Assembly: GCA_009922585.1 (NCBI GenBank)
Contig: RFVE01000001.1
Location: forward strand, 1-46,071
Length of the DNA: 46,071 bases
Source: Planctomycetia bacterium
Lineage (GTDB): Bacteria > Planctomycetota > Planctomycetia > Pirellulales > UBA1268
Reading direction: 5' to 3'
In this document: piece after piece, positions 1 to 46,071 of the stretch
How positions within the stretch are numbered: the first letter of the stretch is position 1
Layout: each line of letters opens with the position of its first letter
Program-made: the position numbers and the translations under genes
The notes under the pieces: generated by a model
Told to the model about the DNA's origin: nothing
Database searches by the model: none
What the model saw: only the letters and a program-made list of their open reading frames with translations

Positions 1-503
1 TTGACCACCACGGTGTTGCCGGCGGCAAGCGCTGGGGCGGTCCCCCAGCCCATCAACAGCATCGGGAAGTTCCAGGGAAAGATGAAGCCACACGCCCCCC
101 AGGGGTTGCGGAGCGTCCAGGCCTCGTGACCAGCCACTGCCAACTGGCTGCGCCGCTGAACATGCTGGGCCATGTCGGCAAAGTAACGAAGTGAACCGAT
201 GAACGTCTGGATGTCACCGAGAGCATGGGCCGGCAGCTTGCCAGCGTCAATCGCCTCGATCTGGGCGACAATCTCCTTACGGCTCTCAACCAGGTCGGCA
301 AATCGATGCAGCCGCACCGCCCGATCGTTGGGAGCAAGAGTCGCCCAGCCCGACTTTCGGAAGGCCTCGTTGGCAGCTTCGACAGCCTTGTCGACATCGG
401 CGGCCGAGTAGGCATGCAGCTCAGCCAGCACCTCACCGCTGCCCGGGTCCCGAGTCTGGAAGGTTGCCCATCCGGGGAAGCAATCATACCCCGGGACAGG
501 CAA
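1..503 (-). CDS. aldehyde dehydrogenase family protein, N-terminal part (gene runs off the left edge)
   Basis: Absent from the ORF track because there is no stop in the window. My hand translation of the minus strand (codon starts at 179, 176, ...) reads ...DPGSGEVLAELHAYSAADVDKAVEAANEAFRKSGWATLAPNDRAVRLHRFADLVESRKEIVAQIEAIDAGKLPAHALGDIQTFIGSLRYFADMAQHVQRRSQLAVAGHEAWTLRNPWGACGFIFPWNFPMLLMGWGTAPALAAGNTVVVK. This carries the ALDH PWNFP and GNTVVxK motifs. I found no in-frame ATG or GTG in the ~115 nt I translated upstream; TTG at 503 is only my best guess for the start. Confidence 0.8.
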   Translation of the reverse strand, partial: MPVPGYDCFPGWATFQTRDPGSGEVLAELHAYSAADVDKAVEAANEAFRKSGWATLAPNDRAVRLHRFADLVESRKEIVAQIEAIDAGKLPAHALGDIQTFIGSLRYFADMAQHVQRRSQLAVAGHEAWTLRNPWGACGFIFPWNFPMLLMGWGTAPALAAGNTVVV

Positions 504-541
504 TCTGTCGTGCCAGGGCGTCGGCTTACGACCATGCGGCG

Positions 542-1600
542 TTACGCTGGCAGCCGTTCGAGCCAGCGGGCCACCGCCAAGCCGCTGGAGGCTGCCGCCT
601 CGACTCGACCGCCGCCGAAGGCGTCACCGCAGCAGACGACCGGCGGGCTGTGGCTCAGCGCGACCATGGGCTGCTTGAGCGGCTCGACCGGAAAGGCGAA
701 TTTCCACCGCTGGAGTGAGTGATCGGTCACGCTCGTTGCCGGATCACCGTCAATCCAGGCTGCCGCCGCCTCGGTCAGCAACCGGGTCACCTCGGCCTGA
801 TCATTTTCAAAATGCTCGCGGCTGAAGTCCCCGCGGGCCTGAATCGTCAGGCTCGGCACTGCTGAAATGCCTTTCTGCTGGTTGTCAGCAATCCAGGCCA
901 ACGGACCCGCCTCAACTTCAAGGCCACCCGGTGGTGGCAGCAGACTGGGCCGGTCGAGGACCAGCATCAGGCTGAAGCAAGGGTCGTAGGCGACACCTGC
1001 GAGCTGCTCCCAGCCAGCAGCATCGGCCTGCGGTGGTGTGAAACCGCCAGCAGTGAAGAGGTCGATTGCCTGAGGCACCGGTACGGTGACGATCACAGCA
1101 GCAGCCGTGAGGACATCGCCGTCATCGAACCGGCAGCTGAGCCGCTCGCCTTCTGCTGCAACAGCCGCCACCCGCGTCTGCGTCCGGACCGGCACCGACA
1201 GTTGCGCCGCCAGCCGCTTGGGCAGATCGGTCATGCCCTTCACTCCCCGCCAGCGGGCATGGCCTGCCTTGTCCAGCGGATCAACAGCTGGCCCCGCCGC
1301 CGTCTTCGCAGCCGGAAACAGATCGCACCAGGAAGTGACCGCCCCGGCAGCTTCCGCCTCCGCCACAATGCTGCCAAAGGCCCGCCCCTTCACCGCAAAG
1401 TGCTGGGCACCGTGGTCGCAGACAGCTCCACCAATCCGGCGAGTCGCCATTCGACCCCCGATGCCGCGAGACTTTTCCAGCACAACAACCCTTCGGCCAG
1501 ACGCTGAGAGCGTCGTCGCAGCTGCGAGGCCAGCGATGCCGGCGCCAATTACGGCGACATCACAGTCGGTTGAAATCGCATCAGTCACCCGAGACACCAC
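542..1600 (-). CDS. NAD(P)/FAD-dependent oxidoreductase (amine-oxidase/renalase-like flavoprotein)
   Basis: 352 aa. N-terminal dinucleotide-binding fingerprint DVAVIGAGIAGLAAATTL...VVVLEKSRGIGGR. The start overlaps the upstream gene by 20 nt. Confidence 0.8.
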   Translation of the reverse strand: MVSRVTDAISTDCDVAVIGAGIAGLAAATTLSASGRRVVVLEKSRGIGGRMATRRIGGAVCDHGAQHFAVKGRAFGSIVAEAEAAGAVTSWCDLFPAAKTAAGPAVDPLDKAGHARWRGVKGMTDLPKRLAAQLSVPVRTQTRVAAVAAEGERLSCRFDDGDVLTAAAVIVTVPVPQAIDLFTAGGFTPPQADAAGWEQLAGVAYDPCFSLMLVLDRPSLLPPPGGLEVEAGPLAWIADNQQKGISAVPSLTIQARGDFSREHFENDQAEVTRLLTEAAAAWIDGDPATSVTDHSLQRWKFAFPVEPLKQPMVALSHSPPVVCCGDAFGGGRVEAAASSGLAVARWLERLPA

Positions 1601-2066
1601 GGGCCTTCCAGGCAGCCATCAGAATGAAGGTGAAGGGGAGCCACCAGATGAGGTCATTGGTGATGATATTCCAGCCGAAGGCCAACGGCAGTTTTCCTGA
1701 CCAGAGTGCTTCGGCAAACCCGATGGGACCAAAGACCTTTCCGAGCAAGCCGACCAACGTGATCGGCCAGTGCCTGATCGGATTTGAAGCGGCAGCCAGG
1801 TAGCCGACGCCGTACACCCCCACGATCATGCCAATGCACTGCCAGAATTCCAGATAACGGGGCAGTTCCATCCCCACCAGTTCAAAGCTGAGCTTCGGCG
1901 CGAGGATGGCCACCCCGCCCCAGATCAGGTTGTAGATTCCCGCCGCGACAAGCGTCCACCGCATCCAGGGCCGCACGACGGCGGTTGCTGGAGCGAGAGG
2001 GCCTGTCGACGATTCGGTGGCCGACGGGACAGCAAACGACGATGGGGACGTGGCAACAGTACTCAT
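1581..2066 (-). CDS. small polytopic membrane protein, function unknown
   Basis: 161 aa with about four hydrophobic segments ([73 protein letters not shown]). It has a 4-nt overlap with the upstream PIG-L gene. I recognise no family. Confidence 0.6.
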
Positions 2067-2797
2067 ACCTCCAACAGTAGGCCTGTCAGATCATTTGTGC
2101 AGGGGATGCGACTGCCGGCCAACAATTCTCCGGCCTCACACCCCCCCATCAGGCCAACCGTGTGGGCCAGGGCCTCGACCCGCGGGTAGATGTGGGCCTT
2201 TTCTGGTGGAAACTGCGAGGCATAGCAGCGAATCGCCTCAAGCTTGCGATCGAGCAGCCCGTGAATGTTGACCACAATCGGCCAGTGGGCAGCTGGCAGA
2301 TCGGCGACCCCTGCAAATAAAAAATAGCAGAGCAGGTTCGGCACGGTGTGCACCGGCAGCCCATCAAAGGTGTCGTCCCACTTGGTCAACCGCGAATAGA
2401 ACACCGCCGCCTCGGTGATGGCGACGGCCTGGGCATGGTCGGGCGAAGCCAACGGCGTCTTGTCACCGAGGCCGAGTACCAGTCGGGGCCGGAAACGTCG
2501 GAAGACCTTGGCGAGGGCGACCCGCACCTCAAAGCCATCGAACAGCCGGCGGTTGGGAAAGCCAAGCTGTTCCCGATGGACAACGCCGAGTACAGCTGCA
2601 GCCGCCCGGGCCTCAGCCAGCCGCTGTTCCGGGCCACTCGACCGTGGCGTCGGCTCGCCGTCGGTAAGGTCGACAATGCCAACCCGCAGCCCCTGATCGA
2701 CCAGCCGGGCAACTGACCCACCACAGCCAATTTCGACGTCATCGGGGTGGGCCCCGACGGCGATCACATCAAGTGGCTCCGGCAGCTGCTCGTCCAT
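2063..2797 (-). CDS. PIG-L/LmbE family N-acetylglucosaminyl deacetylase
   Basis: 244 aa. N-terminal signature [17 protein letters not shown], followed by HxDH-like SPDHAQA, typical of PIG-L/LmbE/BshB-type deacetylases. Confidence 0.8.
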
Positions 2798-2798
2798 G

Positions 2799-3968
2799 TC
2801 AGCCCGCCTTGGTTGCCGCCATCAGGAAATTGGGGTTGATTGCCTCGAAGCGAATCCGGTCCATCTGCTCAATGCCCCGAGCAATGTTGACCATCCAATA
2901 GGCGGCATCATCCGAGCGGGCCCGCAGCAGAGCATGCACGACCAGACTGGCAACCGCCCGGCCGCTCCCACCGACATAGATGCTGTCGGGAGCAGGCAGT
3001 TCGGCCCAAGCGTCGGGGGCCCGGCCGAGGATTGCTTTCAAATTACCGACGCCGAACCGCCGAGCGTTCTCCTCGATCAGCCCGTGGTCGTCCGGATCCA
3101 TTTCGATGGCATAGACCCTTCCCTGCGAAGCCAGCCGCGCTGCCTCCACCGCCACCGAACCGCTGCCAGCACCGACATCCCAAACGATGCTTGTGGACGT
3201 CAGTGACATCTCTGCCAGTGCCAGACTGCGGACCTCAGCCGGCGTCAACAACCCCCGCTTTGGCCGCGACTGCAAAAACAGTTCGTCGCGATTCCCGAAA
3301 AACCTTCGGCCTGCCTCGTCGGGCGTCTCTGGCGGACCACCCGGCCGCACCAGAATCATCACATTCAGCGGCCCAAACGAGTCGGCGGCAATCTGCTTGA
3401 GGCTGCCCTGCGTCACCCGCTCATCAGGGGAACCAAGATTTTCGCAGACATAGGCCTGATAGCCCTGCAACCCCTGCTCAAGCAGCGAAGCCGCCACCAC
3501 GTTCGGCGGCCACTGATCGCTGGTGAACAGTCCCACCGTGTCGACGGTGCGAATCTTTTCGATCACCCGCTCGATGGTTGAGAGGCCCGACAGGCTCGCC
3601 AGGTAGGCATCCTCCCAACTCTCCTTCACGCGGGCGAAAGCAAGCTGCATGCTGCTGACATTGGGCACCACTTCAAAGCGGTCCTTGCCCAGCCGACTGC
3701 AGACGAACCGCGCGGTGCCGTAAAACAGTGGGTCACCGGAGGCGAGGACGACCAGCCGCTGGCCTTGGAGGTCCTCAATGCGGTCAACTAGGTCGTCGAG
3801 GCTGCCAACGGTTTCAAGCCGATCGCGAAGTCGGGCAGGCACAGCTTCGCGGCAGGAGTCGGGCCCAATCAGTCGCTCGGCTTCTTCGATGAGCCGCACC
3901 GCATGGGAGGTCATGCCCTCCACGCCGTCATCTCCGATGCCGACAATAAAAACTTTTTCTGCCGCCAC
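2799..3968 (-). CDS. cobL: precorrin-6Y C5,15-methyltransferase (decarboxylating), fused CbiE/CbiT type
   Basis: CbiE-like N-half ([35 protein letters not shown]) and CbiT-like SAM-methyltransferase C-half ([16 protein letters not shown]). The track start at 4037 overlaps the upstream gene. I prefer GTG at 3968, which is preceded by AGAGGAGG (3973-3980). Confidence 0.8.
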
Positions 3969-4006
3969 CGGGCCTCCTCTGTCTGCCGTCCGGGTCAGCC
4001 AAATGG

Positions 4007-4339
4007 CTAGGCCTGGAACGAACTGCCGCAGCCGCAACTCTTGGTGGCGTTGGGGTTGTTAAAGGTGAAGCCCCGCTTGTCGATGCCTTCGTGAAAATCG
4101 AGCGTCGTGCCATCGAGGAAGAGATCGCTCTTTTTGTCGACCACCACGGCAACGCCATGCTGCTCACTCTTGCTATCGGCCTTCGGGTCCCACTGGGTAT
4201 CGAAACCGAGTGAATACTGAAAGCCGCTGCAGCCGCCGCCGGCAACCCCGACTCGCAGGACCGTGGCCTCGTCGAGTTTCTGATCGGCGATGATCTTCTT
4301 GACCTCTGAAGCCGCCTTTTCCGTGAGCGTGACCGACAT
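4007..4339 (-). CDS. A-type iron-sulfur cluster carrier (IscA/ErpA/HesB family)
   Basis: GGGCSGFQY and the C-terminal CGCGSSF cysteine ligands. The second ATG (4339) sits 8 nt after GGAGG; the track start is 4345. Confidence 0.85.
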
Positions 4340-4412
4340 CTGCATATCCTCCAGAAAACAAGGAACCGTGCCGGCCCACGATTCGGGCAGTCAGCACAGA
4401 GCGTCTGAGAAA

Positions 4413-4440
4413 CCTCTTTAAGTTTATATCCCAGCCACCG
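4413..4440 (-). promoter_or_regulatory. possible sigma70-like promoter (TTGCCC-N16-TATAAA) upstream of the A-type carrier gene
   Basis: On the minus strand, TTGCCC (4440-4435), a 16-nt spacer and TATAAA (4418-4413), about 70 nt upstream of the start. This is the only AT-rich patch in the 120-bp intergenic region. Pattern match only. Confidence 0.2.
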
Positions 4441-4465
4441 CAACGGGCAAAGAGCTACACCTCCT

Positions 4466-5647
4466 TCAACTGCCGGAAAGCCGGTTGAATGCACCGGTTA
4501 TGGCCTCCGCCGCCCGGTCGATTTCGGCTTCGGTGGTCAGCCGCGACAGCCCAAACCGAAGGCTGCGGCGGGCTTCTTCCTCGGACAGACCAATCGCCAG
4601 CAGCACATGGCTGGGCCGCGGATGTTCACTCGAGCAGGCACTGCCGGCACTGGCAGCGACCCCTGCCCGGGAGAGTTCAGCCAGCAGTGTCCCGCCGTCG
4701 ATGCCGGGGAACTCGATATGAAGGTTGTTGGGCAGCCGCTGGCCCGGCGTCAGCGGCGGGCCGTTGAGCCGCAGCCCTGGCACCTGCTCAGCCAGCCGCT
4801 GCCAGAGCCGATCCCGCAGAGCCGCCACCGCGATCGGCGTGTTCGGCACCCCGGCCGTCGCCAGTTCGCAGGCCCGGCCCATGCCAACAATGCCCGGGAC
4901 GTTGAGCGTGCCGCTTCGCAGGCCCCGTTCCTGCCCGCCGCCAAAGGTCTGGGGGTCAAGCCGCACCAGCCGCTGCCGCCGCCGCACATAGAGCGCACCG
5001 ACACCCTTCGGCCCGTGGCACTTATGCGCTGAGAAACTCGCCAGATCGGCGTCGAGTGAGTCGACGTCGACCGCCAGGTTGCCAATCGCCTGGGCACAGT
5101 CAACATGGAGCAACGCCCCATGGCGTCGCACGATTGCGGCCACATCGGCAAGCGGCTGAATCAGACCGATCTCGTTGTTGGCGAGCATCACTGACACGAC
5201 CACGGTCTGGTCGTCGACTTCATTAGCCAGCCGATCCAGATCGATCAGCCCGGGGCAGTCACTGTCGCGACCGGCAACAGGCAGCCTTGTCAGAGGCCAA
5301 CCCTGCCTTTCGAGTTGGTCAGCAGTATCGAGCACGGCGGCATGTTCGGTGGCCACCACTACCAGTCGTCCCCCCGGCCGACGGCTAGCCGCACCCAGCA
5401 ACGCAAGGTTGACGCTCTCGGTCGCCCCGCTGGTGAAGACGATCTCCCGCGGCGTGGCACCGACTGCTGCTGCCACCTGGTGCCGAGCCGTCTCGACCGC
5501 CGCCCGAGCCTCGAGCCCGAGGTCATGGGTGCCACTGCCGGCGTTGCCGTAGTGGTTCGTCAGCCAGGGCAGCATCGCCTCCAGCACCAGCGGATCGAGC
5601 CGGGTCGTGGCGTGGTTGTCGAGATAGATCCAGGAATCAGCAGGCAT
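4466..5647 (-). CDS. cysteine desulfurase (NifS/IscS class, PLP-dependent)
   Basis: IYLDNHATT, FTSGATESVN, the PLP-lysine motif SFSAHKCHGPKG and the active-site loop SAGSACSS. The track start at 5680 is a TTG; I chose the ATG at 5647 (MPADSWIYLDNHATT). Confidence 0.9.
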   Translation of the reverse strand: MPADSWIYLDNHATTRLDPLVLEAMLPWLTNHYGNAGSGTHDLGLEARAAVETARHQVAAAVGATPREIVFTSGATESVNLALLGAASRRPGGRLVVVATEHAAVLDTADQLERQGWPLTRLPVAGRDSDCPGLIDLDRLANEVDDQTVVVSVMLANNEIGLIQPLADVAAIVRRHGALLHVDCAQAIGNLAVDVDSLDADLASFSAHKCHGPKGVGALYVRRRQRLVRLDPQTFGGGQERGLRSGTLNVPGIVGMGRACELATAGVPNTPIAVAALRDRLWQRLAEQVPGLRLNGPPLTPGQRLPNNLHIEFPGIDGGTLLAELSRAGVAASAGSACSSEHPRPSHVLLAIGLSEEEARRSLRFGLSRLTTEAEIDRAAEAITGAFNRLSGS

Positions 5648-5698
5648 CCCTTGATTCTGACCGACAACGCCGCCCGGCAACAGAGAGTGGCCGTCGGT

Positions 5699-6265
5699 TC
5701 AGCTCAGACTTCCGGTTGCGACCGCGTCGAGGGCAATCTGGGACCAGGTCTCGAACCGCTCACGATCGGCCAGCAGGCTGGCCAGCGGCTCAAAGCCACA
5801 CTCAATCAGCTCCGCCTCCCGTGACTCAACCTCGGGCCGCTGCAGTTCCAATACATGGACAATGCCAAGATGCACGCTGCCAACGGGCGTGGCATCGTCG
5901 TTGATCAGGCCGACACAGCGGCTGGTGAAGCTGCCACCGATGACGACCTCCTCAGCGAGCTCCCGCCGCATGCCCGCCTCGTACGAGGCGTCATCGCCAT
6001 GCTCACCGTCGGTGCTGGCGATGTGGCCGCCGATGCCGACCGAACGTTTGGCCCGCAGCCGGGCCTCGCTCTGGCCACCGCCGCGGGTGTAGGCGAAGTA
6101 CTGCGGCGTGCCGGACGCGTCCCGCCAACTGAGCACGCAATACGGAATCAGCTGCTTGAACGACGGGTCTTCTTCAGCTGCCGCCCGCGGCATCCAGCGG
6201 GTCTGCGCAGGATCGAGAAGCATCGACAGGTACCGGTCGACCTCCCCGCAGAACCCCTGAAACAT
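5699..6265 (-). CDS. Nudix-like hydrolase (MutT-related predicted phosphoesterase type)
   Basis: 188 aa. KQLIPYCVL, then a stretched Nudix-box-like segment GGHIASTDGEHGDDASYEAGMRRELAEEV. The family assignment is tentative. Confidence 0.55.
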   Translation of the reverse strand: MFQGFCGEVDRYLSMLLDPAQTRWMPRAAAEEDPSFKQLIPYCVLSWRDASGTPQYFAYTRGGGQSEARLRAKRSVGIGGHIASTDGEHGDDASYEAGMRRELAEEVVIGGSFTSRCVGLINDDATPVGSVHLGIVHVLELQRPEVESREAELIECGFEPLASLLADRERFETWSQIALDAVATGSLS

Positions 6266-6430
6266 CCCCGCCTGCTCCAGCAGGCTGCGGGGAATGACGA
6301 GAACTCAGTTCACCCGCGAAGAACGGAAACCACCACCGGAGACACAAAGAACACGAAGACAAACAGAACCTCGCCGTCTTGCCAAGAGGAAGCGTAGAGG
6401 TCGTTCCACAGAGCGAACGAGTTGTCGGGC

Positions 6431-7501
6431 TCACACAATCAGCATCGCATCGCCGTAGCTGAGGAAGCGGTAGCCCTTGGCGATCGCCTCGGCATAGGCC
6501 CGGCGGATGAGGTCGCGACCGGCAAGGCTGCTGACGAGCACCATCAGCGTCGTTCGTGGCAGATGAAAATTGGTCAGCAGACAGTCGACTGCGTGAAACG
6601 AAAAGCCCGGACGGATGTAGAGGCTGGTCGGCCCGGTGAACGGCTCGAGCTGGCCATCGCGGGTAGCCGTCTCAAGTGACCGCACCGCCGTTGTGCCAAC
6701 CGCTAGCACCCGGCCGCCGCGGCTTCGCGTCTCCCGCACAGCCGCCACTGTCGCTGCCGGCACCGCACACCACTCGGTGTGCATCGGATGATCGGCGATC
6801 CGTTCGGTGCCGATCGGCCGGAAGGTGTCGAGGCCGACATGCAGCGTTACCTCCGCGCGTCTGATGCCCCGGGCACTCAGTTGCTCAAGTAGCTGCGGCG
6901 TGAAGTGCAGTCCCGCAGTCGGCGCAGCGGCCGATCCGGGCTGCTCGGCAAAGACCGTCTGGTAGCGGTCGACGTCCTCGCCCCGAGCCTCACCTCCACG
7001 AATGTAGCCCGGCAGCGGCACGCGGCCGACACGGGCAAGCACCACGGGCGTCGGTTCGTCGGCCTGTGGCTCAACCACCCAGGTGCCCCCCTCGCCACGG
7101 CCGACCAGAAGGAGTTCGACAGCAGCGGCTCCTGCTGGATCGACAAGCGTAATCCGCTCACCGACGGCCGGGCGGCCCCGGGTCTTGGCGAGGATCGACC
7201 AGCAACGGCGGTTACCTGCAGCCAGAACCTCCGCCAGAAACAGCCCCTCCCAGCGGCCGCCGGTCTCCGCTCGCTGCCCGATCAGCCGGGCCGGCACCAC
7301 CCGGGTATCGTTGACCACCACCAGATCGTTCGGGCTGAGCAGCTCAGGCAGATCGCGAATGTGGGCATGCCGCAGGCTGCCGCTCGCCCGCTCCACCACC
7401 AGCAGCCGTGCCGCCGCCCGATCAGCTAGCGGCTCTTGGGCAATCAGCTCGGCTGGCAGTTCGTAGTCGTAGCAGTCGGCGGCTTCGGGGTCGTTCTGCA
7501 T
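6431..7501 (-). CDS. queA: S-adenosylmethionine:tRNA ribosyltransferase-isomerase
   Basis: YDYELPAELIAQEPL, GTTAVRSLE, LLTNFHLPRTTLMVLVSSLAG and the C-terminal YRFLSYGDAMLI. The internal ATG at 7501 (MQNDPEAADCYDYELP) fits the family N-terminus better than the track start at 7588. Confidence 0.9.
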   Translation of the reverse strand: MQNDPEAADCYDYELPAELIAQEPLADRAAARLLVVERASGSLRHAHIRDLPELLSPNDLVVVNDTRVVPARLIGQRAETGGRWEGLFLAEVLAAGNRRCWSILAKTRGRPAVGERITLVDPAGAAAVELLLVGRGEGGTWVVEPQADEPTPVVLARVGRVPLPGYIRGGEARGEDVDRYQTVFAEQPGSAAAPTAGLHFTPQLLEQLSARGIRRAEVTLHVGLDTFRPIGTERIADHPMHTEWCAVPAATVAAVRETRSRGGRVLAVGTTAVRSLETATRDGQLEPFTGPTSLYIRPGFSFHAVDCLLTNFHLPRTTLMVLVSSLAGRDLIRRAYAEAIAKGYRFLSYGDAMLIV

Positions 7502-7600
7502 GAGGCAAAGCGTACCGCGCCAATTGCCGCGGTTGCCCAACGGGGTGGTGGTAAACTGGGTGAGCGTTCTCTCAGCACTACCCAACAATCAAGCACCCAC

Positions 7601-8515
7601 GTGAGCGAAACACCGCCCCCGACGGTACCGCCCCCTCCCACCAGCAAGCACGTCAGCGTGATGCCGCGGGAGTCGCTCTCGTTCCTCGCCCTTGAACCCG
7701 GCATGACCGTTGTTGATGGCACGCTCGGCGGTGGCGGCCACACCCGGTTACTGGCCCAGGCCGTCGGGCCGACCGGCCGGGTGATCGCCATTGACCGCGA
7801 TCCATTGGCCATCGATCGAGGAGCCCGAGAACTGGCTGGCCTGCCGATCCGCTTTGCCCAGGCCAATTTCCGGGACATCCCCGAAGTGCTCGATGCGGTC
7901 GGTGTCGAGACAGTCGATGGCGTGCTGCTCGACGTCGGGCTGTCGAGTGACCAACTGGCCGATCGCAGCCGCGGGTTTTCCTTCGAGGCCGACGGTCCGC
8001 TTGACCTGCGGTTTGATCCGACCGAAGGCGAGCCTGCCTGGCGACTGGTCAACCGGCTGCGGCCCGAAACCCTGGCCGACTTGATCTATGAGTTTGGCGA
8101 GGAACGCTACAGCCGGCGGATCGCCCGGCGGATCGCAGCGGCTCGCGAACGTCAGCCAATCGAATCAGCCCGTGATTTTGCCAGGCTGGTTGCCTCCGCC
8201 ATTCCCCGCCAATCGCCACCCCCGCGCATCCACCCCGCCACCCGCACCTTTCAGGCGTTGCGAATTGCGGTGAACGAGGAACTGAAGAGCCTCCAGATTG
8301 CCCTGGAACGCATTCCCACCCGGTTGCGGCCCGGTGGCCGACTGGTGGTGATCTCGTTTCATTCCCTTGAGGATCGGCTGGTCAAGACGGCTTTTCGCAG
8401 CCCGCAGACCTGGGACTGCCTGACCCGGTCACCCCGCGAGGCCCAGCCTGATGAAGTGGGGGCGAATTCCCGCTCCCGATCTGCCCGGCTGCGGGCGGCC
8501 GCCCGCCTGGCCTGA
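7601..8515 (+). CDS. rsmH: 16S rRNA (cytosine1402-N4)-methyltransferase
   Basis: HVSVMPRESL, VDGTLGGGGHT, DLGLSSDQL-like DVGLSSDQL and ISFHSLEDR. The track start (TTG 7436) would overlap queA. GTG at 7601 gives about 305 aa, the usual size. Confidence 0.9.
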   Translation: MSETPPPTVPPPPTSKHVSVMPRESLSFLALEPGMTVVDGTLGGGGHTRLLAQAVGPTGRVIAIDRDPLAIDRGARELAGLPIRFAQANFRDIPEVLDAVGVETVDGVLLDVGLSSDQLADRSRGFSFEADGPLDLRFDPTEGEPAWRLVNRLRPETLADLIYEFGEERYSRRIARRIAAARERQPIESARDFARLVASAIPRQSPPPRIHPATRTFQALRIAVNEELKSLQIALERIPTRLRPGGRLVVISFHSLEDRLVKTAFRSPQTWDCLTRSPREAQPDEVGANSRSRSARLRAAARLA

Positions 8516-8609
8516 TCGCTCTGGCAGCGGCAGGCGGGTTTCAGCAGAATCCCCGCCGCTTGAGGCTCGGCCAATGTGGCCGTGAGGCATTATTCCCTGC
8601 TGGTCTCTC

Positions 8610-9386
8610 ATGGGACGCGAGTCGCGATTTCTGCTGACGCTGCTTGGCCTACTGGCCGGCTTCTTTGTCGCTGCGCTCTCAATCAGGCTGTTCAGCCCCC
8701 GGCCACCGAAGGGGACTGGCCCTGACATTCACACCAGCGCAGCTTTGGCGGCCCCTACTCCGCTCGTCCCGCCCCCCGTGCTCACGCCGCGGCCCCGGTC
8801 TGAACCGTTGCCCTCACTCGGCCCCGAACCACCTGCCGACACCGGTGTTCAACGGCTGGCCCCAGCTGATCTGCCGACGCTTGCAGCACCCGCCGCCATG
8901 AGCCGCTCAACGTCTGACTCCGTCAGCTCCCCTTCACGATTTTCATCATCATTGATCTCCACAACGCTCGTTTCCAACGATGAACCGGTCACGGCTGCAT
9001 CACCCCCTTGGAAAGCGGCCGACCAGAGCGCCACAGGGCTGACTCAGACAGCTGCCGCAGCGCGTCTTCAACCACCGGCTTCAGAGCCGCTCCAGCCGCA
9101 GACCGAGGCGACAACAGCACCGGCTTTCAGACCTCCTCCGGCGAAAGCAGCCCCACCGTCTGGCCCACCCCCTGTCACTCCCGGCCAGCCTTACGTTGTG
9201 GTGGCCGATGACTGCTGGTGGAGCATCGCCGAGCGGGCCTACGGTGATGGCCGCTATTACCGCAGCCTGTTTGCGTGGAATCGGGCCATCACCCCCAGCA
9301 TCTCCCTCGCTACCGGCACGACGCTGGAAATCCCCCCACTAGCCCGGCTTGAACTCGCCTGGCCGCGGCTGATGCCAGCAGACTGA
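8610..9386 (+). CDS. membrane-anchored Pro-rich protein with C-terminal LysM domain
   Basis: N-terminal TM segment (FLLTLLGLLAGFFVAALSI), a long P/A/S-rich linker, and a C-terminal LysM pattern YVVVADDCWWSIAERAYGDGRYYRSLFAWNRAI...GTTLEIPP. Confidence 0.7.
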   Translation: MGRESRFLLTLLGLLAGFFVAALSIRLFSPRPPKGTGPDIHTSAALAAPTPLVPPPVLTPRPRSEPLPSLGPEPPADTGVQRLAPADLPTLAAPAAMSRSTSDSVSSPSRFSSSLISTTLVSNDEPVTAASPPWKAADQSATGLTQTAAAARLQPPASEPLQPQTEATTAPAFRPPPAKAAPPSGPPPVTPGQPYVVVADDCWWSIAERAYGDGRYYRSLFAWNRAITPSISLATGTTLEIPPLARLELAWPRLMPAD

Positions 9387-9494
9387 TCGCTGCGAAACCG
9401 CTCTGGTTCCGACTGCGGGCCACCGCTACCGTCCGCCGCTCACCGTTGGCGGCAGCACCGCCTGGGCGGCAGAACCTTTGGAAGTGGTGGTCGT

Positions 9495-10472
9495 ATGCAG
9501 GTTGGACAGATTCGGTTTCGAGTGTTTTTTCTGCTGGCCTTACTGGTAGGCCTGTTTGCGACGACCGCAGGACAAGCCGCCGGCTATCGCACCGCCAACT
9601 TCGTCATTGAGGCACCTTCTGACCAGCTGGCCAGGCGGATTGGCGACGCTGCTGAACAGTACCGCCACGATCTGGCAGTCGAATGGACCGGCCAGCCGCT
9701 ACCACGCTGGAGCCGCCCCTGCCCGATCACCGCGCAAGTCGCCCCAAACCTTGGTGCTGGCGGCGCAACGAGTTTCGTCTTCGACCGCGGTGAGGTCTTC
9801 AACTGGACAATGTCCATCCAGGGCAGCGAAGAGCGAATTCTCGACTCGGTGCTACCCCATGAGATCACCCACACGATTTTTGCCAGCCATTTTCGGCAGC
9901 CGCTTCCCCGCTGGGCCGACGAAGGCGCCTGCACCACGGTCGAACATCCCGTTGAGCGGGCCCGTCAGCACCGGATGCTGATTGAGTTCCTGCGGACCGG
10001 CCGCGGCATCGCCTTTCCCGAGATGTTTGCCATGCGGGAGTATCCCGCCGACGTGCTGCCGCTCTACGCCCAGGGCTATTCCCTGGCGCGTTACCTGATT
10101 GAACGCGGCGGCCGCCGTCGCTATGTCGCCTTCGTCGGAGATGGCCTTGATAGCAACGATTGGGCAACCGCTCTTGGCCGGCACTATGGCGTGGGCGACC
10201 TGGCCAATCTGCAACAGACCTGGCTCGACTGGGTGAAGAAGGGCTGCCCAGCTCCACCGGCAGCCATCGCAGCTGTCATTTCCGAACCCGCCACGTGGTC
10301 ACCAACCACCCGAGGCCAGAGCCCCGACCCCGCACCAAGCCGGCAGCCAAGTCCCGAACGGCTGGCCACAACCACCAGCCGCCAGTCGATCTACGTGCTG
10401 CAGGCTCGGCGGACCCAGCGTCAGGGCAGCAGCAGCCTGGCGACCGAGCCGGCCCCGGTCAGCCGCCCGTGA
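9495..10472 (+). CDS. secreted protein with HExxH motif (putative zinc metallopeptidase-like)
   Basis: Signal peptide (FFLLALLVGLFATTAGQAAG), LPHEITHTIF (HExxH) with a downstream WADEGA glutamate, and a P/S-rich C-terminal tail. Peptidase activity is inferred only. Confidence 0.55.
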   Translation: MQVGQIRFRVFFLLALLVGLFATTAGQAAGYRTANFVIEAPSDQLARRIGDAAEQYRHDLAVEWTGQPLPRWSRPCPITAQVAPNLGAGGATSFVFDRGEVFNWTMSIQGSEERILDSVLPHEITHTIFASHFRQPLPRWADEGACTTVEHPVERARQHRMLIEFLRTGRGIAFPEMFAMREYPADVLPLYAQGYSLARYLIERGGRRRYVAFVGDGLDSNDWATALGRHYGVGDLANLQQTWLDWVKKGCPAPPAAIAAVISEPATWSPTTRGQSPDPAPSRQPSPERLATTTSRQSIYVLQARRTQRQGSSSLATEPAPVSRP

Positions 10473-11415
10473 CCAGCACCGTCATGTGGTAGAAGACCGG
10501 AGCAGCGAAGCAGATCGAATCGATCCGGTCGAGCACACCACCGTGGCCGACGACAAGAGTGCCATAATCTTTGACGCCGCGGTCCCGCTTGATGGCTGAC
10601 ATTGTCATGCCACCGGCGAAGCCCATCACGGCCACGACGAGGCCAGCCACCGCCGCCTGCCAGGGCTGGTAGGGAGGCGCTGCCCACCAGAGCACCGCGG
10701 CCAACAATGCCGTGCTGGTCGCACTGCCCAGCAGGCCCTCCCAGGTTCGGCTGGAACTGACCGCCGCCGCCACCAGCCGCTGGCCCAGCACCCGGCTCCA
10801 GACGTACTGCATGCAGTCGGCAAACTGGACCAGCAGAATCAGGAAGAAGAGCAGCCGAAAGTTGGCATCCCGGCCGCCGGCAGCGGCTGTGGCGATCGGC
10901 AACTCAAGCAGCGCCGGGGCAAACGAAAGGCAGTAGACGCAGACGACAAGCCCGGCCTGAATTTTGGCAGTCCGCTCGAGGAATCGCTTGTAGTCACCCG
11001 CCACCGCCGAACGCGCCAGCACAAACAGGGTGGCATAGACCGGAAGGAAGACGCTGTAGATGTCGTACCGGTTCATTCCGACCAGTACGTAGTGCAGCGG
11101 CGTGAACAGAAAGAACACCCAAAAGAGTGCGCGGTGGTCTCCCTTGCGGGTCGGCGTCAGCGTGATGAACTCGCGCAGAGCCCAGAACGAGACCAGCCCA
11201 AACAGCGTCACCGTGGCAGTCGACCCCAGCCAGAAGGCTGCCGCCAACACGCTACAGAGGATCCACCAGCCCCGGATCCGCAGGTTAAAGGTTCGCACGG
11301 CTGCCGGATCAATTCCCCGGTCAGGGTGCCGCTTGAGAAATTGGCCTACAGCAGTGACCAGCAGCAATAGCAGCAGCACGCCGGCAATCAGAGCGATGGT
11401 ACGAATATCGTTCAC
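10459..11415 (-). CDS. cdsA: phosphatidate cytidylyltransferase (CDP-diglyceride synthase)
   Basis: Polytopic membrane protein with the C-terminal CDS signature SAIKRDRGVKDYGTLVVGHGGVLDRIDS. GTG start. The convergent 14-nt overlap with the previous gene is at the 3' ends. Confidence 0.85.
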   Translation of the reverse strand: MNDIRTIALIAGVLLLLLLVTAVGQFLKRHPDRGIDPAAVRTFNLRIRGWWILCSVLAAAFWLGSTATVTLFGLVSFWALREFITLTPTRKGDHRALFWVFFLFTPLHYVLVGMNRYDIYSVFLPVYATLFVLARSAVAGDYKRFLERTAKIQAGLVVCVYCLSFAPALLELPIATAAAGGRDANFRLLFFLILLVQFADCMQYVWSRVLGQRLVAAAVSSSRTWEGLLGSATSTALLAAVLWWAAPPYQPWQAAVAGLVVAVMGFAGGMTMSAIKRDRGVKDYGTLVVGHGGVLDRIDSICFAAPVFYHMTVLVTGG

Positions 11416-11437
11416 GGTCAGACCGCCCAGCGGCCGG

Positions 11438-12106
11438 CTACTCCTTCAGCGACAGGACAGCCCGTCGAGCCCGGGCCAGAAAATCGAGTTTGGCCTCGTC
11501 CCGCTCCAGCCAGAGCGGCGGTCCAAAACTGATGCACGATAGCAGCGGCACGGGCAGGAACTCTCCCCGCGGCAGCACGCGGTTGAGGTTGTCGATGTGT
11601 ACCGGAATCAGCTCGATGTCGGGCCGCTTCTTGGCGAGGTAGTAGAGTCCACTTTTGAACTCCCCAACCTCACCCGTCACGCTGCGGCTGCCCTCGGGAA
11701 ACACGATTAGTGAGAAGTTCGTGCCCGCCTCGCGCAGCATCAGATCAACGGGGCTTTGATGGACCTTGATGTCGGTGCGGTCGATAAGAATCGCATCGAA
11801 GACCTCCTGGGCCAGCCACCGCCGAACTACACCACCCGACCAATAGTCTTTGGCGGCCACCGGCCTGGTCACCTCCCGCACGGTCCGCGGCAGCGAGGCC
11901 CAGATCAGCAGGGCATCGAGGTGGCTGGTGTGATTGGCAAAGTAGACCCGCTGGCAGGTGTCAGGCTGGCTGGCAATCCAGCGTGCGCTTGCCCCGGCGA
12001 GCAACCTGGCAAGTCCGGCCAGCCCCAGCCCGGTCAGCCGGCACAGAGCGGTCCGGCTCACCGGTTGGGTGTGGGGGGGTGGCGACAGATCAGCAGGGGC
12101 GAGCAT
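11438..12106 (-). CDS. plsC: 1-acyl-sn-glycerol-3-phosphate acyltransferase (lysophospholipid acyltransferase family)
   Basis: HX4D motif FANHTSHLDALL and the FPEGSRS motif. Lies directly upstream of cdsA on the same strand. Confidence 0.8.
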   Translation of the reverse strand: MLAPADLSPPPHTQPVSRTALCRLTGLGLAGLARLLAGASARWIASQPDTCQRVYFANHTSHLDALLIWASLPRTVREVTRPVAAKDYWSGGVVRRWLAQEVFDAILIDRTDIKVHQSPVDLMLREAGTNFSLIVFPEGSRSVTGEVGEFKSGLYYLAKKRPDIELIPVHIDNLNRVLPRGEFLPVPLLSCISFGPPLWLERDEAKLDFLARARRAVLSLKE

Positions 12107-12150
12107 CGGAGGAGGTTGAAACTGTGATGGAAAACCGGGAGCCCACCGGC

Positions 12151-12825
12151 TCAGGGGGCTGAAACAAAAGGGTTGTACTTTTTCTCGTGACCGACGGTCG
12201 TCGGCTCTCCATGGCCGGGCAGCACGATGGCAGTGTCGGGAAGTGAATAGAGGTGTTCAACAATTCCCGCAGCCAGCGCGGCGAAATCACCGTCGGGAAA
12301 GTCGGTCCTGCCGATGCTCTCGTGAAACAGTATGTCGCCGGCGAAAACGAGCATCGGTTCGGTGGGAAACAGGAAGGCCACATGGCCCTGCGAATGGCCG
12401 GGAATCTCAACCACCGACGCCTCGAAGCCCCCAAACCCGACACCATCCCCATGCTTCAGCAGCGTATCCGCTGGCGGGCTGGTCACGGAAATCCCGTAGC
12501 CAGCGGAGAGGTTTGCGACCGGATCGGTCAGCTTTTCGGCATCTGCATGGCCGATCATGATCGGCAGCCGGGGCCAATGCTGCCGCAGCGGTGCCACCCC
12601 GGCAATGTGATCAGAGTGCCCGTGCGTCAGCCAGACAGCCTCTGGTTCGAGGCCGAGGCTGTCGAGCAACGAAATGATGGTGTCAGGCTCAAAACCGGGA
12701 TCAATCACCAGGCAGCCCGGTTGTGCGTCCCGCCGGATGATGTAGCTGTTTTCAGCAAACGGCTGCGACACCACTCGAAAGACCTCAAGCGGGCCAGCGA
12801 CAAGCAGCGGAGCGACAGAATCCAT
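12151..12825 (-). CDS. MBL-fold metallo-hydrolase (glyoxalase II-like)
   Basis: THGHSDHIAG (HxHxDH), plus the later GHSQGH and LPGHG motifs. 224 aa. Confidence 0.85.
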   Translation of the reverse strand: MDSVAPLLVAGPLEVFRVVSQPFAENSYIIRRDAQPGCLVIDPGFEPDTIISLLDSLGLEPEAVWLTHGHSDHIAGVAPLRQHWPRLPIMIGHADAEKLTDPVANLSAGYGISVTSPPADTLLKHGDGVGFGGFEASVVEIPGHSQGHVAFLFPTEPMLVFAGDILFHESIGRTDFPDGDFAALAAGIVEHLYSLPDTAIVLPGHGEPTTVGHEKKYNPFVSAP

Positions 12826-13214
12826 AGCGAGACGGGTTAGAAAGGGCGGCGGGTCGGGCAGACCCTCGATACTCTACCCGCAGGGGGACCAAAAACGGCA
12901 GGATTCCCCAAAAAACCTTCCGCCGGGCTTTTCAGAATAGGCATTTTTGCCATAGCCCGCCCCGGACTCGATCGCTACCGTTTCCCGACCAGTTGGTGGC
13001 CCGGTGGTATTTGCTGGACCGCCTCAGCCGATTGAAGTGGCTCGCCCGGTCGTTCGCATGGTGCGGATGAGGTGAGCCGCCACAAGAAAAGCAACGCCGC
13101 GGGTCTCCGCGGAGCGATAGACCAATGGAACAACATCGCCAGCCTGTCACCCCCGCGGCTCCGCGGCATCCGGCAGACAATGGTCATTCAAGCGATCCAA
13201 TGGAGGATTCTGGT

Positions 13215-14132
13215 ATGAGCGGATCTGGCACGCCTGCGTCGAGAGTACTGCCGCACCAAGTTCGGCGGCGTCGCAGCAGCTTCGTCTGGGCCCTGCTCCC
13301 CTGTCTCCTTGCCTCCGTGGTTACCGCGAACGAACCAGCCGAACAGCCAGGGCTGCTGCCCAATGGCGGAGCCGCCGAGGGCAATGTCGGGGCTTCTGAT
13401 GCGGTCGCCAACACCGCCCCTGGTCAGCATCCACTTGAGCCGGCCTTGGCGCTCGCCGCCAAGGGGCTGGCCAACGTCAAGGCCAACATTCAGGACTACT
13501 CCTGCACGGTGGTCAAGCGAGAGCGGATTAGCGGTGAACTAAAGCCACACGAGTACATGTTCGCCAAGATCAGGCATCAACCGTTCAGCGTCTATCTCTA
13601 CTTTCTCGCACCCGATAGCGTGAAGGGGCAGGAGGTAATCTACGTCGACGGCCGGAACGACGGAAACATGCTGGCCCATGCCGGCAGCGGCGTTCGGGCG
13701 ATGGTCGGCACGGTGTCACTGAAACCACAGAGCATGCTGGCGATGCAGGGCAATCGCTATCCGATTACGGAACTGGGCGTCGAAAATCTTGCCAAGCGAC
13801 TCGTCGAAGTAGCTGAGCATGACAAGCAGTTCGGTGAGTGCGAGGTGAACTTCTACCCCGAGGCCAAGGTCAACGGCCGGGTCTGCACCTGCGTGCAGGT
13901 GGTCCATCCGGTGCCGCGGCGAAACTTCCGATTTCATCTCGCCCGGGTCTACATCGATGATGAACTCCTGATTCCGATCCGCTACGAGGCCTACGACTGG
14001 CCGGCCGAGCAGGGCGGACAGCCGGTGCTGATGGAGGAGTACACCTACATGAACGTGAAGGTGAACAACGGCTTTACTGACGCCGACTTCGACCCCGCCA
14101 ACACCGCCTATAAGTTCAGCGCCACAAAGTGA
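13215..14132 (+). CDS. secreted DUF1571-like protein
   Basis: Signal-like RRRRSSFVWALLPCLLASVVTA. The core YSCTVVKRERISGELKPHEYMFAKIRHQPFSVYLYF...GNRYPITELGVENL resembles, from memory, the planctomycetal DUF1571 family. The ATG at 13215 follows GGAGG by 8 nt; the track start is 13125. Confidence 0.55.
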   Translation: MSGSGTPASRVLPHQVRRRRSSFVWALLPCLLASVVTANEPAEQPGLLPNGGAAEGNVGASDAVANTAPGQHPLEPALALAAKGLANVKANIQDYSCTVVKRERISGELKPHEYMFAKIRHQPFSVYLYFLAPDSVKGQEVIYVDGRNDGNMLAHAGSGVRAMVGTVSLKPQSMLAMQGNRYPITELGVENLAKRLVEVAEHDKQFGECEVNFYPEAKVNGRVCTCVQVVHPVPRRNFRFHLARVYIDDELLIPIRYEAYDWPAEQGGQPVLMEEYTYMNVKVNNGFTDADFDPANTAYKFSATK

Positions 14133-14161
14133 TGGCGTCCCGAGTTCATCCATCGAAAGAG

Positions 14162-14190
14162 GAGACAGTCGTTCGCTGTCTCAGCGAACG
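14162..14190. terminator. hairpin-forming sequence between convergent genes (possible bidirectional terminator)
   Basis: GAGACAG-tcgttcg-CTGTCTC (14162-14182), with the alternative pairing CGTTCGCTG-tct-CAGCGAACG (14170-14190). It overlaps the stop codon of the 2189-aa ORF and has no U-tract. Confidence 0.3.
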
Positions 14191-17100
14191 GGCTGTGAGA
14201 ACTGTCCGACAGCGGTGCGGGTAACCGATGAGGCCCCGGCAGGGCCATCCCGCCGATATTCGATCGTCTCTGCCTCGGCCGGTGAAATCTCAGGCCGCCG
14301 CTGTTCCTCAAGACCCCGCAGCCAACGCGTACCGAGCGTCACTGCCGTTGCAGCCACCACAACGAGGCCCGGCCAGAGTGGCTCGCGGTTGAGCAGCCAG
14401 GCGATCCCGCCGAGCCCAACCACTGCCGGCCACCAGCGCGAGGCAGCAGCAAAGGTTCGCCCTGGTCGCCGCGTCACCGACCACCAGCCGGCCGCACCCG
14501 CCAGAAACACCAACAGCGTGGCAGCCGTCCGCCCTGACTCATTGGCTGTGATCGCCACAAACCGAACCGTAATGGCAGGCTGCTCAGGTGCCGGCAACAG
14601 GGTGAGCCTAGACCAGCGTGAATCGTCGACCAAGAAACCACCGACGGAAGGCCCGTCATCACTTGCGGCAGGGAGACCTGATTCAACAACCGCCCAGGCC
14701 TCCAGTGGTGACAAGCCCGGCTGCCGCAGACTTCGAAAACGCTCGAAGCGTTCAGCAGCAACCGTCCCGCTGGGAGTCAGCCCGGCCAGCAACTTGTCGA
14801 TGGCCGCACCGGCCTCCCTACGAATGCGATTGGCTTCGATCGTTGTTGTCGTGCGGCCCGCACCTGCCACCCGCGGAGAGAGTCTTGCGGGATGGTCCAC
14901 CGTCCAGATCACCCGCTTCGTCGGCAAACCTGTCAGCATCGGCGGCTCAAACAGCACCGGTTCGCCCTCCATCACCTCGGTGCCGATCTCGCCAGCAAAG
15001 ACAGCCACGATCTCCCGGGGCCAGGGACTGGGCCGCAGTGTGATTGTCCAGACATCATCCGGCCCTTCACGGCCCGGCACTGCCGGCTGCACCTCTCTGC
15101 CATCAACCAGCAACTCAAACAGGCGAAAGCCTTCCGGAAGTCGCAGCCCCACTGCCGACCGGCTGGTCGTCAGATCAAAGCGACCAATACCCGACAGCCG
15201 GCCCCGCTCATCGATCACGATTTCAATGTCAGCCAATTCGACCGCTGCCTGGAAGCTCCCCGGTCGGACGGTCGCGACAGGACGATTGGTAGGCAACGGG
15301 CTGCCCACGCCTTCTCGCCGCAGTTCCGCTGACGGACGATCACCCGGGCCGCTCGTGCGATAGGACCAGGCTGCGTTATTCACCGGCAGGTCGATCCTCC
15401 AGGTTGCAACGCCAGTTGCTGCTTCAACTGCTACACCGGAGATCGGTTCAGCCTCGGCTGGCTGTTGCGTACCAGCAACACGTCCCGGGTTTTCCAGAGC
15501 CTCAAAAAACTCAGGGGATCCCTGACCGGCAGCATCCGACCAGAGCACCGAATAGGGGAGCCCCGCAGCCAACTCAGAGGAAACCAAGGGAACCGGCCCG
15601 GCGACCGGTAGCCGGCGGCCGCGACGGGCCTCGAGCCGCAACAGATAGCGACCAGGTCGGGGCCGTTGGATCACGAGCCGTTGGCTGCCGGAGGGCTCAG
15701 CGGTTCGCACCAGATCGACCGGCTGCCCGGCCGCCGCGGCTTCGCTTGTCTCTGGCTGCTCGCTCAGTTCACATGATTCAATCTCGAAGCCCGCTGGGAT
15801 CCTCAGTCTATCCTCGACCCAGACCGTCGCCCGGGCGTCGATCATTGCCTCGTAAACCAGTCGTGTATCCCGAGAACTGGTAAGAATTTCAATCTGCTGC
15901 CGACCGCGTACCGGTGTCGCCGACCGGGTCACCTCTAGCACAACCGGCTGCCGCTGGAGCGCCAGCGTTGGCATGTCGCTGTTACTCTCACCTGAAGTTC
16001 GTCTTCCGCTTCCGCGTGGCCCGGTGATCCCTGCTTCAAGGCTCGTCTCAATGACATCTACCGACCAACTGATGCCTGCAAACGAATCCTCCAGCAGGGG
16101 TGGAGCGGCGCTGCCTGGAAATCGAACCGTGAAATCGAGGTCGGCCGCTGTGGCCAGTAAGACCTCCCGGTGATCGACCCGCACACCGCGAAGCCAGACA
16201 TCGGGGAGGTCAACGACACCAACCGGACCAGCCAAGGGCATGCTGAACGGAATCTCAAACCGAGCCTCTCCCCGGACCGGTGTCTGACGGTCAACCCGGT
16301 AGACACCAGGACCGACCGATACCAGTTGATAATCGGCAGCCACACCAGCCGGCAGGTCTGCCGAATCGTTTCTGGCTGGACGTAATCGGGGATCGGCCTG
16401 CAACCAGATTGTCGGCAGGATCGCCTGCCCGGTATCGATGGTGAACTCCGCGATCAGGCGGCAACCGTCGGCATTCCAAGCAATGAGATTTCGGCTTTCG
16501 GCCTCCGGGACCGTTGAAACCAAGGTTCCCTCAGCGTCAACCGGCCGAATCAGCCGCAGCAGGCGGGCGGCCGGAAGCCGATAGCCCTGCTGGCCGGTGT
16601 CAGATGGACGGGACTCGGTTGCCGGCTGAAAGACCAGACCATTCCGTGACCACTCGCAGGCCAGCCTTCTGCCGACCGGGCTGGCGATCTCTGCGGCGGG
16701 CGGAATCAGACTCGTCTGAGGCGAAACCGGCAGCCGCACCTCGGCGACCTCAAGATCCCCGCGGCGGTTCCAAGCCGGCTCAAGCGGGATCGTCACGGTG
16801 TGCCGGCCGGCGGCTGGCAGCGGCACCGTCAACCTTCTCCGATCGGGTGACAGACTGGCCCGGACAACTCCACCATCCAGCCGCACGGGCAGTTCTGAGA
16901 ACCGGCTTTCGGTCGGTGACTGATCGAGCGAAAGAACGGTGGCAGCGTCTGATTCGACCAATAAATTGAGCCACCACACCTCCGGAGTACCGGCGGCCCG
17001 CCAGGCCTCGCGGGCCTGCGGCTCAACTCGGCAATCGAGCAGTCGCGCACCTGTTCGGCTGGCACCTGTTTCGACACCCGCAAGCAGCCGAAACAAGGGC

Positions 17101-20100
17101 TGTGGCACGAGCGCCGTCAGCCCCTCTTCAACCGGGGTGACAAACACTCGCAGCGGCATTTCCTCAGCTCCGGCTGGAGCAGGCAGCAGGATGGCGGCCA
17201 GCAGCAGCCCGCCAATTCCAACCGGCTTCGTGAGTCCACGCAGCCGCAGGATGGCCACAGTCACGGCCGCCCAAAGACCTGACCGCAGCAACATATCGAG
17301 GGGCTGTGGCACCCAGAGCGCAGCCACGGCCATCAAGGTGACCAGGGCAAGCAGTAGCCAACTCCATCGCCAGGGAATCTGCGTTGCCAATCCAGCCACC
17401 AGGAGGGCCACCAGCCCGGCGGCCATCACGAGGGTCAGCCGATCGACGAGCAGAAAGGAATGGCGTTCATAGCGACCGCCATTCGGCACGAATCGACGAC
17501 CCCGAAAAACCCGGTCGACACCAGGTTGCTGCTGGGGGTCTCGGGGCAATTCAGCTGCCCGCGCAACCCCACCGACCAGCCGGTTGCTCCAATCGGATTG
17601 CTGGCTAGCAACCTCGCGGTAGCCCCTGGGAATTGCAGCGATCGACAGGGTGTCAGGGAGTAACAACTGCCACTCCCGCAACAGTGTTGGGGCGTCAACC
17701 GTCGGCGTGTCGGTACTCAATCGCCAAAGCCCAAACTGTGGCGAGGTATTGGAAGCCGTTCGCACAAGCAGGGTGAGGCGGCGTCTTCCCGGTGGCAGGT
17801 AGATCGGCAGTTCGCCGGTCGGAGCGGCGAGGAGCGGCATTCGTTCACCAGCTACCGTGATCCCGAGGAGCCGATGATCGGCAGGGAGGCTCAGTTGAAT
17901 GCTTCGGCGACCATCGTTTTCAATATCGAAAGCCGTCTCAAATTCAGCCGCAGCAGAGGCGAAACATCGCACAGTTGTCCGCTCCTGCCAGACCCAGGCC
18001 CGAGCAACGGGTCGGGCCGCCACCGGTGCCGGCACCAGCATTGCGGCCGGTCTGCCCGGACCGTCACCACCAACCACCAGCATGTCGTACGACAATTCGG
18101 CGACCGTCTCGAGCGGTGTGTCGGAGTGCCGCTCGCGAGGTGGCAGTTCCGTCAACCGGCGGTTCTCGACCAAAGGACGTTCCTGCCCGACAGCCTGCAC
18201 AATCGCTTCACCAGTTGCCGAGACAGCAGCCTCGACCCAGGCAAGCGGCAGTGGGATCTCTTTGCTGAAAGGACGAGAAGCAGTGGCCCGTAGAGTTCCG
18301 ACCCCGACCACCGGTGGCGTCACCTCGATGCGGTACGACACTGCCGTTGGCCAACGAGTTGATGCAGGGCTCTCACGGCCAGCCCGATCGATCGGCTCTA
18401 ACCGCCGAGCAAAAACAGTCGCGTTTCCGGCCGCGAGGATTGACCACTCCAGCTCACCGACTGGCTCGGAGAAGTGCACTGTTACTGCGTCAAGCTGTCC
18501 CTGGATCGGCGTACAGATAAAGCTGTAGGTCTCGTTGAGCCGATCACCCCGGACGGTGAAGCGTGCCTGGGTCTGAACGTCCAGGGGCGGCCTCCGTCGC
18601 AACAGCTGAAAACCGCGTGGTGGCGTCAGCATTCCGCTGGCGATCCGCTGCCGCCAACTCTTCCCCTCACTGAGGGCAAGCAGCCGGGGTGGAAGCGTCT
18701 CTGGAGGAGCTTCTCCGGTTCCACCAAGCTCCTGCAGGGTGGTGTCGGAACTGGTCTGCAAATCAATCCAAGATCGACCAGGAACTTCGCCCGCCATCCT
18801 GATCATCTCGATATCGGCTGAGCTGAAACGACCTCCGGCAGGGATGGCAGCGCGGTGTCCGGTAATCCGCAGCCGCAGTTCCCGGTCAGTTGTCACCGCG
18901 GTGGGAAGGTCCAGAATGAGTCGATCGCCCCGCCGTTCACGGACAACCTTCCACTCGTACCGCGGTCCCGCCGTTCCGACCGCTTCGCCCCGGGGGGCCG
19001 TAATTGCCGGGCGTTCACGCAGGGACTCAGGTGGTGATCCAGCTGCCTCAGCGGCTGGCTGCCCAAGCGGCTCGATCGAGTCGATGAACCAACCATCACC
19101 GACGAGCGCATCAAGCCGGTGGACGCTGCCCCGCCTCACCCGGATGTCAAAGGCCGCTCGACCGATGACCGCAGCGGTTGTCAGTTCGACCGTGGTAACT
19201 CTGGCGATATCGAGTTCGGGCCGTTGCGGAGCGACACGTACGTCAACAGTTGAACCGGGCTGTTGCAGCTCAAATGCGAAGGCCGCCCCGGGGGGCTGAG
19301 AACCGCTCTCAGTGTCCACCGGAAAAACGCCCGGATCAGGCAGCGGCCAGCGGGACGTCTCCTCGGGTGAAATTGGCAGGCAGCCGTCGGTATCGACGCC
19401 GATGCACTGCAGATCCGCTTCGACAGTTACCGCCAGTCCGCCACCAGCCCACTGCCAGTCTTCAATGGTGATTCCAGGGAGTCGGTTCGATTTGTTTTTC
19501 TGTCCCTGAGCAGTCAACACCGCCCGGAGTTGTAATGGCCACGGGCGTCCCAATGCTTCAACCGGAAGCCTGATTGCCAGTGACCCGTCCAGCACCGAAA
19601 GCAACTCGACGGAAAGCGGTTCACGCCCCTCGCCAGGCTGAACCGATAGCTCGGTCAGCTGCAACCGTGCCCCTCCACCAAACGTCAGCTCGCGGCTGGT
19701 CCATACTCCCGCTGGCATGATGACAGTCGTCAGTTCCTTCGCCCGGCGACCCAGATGGGCCCTCGACCAGAGAAACAACCGTGGGCTCGTCGCTGCCGCT
19801 ACGGTGATCTCCACTGCGTCCCGCGGGCCAAAAGAAAACTCCCAGATTCTGCGATTTTCACCAGCCACCATTGTCGGCTTTGGCCTTTCCGAGCGGCCTC
19901 GAAAACCGGGTATTCGCGGCTCAAGGCCGGCGGGCAGATCAAGGAAAAGCGTCGTTGATAAGGCGGGGAGCAGGGGCAGGCGATAGGAGAACTCCGGCTG
20001 CCCGCCTGCCAGCGGGACGGCCTGAACCTGAGGCTGCAGCCCACGTATTGGCCGGGCGGAAACTGCGGCGGTCACGGTTCCGGGGCCTGGCACCCGCAGT

Positions 20101-20750
20101 TCAACCGAGCCGTCGGACAGCCCGAACAGATCGACCTCGCTGCCAGGGAGTTGGCTCTGTTCCACACCCGAACGCGAAGACTGCTCAACTACCCTATCGC
20201 TCTCCGCTGCCTCCGCTGACACCCAGCGGCAATCTCCGATGTCAATCTGCCCAACCGGAATCGTGACTGCCGGCAGCCCATTCGATGGCCCACCTCCACC
20301 GTCGATAGCGAACTTAACCTGCCCCAGCAGTTGACCAGCCTTATCCAGCCGAAGTTCATAGCGAACGAGATCGGCGGCTGGGAGAGGGAGTCCGGTCAAC
20401 CGGCTTCCCACCGGCGCAGTGAACTGGCGGACCGCCTCTTCGAACTCCGTCGCCGGCATCGGAACGTATTGCACGCCGGCAGGGACAACTTCCGCAAGCC
20501 GCCCCGGCGGCACTTGCACTCGGATGAATGACAAATCGCCGCTGGCATCAGGAACCGTCGGCCGCTGTTCAGCCGTCGAGGGGGCGACCCTGCTGGGATC
20601 TTCCGCCTGGCTGTCTGATCGAACCGTCACGCCCGTGATAACCACCGCCAGCATCAACCAGGCCGGCCAACTGCCGATTTCAGCACGGGCTGTCGCAGCC
20701 TTTGCTCGCAGCCATCGCCGCAACTCATGATTGCCCGTTCGTTTCACCAT
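14181..20750 (-). CDS. giant membrane-anchored envelope protein, unknown function (2189 aa, two tandem modules)
   Basis: Uninterrupted 6.57-kb ORF. It has an N-terminal anchor (WPAWLMLAVVITGVTV), a central TM cluster (residues ~1099-1170) followed by a signal-peptide-like LLLAAILLPAPAGA/EE, and a C-terminal TM cluster (~2075-2140). I recognise no catalytic or repeat signature. Confidence 0.85.
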   Translation of the reverse strand: MVKRTGNHELRRWLRAKAATARAEIGSWPAWLMLAVVITGVTVRSDSQAEDPSRVAPSTAEQRPTVPDASGDLSFIRVQVPPGRLAEVVPAGVQYVPMPATEFEEAVRQFTAPVGSRLTGLPLPAADLVRYELRLDKAGQLLGQVKFAIDGGGGPSNGLPAVTIPVGQIDIGDCRWVSAEAAESDRVVEQSSRSGVEQSQLPGSEVDLFGLSDGSVELRVPGPGTVTAAVSARPIRGLQPQVQAVPLAGGQPEFSYRLPLLPALSTTLFLDLPAGLEPRIPGFRGRSERPKPTMVAGENRRIWEFSFGPRDAVEITVAAATSPRLFLWSRAHLGRRAKELTTVIMPAGVWTSRELTFGGGARLQLTELSVQPGEGREPLSVELLSVLDGSLAIRLPVEALGRPWPLQLRAVLTAQGQKNKSNRLPGITIEDWQWAGGGLAVTVEADLQCIGVDTDGCLPISPEETSRWPLPDPGVFPVDTESGSQPPGAAFAFELQQPGSTVDVRVAPQRPELDIARVTTVELTTAAVIGRAAFDIRVRRGSVHRLDALVGDGWFIDSIEPLGQPAAEAAGSPPESLRERPAITAPRGEAVGTAGPRYEWKVVRERRGDRLILDLPTAVTTDRELRLRITGHRAAIPAGGRFSSADIEMIRMAGEVPGRSWIDLQTSSDTTLQELGGTGEAPPETLPPRLLALSEGKSWRQRIASGMLTPPRGFQLLRRRPPLDVQTQARFTVRGDRLNETYSFICTPIQGQLDAVTVHFSEPVGELEWSILAAGNATVFARRLEPIDRAGRESPASTRWPTAVSYRIEVTPPVVGVGTLRATASRPFSKEIPLPLAWVEAAVSATGEAIVQAVGQERPLVENRRLTELPPRERHSDTPLETVAELSYDMLVVGGDGPGRPAAMLVPAPVAARPVARAWVWQERTTVRCFASAAAEFETAFDIENDGRRSIQLSLPADHRLLGITVAGERMPLLAAPTGELPIYLPPGRRRLTLLVRTASNTSPQFGLWRLSTDTPTVDAPTLLREWQLLLPDTLSIAAIPRGYREVASQQSDWSNRLVGGVARAAELPRDPQQQPGVDRVFRGRRFVPNGGRYERHSFLLVDRLTLVMAAGLVALLVAGLATQIPWRWSWLLLALVTLMAVAALWVPQPLDMLLRSGLWAAVTVAILRLRGLTKPVGIGGLLLAAILLPAPAGAEEMPLRVFVTPVEEGLTALVPQPLFRLLAGVETGASRTGARLLDCRVEPQAREAWRAAGTPEVWWLNLLVESDAATVLSLDQSPTESRFSELPVRLDGGVVRASLSPDRRRLTVPLPAAGRHTVTIPLEPAWNRRGDLEVAEVRLPVSPQTSLIPPAAEIASPVGRRLACEWSRNGLVFQPATESRPSDTGQQGYRLPAARLLRLIRPVDAEGTLVSTVPEAESRNLIAWNADGCRLIAEFTIDTGQAILPTIWLQADPRLRPARNDSADLPAGVAADYQLVSVGPGVYRVDRQTPVRGEARFEIPFSMPLAGPVGVVDLPDVWLRGVRVDHREVLLATAADLDFTVRFPGSAAPPLLEDSFAGISWSVDVIETSLEAGITGPRGSGRRTSGESNSDMPTLALQRQPVVLEVTRSATPVRGRQQIEILTSSRDTRLVYEAMIDARATVWVEDRLRIPAGFEIESCELSEQPETSEAAAAGQPVDLVRTAEPSGSQRLVIQRPRPGRYLLRLEARRGRRLPVAGPVPLVSSELAAGLPYSVLWSDAAGQGSPEFFEALENPGRVAGTQQPAEAEPISGVAVEAATGVATWRIDLPVNNAAWSYRTSGPGDRPSAELRREGVGSPLPTNRPVATVRPGSFQAAVELADIEIVIDERGRLSGIGRFDLTTSRSAVGLRLPEGFRLFELLVDGREVQPAVPGREGPDDVWTITLRPSPWPREIVAVFAGEIGTEVMEGEPVLFEPPMLTGLPTKRVIWTVDHPARLSPRVAGAGRTTTTIEANRIRREAGAAIDKLLAGLTPSGTVAAERFERFRSLRQPGLSPLEAWAVVESGLPAASDDGPSVGGFLVDDSRWSRLTLLPAPEQPAITVRFVAITANESGRTAATLLVFLAGAAGWWSVTRRPGRTFAAASRWWPAVVGLGGIAWLLNREPLWPGLVVVAATAVTLGTRWLRGLEEQRRPEISPAEAETIEYRRDGPAGASSVTRTAVGQFSQPVR

Positions 20751-20767
20751 TGGCGCTCTCCCTCCTA
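20751..20767 (-). promoter_or_regulatory. translational-coupling junction: stop TAG of the 1263-aa ORF, GGAGGGAG Shine-Dalgarno, ATG of the 2189-aa ORF
   Basis: The minus strand reads TAGGAGGGAGAGCGCCAATG, with only 14 nt between the stop and the start. Confidence 0.5.
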
Positions 20768-23700
20768 TTCGGCGACGGAACGCTGGGGAGCGACCTCGGG
20801 AGCAGCTTGTGCCGAGGTGGGCTTGGTGTTGATCACGAGTGATTCATCGGGGGCGGCCCGCGTCACCGAATCGGGTCGGCGTTCATACCCCGAGAGAACC
20901 TCAGCAGCCAGCCGGGGGCCAAGCGGCCGAGCCGTCCGCCACCAGACTGAGACTCCCGCAATCGACGCCAACACAAGCCCCGGAACAGCCGCCTGCAGAA
21001 CAGTCAATGTGGCAAGTGGAACAAGTGCCATTCCGGCAATGAACGCCACCGCCAGCAGCCCGGCAAACTGACCAAGGAGCCGTTCCCGCAGCGACACCGC
21101 CAGCCCGACCAGCAGCGGGAGGCCACTGGACACGAGCACCAGCAACCATTGCGGCATCAGCATGATGCTGGCGGCGGCAGGAGCCCCCACATCGCAGTAC
21201 ACCAACCTTGCATTCATTCCTGCCGCCGGTGCCGCCACTAGCGCCTCTAATCGCTCCGCCAGCGCGTCGGAGCCAGCATTCCCGGCCAAAACCATGCCCG
21301 TGGCCTTTCGGTCTGCAGCAGCAGTCACCCAGGCTGCGAGTTCCTCTGCGGAAACCACCGGCGTCGGTCGAAAGCCTAGACTCGTCCAGCCCCAAGCCTG
21401 CTGGGCAGTCCATCCAGCAGGTCCCGCCAGCACGACGGCATCCGGCGGTGTCAACACCTCCCAGTAGACCCTCCTGTATAAGGTAGAGGCGGGGAGGCCG
21501 GATCGCTCGAGTGCAACTCTGTTCGGTAAAGAAAGCCGACCGATCGTCGGCCTGTTGGCCCGGGGCTGGCGTATTTCAATTTCAAGCAGATGGGTTCCAC
21601 CCGTGCGGTCGAGGTCGACCAGGAGACGACCGCTGGCATCATCGGCCACCTGCCACTCACCACCGTCAACCCGCACGCGGGCAGTGGTCTGCGTCATTGC
21701 CTCAGCCCCCGAGGCCAACTCCTTCGCGACCGGTAGAAACAGCGGCAGCCGACCTGCCGCTGTCGTGACAGCACATGTCCAATGATCAATCCGAAGCGTC
21801 TGGCGAATCAGCGTTTGTACCCAGGCCGCTTCCACCACAGTCTCACCGCGGACGTCCTCGCCGCGTCGGGAAATCGCCAGATCGATACGTGGCTGTTGCT
21901 GCACGGCGTTCCAGGTCCGGCCAAAGCCCTGTTGCTGCAGATCGCCCTCCCGGTTCCAGCGGTCGTCTCGCACGTCGACGTTAAAACCAACCGTCTCGGT
22001 CAGCGTGACCGATTCGCGACCGATCACCGCCGGCTGGGGCAGAAGCAGCGGCACCGAGACTGCAACGGTCGTTTCGTCTGGAATCTCCGGCAGTGGCTGA
22101 CGATAACGGATAACCAATTCCCCCATGCCGAGCAGCGGCTCGGTCAGGAGGGCCCTGATCGCCCGCTGCGGAGAAGTGGTTGTCGCTTCGCCATCGCCCG
22201 CTTCCGGCACAGCTGCCGGAGCGGCCGGTTCAGCTGGGCCAGGAAACGGCTCGGCGGCAACATCTGCGGCAACGACATCCGGCAGCAGGAGCTGGCCATT
22301 CTGCCGAATTTCGATGTCTGCCTCGTCCAGCACGGATTCGGGGACCACCCATTCGATGAACTCGAGCGGCACATTGGCCACATCCAGCCGCACCACCTGG
22401 CGGACAGCCAACGCAGTCGTCCCGATGTCGATTTGGGAGGCGACCGTGGCATCGACCTGACGATCAAGGAACCGACGGTTCGCCGCAAAAATTGCCTCAG
22501 TCGCCTCCACCCGATAAGTCATCCTGGGTACTTCACCGGCAACCTTGCCCTGCTGGACTGCGACCTGGCGGCTCATCCCTTCAATCAGCTCGTTGTCGGG
22601 AATGACTTCGATGTCACTGTCTGAGGTGATGGTGACATTCGCAGGCCCAACCAGATCGGCACGGGGCACAGGAGTCGTCCACCTGAGCAGGGTATTCACG
22701 CGATCGATCGGCCTGCTACAGCGGAGTTCAACAACTACATCTCCAGCAAGCGGCTGGAGAAAGGGCACCGAGACCTCACCCTCATCGACCGCTACCCGGG
22801 CGGTGTCAACAATGCCTGCCGGCCCGACGTCCTCAACTTCCCAGCCCGGAATCGCCAGCCGCACCCGTTCCGCCGCCACCCCGCGAATCGATGCCCGCAG
22901 TCGGATATCAACCTCAATCCGACTGCCACTGACGTGATAGCGATACTCCGGCTCGATGACCACGCGGCTCCGGCGTGGCTTCACCGTCAGGGGTAGCCGG
23001 GCCGGCTGCGAGTCGTAGGCAAAGGCTGCCACGAAGCCGGGTTGCTGCATGGCCACCGGTGGGTCAATACGTCGGTTCTCCGGCTGCGGCTCCCAGTCGA
23101 CCTGCCAGTCACCGTCGGCAATGACGCTCGTGCTGCCCCACTGCCGCCAGTCCGGAATATCGGCCACGCTGAACCCACCCACATCAAAGCTCTCCCGGCC
23201 GGCAGGATCGATCGCCCGTTCACAGGTCAATTCGACCATTGCCTTGCCCTCTCGAACATCATCGAGCCGTACCACCGCCACCGGCTGGTCCGCTGTGCCA
23301 CCCCGACGAATCAGACTTGCTGGCTGGCCAACCCGGCGCAGGACTGCCCGCGGTGGTAAAGCGATGGTAAGAGTCCGGCGATCGGCGGGCAGATTTGCGA
23401 GTTGCAGAACCGCATCGATCCGAGCCGTGCGACCGTCCACACGGACGACGCTTTCGGTTGTCACTTCGGTCAACTCAGCCGCCATCAGTGTCGCCGGTTC
23501 AGGATTTGTCAGCCGGATACGGGTCGGCCCGACCAGTCCTTCAACCGAAACCCGACTTCCGCCAGCGGCCTCCGGGCCGTCGTCCAGCGGCACCACTGCG
23601 GGGGCGAGCACTCGGGGCGCGAGGCTGACCTCGGGCTGTCGCCGCCAGGAATCGATTTCAAGCCGGGACCTGGCTGCCGCCGGCAGGGTCAGCGAGATAA

Positions 23701-24556
23701 GATCCCGGCGGTCGGTACCATCGACAGGGATCAGCCCCTCCAGGGTGATCGTCTGCCGCTCGGACTCACTCTCTGAAACTGGCGTCCCGGCTTCCCGCCC
23801 ATTCACCCAAGCCAGAAAGCCACCACTCTCGCCGCGGAAGGTCACGGGCCCGTCCGCCACTGCCGGCAGACGCTGGTCGGTGGCATCAGAGCTGGGCGTG
23901 ACTGGCGGCCTGTCGACCGTCAGGATCACTCGCCCGGCACCCGTCACCCGGGGCGGAGCTGTCAGCACCAGTTCGGAAAGCTTCAACGGCAGCATGACCC
24001 AGCCCGGGCGGGTCTGCCGGATGACCGCCTCTACTTCAGCGACAGCCGTCTGCCGATTGTCATCACGCGGTGGCATGATGACCCGCACCCGCACCTGCTC
24101 GAGGACCGCACCCGGTAGCTCCGGGAGCCCGGGTAGCCCTTCGCGAAGCCTGATCAGGTCGACAAAATCGCGGTACCGGAATCCGGGAACGGGAACCAGC
24201 CCCCCGGCATCGTCCTCTAAATAGTAAAGCTCCGGCTCAAGTTCTCGCACCCCAGCCGTCGCCGGCGGTCGCACTGGCTCCGCTGCCACGGCGACAGCCA
24301 GTGGCACCATGAGCCAAGCACAGAGCAGCCAGCCTGCCAGCAACTCGCACAGGGGCAGTCGGCAGAGCCTCCGCTGCCGGCGGGATGGGGGGCAATACAC
24401 GAGCAGTTGCCGATTTCTATGGTGTGAGAATTTTCCGATTGCGCAAACCGCTACCTCTTTGAACCTACCCCGCAGCAACCCGACCTGCCCAGCAAATTCC
24501 CCGAGGCCGGGCGGGGGCGGCTCCCGCCGCCGCGGAATGAGTCGGATGACCGGCAT
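20765..24556 (-). CDS. giant membrane-anchored envelope protein, unknown function (1263 aa, one module)
   Basis: Signal/anchor LLAGWLLCAWLMVPLAVAVAA/EP, a ~1030-aa ectodomain without recognisable motifs, and a C-terminal TM cluster (residues ~1132-1207). The true start is uncertain: the first ~55 residues are Arg/Pro-rich and may be non-coding. Confidence 0.8.
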   Translation of the reverse strand: MPVIRLIPRRREPPPPGLGEFAGQVGLLRGRFKEVAVCAIGKFSHHRNRQLLVYCPPSRRQRRLCRLPLCELLAGWLLCAWLMVPLAVAVAAEPVRPPATAGVRELEPELYYLEDDAGGLVPVPGFRYRDFVDLIRLREGLPGLPELPGAVLEQVRVRVIMPPRDDNRQTAVAEVEAVIRQTRPGWVMLPLKLSELVLTAPPRVTGAGRVILTVDRPPVTPSSDATDQRLPAVADGPVTFRGESGGFLAWVNGREAGTPVSESESERQTITLEGLIPVDGTDRRDLISLTLPAAARSRLEIDSWRRQPEVSLAPRVLAPAVVPLDDGPEAAGGSRVSVEGLVGPTRIRLTNPEPATLMAAELTEVTTESVVRVDGRTARIDAVLQLANLPADRRTLTIALPPRAVLRRVGQPASLIRRGGTADQPVAVVRLDDVREGKAMVELTCERAIDPAGRESFDVGGFSVADIPDWRQWGSTSVIADGDWQVDWEPQPENRRIDPPVAMQQPGFVAAFAYDSQPARLPLTVKPRRSRVVIEPEYRYHVSGSRIEVDIRLRASIRGVAAERVRLAIPGWEVEDVGPAGIVDTARVAVDEGEVSVPFLQPLAGDVVVELRCSRPIDRVNTLLRWTTPVPRADLVGPANVTITSDSDIEVIPDNELIEGMSRQVAVQQGKVAGEVPRMTYRVEATEAIFAANRRFLDRQVDATVASQIDIGTTALAVRQVVRLDVANVPLEFIEWVVPESVLDEADIEIRQNGQLLLPDVVAADVAAEPFPGPAEPAAPAAVPEAGDGEATTTSPQRAIRALLTEPLLGMGELVIRYRQPLPEIPDETTVAVSVPLLLPQPAVIGRESVTLTETVGFNVDVRDDRWNREGDLQQQGFGRTWNAVQQQPRIDLAISRRGEDVRGETVVEAAWVQTLIRQTLRIDHWTCAVTTAAGRLPLFLPVAKELASGAEAMTQTTARVRVDGGEWQVADDASGRLLVDLDRTGGTHLLEIEIRQPRANRPTIGRLSLPNRVALERSGLPASTLYRRVYWEVLTPPDAVVLAGPAGWTAQQAWGWTSLGFRPTPVVSAEELAAWVTAAADRKATGMVLAGNAGSDALAERLEALVAAPAAGMNARLVYCDVGAPAAASIMLMPQWLLVLVSSGLPLLVGLAVSLRERLLGQFAGLLAVAFIAGMALVPLATLTVLQAAVPGLVLASIAGVSVWWRTARPLGPRLAAEVLSGYERRPDSVTRAAPDESLVINTKPTSAQAAPEVAPQRSVAE

Positions 24557-24577
24557 GAACCGTTTTTTCGGTTTCTG

Positions 24578-25444
24578 TCAGACCGACGAGGGTTTGTCGG
24601 CAAGCGCCTCGTCCAACCCGGTGGCAACCAACCGGTTCGCGGCAGCAAGGAAGGCGGGCCGTTCCAGTGAAACCTCTTGGCGACGGGGAGTTCCGACCGG
24701 GTCGTCGGCATGGCGGCAGGGAATGACCACAGCCCCTGCCTCGCTGGCAATCAACAACCCGGCTGCAACGTCCCAGCAGGCAATTCGCCGCACCCAGAAA
24801 CCGTCGAGCCGACCAGCTGCAAGGTAGGCGAGATTGATTGCTGTCGAGCCCGTTCGTCGCACGGAATGGACCCTGGGAATGACGGCAAGAAAATCGGAGA
24901 CGGCCTGTGACTCCGCCGAAACGTGGGGAGGAAAGCTCACGGCAACGAGGGCATCGTTGAGGTCGAGAGGATCGGCGGTATGCAGTGCCATCCCGTCGAG
25001 CCTGGCGCCACCGCCCCTGATGGCAGTAAAACATTCGTCGGCGACCGGATCGTAGATCGCCCCAGCCAGCAGCCTGTCACCAACTGCTAACGCGACTGAC
25101 ACACAATAGGCTGGAAATCCATGGACGTAGTTACTGGTGCCATCGAGCGGATCGACCATCCAACGTAACGGCGGTACCTCCCGTTCGGCCTCCCCTTCTT
25201 CCCCGATGAAGCCGTGCTCGGGGAACCGGCCCAGCAGGATCTCGCGAATCGTTCGCTGGGCCGCGATATCGGCCTCGGTGACGAGATCCTTGGGGCCTTT
25301 CTTGGAAATACCGAACCGCCCACGCCAGTCCCTCAGCACCTCACCCCCTGCCCGGGCAGCAGTTTCGGCGGCATCGCCGAACTCCCTGAGTTCAGCCGCT
25401 GCGGGTTCGGTTTTGTCAGGTCCGCCGTTCGCTGCTTGTTGCAT
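24578..25444 (-). CDS. inositol monophosphatase family protein (SuhB/IMPase-like)
   Basis: FIGEEGE, WMVDPLDGTSNYVHG and WDVAAG motifs. The internal ATG at 25444 (MQQAANGG...) gives 288 aa; the track start at 25693 would overlap the divergent gene. Confidence 0.85.
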   Translation of the reverse strand: MQQAANGGPDKTEPAAAELREFGDAAETAARAGGEVLRDWRGRFGISKKGPKDLVTEADIAAQRTIREILLGRFPEHGFIGEEGEAEREVPPLRWMVDPLDGTSNYVHGFPAYCVSVALAVGDRLLAGAIYDPVADECFTAIRGGGARLDGMALHTADPLDLNDALVAVSFPPHVSAESQAVSDFLAVIPRVHSVRRTGSTAINLAYLAAGRLDGFWVRRIACWDVAAGLLIASEAGAVVIPCRHADDPVGTPRRQEVSLERPAFLAAANRLVATGLDEALADKPSSV

Positions 25445-25507
25445 GAATCTTCCTCGAGTATGCAGCGGTTTCAATCGCCGCGGCTGCATTACCCTAGATT
25501 CTACAAT

Positions 25508-26344
25508 ATGCTGCCGGATGCCATGACGCAGACCACGATCAGCAGCGGAGCAGCCACCGGGTTCACCTGGCATGCCCGCAAATCGACCGATCACTCCCGC
25601 CGCGATGCCGCCAGCAACACTGACCGGCTGAATGTTGAGATCGGTGACCTCAGCGGCTGGCTTGACCTGCACCGCCCCGAGCAGGGCATTCAACTCAGCG
25701 GGTGTAACGCCGCAGCCGAACTGCTGGCAGTGAGGCTACCCGACAGGCTTGCCAATCAATTCATCGATGGCTGGGTTCGCGGCGGCGACGCGGTCTCCAT
25801 CCACGAACCGCGGAATAGCCGCAGGCTTCGTGCCACGGCCCTGTGGCGGCTGGCGACAGGTCCGGCCGATCTCACTGTTGAACTGGTGCTGTCAGTTCAG
25901 ACCTCAGCCGTTCGCAGTGATGGAGCTATCGCTGTCGATTGCCGGTTGCCAGCGACTGAGGTCATTCCAGGCATCAGTACAGGCCAACAGCTGGAATGGC
26001 TACCGCCCATCCCCACCGCTGGCGTTACCCAACTGCCCTGGCGGCAACTCGCCAATGCTGCCGTACTCTGCCTCCTGTTTCGTCAGTCCCTTGCGGGCCG
26101 AAGTCTTGCCATCTGCGTACGGCGAGACGAGGGTCGCGAAGTCTCCTTGCAGAGGCGCACGCTGCCCGAACGCCCCGAGCCACCCAGCTTCACCCTCACG
26201 ACCTGGTTTTTCCCCACACTCATCGAGAAGGGTGTGCTGCATCGAAGCCGCCTCTCGGTCACCATCGGGAGTCCGGCAGATGATTTGGCATGGGCAGCAG
26301 CAGCAGCCCAGTCACTGGCCAGTCAGCCACCGCTTTTGCAGTAG
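25508..26344 (+). CDS. hypothetical cytoplasmic protein (278 aa)
   Basis: Coding-like third-position GC bias. No TM segment and no motif I recognise. The ATG at 25508 is chosen because the track start (25214) lies inside the divergent IMPase gene. Confidence 0.5.
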   Translation: MLPDAMTQTTISSGAATGFTWHARKSTDHSRRDAASNTDRLNVEIGDLSGWLDLHRPEQGIQLSGCNAAAELLAVRLPDRLANQFIDGWVRGGDAVSIHEPRNSRRLRATALWRLATGPADLTVELVLSVQTSAVRSDGAIAVDCRLPATEVIPGISTGQQLEWLPPIPTAGVTQLPWRQLANAAVLCLLFRQSLAGRSLAICVRRDEGREVSLQRRTLPERPEPPSFTLTTWFFPTLIEKGVLHRSRLSVTIGSPADDLAWAAAAAQSLASQPPLLQ

Positions 26345-26479
26345 CGGAAATCACGGTGACGGCGGTAGAGTCCTGAACAAGGATGGACTTAAACCGGGCA
26401 AACAGGCGAAACCTTGCCAGTAGATGCAGCCTGGTCTGGCAGCGATCGTCCCACCGCCCGAATCGCCGAGAGACTGCCC

Positions 26480-27682
26480 ATGTTTGATCTTATTTTCGCC
26501 TCTAATCCTACCATTGACTGCCCAATTGCTGAGCCGGAAGGCATCCCCGAGCCGCTCGGCCTCCGGCTCAGACAAGCACCACTGACCGCTCTGCGGCAAG
26601 CCTACCAGCTGGCCCGCGAGCATGAGGCCAGTGGCGTTGTTCTCTGCGGCAGCGTCATCAACCCGCTGCGGGCAAGTCCTGCTCAGGTGATTGCCCTTCG
26701 CCAACTCGTCCTCGAAGCAGCGGCCGACGGCTGCGACACCATTTGGGTCACGACCAATCCGACAGCCCCCCGCGAGGTACAGCGGATGCTGGGGGAACCT
26801 GCCGGTCTGAGCTTTGCCACGCCACTCAATCCCTGGACGGCGACCATTCGCTCGACCACAGTTGAACTCTGGGCAACCGCCACCCCAGCCGACGCTGAAC
26901 GTGCCGTAGCCACCGAATCGCCCGCGGCGTTGCACCGTCGGATCCTGATTGGCTGTGAGTCTGAACACGACCGGACGGCCCGCCAGACCATCCCACCAGC
27001 AGTGCTGAGCCGGCCAGACACCCTTGTGATTTGGGCCACCGCGACCGCCGGTAGCCTGCCACCCGGAGTCCTCCGCTTGCCACCCCTCCAGGCCCGAGCA
27101 CGAAATCTGCCACCTGATGAAGGCTGTCACGGGCTGCGTCTCTATCAGCCACCAACAGACAACGACGAGGCCGCCGTCCAAACGGCAGCGGCCAGCCGTC
27201 AACTTGCCAGCTGGCAGTCGCTGCCAGCTGCGGCAGTAATCTGGCGGACGATCTGCATCGAGTCTGCTGAAGGCGACCATACTCAACTTGCTGAAAGCCT
27301 CTGGCGGGCCCTTGAACCGCTGGCGCAACAACCGCCGCCAGCCACTACCGCCCCGTTGACCTTGATTGACTGCCAGGTTTCGTGCGGTACGAGCGTGGAA
27401 CGTCGGATCGAGGTCGGCGCTGCTGCTGAGGCGACGCTCCGCCTGCTGCGTGAACGCTGTCGCACGGCGACCGGAGACCTCTGGTGCGAAGCCGTTGCTG
27501 CCGACGCCGATGAGTCGCTTGCTCCCCTCGGCCACAGTCGCTCGGGGGGACGCCCCGGCGCCAGCAACTCATTCACCTCGGCACTGGCCGACATCGTGAC
27601 CGAGCGGGAAGCGACCGGCCAGGGTGTGCCGCTCGACCGGGAAGCTGCCTGGCTCGCCCTCGAACTGCTCGCGGCCGACTGA
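26480..27682 (+). CDS. YhaO/SbcD-like calcineurin-type phosphoesterase homologue with substituted metal-ligand motifs (putative pseudo-nuclease)
   Basis: 400 aa, placed immediately upstream (19-nt gap) of the Rad50-like ATPase, as in yhaO-yhaN/sbcD-sbcC pairs. By-eye alignment to the canonical motifs: LIFASNPTID vs FIHxADxHLD; VVLCGSVIN vs vvIaGDlfD; IWVTTNPT vs vyxIxGNHD; PPLQARARNLPPDEGCHGLRLY vs GNxQGRhxxExGxKGxxLV. The ATG at 26480 (MFDLIF) is preferred to the track start at 26414. Confidence 0.55.
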   Translation: MFDLIFASNPTIDCPIAEPEGIPEPLGLRLRQAPLTALRQAYQLAREHEASGVVLCGSVINPLRASPAQVIALRQLVLEAAADGCDTIWVTTNPTAPREVQRMLGEPAGLSFATPLNPWTATIRSTTVELWATATPADAERAVATESPAALHRRILIGCESEHDRTARQTIPPAVLSRPDTLVIWATATAGSLPPGVLRLPPLQARARNLPPDEGCHGLRLYQPPTDNDEAAVQTAAASRQLASWQSLPAAAVIWRTICIESAEGDHTQLAESLWRALEPLAQQPPPATTAPLTLIDCQVSCGTSVERRIEVGAAAEATLRLLRERCRTATGDLWCEAVAADADESLAPLGHSRSGGRPGASNSFTSALADIVTEREATGQGVPLDREAAWLALELLAAD

Positions 27683-27701
27683 ACTTTGTGGAGAAAAGCC
27701 A

Positions 27702-30700
27702 ATGCACATTGAACGGCTGGAGATTGAACAGTTTGGCGGGCTCGAAGATGTCACCATCGATGGGCTCGGCCGGGGCGTGCAGGTTCTGCACGGCACGAAC
27801 GAAATCGGAAAGACCTCACTGCTGGAATTTGTCCGGGCAATCTTCTTCGGCTTCGAAGGCCTCTTCCGCCGTGGCGTGCTTGACCCGCAGCGGCCCTGCA
27901 GCGGACGGTTGGTGGTGACAATCGGCCGGGGACCGCGGGGAGAACGCGAGCGGCACCGGTTCCTGATTGAACGCCGGCATGAAGGACCTGAAATCGCCAG
28001 CCTTACCCGGGCCAGCTACGAGGACGGCATTGTCGGCCTCGGTGGTGACGAAGGCGACCTCGTGACCATTGAGCGACTCGATAACCACCACGATGCCGAC
28101 CAACGGATCTACCTCCAGGACCTCGTCGGAGATATCGACGAAGCCACCTTCACCAACGTGATGGCCTTTGGGCTCGACGAACTGCATGAACTACGAACCC
28201 TCGAGCCGGAGGGCTGCGGAAGTCGGCTTTACGAACTTGCCAACGGTCTTGATCGCTCGCGGGTTGCTGGCACGCTTCGCCATATCGAAGAGGCGATCGC
28301 CCGGCTGGAGCAGGGAGACGGCGATGCCAACGAGCCACCCCTGAAAGCACTTCAACGACAGCGGCAGGAACTCCGCGAGCTGATCGAGACCGATACCGCC
28401 GCCACGATTGGTGACCTGTTTGTCGAACAGACACGGTTGGAACGCGAGGCCGATGGCCTGGCGGCAGCGGTTGACCGGGCCAGGCGGTCCGAGGGACTGA
28501 TCCGGGCAGCGGTGCCAGCAGGTGAACTTCACAGCACCTGGAGAAGGCTCACCGCCGAGTTGGAGGCCCTGAAGCTTGTCACCCTTGTCCACCCCGACTA
28601 CGACGGCTGGCGACAGGATGTCAAAGGGCGGCGCCGAGCCGCCCGCCTGGCCGAGAAGCGGCGGCAGGAACGGCGACGGCTGGCGCGGGAACTGGCTGAC
28701 GTCCCTGCCGAGAACGTGATTTGGGAGAAGCGCTCGGCCATTTCGGCACTCAATGATGAGCGGCCGCAACTGGAGCGACTGGTTGCCGATGCCAGCCGGG
28801 CCGAGGCCCATGCCAGACTGGCCGCCCGCAGGTTTGGCGAGCAAGTTGGGCTCTGCGGTCTCGCCAAACTTGTTCAGGTCGATCAGCTTGATGCCGCTGA
28901 CGACGGACTTGGTGTGTTGCTGCCGGAAGGGCTCTCGCTCTCCTTCGGGCCCCTGCGGAACCGGGCCCGGCGGTGCAAGGCGGCATCCCGCGGAGTGGCG
29001 AAGGCCCGCGCCCGACTTTCGCGTGCAAAAAAAAGGCTGCAGCAGGCCGAAGGCCGGGTTCAGGGGGCCGAGGCATCACTTGGCGGCCTGAGCCTGACTG
29101 CCGCCATCGAGGCGGCCACCGAACAGGCGACGGCGACTCGAAAACGCCTGGCCATCGGAAAGCGAGTGGAAGAACTGCAGGCAACAACCGCTCAACTGGA
29201 GCGGGAGATGGGTCGACAGCTTGAGGGGCAAGTGCTGCCGATGAACTGGCTACTCGGCCTTGGCGGTGTCTTTGTCGTCGGCGCTGGCATGCTGCTCTCA
29301 GGACTGCTGCTGCCGGCGGTGGTCACCGGACCGCTGGCGTACGTGATCGCAGCCCTCGGGCTTGCGGGGACCGGCGTGGCCTCGGTGATGACCTGGTCGC
29401 TTGACAAGTCAGCAGGAGTCAAGCTCGACGAGCTCAGACGGCAGCACGACCTCGCCCAGCAGCAGCAGGCCGAGGCGGTCAGCCAGTGCGAGACTCTCGA
29501 CCGGACAATCGCCAAGGCGGCCCGCCAACTCGCCATCACGGCCACCGACGATGTTCCACGGTTCGAGCATGGTGGTGATCTTGAACGACGGGCCGCCCAG
29601 GCTGACGCCGAGATCGCCCGGCTGGAACAGCTGGCTGGCCGGGAGGGTACCCTGCCCGTTTTCAACGAACGGGTTGAAGCTGCTCGGCAGGGATTGAAAC
29701 GAGCCATTGGCCGCCGCAAATCGGCGGTGGCCCGCTGGAAAAAGTCACTCGAACAGCGGGGGCTGCCAGCCACCCTCAGCCCGGCTGAGGTTTGGCGAAT
29801 CGGCACCCATCGCCATGAACTGCTGGCCCTTGATGATGACCGCCGTCGGCTTTCGGACGAGGCTCGGCAGAAGCGGGAAGAACTCACGGCCGCTGCCCGT
29901 CGCATCGACGCAGTGATGGTTGAATGCAACCTCGTGCCCGAGGGAACGCCACTTGACCATCTCCAGCAGCTCGACGAATTGCTCGATCAGCAGCGGCGGA
30001 TTCACGACCAGCGGCAGTCCCTCAGTCGAAAACTTGACCGATCCCGGCTGCGTCACCGGCAGGCGATCCGGCAACTCCGGGCCTGCGACCGTGGCCTCCG
30101 GGCCTGGCTGGAACGCTGGGAAGTTGAAACCGAAGAGGACTTTCTGGCCCAGGTTGATCGCCGCCCGGCCTTTGACCAGCTCGAACGAGATACTGCCATT
30201 GCCGAACGCAGCTGGCTCGACGCACGGGCCCGATTTGCTGAACCCGATCTGCTCGACGAATGGCTCGGTGATCAGTCTGAACTGCCACTGCAGCAGAGGC
30301 TGGAAGATGCCGAAGCAGCTTCCACCGAATTAACGCAGACACTCGCCAGCCGCCGGCAACAGCTCGACCGTCTCACCGAGCGAATCGCACTGGCTGAAGT
30401 TGATGACGACCGTGAGCGAAAGCAGCGACAGCTCGCTCGGATCGAGGCAGCGATTGCCGAGCACGAGCGGCGGTCGCGGCTGCTCCACCGCACGCACGAT
30501 CTACTGGAAAAAACCCGAGCAGAGGTCGCTCGCCACCATCAGCCAGCGGCGCTGCAGGAGGCGTCACACTGGCTCAAACAGCTGACCGAGGGGCGTTACG
30601 TCAGGATTACCACAGCCGTCGACGAGGCACGACTCGATGTCCACGATGCATCCGGTACGGTCTGGAATCCTGAGCGGCTCAGCCGAGGCACCCGTGAACA

Positions 30701-31070
30701 GGTCTTTCTGGCCCTGCGGTTGGCCCTGGTTCGCAGCCTGCACGAGCACGGCGTCGTGCTGCCGGTCGTGATGGATGATGCCCTGGTCAACTTTGACGAT
30801 ACCCGCGCCCGAGCAGCGGCCCGCACGCTGGTCGCATTCATGGCTGATCAGGCGGGGGATCGGCAGATGCTCGTGCTCACCTGCCACGCCCATGTTGCCG
30901 CATTGTTTGAAGACGCGAAGGCAACTGTTCGCTTCCTCGGGCCGGCACCACCGCGACGAACCGTTCCGACACGTCTGACAACGGCTCCGGCCCCAACACC
31001 CCGGGTGTCCTCCGAGTCCTGGCCGGCCGAAGAGTTCTTTTTTGGTTCAGGCCAAGGCCGAAACCAGTAG
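27702..31070 (+). CDS. Rad50/SbcC/YhaN-type AAA ATPase with central membrane hairpin (1122 aa)
   Basis: N-terminus MHIERLEIEQFGGLEDVTI...LHGTNEIGKTSLLE (Walker A). Long Arg/Glu/Leu/Gln coiled-coil arms. Two hydrophobic helices at residues ~513-566. C-terminal signature LSRGTREQ, Walker B LPVVMDDALVNFD and LTCH. The ATG at 27702 is chosen over the track start at 27624. Confidence 0.85.
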   Translation: MHIERLEIEQFGGLEDVTIDGLGRGVQVLHGTNEIGKTSLLEFVRAIFFGFEGLFRRGVLDPQRPCSGRLVVTIGRGPRGERERHRFLIERRHEGPEIASLTRASYEDGIVGLGGDEGDLVTIERLDNHHDADQRIYLQDLVGDIDEATFTNVMAFGLDELHELRTLEPEGCGSRLYELANGLDRSRVAGTLRHIEEAIARLEQGDGDANEPPLKALQRQRQELRELIETDTAATIGDLFVEQTRLEREADGLAAAVDRARRSEGLIRAAVPAGELHSTWRRLTAELEALKLVTLVHPDYDGWRQDVKGRRRAARLAEKRRQERRRLARELADVPAENVIWEKRSAISALNDERPQLERLVADASRAEAHARLAARRFGEQVGLCGLAKLVQVDQLDAADDGLGVLLPEGLSLSFGPLRNRARRCKAASRGVAKARARLSRAKKRLQQAEGRVQGAEASLGGLSLTAAIEAATEQATATRKRLAIGKRVEELQATTAQLEREMGRQLEGQVLPMNWLLGLGGVFVVGAGMLLSGLLLPAVVTGPLAYVIAALGLAGTGVASVMTWSLDKSAGVKLDELRRQHDLAQQQQAEAVSQCETLDRTIAKAARQLAITATDDVPRFEHGGDLERRAAQADAEIARLEQLAGREGTLPVFNERVEAARQGLKRAIGRRKSAVARWKKSLEQRGLPATLSPAEVWRIGTHRHELLALDDDRRRLSDEARQKREELTAAARRIDAVMVECNLVPEGTPLDHLQQLDELLDQQRRIHDQRQSLSRKLDRSRLRHRQAIRQLRACDRGLRAWLERWEVETEEDFLAQVDRRPAFDQLERDTAIAERSWLDARARFAEPDLLDEWLGDQSELPLQQRLEDAEAASTELTQTLASRRQQLDRLTERIALAEVDDDRERKQRQLARIEAAIAEHERRSRLLHRTHDLLEKTRAEVARHHQPAALQEASHWLKQLTEGRYVRITTAVDEARLDVHDASGTVWNPERLSRGTREQVFLALRLALVRSLHEHGVVLPVVMDDALVNFDDTRARAAARTLVAFMADQAGDRQMLVLTCHAHVAALFEDAKATVRFLGPAPPRRTVPTRLTTAPAPTPRVSSESWPAEEFFFGSGQGRNQ

Positions 31071-31081
31071 CAAACCCGCGG

Positions 31082-31558
31082 CTATGACAGCCCTGGCAGC
31101 CGGTCACGGACGAGGCTCAGGTAGCGGGTCCGCATACCGCCGAGCAGAATGCCAAGGTAGGCATTCCCCCCAAGCGAAAGAAACAGCGCCACAAGCGTGC
31201 CGATCAGAAGCGACCACGGGCGTTCCTCAGCTGGCGATTCCTCAGCCGGCGATTCTGCGGCGGTCATGGTTCCCGCCGCGGTTGGCCGGGGTCGAGCCGC
31301 AGCCTCGATGACGCTCCGCTCCACCGTCGCCGGCCAACGATCAGCGACGTAAATGCAGACACGGCGGACATCCCGGCTGTCGGCCGGCACATCGCTGGAG
31401 AATGTATAGGGACTGCGGCCGGCGACCAGATCAGGTTCGACCCGAACGAGATAGTCCCCACCGCCTGTCTCTGCTGGAACGTAGGCCGTTTCGATACCCG
31501 TGGCCAGCATGGCAGCGGTCAGACAGAGGAATTTGAGCAACATCGTTATGCCTTTCAA
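31082..31558 (-). CDS. small secreted/membrane-anchored hypothetical protein
   Basis: Signal peptide MLLKFLCLTAAMLATG, an AESPAEESPAEE repeat, and a C-terminal TM segment WSLLIGTLVALFLSLGGNAYLGILLGG. Convergent with the ATPase gene. Confidence 0.45.
   Translation of the reverse strand: MKGITMLLKFLCLTAAMLATGIETAYVPAETGGGDYLVRVEPDLVAGRSPYTFSSDVPADSRDVRRVCIYVADRWPATVERSVIEAAARPRPTAAGTMTAAESPAEESPAEERPWSLLIGTLVALFLSLGGNAYLGILLGGMRTRYLSLVRDRLPGLS
31224..31257. repeat. 15-nt tandem repeat (about 2.3 copies) inside the small ORF
   Basis: TTCCTCAGCTGGCGA / TTCCTCAGCCGGCGA / TTCT..., which encodes the SPAEE repeat on the minus strand. Confidence 0.5.
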
Positions 31559-31599
31559 CGCTGGGGTCGGCCAGTCAGCCTCCTACCGATGATTCTATT

Positions 31600-32682
31600 T
31601 CACCCTCGGCTGGGCGGTTCATGCAACTCGGCTGTGGCCACAGCCGCCTGACGGTCTTCGGCGAGCGTGCCAAGCTCAGTCTGAAGCATCGTCAGGGCTG
31701 CCTGCAGAAAGGCCACGGCAATGGGGCCGACGAAGATGCCGATCGGGCCGAGCGCACCAACCCCACCCAGCACACTGAGCAGAGCCAGCAGCGGGTGGAG
31801 CTTTGACTGACCGTGAAGGACGATCGGCTTGATCACATTGTCGATCGTTGAGACGACCGACACCCCCCAGAGAGCGAGCCCGACAGCAGCCCAGGTATCT
31901 TTGACAAAAAATAGCAGGTAGAGACTCGCCCCACCCCAGACCGCCGCCGCGCCGACAAAGGGAATCATCGCCGCAAAGAAGGTGAGCAGGGTGAGCAGAA
32001 AAACCGTTTCGAGCCCCGCGAAGTAGAAACCAAAGCCAGCCAGTACAGCCTGGACAATGGCTGCCAAAAGCGTCGAACTGACAACCGCCCGACTGATCTC
32101 CTCAAACTCCTCGAGCAACTGCCATTGATACCGCTGATCAAGCGGGATCAGCCGGGTGACCGCGGCGAACATCCGCGAACCATCGGCAAGAAAATAAAAC
32201 AGTGAAACTGTCATGACGATCACGCCAATGATCAGCTTGATGATGACAACCGGGGCACCAGTGGCAATCGGACCGAACAGATCCTCTGCCAGCTTTCGCA
32301 ACTCGGCGTTGACGTCATCTGCGGTAAGGTGAAGCCCGGTCGCCTCGTTGAACGAGGTGATGAATCCATCAAGGATCGCCGGGTCAAGCCGCAGGCCGGA
32401 TGGACTTTTGAGCATGGCCACTGCATCACCGCCTGCACGGATCACCAGTAACGCCAGCGGCACCAACACGATCAGCAGCACAAAACCGGTGGTCAGCCCG
32501 GCCGCCACCCAGTCGGGACTTCGTAAGGCCTGCCGCAGCCAGCGGTAGAGCGGTCCAAAGATCACGACCAGCATGGCCGCCAACAGCAGCGGCAGTAGGA
32601 AGCCCGCCATCACCCGGAGCGACAGCAGGCCAAAGACCGCAATCAGGCCGAGAATAACACCGAGAGAAATCAGGCGGGCCAT
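31600..32682 (-). CDS. AI-2E family transporter (PerM/UPF0118)
   Basis: Polytopic. FFAAMIPFVGAAAVWGGASLYLLF and IDNVIKPIVLHGQSKLHPLLALLSVLGGVGALGPIGIFVGP are typical of the family. The internal ATG at 32682 (MARLISLGVILG) is preferred to the track start at 32859. Confidence 0.85.
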   Translation of the reverse strand: MARLISLGVILGLIAVFGLLSLRVMAGFLLPLLLAAMLVVIFGPLYRWLRQALRSPDWVAAGLTTGFVLLIVLVPLALLVIRAGGDAVAMLKSPSGLRLDPAILDGFITSFNEATGLHLTADDVNAELRKLAEDLFGPIATGAPVVIIKLIIGVIVMTVSLFYFLADGSRMFAAVTRLIPLDQRYQWQLLEEFEEISRAVVSSTLLAAIVQAVLAGFGFYFAGLETVFLLTLLTFFAAMIPFVGAAAVWGGASLYLLFFVKDTWAAVGLALWGVSVVSTIDNVIKPIVLHGQSKLHPLLALLSVLGGVGALGPIGIFVGPIAVAFLQAALTMLQTELGTLAEDRQAAVATAELHEPPSRG

Positions 32683-32862
32683 AAGTGCAGACGTCGCTTC
32701 CCGAGGAAAAGGATGTGACCGGCGAAAATCCCGATTGTAGGCAACCCCTCGTGGAATCGGGAACAACGGCTGTTTTCGGGTCGAACCCGACCGCCTCTCC
32801 GTGCCATACTCGCCGCTGCCGCAGCAGCCCGCCGCCTCCCGCCCCTCAATCTCTTGCAATCC

Positions 32863-35193
32863 ATGCCGAAGACGCCCCCGAATTCCCCGCAGGTCACCCT
32901 CGTCATCCCGGTGCGGAACGAAGCTGGCAACATTGGCCCACTGCTCACGGAAATAGCTACGGCACTCGACGCCGCTGGCTTCCGCTGGGAGGTGCTGGTG
33001 ATCGATGACGGCTCGACCGACGGCTCGGCCACCGAGGTCACTGCAGCAACTGCCAACGACAGCCGGATTGTCTGCCTGCCGCTGACCAATGGTTCTGGAA
33101 AATCGGCAGCCCTCGCCCTCGGTTTTGCCAGGGCCGAGGGGACAGCCGTGGTGATGCTCGATGGCGACGGCCAGGACGATCCGGCGGAAATCCCCTGCAT
33201 GCTGGCCCAGCTTGGCCTTGCGTCAACGGGCCAGTTGCCACCGGTGGCCCCGGCCGATCTGGTCAATGGCTGGAAAACCCCACGACTCGACCCCTGGCAT
33301 AAGACCATGCCCTCACGGGTCTTCAACCTGCTGGTCAGCTGGTTGACCGGGCTCTGGCTGCATGATCACAACTGTGGCTTGAAGGCGATGCACCGAGAGC
33401 TTGCTCGGCAGCTTCCGCTCACGACTGGGATGCATCGATTCATTCCGGTGCTGGCGGCGGCGGCTGGTGGCCGGGTCGTGGAGCAGCCAGTCCATCACCG
33501 GCCCCGCACGCGGGGCGTTTCAAAATACGGGTTCACCCGTTTTTTCCATGGCCTCTTCGACCTCATCCGCGTCTGGCTGGCCCTGCAAACCGGTCGGCTG
33601 CCGACAAAGCCGGGGCACCAGGCGGCTGCCGACCGCACCCGTGGCCTGCGGTGGACCATCTACGGGCTGCTTGCCGCCGTCGCACTGGGTGGTGTGCTAG
33701 GCCGAATTGGCACGGTGGCAAGCGTCGATCGCCTGGCCCTGGAGAAACGGCTGATCGATGACGCGGTGAAACGCAGATTGGCCAGAGCAGCTGACACTGG
33801 TGGCCCGGTCGATCCGACGGCGATTCGGCAGGAACTGACCGAAACGATCCGAACCGAGAAACGACTGTTGCGACCGTTCCTCTCGGGCAACGACCGTAGT
33901 CGCTGGCTCACGATTCGCAGCCTGGTTGAACGGGGCAGCTTCGCCATTGAAGAACTGGTCACCGAGCCCGGCTGGGACACGATTGACGCCGTGGTCCACC
34001 CCGGTGCCGATGGTCAGTTGCATCTCTACTCAAGCAAGCCCCCATTGCTGCCGGTGTTACTCGCTGGGCCATATTGGCTGGTCCACCGTCTGACTGGCTG
34101 GACGCTGGGCGACCATCCCTTCGAACTCGGTCGCCTGCTGCTGGTGTTCTTCGGTTTGCTGCCCCTGGCAGTCACGATGCTAGCGGGATTTGGCTGCATC
34201 GACCGGGTGGGCCGGACCGACCAGGGCCGACTCTGGGCAGCTGCGGTCATCGCCTGCGGCACCCTGCTCAATACCTTCGCCGTGGTGCTCAACAATCATC
34301 TGTTCGCTGCGGCATGTGCTGCAGTCAGTCTCTGGGCGGTACTACCGATTCTGCTGGACGGCCGCCGGGGCTGGGGCTGGTTTGTTACTGCTGGTCTGGC
34401 GGCGGGGCTGGCAGCCGCCTGCGAACTGCCAGCGCTTGCCTGGACGGCAGCGGTAGTCGGGCTGCTGGCGGCCTGCGACTGGCGGCGGACGGTGATCGCA
34501 GCCGTTCCGGCGGTTGCCCTGGTGGCCGTTGCCGCCATTGGCACCAACACCCTGGCCCATGGCACACCACTGCCGGCCTATGCCTTCCGAAGTTCGACAC
34601 CGACCACCGTGCCGGCGGTCACAGCCAGCATGCAGCCACCGGACCAACCCCATGAATGGAACCCCGACAACTGGTATGACTATCGGTTCACGTTACCAAA
34701 CGGCAGGGTGATCGAGAGCTACTGGCGGAACCCGCAGGGGATTGACCGGGGAGAGCCTTCGCTTGCCGTCTATGCGTTCCATTCGCTGGTAGGGCATCAT
34801 GGCATGGTGTCGTTGACCCCCGCCTGGCTGTTGCTGGTTCCAGGGCTGATACTGCTGCGCCGGCGGCCTGGTCCTGGGTGGCAGCTGCTGGCAATGACGA
34901 TCGGCCTGGTCAGCCTGGTGGTGATCACTTTTTATCTGACCCGACAGCCGCTCGACCGGAACTACGGCGGGACATCAAGCGGATTCCGCTGGGTTTTTTG
35001 GCTGGCACCGTTGTGGGCGTTTGCCATCACGCCAGCAGCCGACCGCCTGCAGGCCGGCCGGTTGGGCTTCGGCCTCATGCTGGTTCTGCTGGGACTGTCG
35101 GTGGTCTCAGTAGCGGCTCCAACCTGGAGTCCTTGGACGCTTCCCTGGCTGCAGCAATGGCTCAACCATCTGGGCTGGTTATCTTCGGGCTGA
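32863..35193 (+). CDS. fusion protein: GT2 polyprenyl-phosphate glycosyltransferase (GtrB/ArnC/DPM1-like) + GT-C (ArnT/PMT-like) polytopic glycosyltransferase
   Basis: N-part: VTLVIPVRNEAGNI, VLVIDDGSTDGS, MLDGDGQDDP and RGVSKYGF, plus two TM segments. C-part: DRSRWLTIRSLVERGSFAIE...LYSSKPPLLPVLLAGPYW resembles the ArnT/PMT (D/E)xRY...KPPL entry motif, followed by about ten TM helices. The ATG at 32863 is preferred (track: TTG at 32854). Confidence 0.75.
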   Translation: MPKTPPNSPQVTLVIPVRNEAGNIGPLLTEIATALDAAGFRWEVLVIDDGSTDGSATEVTAATANDSRIVCLPLTNGSGKSAALALGFARAEGTAVVMLDGDGQDDPAEIPCMLAQLGLASTGQLPPVAPADLVNGWKTPRLDPWHKTMPSRVFNLLVSWLTGLWLHDHNCGLKAMHRELARQLPLTTGMHRFIPVLAAAAGGRVVEQPVHHRPRTRGVSKYGFTRFFHGLFDLIRVWLALQTGRLPTKPGHQAAADRTRGLRWTIYGLLAAVALGGVLGRIGTVASVDRLALEKRLIDDAVKRRLARAADTGGPVDPTAIRQELTETIRTEKRLLRPFLSGNDRSRWLTIRSLVERGSFAIEELVTEPGWDTIDAVVHPGADGQLHLYSSKPPLLPVLLAGPYWLVHRLTGWTLGDHPFELGRLLLVFFGLLPLAVTMLAGFGCIDRVGRTDQGRLWAAAVIACGTLLNTFAVVLNNHLFAAACAAVSLWAVLPILLDGRRGWGWFVTAGLAAGLAAACELPALAWTAAVVGLLAACDWRRTVIAAVPAVALVAVAAIGTNTLAHGTPLPAYAFRSSTPTTVPAVTASMQPPDQPHEWNPDNWYDYRFTLPNGRVIESYWRNPQGIDRGEPSLAVYAFHSLVGHHGMVSLTPAWLLLVPGLILLRRRPGPGWQLLAMTIGLVSLVVITFYLTRQPLDRNYGGTSSGFRWVFWLAPLWAFAITPAADRLQAGRLGFGLMLVLLGLSVVSVAAPTWSPWTLPWLQQWLNHLGWLSSG

Positions 35194-35413
35194 TGGCCGT
35201 CGAGTTGCGGCTTGCCGCCTGAGCCGAAGAATCTCATGCTTTCAGGCGTGTATGCCCCCTCATAGAGGTCGGTTGTGCGAGTCGGTGAACGGCTTCCAGC
35301 GGGGGGATGGGGTGTCAGACCGGGTGGTTTCGGTTTACATTGATTGCTGGAGGTGTGAATCTGCCCAAGAACCTTCCAGTGACATCAATCCTTCTGTTCG
35401 GAGATGACTTCCG

Positions 35414-35887
35414 ATGTCCCAGGCAACCACAATCAGGCTGGTGATCGTCGACGACCACGAGGTTGTGCGGGAGGGCCTGAAAGCCCTCTTTGACGAAACC
35501 GGTATTGAAGTTCTTGGGACGGCCGCCACCGGGGCTGAAGCCACGGACCTGTGTGCCCGCCTGCGGCCCGATGTCGTACTGCTTGATATTCGTGCGATCA
35601 AGGCCGCCGTGGAGGGCGGCTCGCCCCACCAGCGGGGTGAACTCCGGCTGATGACCAGCCGGATTGCCAACCGCACGCTACCGGACGGTATTGAGGTGCC
35701 GCTGACGCCGAGAGAGACCCAAGTACTCCGGGTAATCGCGATGGGGCTTTCCAACCAGGAGATCGCCGACGCCCTGACGATCAGTGTTGAGACGGTTAAA
35801 GAGCATGTGCAAAATCTGCTTCGCAAACTAGCGGTGAACGACCGCACTCAGGCGGCAGTCTGGGCCGTGCGGCAGGGCATCGGTTAG
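35414..35887 (+). CDS. NarL/FixJ-type response regulator with truncated receiver domain and LuxR HTH
   Basis: RLVIVDDHEVV...PDVVLLDIR (acidic pocket DD13-14, acceptor D58), then only ~36 residues before LTPRETQVLRVIAMGLSNQEIADALTISVETVKEHVQNLLRKL. 157 aa, against about 210 for the family. Confidence 0.8.
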   Translation: MSQATTIRLVIVDDHEVVREGLKALFDETGIEVLGTAATGAEATDLCARLRPDVVLLDIRAIKAAVEGGSPHQRGELRLMTSRIANRTLPDGIEVPLTPRETQVLRVIAMGLSNQEIADALTISVETVKEHVQNLLRKLAVNDRTQAAVWAVRQGIG

Positions 35888-35919
35888 CAGGTTTCGCCAA
35901 CAGTCTGCTGCCGCCCGGC

Positions 35920-36183
35920 TCACGGCGGGTCATGGCCACCGGGTTGCCAGGGGTGGCAGCGGCAGATCCGGCCGACGCCTTTGACCGTGCCTCGAATTGC
36001 TCCATATTTCCGGACGGCATCGGCAAAGTAACGACTGCAGGTCGGCTCGAAGCGGCAGTGCCTGCCCAGAAGAGGACTCAGGAGCAGACGATAGGCGGCA
36101 ACCAGCCCGAGGAGAGCCAAGACCGCCAGCCGATCGGCGGTCGCAGCCAGTCCTCGCGCCAGTTGCAGCAAACTGTCAGCCAT
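35920..36183 (-). CDS. yidD: membrane protein insertion efficiency factor
   Basis: CRFEPTCSRYFADAVRKYGAIRGTVKGVGRICRCHPWQPGGHDPP is the canonical YidD motif. It overlaps the rnpA end by 8 nt. Confidence 0.9.
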   Translation of the reverse strand: MADSLLQLARGLAATADRLAVLALLGLVAAYRLLLSPLLGRHCRFEPTCSRYFADAVRKYGAIRGTVKGVGRICRCHPWQPGGHDPP

Positions 36184-36646
36184 TCGAGTCGCCGCTCCTT
36201 TTCACTGACGATTGCGGGGTGACGGGATGCGGCTGGTCATCAGCCGGCGAGATCTTTTCTGCCCGCTCGCCAATTTTCCTGGCCAATCGGCCAGTCAGGT
36301 CGAGGAGGAGTCGCTCGATCGCCGCCACGCCGGCTGCACCGGCTCGGGGTGGGCCGGCCGCCCGCACGACCACAACGATGTCGAGACCGGCTGGCAGCCT
36401 TTCCCGCAGCCGGCGAAAGACATCCCGCAGCCGCCGCTTCCAACGGTTGCGGACAACTGCATGCCCCACCCGGCGGGAGACAGACAGGCCCAACCGGGAA
36501 ACAGTGCTGTCATGCCGTCGCAGCCCGTAGAGCACCAGCGGCCCGGCAGCCACCGAGGTTCGACCTTCGTAGACCGTCTTAAAATCGAGCGGTCTCCGCA
36601 AGCGGGCAGACCGCGGAAACCGGCAGTCCCCGCGGTCCGCGTTCAC
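36176..36646 (-). CDS. rnpA: ribonuclease P protein component
   Basis: FPRSARLRRPLDFKTVYEG...RLGLSVSRRVGHAVVRNRWKRRLRDVFR (RNR-type motif). The GTG start overlaps the stop of the upstream J-protein gene (GTGA). A C-terminal tail of ~35 aa extends beyond the usual length. Confidence 0.85.
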   Translation of the reverse strand: MNADRGDCRFPRSARLRRPLDFKTVYEGRTSVAAGPLVLYGLRRHDSTVSRLGLSVSRRVGHAVVRNRWKRRLRDVFRRLRERLPAGLDIVVVVRAAGPPRAGAAGVAAIERLLLDLTGRLARKIGERAEKISPADDQPHPVTPQSSVKRSGDSNG

Positions 36647-37590
36647 CAGACCAGCCCCGTCCGAGGCGGCTCGGTCACCGTCGCCTCTGCCGCCCGGGCC
36701 GCCTCAAGCAGGGCTGCTGTCGCGGTGGCGTCGGCACCGCCCGGCAGCGCAATTTGAACGTCGGCAATCAGATCACCCTTGGCCCCGTTGGCATGCCGCA
36801 CACCCATGCCGGCGGCCCGAAGCTTTTTGCCAGACGACGTGCCTGGAGGAATCCGCAGACTGATCGTGCCCCACGGTGTTGGTAGATCGACTTTGGCACC
36901 GGCAATCGCCTCGGAGAGCGTGATCGGCAGCCCGACCAGCAGCGTATCGCCGTCGCGGCGAAAGACGGGATGGGGCTCGACCCGCACCTGTAACACGAGA
37001 TCACCTGCAGCACCGCCTCCACTTCCGGGTCGCCCCTGCCCTCGCAGCCGCATTCGAGCGCCATCGGGAAGCCCTTGAGGGATGGTGACGCTGATCGTCT
37101 CGCCTCGGCCATCCCGCTCAATCCGCACCTCGGTCTTGCCCCCATCAATTGCCAGCTTGAACGGCACGCTGATGGTGGCAGAAAGATCCTCACCCGGCAT
37201 CGCCGCCGTTCGCCGGCTCCGACCGGCTCGTTTCCCCCGGCCACCGCCGAATAAATCGGCAAAGCCGCCGCCAAAGAGGCTTTCGAGGTCGATTTCAGCA
37301 CCAGCCTGCGGCCCGCCAGGAAAGGGTCCCGCCTGCCCCTGAGGGCTCCAGCCGCCGCCACCACCAACACCCTCAAAGGAGCTGCCGTAGCGGTCGTACA
37401 TCTCCCGTTTGCTCGGGTCGTTGAGCACATCGAAGGCGGTCTGCACCTTCTTGAACTGCTCCTTCGCCGCCTTGTCATCAGGGTGGAGGTCGGGATGGTA
37501 TTTCCTGGCCATTTCCCGGTAGGCCTTGCGGATATCCTCGGCCGTCGCCGTCCGCGAAACTCCAAGAACTTGGTAATGATCGTCGGCCAT
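36643..37590 (-). CDS. J-domain co-chaperone without zinc finger (CbpA/type II DnaJ-like)
   Basis: DHYQVLGVSRTATAEDIRKAYREMARKYHPDLHPDD (HPD motif), a G/F-rich region and two C-terminal beta-domains, with no CxxCxGxG repeats. 315 aa. Confidence 0.85.
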   Translation of the reverse strand: MADDHYQVLGVSRTATAEDIRKAYREMARKYHPDLHPDDKAAKEQFKKVQTAFDVLNDPSKREMYDRYGSSFEGVGGGGGWSPQGQAGPFPGGPQAGAEIDLESLFGGGFADLFGGGRGKRAGRSRRTAAMPGEDLSATISVPFKLAIDGGKTEVRIERDGRGETISVTIPQGLPDGARMRLRGQGRPGSGGGAAGDLVLQVRVEPHPVFRRDGDTLLVGLPITLSEAIAGAKVDLPTPWGTISLRIPPGTSSGKKLRAAGMGVRHANGAKGDLIADVQIALPGGADATATAALLEAARAAEATVTEPPRTGLVW

Positions 37591-37671
37591 AGCGTCCGCT
37601 TGAGCCCGTACCTCTGTTGCGATCGATCAGGCCACGGACCTATCCGGGCTGCCGAACCGAAGCCCCACAGT

Positions 37672-39918
37672 CTACGAGCGGGACTTCCGCCCCTTCAACC
37701 CGCCCTGACGCTGCCGCGTGCCTGAAGCACGAGCCTTGCCCGCCGCTGTCGCCGGCCGGCCCGCCGCCTCATCTTCAAGGCTGGGAAGCTTGGTTGCGGC
37801 GGCAGCGGACAGATCTGTCTCGTTCATGAATTGTACCTGGCAGCGAACCGGATCTTCACCGGCGGCCGGATGCAGCAGGTCAAAGCTGCCGTCAGGCTGC
37901 ATGATCCGGGTCCGGGTGTTGTCGGCGAGGTAGGTCGGAATGATCGAGTCAAGCAATCGTCGCCGGAGCGGCTCAGCCAACACCGGAAACATTACCTCAA
38001 CCCGCCGGAAGAAGTTGCGGGGCATCCAGTCGGCGCTGGCCAGGAAGACCTTCGCCTCGTCGCCCTCACCAAAGATGTAGATCCGGCTGTGCTCAAGGAA
38101 CCGGTCGACGATGCTGCGAACCTTGATGTTCTCACTGAGCCCGGGGACGCCGGGCCGCAGCGAGCAGATGCCCCGCGAGAGAATGTCGATCGGGACGCCT
38201 GCCTGACTCGCCCGGTAAAGGGCCTCAATCACCTGATGATCAACCAGCGAATTGACCTTGGCGAAAATCCGAGCCGGCTTGCCTGCCGCTGCTCGGGCGG
38301 ACTGCCCGTCGATGAGTTCAAGGGTTCGACGATGTAGGTCGTTGGGGGCGACGATCAACTGCTGCCAGGCGTGGCCCTGCGAGTAGCCGGTCAGCAGATT
38401 GAACAACGCCGTTGCGTCCTCCGCAATTGCCTCGTTGGCTGTGAATAGTCCAAGGTCGGTGTAAGTGGTCGCGGTCGCGGGGTTGTAATTTCCGGTCCCA
38501 AGATGAACGTACCGCTTCAGGCCCTCACGCTCATTCCGGACCACAAGTGAGACCTTACAGTGCGTCTTGAGATCGAGGAAACCGAAGACAACGTGCACCC
38601 CGGCACGTTCCAGCCGCCGCGCCCAGCTGACATTGTTGGCCTCATCAAAACGGGCCTGAAGCTCTACCAACGCCGTAACATGCTTGCCCGCTTCGGCAGC
38701 CTCCATCAACGCCCGGGTGATTGGTGAGTCACCACTGGTGCGATAGAGCGTCTGCTTGATGGCCAGCACCCGGGGATCCTTCGCTGCTGAGGTGACAAAC
38801 TCAACCACTGGATCGAACGATTCGTAAGGATGGTGAACAAGGATGTCCTCGCGGGCGATCGCCGCGAAGATATCCCGCCGTTGCCGAAAGGCAGGAGGCA
38901 TTCGGGGGGTGAATGGTGGATCATGAAATTTCTCGAAGCCGGCCAGCTTGTAGAGTTCCCACATTCCGGTCAGATCGAGTGGGCCGTCGATGCGATAGAC
39001 CTCGTCATAGCCTGCATCACCAGGGTCTTCACTCCCGCTGTGCAGGTCTTCATCGTCGATGATCCGCTGAGCAATCGCCTCGTCGGCCTTGGCAGCAATT
39101 TCGATCCGCACTGCCTGCCCCCGCTGCCGGGCCTTGAGCCGCTCCTCGATCAGCCGCAGCATGTCATCCGACTCCTGCTCAAGCAGTTCCTGGTCGCAGT
39201 CACGGGTGATCCGAAAAGTCGTCCACGATTTCACCGCAAATCCACCGAATAGCTCTGGGAGCCTGGCGGCGACCAACTCCTCAAGCAGCAGGAAAGACGC
39301 TTTACCACTGCCGCTGCCGGGCAGCACCACAATTCGCGGCAACACCTGAGGCACTTGGACAACAGCAAAGAGCTGTTTCGGGCCGAGTCCCTCCTCGTGT
39401 TCGAGCATTGCCCCAAGATAGAGCCCACGGTTGTGGTAGCGGGGCGAGGGATGGGACGGGTCGCAGGCCATCGGCGTCAGAATCGGAAGAGCCCGTTCCT
39501 GGAAAAATGTATCGACATATGCCCGCTGCTCAGCGTTCAGATCGGCATCTTTCATGACGCTGAATCCGGCCTCCACCATGGCTGGCCCAATACTCTCCCG
39601 CAGGCAGCGGTACTGGCGGGCGACCAATTCCTGGGTGCGGGCCGCGATCGCTCGCAACTGCTCAATGGCGGTCATCCCGTCGGCTGCAAAATCCTGCGGC
39701 GCCCCGTCTCCAAAAGCCTGCTCGCGGACGCCTGCCACCCGCACCATGAAAAATTCATCGAGGTTCGAACTGAAGATCGCCAGGAACTTCATTCGCTCCA
39801 GCAGGGGGTTCTCCGGGTTTTCGGCCTCTTCGAGCACCCGCAGATTGAATTCCAGCCAGCTCAACTCGCGATTGATGAAGGCGTCCGATCCAATGGCAGC
39901 GGGGAGCTTCTGTGGCAT
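37672..39918 (-). CDS. ppk: polyphosphate kinase 1
   Basis: FINRELSWLEFNLRVLEEAENPENPLLERMKFLAIFSSNLDEFFMVRVAG, plus two PLD-like HKD-type regions (THCKVSLVVR...). ATG at 39918 (MPQKLP); the track start is 39990. Basic C-terminal tail. Confidence 0.95.
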   Translation of the reverse strand: MPQKLPAAIGSDAFINRELSWLEFNLRVLEEAENPENPLLERMKFLAIFSSNLDEFFMVRVAGVREQAFGDGAPQDFAADGMTAIEQLRAIAARTQELVARQYRCLRESIGPAMVEAGFSVMKDADLNAEQRAYVDTFFQERALPILTPMACDPSHPSPRYHNRGLYLGAMLEHEEGLGPKQLFAVVQVPQVLPRIVVLPGSGSGKASFLLLEELVAARLPELFGGFAVKSWTTFRITRDCDQELLEQESDDMLRLIEERLKARQRGQAVRIEIAAKADEAIAQRIIDDEDLHSGSEDPGDAGYDEVYRIDGPLDLTGMWELYKLAGFEKFHDPPFTPRMPPAFRQRRDIFAAIAREDILVHHPYESFDPVVEFVTSAAKDPRVLAIKQTLYRTSGDSPITRALMEAAEAGKHVTALVELQARFDEANNVSWARRLERAGVHVVFGFLDLKTHCKVSLVVRNEREGLKRYVHLGTGNYNPATATTYTDLGLFTANEAIAEDATALFNLLTGYSQGHAWQQLIVAPNDLHRRTLELIDGQSARAAAGKPARIFAKVNSLVDHQVIEALYRASQAGVPIDILSRGICSLRPGVPGLSENIKVRSIVDRFLEHSRIYIFGEGDEAKVFLASADWMPRNFFRRVEVMFPVLAEPLRRRLLDSIIPTYLADNTRTRIMQPDGSFDLLHPAAGEDPVRCQVQFMNETDLSAAAATKLPSLEDEAAGRPATAAGKARASGTRQRQGGLKGRKSRS

Positions 39919-40051
39919 GATGGTGTTCTTTCCTGGTCGCAGGGCCTTCGTTGACAGCAATCGTTGCCCCCCCACGGTCGGTGGCCGCAAGAGCCTGAGC
40001 GACTTGTGCTGAGGTGGGCGTCCAACCTGCTGCCATCAATTGTTTCATACC

Positions 40052-40996
40052 ATGCCCGCCAACATCATGCTGGACATCAAGAACTCATACTTCCCATCCG
40101 GCGAGCGGTCGCTTCGCGAGGCTGCCTTCGCACTGACCGCGAGTCAGACGGCTGGGGTCGTTCCGCAAAGCCCCGGCGGAATAGCCACTGCTGCCAGCCT
40201 TCTCGAGGCCACGGCCCGCAAGCCGGGCAACGTCCACCCAGCCGCAGCCTTTCCCGACCTCTGCTACGCCGACCTACGGGCTGCCGCCATTGCCATCGGA
40301 CCGCCACTGGACCGGGCCGGTCGAGAACCGCTCGGCCAGGTGATCCAGGAGGCCGTCACTGCTGCGCGGGCAGTGAGTCAGTCCAATGCGAACCTCGGGA
40401 TCGTACTGGCAGTCACTCCACTGGCCGCTGCTTCGGCTGCTGAAGGCGATCTGTCACCAGCCACGGTACGGCAGGCACTGGCAACCCTCGACAGTACCGA
40501 TGCAGCGGCGATCTACGCAGCCATTCGCGCCGCCGGCGCGGGCGGTCTCGGCCGACGGTCCCGTCACGATATCGCCGGGCCAGCCCCGGCATCCATTCTT
40601 ACCGCCATGCAAGCGGCCGCCGAACAGGTTCCGAGCGATCGTATCGCTGCACTCTGGGCAGAGGGCTATGAGCCGCTCTGGGCTGGGCCGGTAGCCGACC
40701 TGGCAGCGCTCGAGGCAGCTGGCTGCGGCTGGGAAGAGACCATCGTGCGGACAGCACTCCGGCAACTGGCTCGCACCCCCGACTCCCTCATCGCCAGACG
40801 GCACGGGCTGCCGACAGCAATCGACGTCGCGAGACAAGCCGCAGCAATCGCCGACCTTTCCGGCTCAGGCTGGACAACCGCCGTTGCTCGATTCGACCAC
40901 GACCTCCGTGCCCCCCGGCGGCTCAACCCCGGCACCACGGCCGACCTCGTCGCCGCTGCACTCTATATTCACCTTTGGCGATCAATCACGAAATGA
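40052..40996 (+). CDS. triphosphoribosyl-dephospho-CoA synthase (CitG/MdcB) family protein, H4MPT-cluster type
   Basis: LLEATARKPGNVHP, ANLGIVLAVTPLAAA and LNPGTTADLVAAALYI fit the CitG family pattern. The neighbouring mch supports the H4MPT-associated subtype. ATG at 40052 (track: TTG at 40040). Confidence 0.65.
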   Translation: MPANIMLDIKNSYFPSGERSLREAAFALTASQTAGVVPQSPGGIATAASLLEATARKPGNVHPAAAFPDLCYADLRAAAIAIGPPLDRAGREPLGQVIQEAVTAARAVSQSNANLGIVLAVTPLAAASAAEGDLSPATVRQALATLDSTDAAAIYAAIRAAGAGGLGRRSRHDIAGPAPASILTAMQAAAEQVPSDRIAALWAEGYEPLWAGPVADLAALEAAGCGWEETIVRTALRQLARTPDSLIARRHGLPTAIDVARQAAAIADLSGSGWTTAVARFDHDLRAPRRLNPGTTADLVAAALYIHLWRSITK

Positions 40997-41075
40997 AATG
41001 GTGGGGGGTCCGTCCCCAAACCCCCAAAAAGGTCTTCCGTCAGTCCCCAAGAGTTCCTCCAGGCAGACTCCACTC

Positions 41076-41615
41076 ATGCCCGACCATTACCGCGTTACCA
41101 TGCGAAAAGCTGTTCACGTTTTTTCCGCGGGTCACTTCATCACCCTGACCGACGAGATCTGTGAGCCAATGCACGGGCACAACTGGACCGTTGCCTGTGA
41201 GGTCTTCGGCTGTCCCGATGCACACGGCATGGTGGTCGATTTCATTCGGCTGCGCGACACCCTGACCGCCATCGTCGCACGGCTCGACCATGCCATGCTG
41301 CTACCAACCGAAAATCGGCTGATTCACGTCAGGGAGCAGACCGTAGCGGGACAGGCCGAGGTTGAGGTCCGCTTTGGGAGTCGTCGCTGGGTGTTTCCTG
41401 CCGATGAGTGCCGCCTGCTACCACTTGCAAACACCACCGCTGAGTGGCTGGGCCGCTGGATCGGCCAGGAGCTGCTAGATGCCTTTGCCCGGGCTGGCCA
41501 ACCACTCACTGCGGGGCTTCGCGTCGAGGTCGATGAATGCCTGGGGCAGGCGGCGGTTTGGGAGCAACTGCCCGGCTCGCCAGCGAAACCAGTCTCGGCT
41601 ACGAAAGCGGAGTGA
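41076..41615 (+). CDS. 6-carboxytetrahydropterin/6-pyruvoyl-tetrahydropterin synthase family protein (QueD/PTPS)
   Basis: FSAGHFI...EICEPMHGHNW (the Cx3HGH signature) and DHAMLLP. ATG at 41076 (MPDHYRV); the track start at 40884 lies inside the previous gene. Confidence 0.8.
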   Translation: MPDHYRVTMRKAVHVFSAGHFITLTDEICEPMHGHNWTVACEVFGCPDAHGMVVDFIRLRDTLTAIVARLDHAMLLPTENRLIHVREQTVAGQAEVEVRFGSRRWVFPADECRLLPLANTTAEWLGRWIGQELLDAFARAGQPLTAGLRVEVDECLGQAAVWEQLPGSPAKPVSATKAE

Positions 41616-42270
41616 CAATGAGGCTGGCAGCGGCCTCGCGTGGGAGGGCAACGGCCCCGCCGCCAATGCGAACCTGGACCACCCCAGCATCATCGACCGC
41701 TCGTTCGACACGGCCGACTGCGTCGAGCACCAGTCCACTGTCTGAGAGGTACCGGAGAAACGGGGGTGACTGGTCGAGCACACGGGTCACCCGAAACCGC
41801 TCGCCAGCCGCAGCGGCTGACAAGGGGTGACCGGCGTCGGTGGCTTCTGCGATTCGGTCCGCGTTCCCCCGTGGAATTGGATCGCCGTGTGGATCAACAT
41901 CGGGTTGCCCGAGAAAGGCGTCGATGCGATCGATTAACAGATCGCTGACGGCATGCTCCATATGTTCAGCTTCTTCGTGGACCTCGTCCCAGGTCATCTC
42001 AAGGGTCTGCACCAGGAACTGCTCAATCAGCCGATGGCGACGAATGACCCGCAGGGCGAGCGCCCTGCCAGTTTCAGAAAGAGCCACCCCTTCATAAGGC
42101 GTATGAGCTGCCAGACGGGCGGCATCGAGGGTTTTGAGCATGCTCGTGACCGTCCCCGGCGTGACGCCCAGCGCGGTCGCCAATTGGCCAGTACTGACAG
42201 GCTGATCCGCCTGGGTCGCCGAAATTTGATAGATCGCTTTGACGTAATTTTCGACGGTGAGACTCGGCAT
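41599..42270 (-). CDS. DtxR/IdeR/MntR family metal-dependent transcriptional regulator with C-terminal SH3-like domain
   Basis: ENYVKAIYQI, TGQLATALGVTPGTVTSMLKTL (wHTH), RHRLIEQFL, and the metal-site segment EEAEHMEH...DPHGDPIP. 223 aa. The 3' end overlaps the convergent QueD-like gene by 17 nt. Confidence 0.85.
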   Translation of the reverse strand: MPSLTVENYVKAIYQISATQADQPVSTGQLATALGVTPGTVTSMLKTLDAARLAAHTPYEGVALSETGRALALRVIRRHRLIEQFLVQTLEMTWDEVHEEAEHMEHAVSDLLIDRIDAFLGQPDVDPHGDPIPRGNADRIAEATDAGHPLSAAAAGERFRVTRVLDQSPPFLRYLSDSGLVLDAVGRVERAVDDAGVVQVRIGGGAVALPREAAASLIVTPLS

Positions 42271-42436
42271 TCGTCCGTCTTCCCGGCAGGTGATGTCAGC
42301 CCGCGACAGGGCTGGATTGGCGGCAGCCGAGGCACAGGCAGTTGCGATTCCAGTCTACACCGACAAAAATGGATCGTTTCCGGGGTTTTGTTGCTCAGCC
42401 AGCCGCCAGTCTTATCAAGAGTAGCCAACTCCCCCT

Positions 42437-43483
42437 ATGCACATCTTGAGAAGCACCGCTGCATTGAATCACCCTGTCGACACCGATCCTGTAAACGAGC
42501 AGGCCGAAGCAGTTTCACTGAATGCCGCAGCCGTCATCCTGCTCGACGATCTCCTTTCCACTCCGGCGAGCTTTGCCGCTGAAATCCATGAGTGTGGAGG
42601 AAGTCGGGTCATTGACTGTGGGGTGTCCGCCACGGGCAACAACAGCCTGGGCATGCTGCTGGCGCGGGCGGCCCTGGGAGGACAGGGCGAGGTCGGGCTG
42701 AGCGACACAGCGGGCGGCACACCGCTTGAGGAGGTCTGGCCCAAATGCCCTTGGCCGGTCGTCACGGTTGCATCAGCCGATCCGGTCGCCGCCTGCCTGG
42801 CGTCACAGTATGCCGGCTGGAAGGTGGACGACAGTGGGTACTTTGCCATGGCGAGTGGACCACTGCGGGCCGCCATCGGAGGCGAAGAGATTTTCGACAC
42901 AATCGGTCGGCGGGAGCGAGTTCCAGTGGCAGTCGGTCTGCTTGAGGCAAGCCAGCTCCCTCCAGAAAGGGTGTGTTGCCAGCTTGCCGATCGGGCAGGG
43001 GTGGAACCGGGTGGGTTGATTTTGCTGGTAGCCGCGACTGCCAGCCCGGCGGGTACGATGCAGGTCGTCGCCCGGTCTCTTGAGACGGCCTTGCACCAGT
43101 TGCATGAACGGAAGTTCGACCTCAGCCGAATCATCGCCGGGTGGGCAGCCGCCCCCCTGCCCCCGGTCGCAGCCGACAATTTGACCGCAATCGGCCGTAC
43201 CAACGACGCCATCCTCTACGGTGGCTTCGTTCAGCTTGAGATCACCGGGGATGATGCCAGCCTCGACCTCATCGGCCCCCAAATCGTCAGCAGCCACTCC
43301 CCGGCTCATGGGCAGCCATTCCGCGATTTGTTCAAGCAGGCCAATGGGGACTTCTATGCCCTCGATCCAGCGATCTTTGCACCGGCAATGGTTGAGTTTA
43401 TCAATCATGACACTGGTCGCCGCCGACGCTTCGGACGAATTGAGGCGGGGGTGATCGAGCAGTCGTTTACGGCAACTGGCTGA
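42437..43483 (+). CDS. mch: methenyltetrahydromethanopterin cyclohydrolase
   Basis: VSLNAAA..., SRVIDCGVSATGNNSLGMLLARAALGG, ACLASQYAGWKV and YFAMASGPLRA fit my recollection of the Mch family pattern and length. Confidence 0.8.
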   Translation: MHILRSTAALNHPVDTDPVNEQAEAVSLNAAAVILLDDLLSTPASFAAEIHECGGSRVIDCGVSATGNNSLGMLLARAALGGQGEVGLSDTAGGTPLEEVWPKCPWPVVTVASADPVAACLASQYAGWKVDDSGYFAMASGPLRAAIGGEEIFDTIGRRERVPVAVGLLEASQLPPERVCCQLADRAGVEPGGLILLVAATASPAGTMQVVARSLETALHQLHERKFDLSRIIAGWAAAPLPPVAADNLTAIGRTNDAILYGGFVQLEITGDDASLDLIGPQIVSSHSPAHGQPFRDLFKQANGDFYALDPAIFAPAMVEFINHDTGRRRRFGRIEAGVIEQSFTATG

Positions 43484-43489
43484 ACCGCG

Positions 43490-44401
43490 ATGGCAAACAG
43501 GCCGCGGATTGTGCTGATCGGGAATTCCGGTAGCTGGCATGTCAATGAGCTCCTGCAGCGATGTGACCGCCGGGCCGTCGGGCAGGTCGTAAGCTGGCCA
43601 GAACTGGCGGCTTTGATCAGCGATGGAAAAGAACGGTTCCTCCCCGAGGCAGTGGAACTGGCGGACTGCCTGCTCATCCGGGGCATGCCTGCTGGCACGC
43701 TTGAGCAAGTCATCAGCCGCATGGACATGCTGGGACGGCTAGCAGCCCAGGGGCGGAGGATACTCAACCAGCCAGCAGCACTTGAAATCGCTATCGATAA
43801 ATATCTGGCCACAGCCCGACTGGCGGCAGCAGGACTGCCGGTTGTTCCCTCAGCACTGGTGCAGTCGGCCGCGGATCTGGACCGCGTACGGGGAGAACTG
43901 GGAGACAGTCTGATTGCCAAACCGCTGTTCGGCTCGAACGGCCGTGGCCTTTGCCAGCTTGCCAAAACCGGTGATCCACCAGAACCACTCCGGGGTCAGG
44001 GAGCCATCTTGGTCCAGCAGCAGATTCCGCATGAGGGCTGGGACGTTCGCATCCTGGTCGTGGGAGATCGAACCTATGCGATGAAGCGGTTGGCCCCCGC
44101 CGGTGACTGGCGAACCAATATCGCCCTCGGGGGTCAACCTGCCCCATTCGCCGCTCCAGCCGACTGGATCGATCTGGCCCGAAAGGCAGCGGCGGCAGTC
44201 GGTGCCGAACTCGCTGGGGTCGATCTGCTGCCAGCAACTGACGGTTCTCTCTGGCTTCTCGAGGTGAATGCAGTGCCGGGCTGGCAGGCGCTGCAGCGTG
44301 TCGTTCCAGACGATCTGGCCGCAGCAGTCCTCGAACTTGCTCTCGGGGCCGAGGGAAATTTGACCAATGTTGCGGAAAAAACGGGGCCGACAGCACCGTA
44401 G
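43490..44401 (+). CDS. RimK/MptN-type ATP-grasp ligase (putative H4MPT:alpha-L-glutamate ligase)
   Basis: ATP-grasp pattern DKYLATARLAAAGLPVVPS, LIAKPLFGSNGRG, GWDVRILVVGDR, DWRTNIALGG and GVDLL...LLEVNAVPGW. Starts 6 nt after mch. Confidence 0.8.
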   Translation: MANRPRIVLIGNSGSWHVNELLQRCDRRAVGQVVSWPELAALISDGKERFLPEAVELADCLLIRGMPAGTLEQVISRMDMLGRLAAQGRRILNQPAALEIAIDKYLATARLAAAGLPVVPSALVQSAADLDRVRGELGDSLIAKPLFGSNGRGLCQLAKTGDPPEPLRGQGAILVQQQIPHEGWDVRILVVGDRTYAMKRLAPAGDWRTNIALGGQPAPFAAPADWIDLARKAAAAVGAELAGVDLLPATDGSLWLLEVNAVPGWQALQRVVPDDLAAAVLELALGAEGNLTNVAEKTGPTAP

Positions 44402-44684
44402 ACGACTCCCAGCGCGGAAGCCGTAAAAAACGGACAGTTGGCAAATGCGAAACAAGCCTGCTGCGCACTTTCTAGGCAGAGAATCCTGTGCCTGCCCTTC
44501 GTGCAGCCCTGCAAGACTTTGAGGCAGCTGCCGGCAACTGGGCGTAAGTCTTTGCTATCAAAGAACTTGCATTCGCAGCTTGACTGCATGCGAAAGCTTC
44601 TGGCAATCGGACGACCACTGGGCGGCCGAGTCATCAGAGTCAGAGCGGTCCCTGAGCCGCCGAGATGCCCTTAGGAGTTTTCAG

Positions 44685-45119
44685 ATGGCTACACGAGCCG
44701 AGCCGTCCGCTTTGGAACCAGTCGCGGCCAGGCAGGAGCATGGCCCCCAGGCAGTTCTCGAGGTTGCCGAGCAGCTATTTGCTGCCAACCCAGAATGGCT
44801 GGTTTTTTTTCGAGAAATTATGGGGCTCGAGGGAATCGTCCGACGGACGTTCCAGCACCCTGAGGCTTTGCTGCGGTTTGAATGCTCACCAGAATACGCC
44901 CGGATTCGGGAAATGCTCGATGAGCTTCGTCAGCGACAACAGGATCAGCCAGCCCCTCGGGAAAGCCAGCGGGTCGTGACGGTACGAATGCCGCGGTCGC
45001 TGCACGAAACACTGAAGGCCGAAGCCCAGCAGATGAGAGTCAGCATCAATTCGCTCTGCATCACAAAGCTGCTGAAATTGATTGATGAAGAAACGCAGCG
45101 AGAATTGACCGCCGGTTGA
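44685..45119 (+). CDS. hypothetical protein with C-terminal ribbon-helix-helix (Arc/HicB-antitoxin-like) motif
   Basis: VTVRMPRSLHETLKAEAQQMRVSINSLCITKLL resembles RHH/HicB-type DNA-binding tails. The ATG at 44685 sits 7 nt after AGGAG; the track start is 44580. Confidence 0.5.
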   Translation: MATRAEPSALEPVAARQEHGPQAVLEVAEQLFAANPEWLVFFREIMGLEGIVRRTFQHPEALLRFECSPEYARIREMLDELRQRQQDQPAPRESQRVVTVRMPRSLHETLKAEAQQMRVSINSLCITKLLKLIDEETQRELTAG

Positions 45120-45150
45120 ACTCACGAGCCCCCGCAGACGGCATAGGAAA

Positions 45151-45582
45151 GAATCTGAGTGGGCCTATAAGCCGGGTTTTGTCCGCCTCGGCCGTTGCCG
45201 GGGCGGGGCGATCATTTCTCTAGGACGACGGTTACCCGCCGCCTCAAGCAGCCCACCCGAAAGGAAACCGGGACGGGTCGCCCCGGGCCGCCGCGAACGG
45301 CGATCTCCTTCCTGTTCGGCCTTGCTCCTGATGGGGTTTACCAAGCCAAACCGGTCACCCGGTCTGCTGGTGAGCTCTTACCTCACCGTTTCACCCTTAC
45401 CGCTGACAAAAGCCGGCGGCGGTCTCTTCTCTGTGGCACTTTCCCTGGCCTTTCGGCCGGTGGGCGTTACCCACCATCACACCCTCCGGAGCCCGGACTT
45501 TCCTCCCGCCGCCCTCGAATTGGCACAAAATATGCTGCGCATTCCCGAAAACAGCCGGCGATCACCCGGCCCACTCAGATTC
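45151..45582 (-). ncRNA. rnpB: RNase P RNA, bacterial type A (about 432 nt)
   Basis: The minus strand contains GGGAGGAAAGTCCGGGCTCC (45488-45504 region), GGTAACGCC, CACAGAGAAGAGACCGCC, GGTAAGGGTGAAACGGTGAGGTAAGAGCTCACC, GGGCTGCTTGAGGC and ACAAAACCCGGCTTAT. These are collinear with E. coli M1 RNA conserved regions. The P1 helix is formed by GAATCTGAGTGGGCC (45582-45568) pairing perfectly with GGCCCACTCAGATTC (45165-45151). Confidence 0.9.
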
Positions 45583-45778
45583 CTCGGAAAATCGTTGCAC
45601 GCCCACGCCCGGCTGGCAAGCCTTCAGCAGATTCGCCCCCAGAAGCGACTTTTCGCACAAGACACCTGTTGACATCGTATGTTTATGTGTTGCTGAGTCT
45701 GAAAGGGCCCGAAACTGATCCTCCCCGAGTTTCCGAGCAGCACCAGAGCCGATACCACACGAATCAGGAACTCAGATC

Positions 45779-46071
45779 ATGTACGGAGAACTGCAACCGC
45801 TCGGAGGCGGTGACCCGATTCCGCTGGTTAAAAAAACGCTTGTTGTGGGAAGACGGGAGTCGTCGGACATCGTGCTGCGGTTCTCAACCGTTTCCGGATC
45901 GCACTGTGAGCTTGCCGTCGAGGAGGGCATTTGGATGGTCCGCGACCTCGGCAGCAGTAATGGCACCAAGGTAAACGGCGTTCGGATCAGCGAACAGCAT
46001 GTAAAGCCAGGGGACACCCTGTCGGTGGCAAAGCACGATTTTGAGTTTTGGTACGACCCCAACGAGCTTGG
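45779..46071 (+). CDS. FHA domain-containing protein, N-terminal part (runs off the right edge)
   Basis: Absent from the track (no stop in the window). My translation from the ATG at 45779 reads MYGELQPLGGGDPIPLVKKTLVVGRRESSDIVLRFSTVSGSHCELAVEEGIWMVRDLGSSNGTKVNGVRISEQHVKPGDTLSVAKHDFEFWYDPNEL. It shows the classic FHA pattern GR...S..H...D..S.NGT.VNG. Confidence 0.8.
   Translation, partial: MYGELQPLGGGDPIPLVKKTLVVGRRESSDIVLRFSTVSGSHCELAVEEGIWMVRDLGSSNGTKVNGVRISEQHVKPGDTLSVAKHDFEFWYDPNEL

Follow-up and report, generated by a model that had tools for sequence, protein, structure and literature searches.

The window, a stretch of 46,071 nt from a Planctomycetia bacterium, contains two very large genes on the minus strand, which are called A and B here. 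The maximal open reading frame of gene A spans positions 20765..24556 and has a length of 1263 aa, and gene B (14181..20750) encodes 2189 aa and consists of two A-like modules in tandem. The coordinates, strand and lengths given in an earlier sequence-only reading turned out to be exact. It was also verified that the two genes are separated by a 14-nt spacer (20751..20764, minus strand), which carries the Shine-Dalgarno-like sequence GGAGGGAG in front of the start of B. The TAG stop codon of A ends with the first G of this sequence. Translational coupling had been proposed for this junction, and the comparison of loci supported it. In all 54 loci a B-type gene came after A; the junction lay within -8..+30 nt in 51 of these 54, and the stop of A and the start of B overlapped as ATGA in 37. 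Natural A+B1+B2 fusions of 3007-3410 aa recurred in independent assemblies and mapped colinearly. The pair was kept in the loci L006 and L087 and in a Schlesneria-type locus, though B is only about 16-23 % identical there, and all neighbours other than the pair differ in these three loci. A and B are real, co-translated genes, which are invariantly paired.

The start of gene A required revision. A GTG at codon 53 (position 24400) was kept in all seven close relatives; it is probably the true start, and codons 1-52 of the called reading frame are probably untranslated. When relatives were compared, mismatches in this region were equally frequent at all three codon positions, some of the indels were not multiples of three, and in locus L017 the matching region contained an in-frame stop. 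The first 156 nt appear to be a conserved non-coding element, and the start was therefore moved to codon 53. The probable coding region is 20765..24400 (minus strand, 1211 aa), and the upstream region at 24401..24577 (minus strand) is probably non-coding. The conserved DNA element contains the perfect palindrome TTGCGCAA (24439..24446, minus strand) and also carries GGTAGG-type boxes. It occurs once in the window, where chance alone would give 0 matches, and in relatives it was enriched upstream of A (18/58 loci versus 1.4 % of background windows). RNA structure was looked for in the element and none was seen, and an Rfam search yielded no match. A gap of 21 nt had been reported between A and the preceding IMPase gene. 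This is correct for the maximal reading frame, but with the start about 156 nt further downstream the real gap is probably about 177 nt. For this reason, and because the IMPase gene is absent from the distant loci, its presumed tight coupling to A was not borne out, and the arrangement is only a synteny of the Pirellulales.

Protein A is predicted to begin with a signal peptide or anchor helix (24287..24343, minus strand; aa 72-90 of the maximal reading frame; hydropathy 2.27), which is followed by AVA|AEP, and signal-like N-terminal segments were found at the equivalent place in its relatives. The putative periplasmic ectodomain (21152..24286, minus strand; aa 91-1135) was modelled with AF2 at a pLDDT of 80.9. 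In the model a conserved beta-hairpin plus helix (aa 110-139) is followed by about 6-7 beta-sandwich domains in a chain, including strands of 23-25 residues, by three short helices (aa 1070-1106) and by a terminal beta-hairpin (aa 1116-1135). Conservation of the ectodomain was highest at aa 121-140 and 501-540. A conserved polar cluster around aa 460-540, which includes WRQWG, NRRIDPP and RxSRVVIEPEYRY, could represent an active site or a binding site for a ligand. A three-helix membrane bundle (20933..21151, minus strand; aa 1136-1208) is predicted from the AF2 helices (model positions 1045-1117), hydropathy and K/R-rich flanks. W, S, G, P and Q make up its nearly invariant residues, none of them charged. 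The cytoplasmic tail (20768..20932, minus strand; aa 1209-1263) is predicted to be disordered (pLDDT below 50). It contains a conserved short S/T-rich motif, DSVTRAAPDESLVI, with S1230, T1232 and S1239 nearly invariant. The motif was present in 42 of 80 A tails versus 5 % in shuffles.

A conserved tail motif would suit a transmembrane receptor or signal transducer with an integrin-like logic, and integrin alpha chains belong to the best matches in the structural comparison (see below). It is rather unlikely that the ectodomains act in this way, binding a ligand in the periplasm or envelope, and just as doubtful that the S/T-rich motif attracts a partner in the cytoplasm or is modified by one. 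Neither A nor B has a kinase, HAMP or GGDEF domain or any other output domain, the distant loci lack an adjacent conserved signalling gene, and in B tails the motif is loose (10/55).

Protein B comprises the modules B1 and B2. Module B1 (17241..20678, minus strand; aa 25-1170) was delimited by hhalign against A and by hydropathy, the latter indicating an anchor helix (aa 25-43), an ectodomain (aa 44-1104) and three TM helices (aa 1105-1170). Module B2 (14184..17234, minus strand; aa 1173-2189) was recognized by hhalign, Foldseek and an AF2 model with a pLDDT of 74.5. The model shows an anchor helix (aa 1173-1191), a hairpin plus helix (aa 1202-1229), a beta-sandwich chain, helices (aa 1970-2024), a hairpin (aa 2046-2066) and three TM helices (aa 2071-2151), followed by a cytoplasmic tail. 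The AF2 models of A and B2 thus have a common plan, from the signal or anchor helix, the beta-hairpin with its helix and the beta-sandwich chain to the short helices, the second hairpin, the three membrane helices and the tail. The order of the secondary-structure elements at both termini is identical, and the inter-domain geometry of the models is uncertain (pTM 0.44-0.46). An anchor, an ectodomain of roughly 1000 aa and a TM cluster occur three times according to hydropathy and AF2 helices, as had been proposed.

BLASTP between the modules A, B1 and B2 revealed no similarity. Deep hhalign comparison aligned A 55-1203 end to end with B 7-1171 (98.1 % probability, E 1.1e-13) over 1016 colinear columns, and reversed-profile controls gave E-values of at least 0.0065. 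As judged from the profiles, the similarity of A and B1 is well above chance. The hhalign probabilities of B2 with A and with B1 were 76-85 %, and by profile similarity B2 is a third, more diverged copy of the module. Among distant B proteins, an HMM of A matched both halves of L087_B (full-sequence E 2e-10), and an HMM of B2 matched both halves of P0150 and P0151. The motif pairs that had been noticed by eye lie in register in the profile alignment (A110-134 with B75-107, A567-577 with B548-559, and A1027-1043 with B1024-1038). The FD motif of B1 maps to B1871-1885, its end motif to B1940-1960 and the end motif of A to B1945. It is concluded that the three modules of about 1000 aa, i.e., A and the N-terminal and C-terminal halves of B, are paralogous.

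The loops assigned to the cytoplasm are rich in K/R, and the junction loops in the A+B fusions have 40-46 aa with 6-8 K/R. Following the positive-inside rule, all modules would have an N-in/C-in topology with periplasmic ectodomains, and the predicted signal and TM segments are consistent with it. If every module is N-in/C-in, a tandem fusion is topologically possible. Each ectodomain would be tethered to the membrane at both ends, unless the N-terminal helix is cleaved, and its reach into the periplasm would thus be limited. The low content of Lys (0.6-0.7 %) and Cys (0.4-0.7 %) that had been pointed out was reproduced. However, Lys is rare genome-wide (0 % in p400, 0.6 % in the peptidase described below and 0.7 % in p294), and thus its scarcity is not a property specific to A and B.

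Searches for known families were negative. No family in Pfam and NCBIfam matched A or B at E<=1, and the outcome was the same for 38 members of the A family and for distant or fused members. The PDB yielded nothing to either sequence or profile searches, and the PADLOC anti-phage defence families gave 0 matches for A and 0 for B. No catalytic or nucleotide-binding family was matched in Pfam, NCBIfam or PADLOC. At the sequence level the pair has no match to any described family, and to this extent the view that it lacks recognizable domains is correct; the predicted folds, in contrast, are recognizable beta-sandwich types in Foldseek. The family is large. A profile of A retrieved 2374 cluster representatives at 50 % identity, all of them unnamed, and 913 of these at E<=1e-30. 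Homologues of A are 37-91 % identical and fall into 217+ clusters. A relative is present in 129 GTDB species genomes, and the pair is conserved across the Planctomycetia, out to the Schlesneria-type lineage. Because the module is so widely conserved and entirely unannotated, the three-module protein pair is a good candidate for an envelope structure not described before. The sequence-only reading of the pair as a paralogous family is supported, with the envelope-spanning or surface structure that it put forward kept as a proposal. It had named four findings that would speak against it, a profile match to a characterized family, a lack of module-to-module similarity, a lack of membrane segments and a strain-specific singleton, and none of them applies.

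The models of A and B2 were compared with the PDB using Foldseek, and the top 50 matches per model were considered. The set of matches was the same for both models. The top match of each was ribophorin I/Ost1 (E 2-3e-8, probability 1.0), with a target-normalised TM-score of 0.20-0.33, an rmsd of 18-27 A and scores comparable to those of integrin legs. Integrin alpha legs had E-values of 1e-6 to 7e-8 and an rmsd above 17 A. The best domain-level superposition among the matches listed was obtained with the N-domains of M1 aminopeptidases (rmsd 6-8 A over 170-230 columns), and 4gaa_A, 6a8z_A and 6ifg_B reached up to 20 % identity at a probability of 1.0. The TM-scores of the matches are low (0.07-0.33) and the rmsd values high because the domain orientations differ. 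Since ribophorin I has no clear advantage over the integrin beta-sandwich chains, which are generic, the match identifies a fold class and not a function. The predicted fold class of the ectodomain is that of ribophorin I/Ost1, M1 N-domains and integrin legs, all of which are non-catalytic folds.

That ribophorin I is the top match of two independent models would be expected if A and B were ribophorin I homologues that, as bacterial OST accessory subunits, aid periplasmic protein glycosylation or maturation. This is very improbable, because the Ribophorin_I HMM (PF04597) had no match in A, B, the 38 A-family members or the distant and fused members, the E-values are similar to those of integrin legs and the TM-scores are at most 0.33. 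In addition, the gene adjacencies examined revealed no STT3/PglB-type oligosaccharyltransferase gene in any neighbourhood, and the architecture of Ost1 differs from that of the modules (see below).

The rmsd of the M1 N-domains, the lowest among the matches listed, gains interest from a neighbouring gene. In most Pirellulales a gene for an HExxH peptidase lies directly after B, and a homologue of the gene at 9495..10472 of the window is co-oriented and directly follows B in 41 loci. The peptidase has a signal peptide, the motif HEITH and a conserved Glu further downstream, and a sub-threshold match to Peptidase_MA_2 was seen in 4/4 orthologues examined. It is 70-76 % identical in genomes in which A is about 39 % identical. 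The M1-N-like beta-sandwiches of A and B might therefore dock this exported zinc peptidase, an arrangement that is conceivable but unlikely. It would result in a membrane-tethered proteolytic or quality-control complex, i.e., an M1-type peptidase whose parts reside on separate polypeptides, which is unlikely to the same degree. In this window the peptidase gene is inverted and 3.7 kb away from the pair, and L006, L087 and the Schlesneria-type locus lack it beside the pair. Furthermore, conserved synteny within a single order can simply reflect history.

Genes of phospholipid synthesis (CdsA, PlsC) were found nearby in 34-38 of 84 loci, and the proteins are very large, membrane-anchored and predicted to have their bulk in the periplasm. 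Both features would agree with a conduit for transport or lipid transfer across the periplasm, similar to TamB/AsmA, MCE/LetB or a component of a secretion system. Such a function is nevertheless quite unlikely. AsmA/TamB, MCE, GldM/PorM and secretin were absent among the top 50 Foldseek matches listed per model, and Pfam found no AsmA, TamB or MCE domain. The distant loci have no conserved adjacent ATPase or outer-membrane partner, and the lack of charged residues among the nearly invariant ones of the TM bundle also argues against a conduit.

The explanation that is somewhat favoured is that the pair forms a non-enzymatic, heteromeric complex of the inner membrane with three modules per unit, which serves as a periplasmic scaffold or binding platform. 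The translational coupling and the natural fusions suggest the heteromeric three-module assembly, and the fold class together with the absence of catalytic motifs points to scaffolding or binding rather than catalysis or transport. A and B would form an obligate hetero-oligomer of fixed stoichiometry, and the unit of A, B1 and B2 would be a pseudo-trimer or a multiple thereof. It would sit in the inner membrane of Planctomycetia, from which a large beta-sandwich scaffold or binding platform would extend into the periplasm. Each module would start with an N-in signal or anchor helix and the conserved hairpin plus helix in a membrane-proximal position, and would continue with roughly six or seven beta-sandwich domains, three juxtamembrane helices, a beta-hairpin, the TM bundle and the tail.

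Several known systems were compared with the pair. BatD of the aerotolerance operon and DUF4139/MuiA are membrane-anchored bacterial families with beta-sandwiches. Their members are beta-rich, are exported and have membrane segments at the C-terminus, and their mechanism is not known. BatD (PF13584) and DUF4139-MuiA (PF13598, TIGR02231) were rejected, because neither A and B nor relatives or fusions had an HMM match at E<=1. Structures of BatD and DUF4139 were not among the top 50 PDB Foldseek matches listed per model. Genes for MoxR, DUF58 or BatA/BatB did not adjoin the pair in 8 inspected loci, and the sole VWA-domain gene in these stands alone in L004, some 5 kb upstream of A. TamB (DUF490), AsmA and MCE proteins were rejected for lack of an HMM match and of any beta-taco or tunnel structure among the Foldseek matches listed. 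Bacterial alpha-2-macroglobulin, with its MG array and thioester/TED, was rejected because there was no A2M match in Pfam; A2ML1 and complement appeared with the A model in Foldseek at probabilities of only 0.08-0.28. The sequence-only reading had named BatD, DUF4139/MuiA, TamB/AsmA and alpha-2-macroglobulin as families whose profile match would count against it, and in Pfam and NCBIfam they were absent.

As a non-catalytic subunit, Ost1 has two beta-sheet domains in the lumen and a single TM helix (PMC7226087). Like ribophorin I/Ost1 of the eukaryotic oligosaccharyltransferase, the modules of A and B are predicted to carry beta-sheet domains in tandem outside the cytoplasm, with a membrane helix behind them, and to lack a catalytic site. 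Unlike Ost1, they have about 6-7 domains and 1+3 TM helices, and the three paralogous modules are a feature of A and B only. The N-domains of M1 aminopeptidases (LTA4H, PepN, IRAP; Peptidase_M1_N) have long curved strands, as have the models of A and B, which differ by the lack of a thermolysin-like catalytic domain in cis. An identity as M1 aminopeptidases (HExxH...E, GxMEN) was rejected, because catalytic domain and HMM match are lacking and the likeness is confined to a single-domain fold. The similarity to integrin alpha is treated here as an architectural analogy, not homology. A and B lack the beta-propeller head, the I-domain and the metal-ion sites. In the legs of integrin alpha (thigh, calf-1, calf-2), as predicted for A and B, a beta-sandwich chain leads into a membrane segment and then into a short tail in the cytoplasm, and integrins are obligate hetero-oligomers, as A and B would be in the reading as a scaffold or binding platform.

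The two large ORFs at the centre of the window, A (20765..24556, minus strand, 1263 aa as called) and B (14181..20750, minus strand, 2189 aa as called), were confirmed exactly in position, strand and size, as was the 14-nt spacer between them, which carries GGAGGGAG. Together they comprise about 3400 residues with twelve membrane helices. The G+C content of the window is 64 %. Its sequence coincides exactly with part of a 52-kb metagenome contig and with part of an NCBI MAG, and both the neighbouring genes (DUF1571, IMPase, CdsA and PlsC) and all relatives indicate Pirellulales (Planctomycetota). The sequence-only reading had found no recognizable domain in either protein, and the database searches bore this out: at E<=1, Pfam and NCBIfam yielded zero matches for A, B, 38 family members and distant and fused relatives, PADLOC had no match to A or B, and sequence and profile searches of the PDB with the A and B families were equally empty. 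The depletion of Lys and Cys was rejected as a distinguishing mark of A and B, because Lys poverty is genome-wide.

It had been proposed that the pair consists of three paralogous modules, namely A and the N-terminal and C-terminal halves of B (B1 and B2). A BLASTP comparison of A, B(1-1190) and B(1191-2189) revealed no similarity (best E 0.1), and HMMER profile-versus-sequence comparisons between the modules were only marginal with the first, shallow alignments, so that deeper profiles were needed. Profiles of 38 A-type and 18 B-type sequences yielded colinear hhalign matches above the reversed-profile controls. The deep profiles contained 80 A and 55 B sequences, for which B-type genes were harvested from the fetched loci. 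Using these, A 55-1203 was aligned end to end with B 7-1171 over 1016 columns (probability 98.1 %, E 1.1e-13), while the best reversed-profile control reached E 0.0065, in a hydrophobic region. The matches of B2 to A and B1 had probabilities of 76-85 % and fell into more than one register. In addition, the A HMM matched a distant B protein (locus L087) colinearly in each of its halves (HMMER, full-sequence E 2e-10), and the B2 HMM matched both halves of the related proteins P0150 and P0151. These HMMER matches support the paralogy independently of hhalign, and the motif correspondences proposed from the sequence alone were all in register in the profile alignments. Repeats within single modules were faint (probability at most 36 %), and therefore no defined repeat unit is claimed. 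The paralogy shows that one module has been triplicated, into a predicted heteromer of fixed stoichiometry.

The family turned out to be large. At least 217 clusters homologous to A were found, with 37-91 % identity, and 29 clusters homologous to B. When the A profile was searched exhaustively as an HMM, it matched 2374 cluster representatives (50 % identity) at E<=1e-3, 913 of them at E<=1e-30. A pattern scan of the GTDB species genomes identified 129 genomes with a relative, and the best 80 of these 129 were all uncultured Planctomycetota MAGs, some of them under evidently wrong bin labels. Every name that any source has given to a relative is "hypothetical protein". Several loci (L007, L014, L024, L033, L054, L084 and others) carry the GTDB/NCBI MAG labels Chitinophagaceae, Chitinophaga or Candidatus Kuenenia, yet the locus is typically planctomycetal, and the taxonomy of such bins is probably wrong.

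The two genes are invariably paired. A B-type ORF directly follows A in 54 of the 54 loci with enough downstream sequence; in 37 of them the stop codon of A and the start codon of B share an ATGA overlap, and in 51 the junction falls between -8 and +30 nt, which supports the translational coupling suspected earlier. The pairing is kept on a 7.5-Mb contig despite a B identity of only about 23 %, and also in a Schlesneria-type lineage and in L087, where all other neighbours differ. Natural single-chain fusions of 3007-3410 aa (P0154, P0159, P0294; positions 1944..11117 of locus L079) were seen repeatedly in independent assemblies from NCBI, JGI, ENA and Logan, and they map colinearly as A+B1+B2.

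To characterize the architecture, AF2 models were analyzed for A residues 92-1263 (mean pLDDT 80.9) and for B2 (pLDDT 74.5). The A model consists almost entirely of beta structure and includes several strands that are 23-25 residues long. Both models share the order of elements, i.e., a beta-hairpin and a helix after the anchor, a chain of beta-sandwiches, three short helices, a second beta-hairpin connected directly to three membrane helices, and a tail that is disordered. From hydropathy, the AF2 helices and the positive-inside rule, every module is predicted to start in the cytoplasm, to cross the membrane with one helix, to expose a periplasmic ectodomain and to return via three helices to a cytoplasmic C-terminus. 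Modules with this N-in/C-in topology could be joined in tandem, two as in B and three as in the fusions, the junction loops of which have 40-46 aa with 6-8 K/R.

A Foldseek comparison with the PDB yielded the same set of matches for the A and B2 models. Ribophorin I/Ost1 was the first match of both (E 2-3e-8, probability 1.0), followed by integrin alpha legs, and the N-domain of M1 aminopeptidases matched at the single-domain level with an rmsd of 6-8 Å over 170-230 columns. The TM-scores were low (at most 0.33), so that the matches identify a fold class rather than a family. Ost1, an OST subunit that is not catalytic, has two lumenal beta-sheet domains and one TM helix (PMC7226087). That A and B are homologues of an OST accessory protein is nevertheless extremely improbable, as the similarity in fold is generic and the neighbourhoods examined contain no OST gene. 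A conduit for lipids or for secretion is very unlikely as well, as it found no support from the HMMs and no structural support among the Foldseek matches listed.

Conserved charged residues are absent from the TM bundles. The most constrained parts of A are a near-invariant N-terminal hairpin motif and a polar cluster at aa ~460-540 (window ~22937..23179, minus strand; WRQWG, NRRIDPP, PGFVAAFAYD, RxSRVVIEPEYRY). The latter is the most conserved stretch of the ectodomain, contains invariant Arg, Asp, Glu and Tyr residues, and is located just ahead of the first 23-residue strand pair. The disordered cytoplasmic tail of A (aa 1209-1263, window 20768..20932, minus strand) contains a conserved short S/T-rich motif with the consensus SASS.T[RQ]..P.PSL[IV]I, which is DSVTRAAPDESLVI in this A, and the B C-terminus (aa 2152-2189) has a looser version, SSVTRTAV. 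The motif may serve for phosphorylation or docking. Its conservation would fit a receptor that signals via the tail, but an output domain is absent, and such a function is regarded as unlikely.

The start of A probably lies downstream of the called one. Codons 1-52 are probably non-coding and overlap a conserved nucleotide element: mismatches in this region are evenly spread across the codon positions (e.g., 5/6/4, 12/9/10, 15/15/16), the lengths of some indels are not divisible by three, and one related locus (L017) has an in-frame stop. The true start codon is likely to be the GTG of codon 53 (window 24400), which is shared by 7/7 close relatives and precedes a segment resembling a signal peptide. 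The gene callers appear to share the 52-codon over-extension in the close relatives P0001 and P0003, both of 1263 aa. SRRxxxL, a sequence similar to the twin-arginine motif, occurs in several N-regions.

The element upstream of A (24401..24577, minus strand; core 24439..24469) is conserved across relatives. It contains two GGTAGG-type boxes and the perfect palindrome TTGCGCAA at 24439..24446, and it is unique within the window. It recurs upstream of A in lineages with only about 40 % identity, being present with <=1 mismatch in 18 of 58 loci versus 1.4 % of background windows. A structured RNA was ruled out (RNAalifold -0.9 kcal/mol, 0 covarying pairs, no Rfam match), and a scan for sigma-70 promoters and terminators remained at chance level. 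The conservation together with the lack of an RNA-structure signal points to a promoter-like or operator-like element, which probably serves the A-B transcription unit.

With the GTG start the gap between IMPase and A is about 177 nt. A tight coupling of the two genes is not supported, although IMPase is located upstream of A in 60 of 62 close loci. A functional link was rejected, because L004 has an inserted gene in between, the window a probable promoter region, and the distant loci lack IMPase; the adjacency is best read as order-level synteny. Beyond IMPase lies a divergent trio (25460..31070, plus strand) encoding a 294-aa protein, a 400-aa protein and a 1122-aa SMC/Rad50-like ATPase (AAA_23/AAA_27, weak LmuB match), which is kept in 42-63 of 84 loci. 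Neither of the two smaller proteins was matched by Pfam, NCBIfam or PADLOC. The three genes may represent a degenerate DNA-processing set of the SbcCD/YhaON type, and a link to A and B was rejected because their proteins are soluble and look DNA-related.

On the other side, B adjoins a DUF1571 gene (13125..14132, plus strand) that is present in only 14 of 84 related loci. A block with a peptidase, CdsA, PlsC and an MBL-fold hydrolase (~9495..14132) is inverted compared with most relatives (L003-L005). The peptidase (9495..10472, plus strand, 325 aa) is an extremely conserved, exported zinc metallopeptidase with a signal peptide and with HEITH followed further downstream by a Glu, and it matches Peptidase_MA_2 below the threshold; a PDB match of its profile, to a repeat protein, was spurious. 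A and B could be its docking platform, as a co-oriented HExxH peptidase directly follows B in 41 related loci and is 70-76 % identical in genomes in which A is only about 39 % identical. However, the adjacency is lost in the distant loci and in the window, where the gene is displaced, and this alternative has a low probability.

The reading that is favoured, at slightly better than even chances, is that A and B assemble into a hetero-oligomer whose stoichiometry is fixed at three modules per unit and which would be anchored in the inner membrane and present a large periplasmic scaffold or binding platform. This reading is favoured because of the invariant pairing, the translational coupling, the natural fusions, the paralogous modules, the non-catalytic fold class, and the lack of an enzymatic motif and of conserved TM charge.

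The envelope of Planctomycetia is unusual in that the periplasm is enlarged, the cytoplasmic membrane is invaginated and crateriform structures are present, and to our knowledge very few proteins that build these features are known. A search of the literature on crateriform-structure proteins, bacterial ribophorin-like proteins and BatD/DUF4139 links found nothing relevant. The size of A and B, the many unnamed relatives, the invariant pairing, the coupling and the occasional fusion make the pair a concrete, testable and strong candidate for a lineage-specific envelope component. It is tempting to speculate, with little confidence, that a Planctomycetia-specific pseudo-trimeric A-B complex, with its own promoter and the conserved TTGCGCAA operator, is the protein basis of such a feature, e.g., by anchoring crateriform structures or forming their base, or as a tether on which the geometry of the enlarged periplasm and of the invaginated membrane depends. 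If the complex were merely a passive periplasmic scaffold, this would still be a useful annotation and no surprise. With thousands of relatives and neither a name nor a Pfam/NCBIfam family, the pair merits an entry in the profile databases. Membrane-anchored chains of periplasmic beta-sandwiches are already known as a general idea, and so is the fold class; as far as libraries and literature were searched, neither the A/B family nor its three-module organization or distribution has been described.

Follow-up and report, generated by a model that had tools for sequence, protein, structure and literature searches.

A 46,071-nucleotide stretch of a Pirellulales genome, here called the window, encodes two adjacent proteins (g2 and g3) that sequence comparison assigns as Pirellulales orthologues of the YhaO/YhaN pair, also known as SbcF/SbcE. 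The most likely function of the pair is that of a nuclease-free, membrane-tethered, ATP-driven DNA clamp. We give a probability of about 55% to the reading that this is a YhaO/YhaN-type pair in which g2 is purely structural and the membrane-anchored g3 clamps DNA without any cleavage, the upstream gene g1 being independent. The only special feature here is the loss of the nuclease site, which is clade-wide and graded across Pirellulales.

Locus organization and the neighboring gene g1

Three co-directional open reading frames, g1, g2 and g3, are separated by gaps of 135 nt (g1-g2) and 19 nt (g2-g3) (Table 1), in agreement with the first-pass annotation, which had also correctly placed a divergent IMPase gene upstream and a convergent small secreted protein downstream. 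The N-terminus of the convergent ORF resembles a signal peptide, and its C-terminus is hydrophobic. All three co-directional genes are genuine, given more than 135 homologues of g2 and more than 254 of g3, the occurrence of g1 in 69 of 80 clade loci and dN/dS values well below 1 for g2 and g3. Every g2 homologue shares the same start position, while g1 homologues begin at the start listed in Table 1 or slightly upstream or downstream of it. The surrounding genes are of the housekeeping type (IMPase, AI-2E transporter, GT2, CdsA, QueA, PPK, DnaJ), about 20 kb of synteny is kept across 80 species-level genomes and inheritance is vertical. In all 80 clade loci with downstream DNA present, g2 and g3 are adjacent; of 66 Lacipirellulaceae-type loci, 62 have the corresponding YhaO-like and YhaN-like genes side by side and four end near the YhaO-like gene. 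No conserved partner nuclease was found in the gene content of the syntenic loci.

Table 1 Features of the g1-g3 locus, in positions of the window.
Feature	Position	Strand	Remarks
Inositol monophosphatase gene	24578-25693	-	divergent, upstream; Pfam Inositol_P 1.4e-55
g1	25508-26344	+	278 aa, from ATG of 'MLPDAMTQ'; beta-supersandwich protein, predicted cytoplasmic; conserved upstream neighbor, system membership doubtful
g2	26480-27682	+	400 aa, N-terminus 'MFDLIF'
g3	27702-31070	+	1122 aa, N-terminus 'MHIERLEIEQFGG'
g3 Walker A (G31-T38, GTNEIGKT)	27792-27815	+	invariant columns in alignment A3
g3 apex hydrophobic helical hairpin (residues 510-568)	29229-29405	+	'LLLPAVVTGP' turn; predicted membrane anchor, zinc-hook replacement
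g3 ABC signature (L993-Q1000, LSRGTREQ)	30678-30701	+	invariant in A3; aligns with Bacillus YhaN 'LSQGTCEQ'
g3 Walker B and D-loop (LPVVMDDALVNFDD)	30759-30800	+	D-D not D-E; invariant in A3
g3 H-loop histidine H1062 in 'LTCHAH'	30885-30887	+	invariant in A3; aligns with Bacillus YhaN 'FTCHDH'
158-aa ORF	31082-31558	-	convergent, 11 nt downstream of g3

The 278-aa protein g1 has no match in Pfam, NCBIfam or PADLOC. Its AF2 model (pLDDT 77, pTM 0.81) weakly resembles, by Foldseek, the YidC P1 domain and galactose-mutarotase-like folds (E 7e-5, TM ~0.45), and neither domain searches nor Foldseek revealed a nuclease, protease, Sir2, lipase or other effector signature. The proposal that g1 is a cassette member or effector was not borne out: it adjoins g2-g3 only in the clade that has kept the ~20 kb of housekeeping synteny, the Lacipirellulaceae orthologues of g2-g3 have no g1 homologue within 7 kb, and g1 is absent beside Bacillus yhaO. 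Some relatives have a further gene between g1 and g2, in one case apparently encoded on the opposite strand. Most likely, g1 is an independent neighboring gene.

g2, a maintained pseudo-nuclease

The best 50 matches listed for the g2 AF2 model (pLDDT 88, pTM 0.87) in a Foldseek comparison with the PDB are all Mre11/SbcD proteins (E 1.6e-8 to 1e-5). g2 has no Pfam Metallophos match. Using hhalign, the g2 family profile aligns with a Lacipirellulaceae YhaO-like family (E=1.5e-19 over 368 columns), which itself aligns with Bacillus YhaO (E=1.4e-36) and E. coli SbcD (E=1.9e-8); these Lacipirellulaceae intermediates link g2 to Bacillus YhaO by homology. The catalytic columns, occupied in Bacillus YhaO by D12, H14, D61, N96, H97, H168, H200 and H202, read N9, T11, S58, N93, P94, C159, T187 and T189 in g2. 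Thus, seven of the eight positions are substituted, and all eight are non-conserved across the family of the clade. The family alignment contains no invariant histidine, and no conserved His/Asp cluster is evident in g2. Since the catalytic positions are replaced while the gene is under purifying selection (dN/dS 0.12-0.20, out to dS >1), g2 is a maintained pseudo-nuclease, YhaO/SbcF-like and of the Mre11/SbcD fold, as the first-pass annotation had suspected in describing an apparently inactivated SbcD-type nuclease. The pair is a YhaO/YhaN orthologue, as that annotation had considered possible, but without conserved active sites in its Mre11-like subunit.

Most members of the Lacipirellulaceae YhaO-like family retain the ligands of one metal (D, H, D, H); the residues missing are confined to motif III (N and H) and motif V (its first H). 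A degeneration series is therefore apparent from the alignments, leading from an intact site in Bacillus-group YhaO via a single metal site in Lacipirellulaceae to the loss of both in the clade of the window. The invariant residues of g2 cluster C-terminally ('SFxSALAD...REAxWLALEL') and are modeled as two terminal helices. In Mre11 proteins, the Rad50-binding part is a C-terminal two-helix element.

g3, a YhaN-family ATPase with a hydrophobic apex

g3 can be assigned to the YhaN/SbcE family of SMC/Rad50-like ABC ATPases based on its Pfam AAA_27 match (30.4 bits, cutoff 22), the hhalign alignment of its C-terminal head with Bacillus spizizenii YhaN (E=1.8e-14, 34% identity), the motifs common to both and the apex hairpin. 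AAA_23 also scores above cutoff, and g3 homologues in JGI are annotated as 'uncharacterized protein YhaN'. The ATPase motifs are invariant across 21 homologues (alignment A3), and dN/dS values of 0.06-0.12 indicate purifying selection. At Walker B, 'LDDSFVHFD' is likewise present in Bacillus YhaN. As the second acidic residue is D and not E in both proteins, ATP turnover of g3 may be slow.

The earlier description of the 1122-aa protein as a Rad50-like ATPase with a hydrophobic insertion was confirmed. Residues 510-568, mid-way in the long helical region, form the sole segment whose 19-residue Kyte-Doolittle mean exceeds 1.6 (peak 2.35), and no CxxC is found in the whole g3 sequence. In A3, numerous G, A, L and P positions of this hairpin are invariant, and it is the most conserved part of g3 outside the heads. 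Bacillus YhaN and the Adhaeretor mobilis homologue carry a corresponding hairpin, likewise with a proline turn, and the central domain of SbcE has been described as hydrophobic, insoluble and lacking CxxC (PMC2811018). Because the hydrophobic apex is common to Bacillus YhaN, the predicted membrane anchor would be family-typical rather than new; of the two features for which the cassette had been considered unusual, only the nuclease loss stands.

Proposed function and comparison with known systems

We hypothesize that two copies each of g2 and g3 form a complex anchored in the cytoplasmic membrane through the g3 hairpins, with the ATPase heads extending into the cytoplasm where, depending on ATP, they would clamp or tether DNA or its ends. 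The role of g2 would be solely structural, as a head-bridging and regulatory subunit, and the complex itself would cut no DNA. Nuclease-dead Mre11 remains able to support the DNA-tethering and signaling functions of Mre11-Rad50. The only experimental data on the YhaN/SbcE family implicate it in double-strand break repair and transformation; in B. subtilis, phenotypes are mild, the proteins are insoluble and the biochemical function is poorly defined (PMC2811018).

The half-site surviving in the Lacipirellulaceae sister family suggests a gradual loss in which a partner may have taken over some activity. DNA processing could then be retained, either through an unrecognized alternative site in g2, where invariant polar residues lie away from the old site (including R102, E106, R153, Q204, R308 and R309), or by g2-g3 acting as a scaffold that recruits a nuclease encoded elsewhere. 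We consider this unlikely in view of the degenerate canonical positions, the lack of a His/Asp cluster and a neighborhood free of any conserved partner nuclease. It is also rather improbable that the pair has left DNA metabolism for membrane tethering or remodeling in the planctomycetal endomembrane system, where the long coiled coils would act as spacers and g2 would be an inert scaffold. The complete loss of the nuclease site, the strong conservation of the apex hairpin and envelope or membrane neighbors (AI-2E transporter, GT2 membrane glycosyltransferase, small secreted/membrane protein) would fit such a role, but these neighbors reflect generic synteny, lie on opposite strands and form no operon, the g3 head retains Rad50/RecF-like features of DNA-binding relatives, and the experimental family data point to DNA (PMC2811018).

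Lamassu, an SbcCD-derived system in which LmuC is the C-terminal domain of SbcD (PMC12663957), raises the question whether the trio is a similar SMC-based defense system with g3 as DNA-end sensor, g2 as LmuC-like adaptor and g1 as effector or effector-docking subunit. The order of a small protein, an SbcD-derived protein and an SMC-like ATPase resembles lmuA-lmuC-lmuB, and g3 residues 576-1061 score against one PADLOC LmuB model (E=1.3e-10). However, the remaining PADLOC matches span only the generic P-loop N-terminus, g1 and g2 have none, g1 is a beta-sandwich lacking effector domains and missing from the orthologous Lacipirellulaceae loci, and the vertically inherited locus lies amid housekeeping genes, unlike defense islands. 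This reading is very unlikely, and the anti-phage or anti-plasmid role considered earlier finds no support in the genomic context. Finally, g2 evolves faster than g3 (50% versus 63% identity at the same distance) with a higher dN/dS, as a functionless YhaO relic en route to loss would. The selection data largely refute decay, which is barely credible for a confidently predicted fold with 40 invariant columns and an intact ORF of ~400 aa in more than 135 homologues, kept beside g3 in every locus examined.

The locus shares with Lamassu (LmuA-LmuC-LmuB, or DdmABC) an SMC/Rad50-derived sensor, a nuclease-less SbcD-derived partner and a third gene upstream (PMC12663957). g2 represents the whole fold rather than the C-terminal domain only, and the core, syntenic and effector-less g1-g3 locus differs from the patchy, island-like distribution and recognizable effector domains of Lamassu. 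With SbcCD/Mre11-Rad50, the pair shares the Mre11 fold of g2 (phosphoesterase and capping domain) and the Rad50-like ABC head of g3 split by long coiled coils; in contrast, it has neither zinc hook nor nuclease active site, and its apex is predicted to be membrane-embedded. The Lacipirellulaceae pair, found for example in Adhaeretor mobilis HG15A2 and Lacipirellula limnantheis I41, is the positional orthologue of g2-g3 and shares with it, in several genomes, the downstream AI-2E transporter and GT2 genes. Its YhaN-like protein likewise carries the hairpin and the DD Walker B; its YhaO-like protein, unlike g2, mostly keeps one metal site. YhaO/YhaN (COG4717; Pfam AAA_27) is known from Bacillus subtilis and other Bacillota; in Bacillus the two proteins have 408 and ~963 aa, similar in size to g2 and g3. 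g3 is ~160 aa longer than YhaN, and its proline-rich tail terminates in a conserved 'WPAExFFFG'. Bacillus YhaO has all phosphoesterase motifs (DLH, GD, GNHD, H, GHIH), none of which is conserved in g2. Bacillus YhaN and g3 have in common the LSxGTxEQ, 'DD' Walker B and TCH head motifs and, at the apex, a hydrophobic hairpin that turns at a proline and takes the place of the CxxC zinc hook, and in both systems the Mre11-like gene lies directly upstream of the ATPase gene.

The g2-g3 pair and the YhaO/YhaN family

The three co-directional genes g1, g2 and g3 have exactly the sizes and spacing reported in the first-pass annotation, with gaps of 135 nt between g1 and g2 and 19 nt between g2 and g3. 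The last two, which encode an Mre11-fold protein and an SMC/Rad50-like ATPase, are best described as a YhaO/YhaN-type pair (probability roughly 0.85) and as such belong to a known but poorly studied family. Residues 1-52 of g3 match AAA_27 (PF13514), the P-loop domain that characterises the N-terminus of YhaN, with 30.4 bits where the Pfam gathering threshold is 22 (E=3.8e-7), and g3 also exceeds the threshold for AAA_23. PF13514 is precomputed on nearly all g3 homologues, whose JGI name is 'uncharacterized protein YhaN'. The Bacillus spizizenii yhaO-yhaN locus was located through a primer whose sequence is given in the SbcE publication (PMC2811018), and in an hhalign comparison its YhaN matched an alignment of 21 g3 homologues with 34% identity across 122 columns of the C-terminal head (E=1.8e-14). 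Both proteins have the unusual signature LSxGTxEQ, a two-aspartate Walker B (VVMDD in g3, QLDD in Bacillus YhaN) and a TCH H-loop. Walker A (GTNExGKT), Q139, the signature, Walker B, the D-loop and H1062 are invariant in all 21 homologues, and g3 is located directly downstream of an Mre11/SbcD-like gene in 80 clade loci, in Lacipirellulaceae-type loci and in Bacillus as well. By Pfam AAA_27 and hhalign, the Rad50-like ATPase originally proposed is thus a member of the YhaN family. At its very end (residues 1107-1114, window 31020-31043), following a proline-rich, poorly conserved linker, g3 carries a conserved 'WPAExFFFG' in which W1107 is invariant and A1109, E1110, F1113 and F1114 are nearly so. 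This tail is absent from Bacillus YhaN and differs in the Adhaeretor homologue; it might be a peptide onto which a partner docks.

Residues 510-568 are the only hydrophobic stretch of g3 (Kyte-Doolittle 19-residue mean up to 2.35) and form an apex of two helices joined by an 'LLLPAVVTGP' turn, rich in invariant Gly, Ala and Pro. The CxxC zinc hook of canonical Rad50/SbcC is not found in the g3 sequence, its place being taken by this hydrophobic hairpin. Bacillus YhaN has a counterpart ('VVIAAGMLFIVLFLLLQQWIPAISIGAALLVYWLVSG'), and the 2009 SbcE paper had reported the central domain to be conserved, hydrophobic and insoluble, to contain a conserved proline and to lack a CxxC hook (PMC2811018). 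The predicted membrane apex is therefore a YhaN/SbcE family trait. Of the earlier proposal of a membrane-inserted ATPase, the hydrophobic apex stands, while the Bacillus YhaN sequence rules out that it is a peculiarity of the window locus.

Sequence searches failed to place g2, so structure prediction was needed. No match to g2 was found in Pfam, NCBIfam, PADLOC or PDB sequences, with no Pfam family even at E<=1; specifically, Metallophos (PF00149) does not match g2 and is not precomputed for any of 120 homologues. Against PDB sequences, the g2 family profile reached at best SbcD at E ~0.2. An AlphaFold2 model based on a 39-sequence alignment (pLDDT 88, pTM 0.87) showed an Mre11-type fold consisting of a phosphoesterase and a capping domain, and among the listed Foldseek matches to PDB chains the best 50 are all Mre11/SbcD (E from 1.6e-8, probability 1.00, TM 0.40-0.50). 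A profile search of 1.84 billion representatives returned only 22 proteins below 1e-30 and a further set of relatives of about 410 aa at 1e-12 to 1e-3, some of which pass or approach Pfam Metallophos. Those located in genomes belong to Lacipirellulaceae, with the cultured Adhaeretor mobilis, Lacipirellula limnantheis and Aeoliella among them. The g2 family alignment matches this YhaO-like Lacipirellulaceae family across 368 columns (hhalign, E=1.5e-19), and that family in turn matches Bacillus YhaO at E=1.4e-36 and E. coli SbcD at E=1.9e-8; a direct comparison of the g2 family with YhaO gave only E=1.9e-4 at a probability of 48%. Homology of g2 to YhaO is thus established transitively, via profile alignments through the Lacipirellulaceae family. 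The most conserved region of g2 is the C-terminal 'SFxSALAD...REAxWLALEL', which AlphaFold2 predicts as two terminal helices (365-378 and 384-399); they are a candidate counterpart of the helix-loop-helix that, at this position in Mre11/SbcD, binds the coiled coil of the Rad50 ATPase.

The catalytic site of g2 and its relatives

Eight catalytic positions were mapped through a joint alignment, with E. coli SbcD and Bacillus YhaO providing the reference numbering.

Catalytic positions of SbcD and YhaO and the aligned residues of g2
Position	SbcD	YhaO	g2
Motif I Asp	D8	D12	N9
Motif I His	H10	H14	T11
Motif II Asp	D48	D61	S58
Motif III Asn	N83	N96	N93
Motif III His	H84	H97	P94
Motif IV His	H184	H168	C159
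Motif V first His	H222	H200	T187
Motif V second His	H224	H202	T189

Across 39 members of the g2 family, the catalytic residue is kept in no column except for the motif I Asp (29/39) and a sporadic Asn (9/39), and none of the 40 invariant columns of the family alignment is a His. The suspected pseudo-nuclease is borne out: with proper alignment all catalytic positions but the motif III Asn are substituted in a protein of Mre11/SbcD fold. The opposite expectation, an ordinary YhaO/YhaN orthologue with conserved active sites, holds for the relationship but not for the sites.

More distant relatives retain the site to varying degrees. Of 58 such proteins, 12 have every catalytic residue (DHDNHHHH) and a thirteenth deviates only at the motif III Asn. 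Around 30 others show a half-site, DHD-xx-(H/Y)-G-H, in which the ligands of one metal are kept and the Asn and His of motif III as well as the first His of motif V are gone. This half-site state is found in the YhaO-like proteins of Lacipirellulaceae (loci L082-L146, e.g. L108 7010-8245, Adhaeretor mobilis NZ_CP036263), which uniformly lack these three residues, cultured strains included. A genome scan with one of the intact distant relatives (P0306) returned a single locus, from Bacillota, the only intact relative placed in a genome, which indicates that the intact relatives reached by profile are Bacillota-type YhaO and not planctomycetal. In these alignments, the relatives form a graded series running from an intact site via one metal site to none.

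Chromosomal neighbourhood and the position of g1

The G+C content of the window is about 64%. Close relatives all belong to Planctomycetota, mostly to Pirellulales metagenome-assembled genomes. Several clade loci (L001, L018, L032, L035, L036 and others) come from genomes whose database labels read 'uncultured Chitinophagaceae bacterium' or 'Candidatus Kuenenia' despite Pirellulales synteny, and these labels are probably mis-assigned. The starts of g2 and g3 were confirmed by homologues beginning at the same residues. Upstream of g1, the longest inositol monophosphatase (IMPase) ORF, with a TTG start, overlaps the g1 start at 25508 by 186 nt. Its Pfam domain starts no earlier than residue 102, and homologues align from around residue 100; translation probably begins at an internal Met close to 25441 or 25489, so that only a very short stretch of divergent intergenic DNA separates it from g1. 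A scan of 25000-31700 gave zero promoter-like sites and 3 terminator-like sites, below the 4.7 expected from shuffles, and is uninformative on planctomycete operon structure.

Features of the window and g1-g2 spacers in three related loci
Feature	Location	Strand	Size	Remarks
DUF1571 protein	13125-14132	+		Pfam 9.8e-79; beside the giant ORFs; domain of unknown function
2189-aa ORF	14181-20750	-	2189 aa	adjoins the 1263-aa ORF; no Pfam match at all
1263-aa ORF	20765-24556	-	1263 aa	without any Pfam match; hydrophobic segments close to both ends
IMPase	24578-25693	-		upstream of g1, other strand; Pfam Inositol_P 1.4e-55
g1	25508-26344	+	278 aa	
g2	26480-27682	+	400 aa	Mre11-type fold
g3	27702-31070	+	1122 aa	YhaN-type ATPase
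158-aa ORF	31082-31558	-	158 aa	convergent with g3, 11 nt away; signal-peptide-like N-terminus, hydrophobic C-terminal segment; no Pfam family
g1-g2 spacer	L051 5481-7688			
g1-g2 spacer	L052 1524-3071			
g1-g2 spacer	L032 5600-7900			

Of 80 species-level clade loci, every one whose sequence reaches that far has g3 after g2, and an HMM detected g1 in 69 of the 80. Eight of the 11 loci without a g1 match are contig ends, and the other three (L024, L034, L035) have no g1 upstream. Clade synteny also keeps the 1263-aa ORF, IMPase, the small convergent ORF, an AI-2E transporter and a GT2 glycosyltransferase. As the whole neighbourhood is conserved, adjacency within the clade is functionally little informative. 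The 1263-aa ORF retains its position upstream of IMPase in most related Pirellulales loci (37-76% identity) and the 158-aa ORF is kept downstream of g3 throughout the clade (53-96% identity), its C-terminal part showing faint matches in a few Lacipirellulaceae loci.

In Lacipirellulaceae, the same AI-2E transporter and GT2 genes often come after the orthologous pair, and no g1 homologue was found within 7 kb of the pair, either by tblastn or by an HMM of 79 g1 sequences, at E<10. Immediately upstream of the pair, A. mobilis encodes an unrelated 621-aa low-complexity protein, and the Bacillus gene upstream of yhaO encodes an unrelated membrane protein. Within the clade, g1 and g2 are 2-2.5 kb apart in L032, L051 and L052. 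The spaces in L051 and L052 hold an inserted gene with homologous C-terminal ends in apparently opposite orientations, that of L051 apparently being on the opposite strand. The three-gene cassette initially put forward, which included the 278-aa gene, is not upheld, given that g1 is missing beside the Lacipirellulaceae and Bacillus pairs and spaced away in these three loci; g1 is probably an independent, clade-specific neighbour. No family in Pfam, NCBIfam or PADLOC matches g1. Its AlphaFold2 model is a beta-supersandwich (pLDDT 77, pTM 0.81) with weak Foldseek similarity (E 7e-5 to 1e-3, TM ~0.45) to a GH38 accessory domain, the YidC P1 domain and galactose-mutarotase-like proteins. Conserved stretches are 'EKGVLxRxR' and 'yEPxDxRxLR', and a hydrophobic N-terminal stretch was not seen on reading the sequence.

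Candidate mechanism and alternative readings

The locus encodes a YhaN-type ATPase whose nucleotide-binding motifs are intact and whose apex is a hydrophobic hairpin; 19 nt separate its gene from that of an Mre11-fold protein which has lost its catalytic site and is still under selection. We hypothesize that g2 and g3 would form an Mre11-Rad50-like heterotetramer, that the g3 hairpins may anchor it in the cytoplasmic membrane, and that the ATPase heads may act as an ATP-dependent clamp on DNA or DNA ends, with the g2 pseudo-nuclease serving as a structural, head-bridging subunit. Such a tether or clamp mechanism is tentative, and we rate it somewhat below even odds. A role of YhaN/SbcE in double-strand-break repair or transformation is indicated by B. 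subtilis genetic data only (PMC2811018).

A competing explanation of the substituted site, that g2 is a decaying pseudogene, was rejected on conservation, including the 40 invariant columns, and on dN/dS values of 0.12-0.20 against four relatives with dS up to 1.4 (g3: 0.06-0.12). Since the site is lost and both proteins are kept under selection, the conserved function of the pair should be independent of YhaO cleavage. Rival readings of that function are a recruited or cryptic nuclease and a purely membrane-related role of the pair. A Lamassu-like defence system has a published precedent, as Lamassu itself derives from SbcCD and retains a remnant of SbcD that lacks the nuclease (PMC12663957), and one PADLOC LmuB model does match g3 (E=1.3e-10), though over residues 576-1061 only; Pfam and hhalign would place g3 in the YhaN family rather than with LmuB. 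We disfavour this reading, because the pair is core and syntenic in a housekeeping context and any effector domain is absent: g1 and g2 gave no PADLOC match to an LmuA effector (Cap4, Mrr, protease, Sir2, lipase etc.) or to LmuC, g1 being a beta-sandwich. A patchy, island-like distribution was not seen, the flanks being conserved and housekeeping across the 80 species-level genomes.

A bolder extension of the tether or clamp mechanism, in which the YhaN-type complex would be a membrane-anchored, nuclease-free DNA sensor or tether, a core part of Pirellulales cell biology, with the clade-specific g1 as a newly recruited third subunit and the whole a domesticated tripartite architecture comparable to Lamassu, seems improbable to us. 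Candidate core roles would be nucleoid anchoring to the membrane or DNA handling at the membrane. If true, this would be the first Mre11-Rad50-type machine without any nuclease, acting as a permanent membrane-DNA tether.

Apart from the 2009 SbcE paper, literature searches on YhaN, SbcE, SbcF, COG4717 and membrane-anchored Rad50-like proteins returned passing mentions only, and the selected, clade-wide disappearance of the nuclease site, natural intermediates included, does not seem to have been described in the literature searched. YhaO/YhaN is among the least understood bacterial SMC-like systems. The removal of nuclease chemistry from proteins that are nevertheless kept suggests that the putatively membrane-anchored ATPase serves in structure, tethering or sensing, and the intermediates with half a metal site offer experimenters a natural separation-of-function series. 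In practical terms the impact is modest. The window clade is represented here by metagenome-assembled genomes only. The pair parallels the origin of Lamassu from SbcCD, here in a chromosomal housekeeping context.

What the first reader, a model, noticed from the sequence alone, without database searches (positions are those of the whole stretch)
26480..27682. SbcD/YhaO-sized partner protein in which every metallophosphoesterase metal-ligand motif looks substituted
Seen by eye alignment against the canonical calcineurin-like motifs. Motif I (FIHxADxHLD) is LIFASNPTID here, with D to N and H to T. Motif II (GDlfD) is GSVIN, with D to S and D to N. Motif III (GNHD) is TNPT, with H to P and D to T. 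The flanking hydrophobic beta-strand pattern is retained (VVLCG, TIWVTT, RILIGCESEH, TLVIWATA). So is the C-terminal capping-domain entry PPLQARARNLPPDEGCHGLRLY (compare GNxQGRxxxExGxKGxxLV). Inference: this is a structurally conserved but catalytically dead Mre11/SbcD-family protein that still partners an ATPase with intact Walker A, Walker B and signature motifs.
Basis: inference. Interest (0 to 1): 0.7.

Follow-up and report, generated by a model that had tools for sequence, protein, structure and literature searches.

The report
Nuclease-motif-less Mre11/SbcD homologue with ATPase
This gene encodes a well-conserved relative of the DNA-end-cutting enzyme Mre11/SbcD that keeps the enzyme's shape and its ATPase partner but has lost almost every residue that would hold the catalytic metals, so a group of uncultured planctomycete bacteria appears to run this repair-type machine without its own nuclease.

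Summary
It has no Pfam, NCBIfam or PDB sequence hit on its own.

It is nevertheless a true Mre11/SbcD homologue of the YhaO/SbcF subtype:
- Its family profile aligns full-length to canonical YhaO-like metallophosphoesterases (hhalign 99.1%, E 1e-18).
- An AlphaFold model (pLDDT 90) matches almost only Mre11/SbcD structures (top 46 hits; best E 4e-8).

In the aligned ligand columns the protein reads N-x-T, G-S, T-N-P-T, with no His at motifs IV-VI. Among 200 family members, none has His at motifs I or III or Asp at motif II.

The gene is not decaying. dN/dS is 0.12-0.20, and relatives occur in 148 species genomes, all Planctomycetota/Pirellulales MAGs among the 80 kept. In 81 of 83 loci it sits 28-120 nt upstream of a ~1120-aa YhaN/SbcE-type ATPase. 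That ATPase has family-standard Walker A, signature, Walker B and H-loop motifs, and a hydrophobic hairpin instead of a zinc hook.

Nearest relatives in Pirellulales are half-eroded, suggesting stepwise loss.

This is a new variant of a known kind, of moderate interest.

The parts
26480..27682 (+). Gene for a 400-aa YhaO/SbcF-type Mre11/SbcD homologue that lacks the metal-ligand motifs (NBS31248.1, annotated as hypothetical)
   Evidence: ORF and translation. AF2 model pLDDT 90.2, pTM 0.88. Foldseek top 46 hits all Mre11/SbcD. hhalign to canonical YhaO-like proteins 99.1%, E 1.2e-18. dN/dS 0.12-0.20.
26489..26518 (+). Remnant of motif I (aa 4-13, LIFASNPTID). Canonical D-x-H is N9-P10-T11 here. 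Family consensus is FAFDPAID.
   Evidence: Among 200 relatives, position 11 is A198/T1/V1 (never His) and position 9 is D161/N35/S4.
26636..26662 (+). Remnant of motif II (aa 53-61, VVLCGSVIN). Canonical G-D-x-x-D is G57-S58-V-I-N61 here.
   Evidence: Position 58 is R147/S30/E8/Q4/K3/A3 (never Asp).
26738..26764 (+). Remnant of motif III (aa 87-95, TIWVTTNPT). Canonical G-N-H-D is T92-N93-P94-T95 here.
   Evidence: Position 94 is P72/A50/T45/S11/M5/Q4 among the six commonest residues (no His among those listed).
26936..27049 (+). Strands that carry motifs IV-VI in canonical enzymes (aa 153-190: RRILIGCESEH ... TLVIWATATA). No His falls in the aligned columns.
   Evidence: W185 is invariant. 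The canonical 'LLH' and 'GHVH' align to gaps (hhalign) or to S/A-T-x-T (MAFFT).
27080..27145 (+). Entry to the capping domain (aa 201-222, PPLQARARNLPPDEGCHGLRLY), homologous to the canonical 'QGR..EtGprGC.lV.V'
   Evidence: hhalign columns. Q204 is invariant; R206 and C216 are >=90% conserved.
27572..27676 (+). Two C-terminal helices (aa 365-399, 'SFTSALADIV...REAAWLALELL'), among the most conserved segments of the protein. Candidate Rad50-binding helix-loop-helix.
   Evidence: Helices H365-378 and H384-399. Invariant S364, F365, A370, R387, W391, A393-L396. Aligns to the C-terminal helix of canonical YhaO-like proteins. Binding to the ATPase is inferred.
27702..31070 (+). Gene for a 1122-aa YhaN/SbcE-type Rad50-like ATPase (NBS31249.1). 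It starts 19 nt after the target's stop codon, with no terminator between them.
   Evidence: Pfam AAA_27, AAA_23 and SMC_N. IMG name 'uncharacterized protein YhaN'. Adjacent in 81 of 83 loci. Terminator scan. Homology to partners of canonical and intermediate nucleases.
27792..27818 (+). Walker A / P-loop of the ATPase (aa 31-39, GTNEIGKTS)
29232..29393 (+). Hydrophobic central segment (aa 511-564), long enough for a two-helix membrane hairpin. It sits mid-protein, where Rad50/SbcC carry the CxxC zinc hook. No CxxC occurs anywhere in the protein.
   Evidence: Kyte-Doolittle windows and CxxC search. A hydrophobic central stretch is present in all five partner ATPases examined, shorter in L001. 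This matches the 'unique, hydrophobic, insoluble central domain' of B. subtilis SbcE: PMC2811018.
30678..30893 (+). C-terminal half of the ATPase head: signature LSRGTREQ (aa 993-1000), Walker B LPVVMDD (1020-1026), H-loop TCHAH (1060-1064)

Best explanation
The gene encodes a naturally motif-less member of the Mre11/SbcD family, of the YhaO/SbcF subtype.

Shown:
- It keeps the phosphoesterase fold, the capping domain and conserved C-terminal helices.
- It lacks the Asp/His residues that hold the two catalytic metals, and the catalytic His of motif III.
- It is under purifying selection.
- It is almost always encoded directly upstream of a YhaN/SbcE-type Rad50-like ATPase whose nucleotide-binding motifs match those of ATPases partnered with motif-complete nucleases.

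Inferred:
- The protein no longer cuts DNA. It serves as the structural subunit of the complex, dimerising, docking on the ATPase and shaping or gating its DNA-binding groove.
- The complex is probably anchored in the membrane by the ATPase's central hydrophobic hairpin. It would carry out the nuclease-independent jobs of Mre11-Rad50-type machines: ATP-dependent DNA binding, clamping, tethering or sensing.
- The former active-site loops were remodelled rather than left to drift. New, highly conserved sequences replace the motifs. In most family members an Arg sits at the position of the metal-bridging Asp, next to leftover carboxylates.
- Loss looks stepwise. The nearest relatives, also in Pirellulales, keep motifs I, II and VI but have lost III and V.
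For: Homology and fold:
- hhalign of the family against canonical YhaO-like proteins: 99.1%, E 1.2e-18, 375 columns.
- The family profile reaches PF00149-bearing proteins at E 1e-12 to 1e-3.
- The canonical YhaO profile hits only this ORF in the window (E 3.2e-7).
- AF2 model pLDDT 90.2. Foldseek top 46 PDB hits are all Mre11/SbcD, E 3.8e-8 to 4e-5, TM 0.41-0.61.

Ligand loss:
- Column tables.
- In 200 relatives there is no His at the motif I or III columns and no Asp at the motif II column.

Still functional:
- 40 invariant columns.
- dN/dS 0.12-0.20.
- 148 species genomes encode a relative.

Partnership:
- The ATPase lies 28-120 nt downstream in 81 of 83 loci, and the other two loci lack room for it.
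- The gap in the window is 19 nt, with no terminator.
- The C-terminal helices are among the most conserved parts of the protein.

ATPase intact by family standard.

Stepwise erosion:
- Intermediate-grade relatives from Pirellulales and canonical relatives also pair with AAA_27 ATPases.

Remodelling rather than drift:
- P10 92%, A11 99%, R58 74%; S66, P67 and Q69 are invariant.
- A D9-R58-D61-D/E93 combination is found in 144 of 200 members. The window's clade has N9-S58-N61-N93.

Background on B. subtilis SbcE/SbcF: a role in double-strand-break repair and competence, polar foci, and a hydrophobic central domain (PMC2811018).
Against: - No activity was measured. Inactivity rests on the established requirement for motif I-VI ligands in calcineurin-like phosphoesterases and Mre11.
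- D13 and D/E160 persist near the former site in nearly all members. Most members keep three further carboxylates, so a non-canonical single-metal site cannot be excluded for the majority clade.
- Model coordinates could not be inspected, so the pocket geometry and the Arg58 salt-bridge idea are untested.
- Physical interaction with the ATPase is inferred from gene order and conservation only.
- Membrane insertion of the hairpin is inferred from hydropathy.
- I could not check whether the same genomes also carry a motif-complete SbcD/YhaO.
- The D/R versus N/S pattern is confounded by phylogeny, because it separates one clade from another.
Confidence: 0.72

Rival explanations
1. The protein is still a hydrolase, using a non-canonical site. 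This could be a carboxylate-only Mg2+/Ca2+ site built from the leftover acidic residues, or a new site elsewhere (for example around the invariant Cys85, Cys302, Arg308 and Arg309).
For: - Most family members keep D9, D13, D61, D/E93 and D160.
- The former active-site loops are strongly conserved rather than drifting.
- Several invariant polar residues lie outside the old motifs.
Against: - In the window protein three of these carboxylates are Asn (N9, N61, N93).
- The bridging position is Ser or Arg, never Asp.
- All His ligands and the catalytic His are absent in all 200 members.
- An Arg at the bridging position would compete with metal binding (inference).
- No known metallophosphoesterase works without these ligands (established knowledge).
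Confidence: 0.08
2. The complex still processes DNA, but the cutting is done in trans. Either a separate nuclease is recruited by the dead subunit or the ATPase, or a motif-complete SbcD/YhaO paralogue elsewhere in the genome does it. The dead subunit would then be a regulatory or adaptor paralogue.
For: - Partially eroded and canonical YhaO/YhaN-type pairs also exist in Pirellulales and other bacteria.
- One MAG carries two family loci (L041 and L054), so paralogy occurs.
- One intermediate-grade locus has a UvrD helicase directly upstream.
Against: - The dead subunit has its own dedicated, co-transcribed ATPase in 81 of 83 loci.
- No nuclease gene is conserved next to the pair.
- The conserved upstream gene folds as a beta-supersandwich (galactose-mutarotase / YidC-P1-like), not a nuclease.
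- No second copy lies in the 46-kb window.
- Whole genomes could not be searched.
Confidence: 0.12
3. The pair has left DNA metabolism. It would be a membrane-anchored coiled-coil ATPase with a scaffold subunit, used for a membrane or envelope task in planctomycetes.
For: - The ATPase has a central hydrophobic hairpin.
- Loss of the nuclease removes the one DNA-specific chemistry.
- The neighbours are an AI-2E transporter, a glycosyltransferase and an inositol monophosphatase.
Against: - The hydrophobic hairpin is also present in partners of motif-complete nucleases and in B. subtilis SbcE, which acts in double-strand-break repair and competence. It is therefore not specific to the dead lineage.
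- The neighbouring genes look like general clade synteny, not a functional module.
- The ATPase head is highly conserved relative to DNA-repair-type relatives.
Confidence: 0.07
4. The ORF is a decaying pseudogene or a chance ORF in GC-rich DNA.
For: - There are no Pfam, NCBIfam or PDB sequence hits.
- Long spurious ORFs overlap it on the other strand, as is usual at 64% GC.
Against: - 135 homologues, with 40 invariant columns.
- dN/dS 0.12-0.20.
- A confident fold prediction.
- Intact ORFs in 148 species.
Confidence: 0.01

Closest known systems
Bacillus subtilis YhaO/SbcF with YhaN/SbcE (Krishnamurthy et al. 2010, PMC2811018)
   Same: - A ~400-aa SbcD-like subunit is encoded directly upstream of a ~1000-aa AAA_27 SMC-like ATPase.
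- The ATPase has a hydrophobic central domain and no CxxC hook.
- There is full-length profile homology to YhaO-like proteins, including the domains after the capping domain.
   Different: - YhaO-like proteins carry the complete D-x-H / GD / GNHD / H / GH-x-H motif set (alignment A2).
- This family has none of the His ligands and no bridging Asp.
- The family is restricted to uncultured Planctomycetota.
E. coli SbcCD and archaeal/eukaryotic Mre11-Rad50
   Same: - The fold of the nuclease and capping domains (Foldseek E 4e-8 to 4e-5, TM 0.41-0.61).
- Operon partnership with a coiled-coil ABC-type ATPase.
- C-terminal helices in the position of the Rad50-binding domain.
   Different: - No di-metal ligands.
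- The partner has a hydrophobic hairpin instead of a zinc hook.
- Walker B is followed by Asp, not Glu.
- Sequence identity to solved Mre11/SbcD structures is only 8-12%.
Engineered nuclease-dead Mre11 alleles (yeast mre11-H125N, mouse Mre11-H129N; from my own knowledge, not checked here)
   Same: The catalytic motif III His is lost while complex formation is kept. These alleles show that Mre11-Rad50 has nuclease-independent roles such as tethering, signalling and end-joining.
   Different: - Those are single laboratory substitutions that leave the metal site in place.
- Here six of the seven ligand columns, plus the catalytic His, are substituted in nature. The change is fixed in a whole lineage, and the loops have been remodelled.
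Inactivated calcineurin-like phosphoesterase domains used as scaffolds: B-subunits of eukaryotic DNA polymerases alpha/delta/epsilon (e.g. Dpb2; PMC7308368 came up in the search but was not read) and retromer Vps29. The claims in this row are from my own knowledge.
   Same: The metallophosphoesterase fold is retained under selection after loss of the metal ligands, and it serves as a protein-protein interaction module. The archaeal counterpart (PolD DP1) is an active Mre11-like exonuclease.
   Different: These belong to different branches of the superfamily and have different partners. None is an Mre11/SbcD-type subunit paired with a Rad50-like ATPase.

Membership tests
Calcineurin-like metallophosphoesterase superfamily (PF00149) | The alpha/beta sandwich phosphoesterase fold | tested here: met
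   AF2 model pLDDT 90.2. Foldseek hits are Mre11/SbcD plus the metallophosphoesterase TT1561 (1uf3) at prob 1.00.
Calcineurin-like metallophosphoesterase superfamily (PF00149) | A sequence match to the Pfam model at its gathering threshold | tested here: not met
   No PF00149 hit at E<=10 for this protein or any of the 45 aligned members. Homology is visible only profile-to-profile or through intermediates.
Calcineurin-like metallophosphoesterase superfamily (PF00149) | Metal-ligand motifs D-x-H, G-D, G-N-H-D/E, H, G-H, G-x-H | tested here: not met
   The window protein reads N-x-T, G-S, T-N-P-T, with no His at IV-VI. Across 200 relatives there is no His at I or III and no Asp at II.
Mre11/SbcD family | A nuclease-fold domain followed by a capping domain | tested here: met
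   Foldseek alignments of 326-511 columns to Mre11/SbcD chains. hhalign covers the 'QGR..E.G..GC' capping entry.
Mre11/SbcD family | A gene adjacent to and co-oriented with a Rad50/SbcC-type coiled-coil ATPase | tested here: met
   81 of 83 loci, gap 28-120 nt. 19 nt in the window.
Mre11/SbcD family | A C-terminal helix-loop-helix that binds the base of the Rad50 coiled coil | tested here: inconclusive
   Two C-terminal helices are predicted and are among the most conserved segments. No complex model or binding test was possible.
Mre11/SbcD family | Mn2+-dependent exo/endonuclease activity | not testable with these tools
   Needs biochemistry. The sequence argues against it.
YhaO/SbcF - YhaN/SbcE subtype | Full-length homology to YhaO-like proteins (~400-430 aa), including the regions after the capping domain | tested here: met
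   hhalign 99.1%, E 1.2e-18, 375 aligned columns spanning query profile columns 41-446 and template columns 3-418.
YhaO/SbcF - YhaN/SbcE subtype | A partner ATPase of the AAA_27/YhaN type with a hydrophobic central domain and no CxxC zinc hook | tested here: met
   Pfam AAA_27 E 3.8e-7. IMG name YhaN. Hydrophobic aa 511-564 and no CxxC. The same holds in partners of canonical nucleases. Literature description in PMC2811018.
YhaO/SbcF - YhaN/SbcE subtype | Partner ATPase motifs intact: Walker A, signature LSxGT, Walker B, H-loop | tested here: met
   GTNEIGKTS, LSRGTREQ, LPVVMDD and TCHAH are near-identical to those of partners of canonical and intermediate nucleases.

The most novel reading that the evidence does not exclude
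The former catalytic pocket has been rebuilt into a non-catalytic binding or latch surface. It would be formed by the conserved FAFDPAIDRP, LCGR.LDP.RASPAQ and RMLGEP.GL loops. In most members an Arg side chain would take the place of the metals, held by the leftover carboxylates. The resulting complex would be a membrane-anchored, nuclease-free Rad50-like DNA clamp or tether specific to a Pirellulales lineage. It might hold or sense DNA at the membrane (uptake, segregation or end protection) rather than resecting it.
Probability: 0.15. Interest if true: 0.8.

Novelty: new variant of a known kind. Interest (0 to 1): 0.55.

Why it matters
Which Mre11-Rad50-type functions need the nuclease, and which need only the ATP-driven clamp and scaffold, has mostly been studied with engineered point mutants. 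Here a bacterial lineage has made the separation itself:
- The nuclease ligands are gone and the pocket has been remodelled.
- Both the scaffold subunit and the ATPase are kept under purifying selection across 148 species genomes.

That makes this a natural test case for nuclease-independent roles of this class of machine, and for the poorly understood, apparently membrane-associated YhaN/YhaO (SbcE/SbcF) branch.

It also matters for annotation:
- The dead family is invisible to Pfam and NCBIfam and is labelled 'hypothetical'.
- Its half-eroded Pirellulales relatives are labelled 'exonuclease SbcCD subunit D' although they lack motifs III and V.

Limits: the carriers are uncultured, the parent family is barely characterised, and inactivity is inferred.

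Tried and rejected
- **Single-sequence searches.** The target found nothing in Pfam, NCBIfam (E<=10), PDB phmmer or PADLOC. Member-by-member Pfam scans of 45 relatives gave only noise. This is why the gene is unannotated, and it is not evidence against homology.
- **ATPase versus PDB sequences.** phmmer gave no hit at E<=0.01.
- **Defence-system reading.** The ATPase gives generic ABC-head hits (LmuB E 1e-10, PtuA, GajA N-terminal ~45 aa). The pair is embedded in conserved housekeeping synteny across 35-93% identity. I therefore rejected a mobile defence island.
- **Replacement nuclease in the operon.** The conserved upstream gene (25610-26341) was modelled (pLDDT 92). It is a beta-supersandwich like the YidC P1 domain and galactose mutarotase, not a nuclease.
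- **Promoter and terminator scan.** Uninformative.
- **Literature searches.** Searches for YhaN/YhaO, SbcE/SbcF, natural catalytically inactive Mre11, and inactivated calcineurin-like domains found no description of such a family. The library is incomplete, so this is weak evidence of novelty.
- **Pseudogene reading.** Rejected.
Full report
**1. What is at the coordinates**

Window 26480-27682 (+) is an intact ORF running from ATG to TGA, 400 codons. NCBI calls the same product NBS31248.1, 'hypothetical protein', from a Planctomycetia MAG.

Nineteen bases after the stop codon, a 1122-aa ORF begins (27702-31070). No terminator-like site lies between the two genes.

**2. Is it really an Mre11/SbcD-type protein?**

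On its own the sequence matches nothing. There was no hit in Pfam, NCBIfam, PDB sequences or PADLOC, even at E<=10.

A search of 5.8 billion proteins found 135 homologues. All are unannotated, none has a Pfam domain, and those with names come from Planctomycetota. An alignment of 45 of them has 40 invariant columns.

Four lines of evidence tie the family to Mre11/SbcD.

- **Profile against PDB sequences.** E. coli SbcD comes out on top.
- **Exhaustive HMMER search.** The profile was scored against 1.84 billion representatives. Beyond the family itself, it found ~400-430-aa proteins at E 1e-12 to 1e-3. Seven of ten of these that I scanned carry PF00149 Metallophos.
- **Profile-profile comparison.** hhalign of the family against 28 motif-complete YhaO-like proteins gives 99.1% probability and E 1.2e-18 over 375 columns. 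The alignment runs from the first strand to the last helix. The canonical profile hits only this ORF in a six-frame translation of the window (E 3.2e-7).
- **Predicted structure.** An AlphaFold2 model built on the family alignment is confident (pLDDT 90.2, pTM 0.88). Its top 46 Foldseek hits in the PDB are all Mre11 or SbcD, from T. maritima, M. jannaschii, P. furiosus, S. pombe, human and E. coli. E-values range from 3.8e-8 to 4e-5 and TM-scores from 0.41 to 0.61.

The fold assignment is therefore secure.

**3. The ligand columns**

I used the canonical relative P0171 as reference (D-L-H-L-D, G-D-V-F-D, G-N-H-D, L-L-H, G-H-V-H).

| Motif | Canonical | Window protein |
|---|---|---|
| I | D-x-H-x-D | N9-P-T11-I-D13 |
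| II | G-D-x-x-D | G57-S58-V-I-N61 |
| III | G-N-H-D | T92-N93-P94-T95 |
| IV | H | Ser (MAFFT) or gap (hhalign) |
| V/VI | G-H-x-H | A-T-x-T (MAFFT) or gap (hhalign) |

I then examined 200 non-redundant family members, drawn from the protein hits plus ORFs in 83 loci.

- The motif I His column is A198/T1/V1.
- The motif II Asp column is R147/S30/E8/Q4/K3/A3.
- The motif III His column is P/A/T/S/M/Q.
- Only a handful of stray His residues fall near the motif V/VI region.

The only ligand retained in the window protein is the motif III Asn (N93). That column is D109/N37/E35 in the family, so its retention here is incidental.

**4. It is not decaying, and the old pocket was remodelled**

Against five relatives (93% to 60% amino-acid identity), Nei-Gojobori dN/dS is 0.12-0.20 for this gene and 0.06-0.13 for the ATPase.

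The former motif loops are among the best conserved parts of the family, but with a new consensus:

- D(L/I)(V/I)FAFDPAIDRP, with P10 at 92% and A11 at 99%;
- LCGR.LDP.RASPAQ, with S66, P67 and Q69 invariant;
- RMLGEP.GL, with R102, E106, P107, G109 and L110 invariant.

In 144 of 200 members the site reads D9 / R58 / D61 / D-or-E93. That places an Arg at the position of the Asp that bridges the two metals in active enzymes, surrounded by leftover carboxylates. In the window's own clade the charges are gone together: N9 / S58 / N61 / N93.

The guanidinium may fill the former metal site in the majority clade, and the window clade may have neutralised the whole cluster. The pattern separates clades, so it is confounded by phylogeny and is not independent covariation.

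**5. The partner**

The downstream protein matches Pfam AAA_27 and AAA_23 at its N-terminus and SMC_N at its C-terminus. IMG names it 'uncharacterized protein YhaN'. Its features are:

- Walker A GTNEIGKTS (aa 31-39);
- signature LSRGTREQ (993-1000);
- Walker B LPVVMDD (1020-1026);
- H-loop TCHAH (1060-1064);
- no CxxC anywhere;
- a strongly hydrophobic 54-residue central stretch (aa 511-564), long enough for a two-helix membrane hairpin where Rad50/SbcC have the zinc hook.

The ATPases next to a motif-complete relative (L085) and next to intermediate relatives (L087, L088) show the same features where the printed excerpts cover them. This includes Asp rather than Glu after Walker B in L085 and L087. 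The window ATPase is 33% identical over 629 residues to the L087 partner (E 5e-56). It is 38% identical over the C-terminal head to the L085 partner (E 5e-27).

This architecture matches the published description of B. subtilis SbcE (YhaN). That protein has a unique, hydrophobic, insoluble central domain and no CxxC. It is encoded next to the SbcD-like YhaO/SbcF, acts in double-strand-break repair and competence, and forms polar foci (PMC2811018).

The ATPase gene follows the target at 28-120 nt in 81 of 83 related loci. The two exceptions end before there is room for it. So 'still partners an intact ATPase' holds at the level of gene order, conservation and motifs. Physical binding is inferred. 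The two C-terminal helices (aa 365-399) are among the most conserved segments and lie where Mre11 carries its Rad50-binding helices.

**6. Distribution and origin**

A scan of one genome per GTDB species found relatives in 148 genomes. The 80 loci kept are all MAGs of uncultured Planctomycetota, mostly labelled Pirellulales. A few carry obviously wrong labels.

The nearest non-family relatives form an intermediate grade. They keep motif I (D-x-H), motif II (G-D) and the motif VI His. They have G-x-x-D for GNHD, H or Y at motif IV, and G-G for G-H at motif V. These are also from Pirellulales, and some are annotated 'exonuclease SbcCD subunit D'. They sit directly upstream of AAA_27 ATPases, in one case with a UvrD helicase in front.

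Deep-branching members of the dead family, such as P0129 (D-x-R, G-D), bridge the two grades. Fully canonical relatives pair with AAA_27 ATPases too.

The simplest history is stepwise erosion of the metal site within a vertically inherited YhaO/YhaN-type pair.

**7. How it most likely works**

Shown: the fold, the ligand loss, purifying selection, the conserved operon and the family-standard ATPase motifs.

Inferred: the protein is a non-catalytic structural subunit. In Mre11-Rad50 machines the Mre11 dimer holds the two ATPase heads, contributes to DNA binding and gates the complex between resting and engaged states. Engineered nuclease-dead alleles keep complex formation and the tethering and signalling roles (established knowledge, not checked here).

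By analogy, this complex would bind, clamp or tether DNA in an ATP-dependent manner without resecting it. It would probably do so at the membrane, through the ATPase hairpin. The strongly conserved remodelled pocket suggests that it now serves as an interaction surface.

I put 0.72 on 'non-catalytic scaffold partner of a functional YhaN-type ATPase'. I am much less sure of the specific cellular role.

**8. Rivals**

- **Non-canonical hydrolase.** Leftover carboxylates and invariant Cys/Arg residues elsewhere leave this open. However, the window protein has Asn at three of those positions and the family has no His ligand anywhere (0.08).
- **Nuclease supplied in trans, or by a live paralogue.** This could not be tested genome-wide. 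The conserved upstream gene is a beta-supersandwich, not a nuclease. No second copy lies in the window (0.12).
- **Repurposed away from DNA.** The membrane hairpin is shared with DNA-repair relatives, so it is not specific evidence (0.07).
- **Pseudogene.** Refuted (0.01).

**9. Comparison, novelty and score**

The protein works like, and descends from, YhaO/SbcF-YhaN/SbcE, a branch of Mre11-Rad50/SbcCD. It fails the defining catalytic-motif test of the metallophosphoesterase superfamily while meeting the fold, domain-order and partner tests.

Precedents for scaffold-only calcineurin-like folds exist, namely the B-subunits of eukaryotic replicative polymerases and Vps29 (from my own knowledge). 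I found no description of a naturally ligand-less Mre11/SbcD-type subunit paired with its ATPase. The literature library is incomplete, so this is weak evidence.

I rate it a new variant of a known kind, with interest 0.55. It is a clean natural separation-of-function case in an important machine. Its value is limited because the carriers are uncultured, the parent family is poorly understood, and inactivity is inferred rather than measured.

Noticed in passing
L087:6001-7230, L088:6001-7281, and proteins P0154, P0157, P0161, P0190, P0235: A second group of YhaO-like proteins, placed in Pirellulales by the source names available, is half-eroded. Motifs I (D-x-H), II (G-D) and the motif VI His are kept. 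GNHD has become G-x-x-D, and the motif V G-H has become G-G. One member (P0235) is annotated by NCBI as 'exonuclease SbcCD subunit D' and several by JGI as SbcD/Mre11-type. They may also be nuclease-compromised.
   Followed up: partly
window 25610-26344 (+); public gene calls start near 25460 (294 aa): A conserved gene with no Pfam hit lies just upstream of the target in about 70 of 83 loci. Its AF2 model (pLDDT 92) is a beta-supersandwich resembling the YidC periplasmic P1 domain and galactose mutarotase. It is not a nuclease. Any link to the pair is unclear and may be plain synteny.
   Followed up: yes
window 31010-31050 (ATPase aa ~1104-1117, 'SESWPAEEFFFGSG'): After a low-complexity linker, the ATPase ends in a short conserved tail, W-x-AEE-F/Y-(F-F-G). 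The tail recurs in distant family partners (L001, L002) and in the partner of an intermediate-grade nuclease (L087, 'VEWSAEEFEGE'). It may be a docking peptide.
   Followed up: no
window 14181-20750 (-) and 20765-24556 (-): Two adjacent giant ORFs (2189 aa and 1263 aa) have no Pfam domain. Genes of the same size and position (2172 aa and 1213 aa) occur in a relative with only ~50% identity in the target (L002/L003).
   Followed up: no
L041 and L054 (contigs JBEIQP010000062.1 and JBEIQP010000008.1, same MAG): One MAG carries two separate loci of the dead family, each with its own downstream ATPase. This is either a paralogous duplication or a mixed bin.
   Followed up: no
window 26351-27535 (-) and other antisense ORFs within 22000-34000: Long ORFs overlap the real genes on the opposite strand (for example 394 aa antisense to the target). 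This is typical of 64% GC DNA. I treated them as spurious.
   Followed up: no
L004, L021 and several other loci: Several contigs carrying this Planctomycetota-specific pair are labelled 'uncultured Chitinophagaceae', 'Candidatus Kuenenia' or 'Planctomicrobium piriforme' in their records. Some of these labels are likely taxonomic mislabels of MAGs.
   Followed up: no
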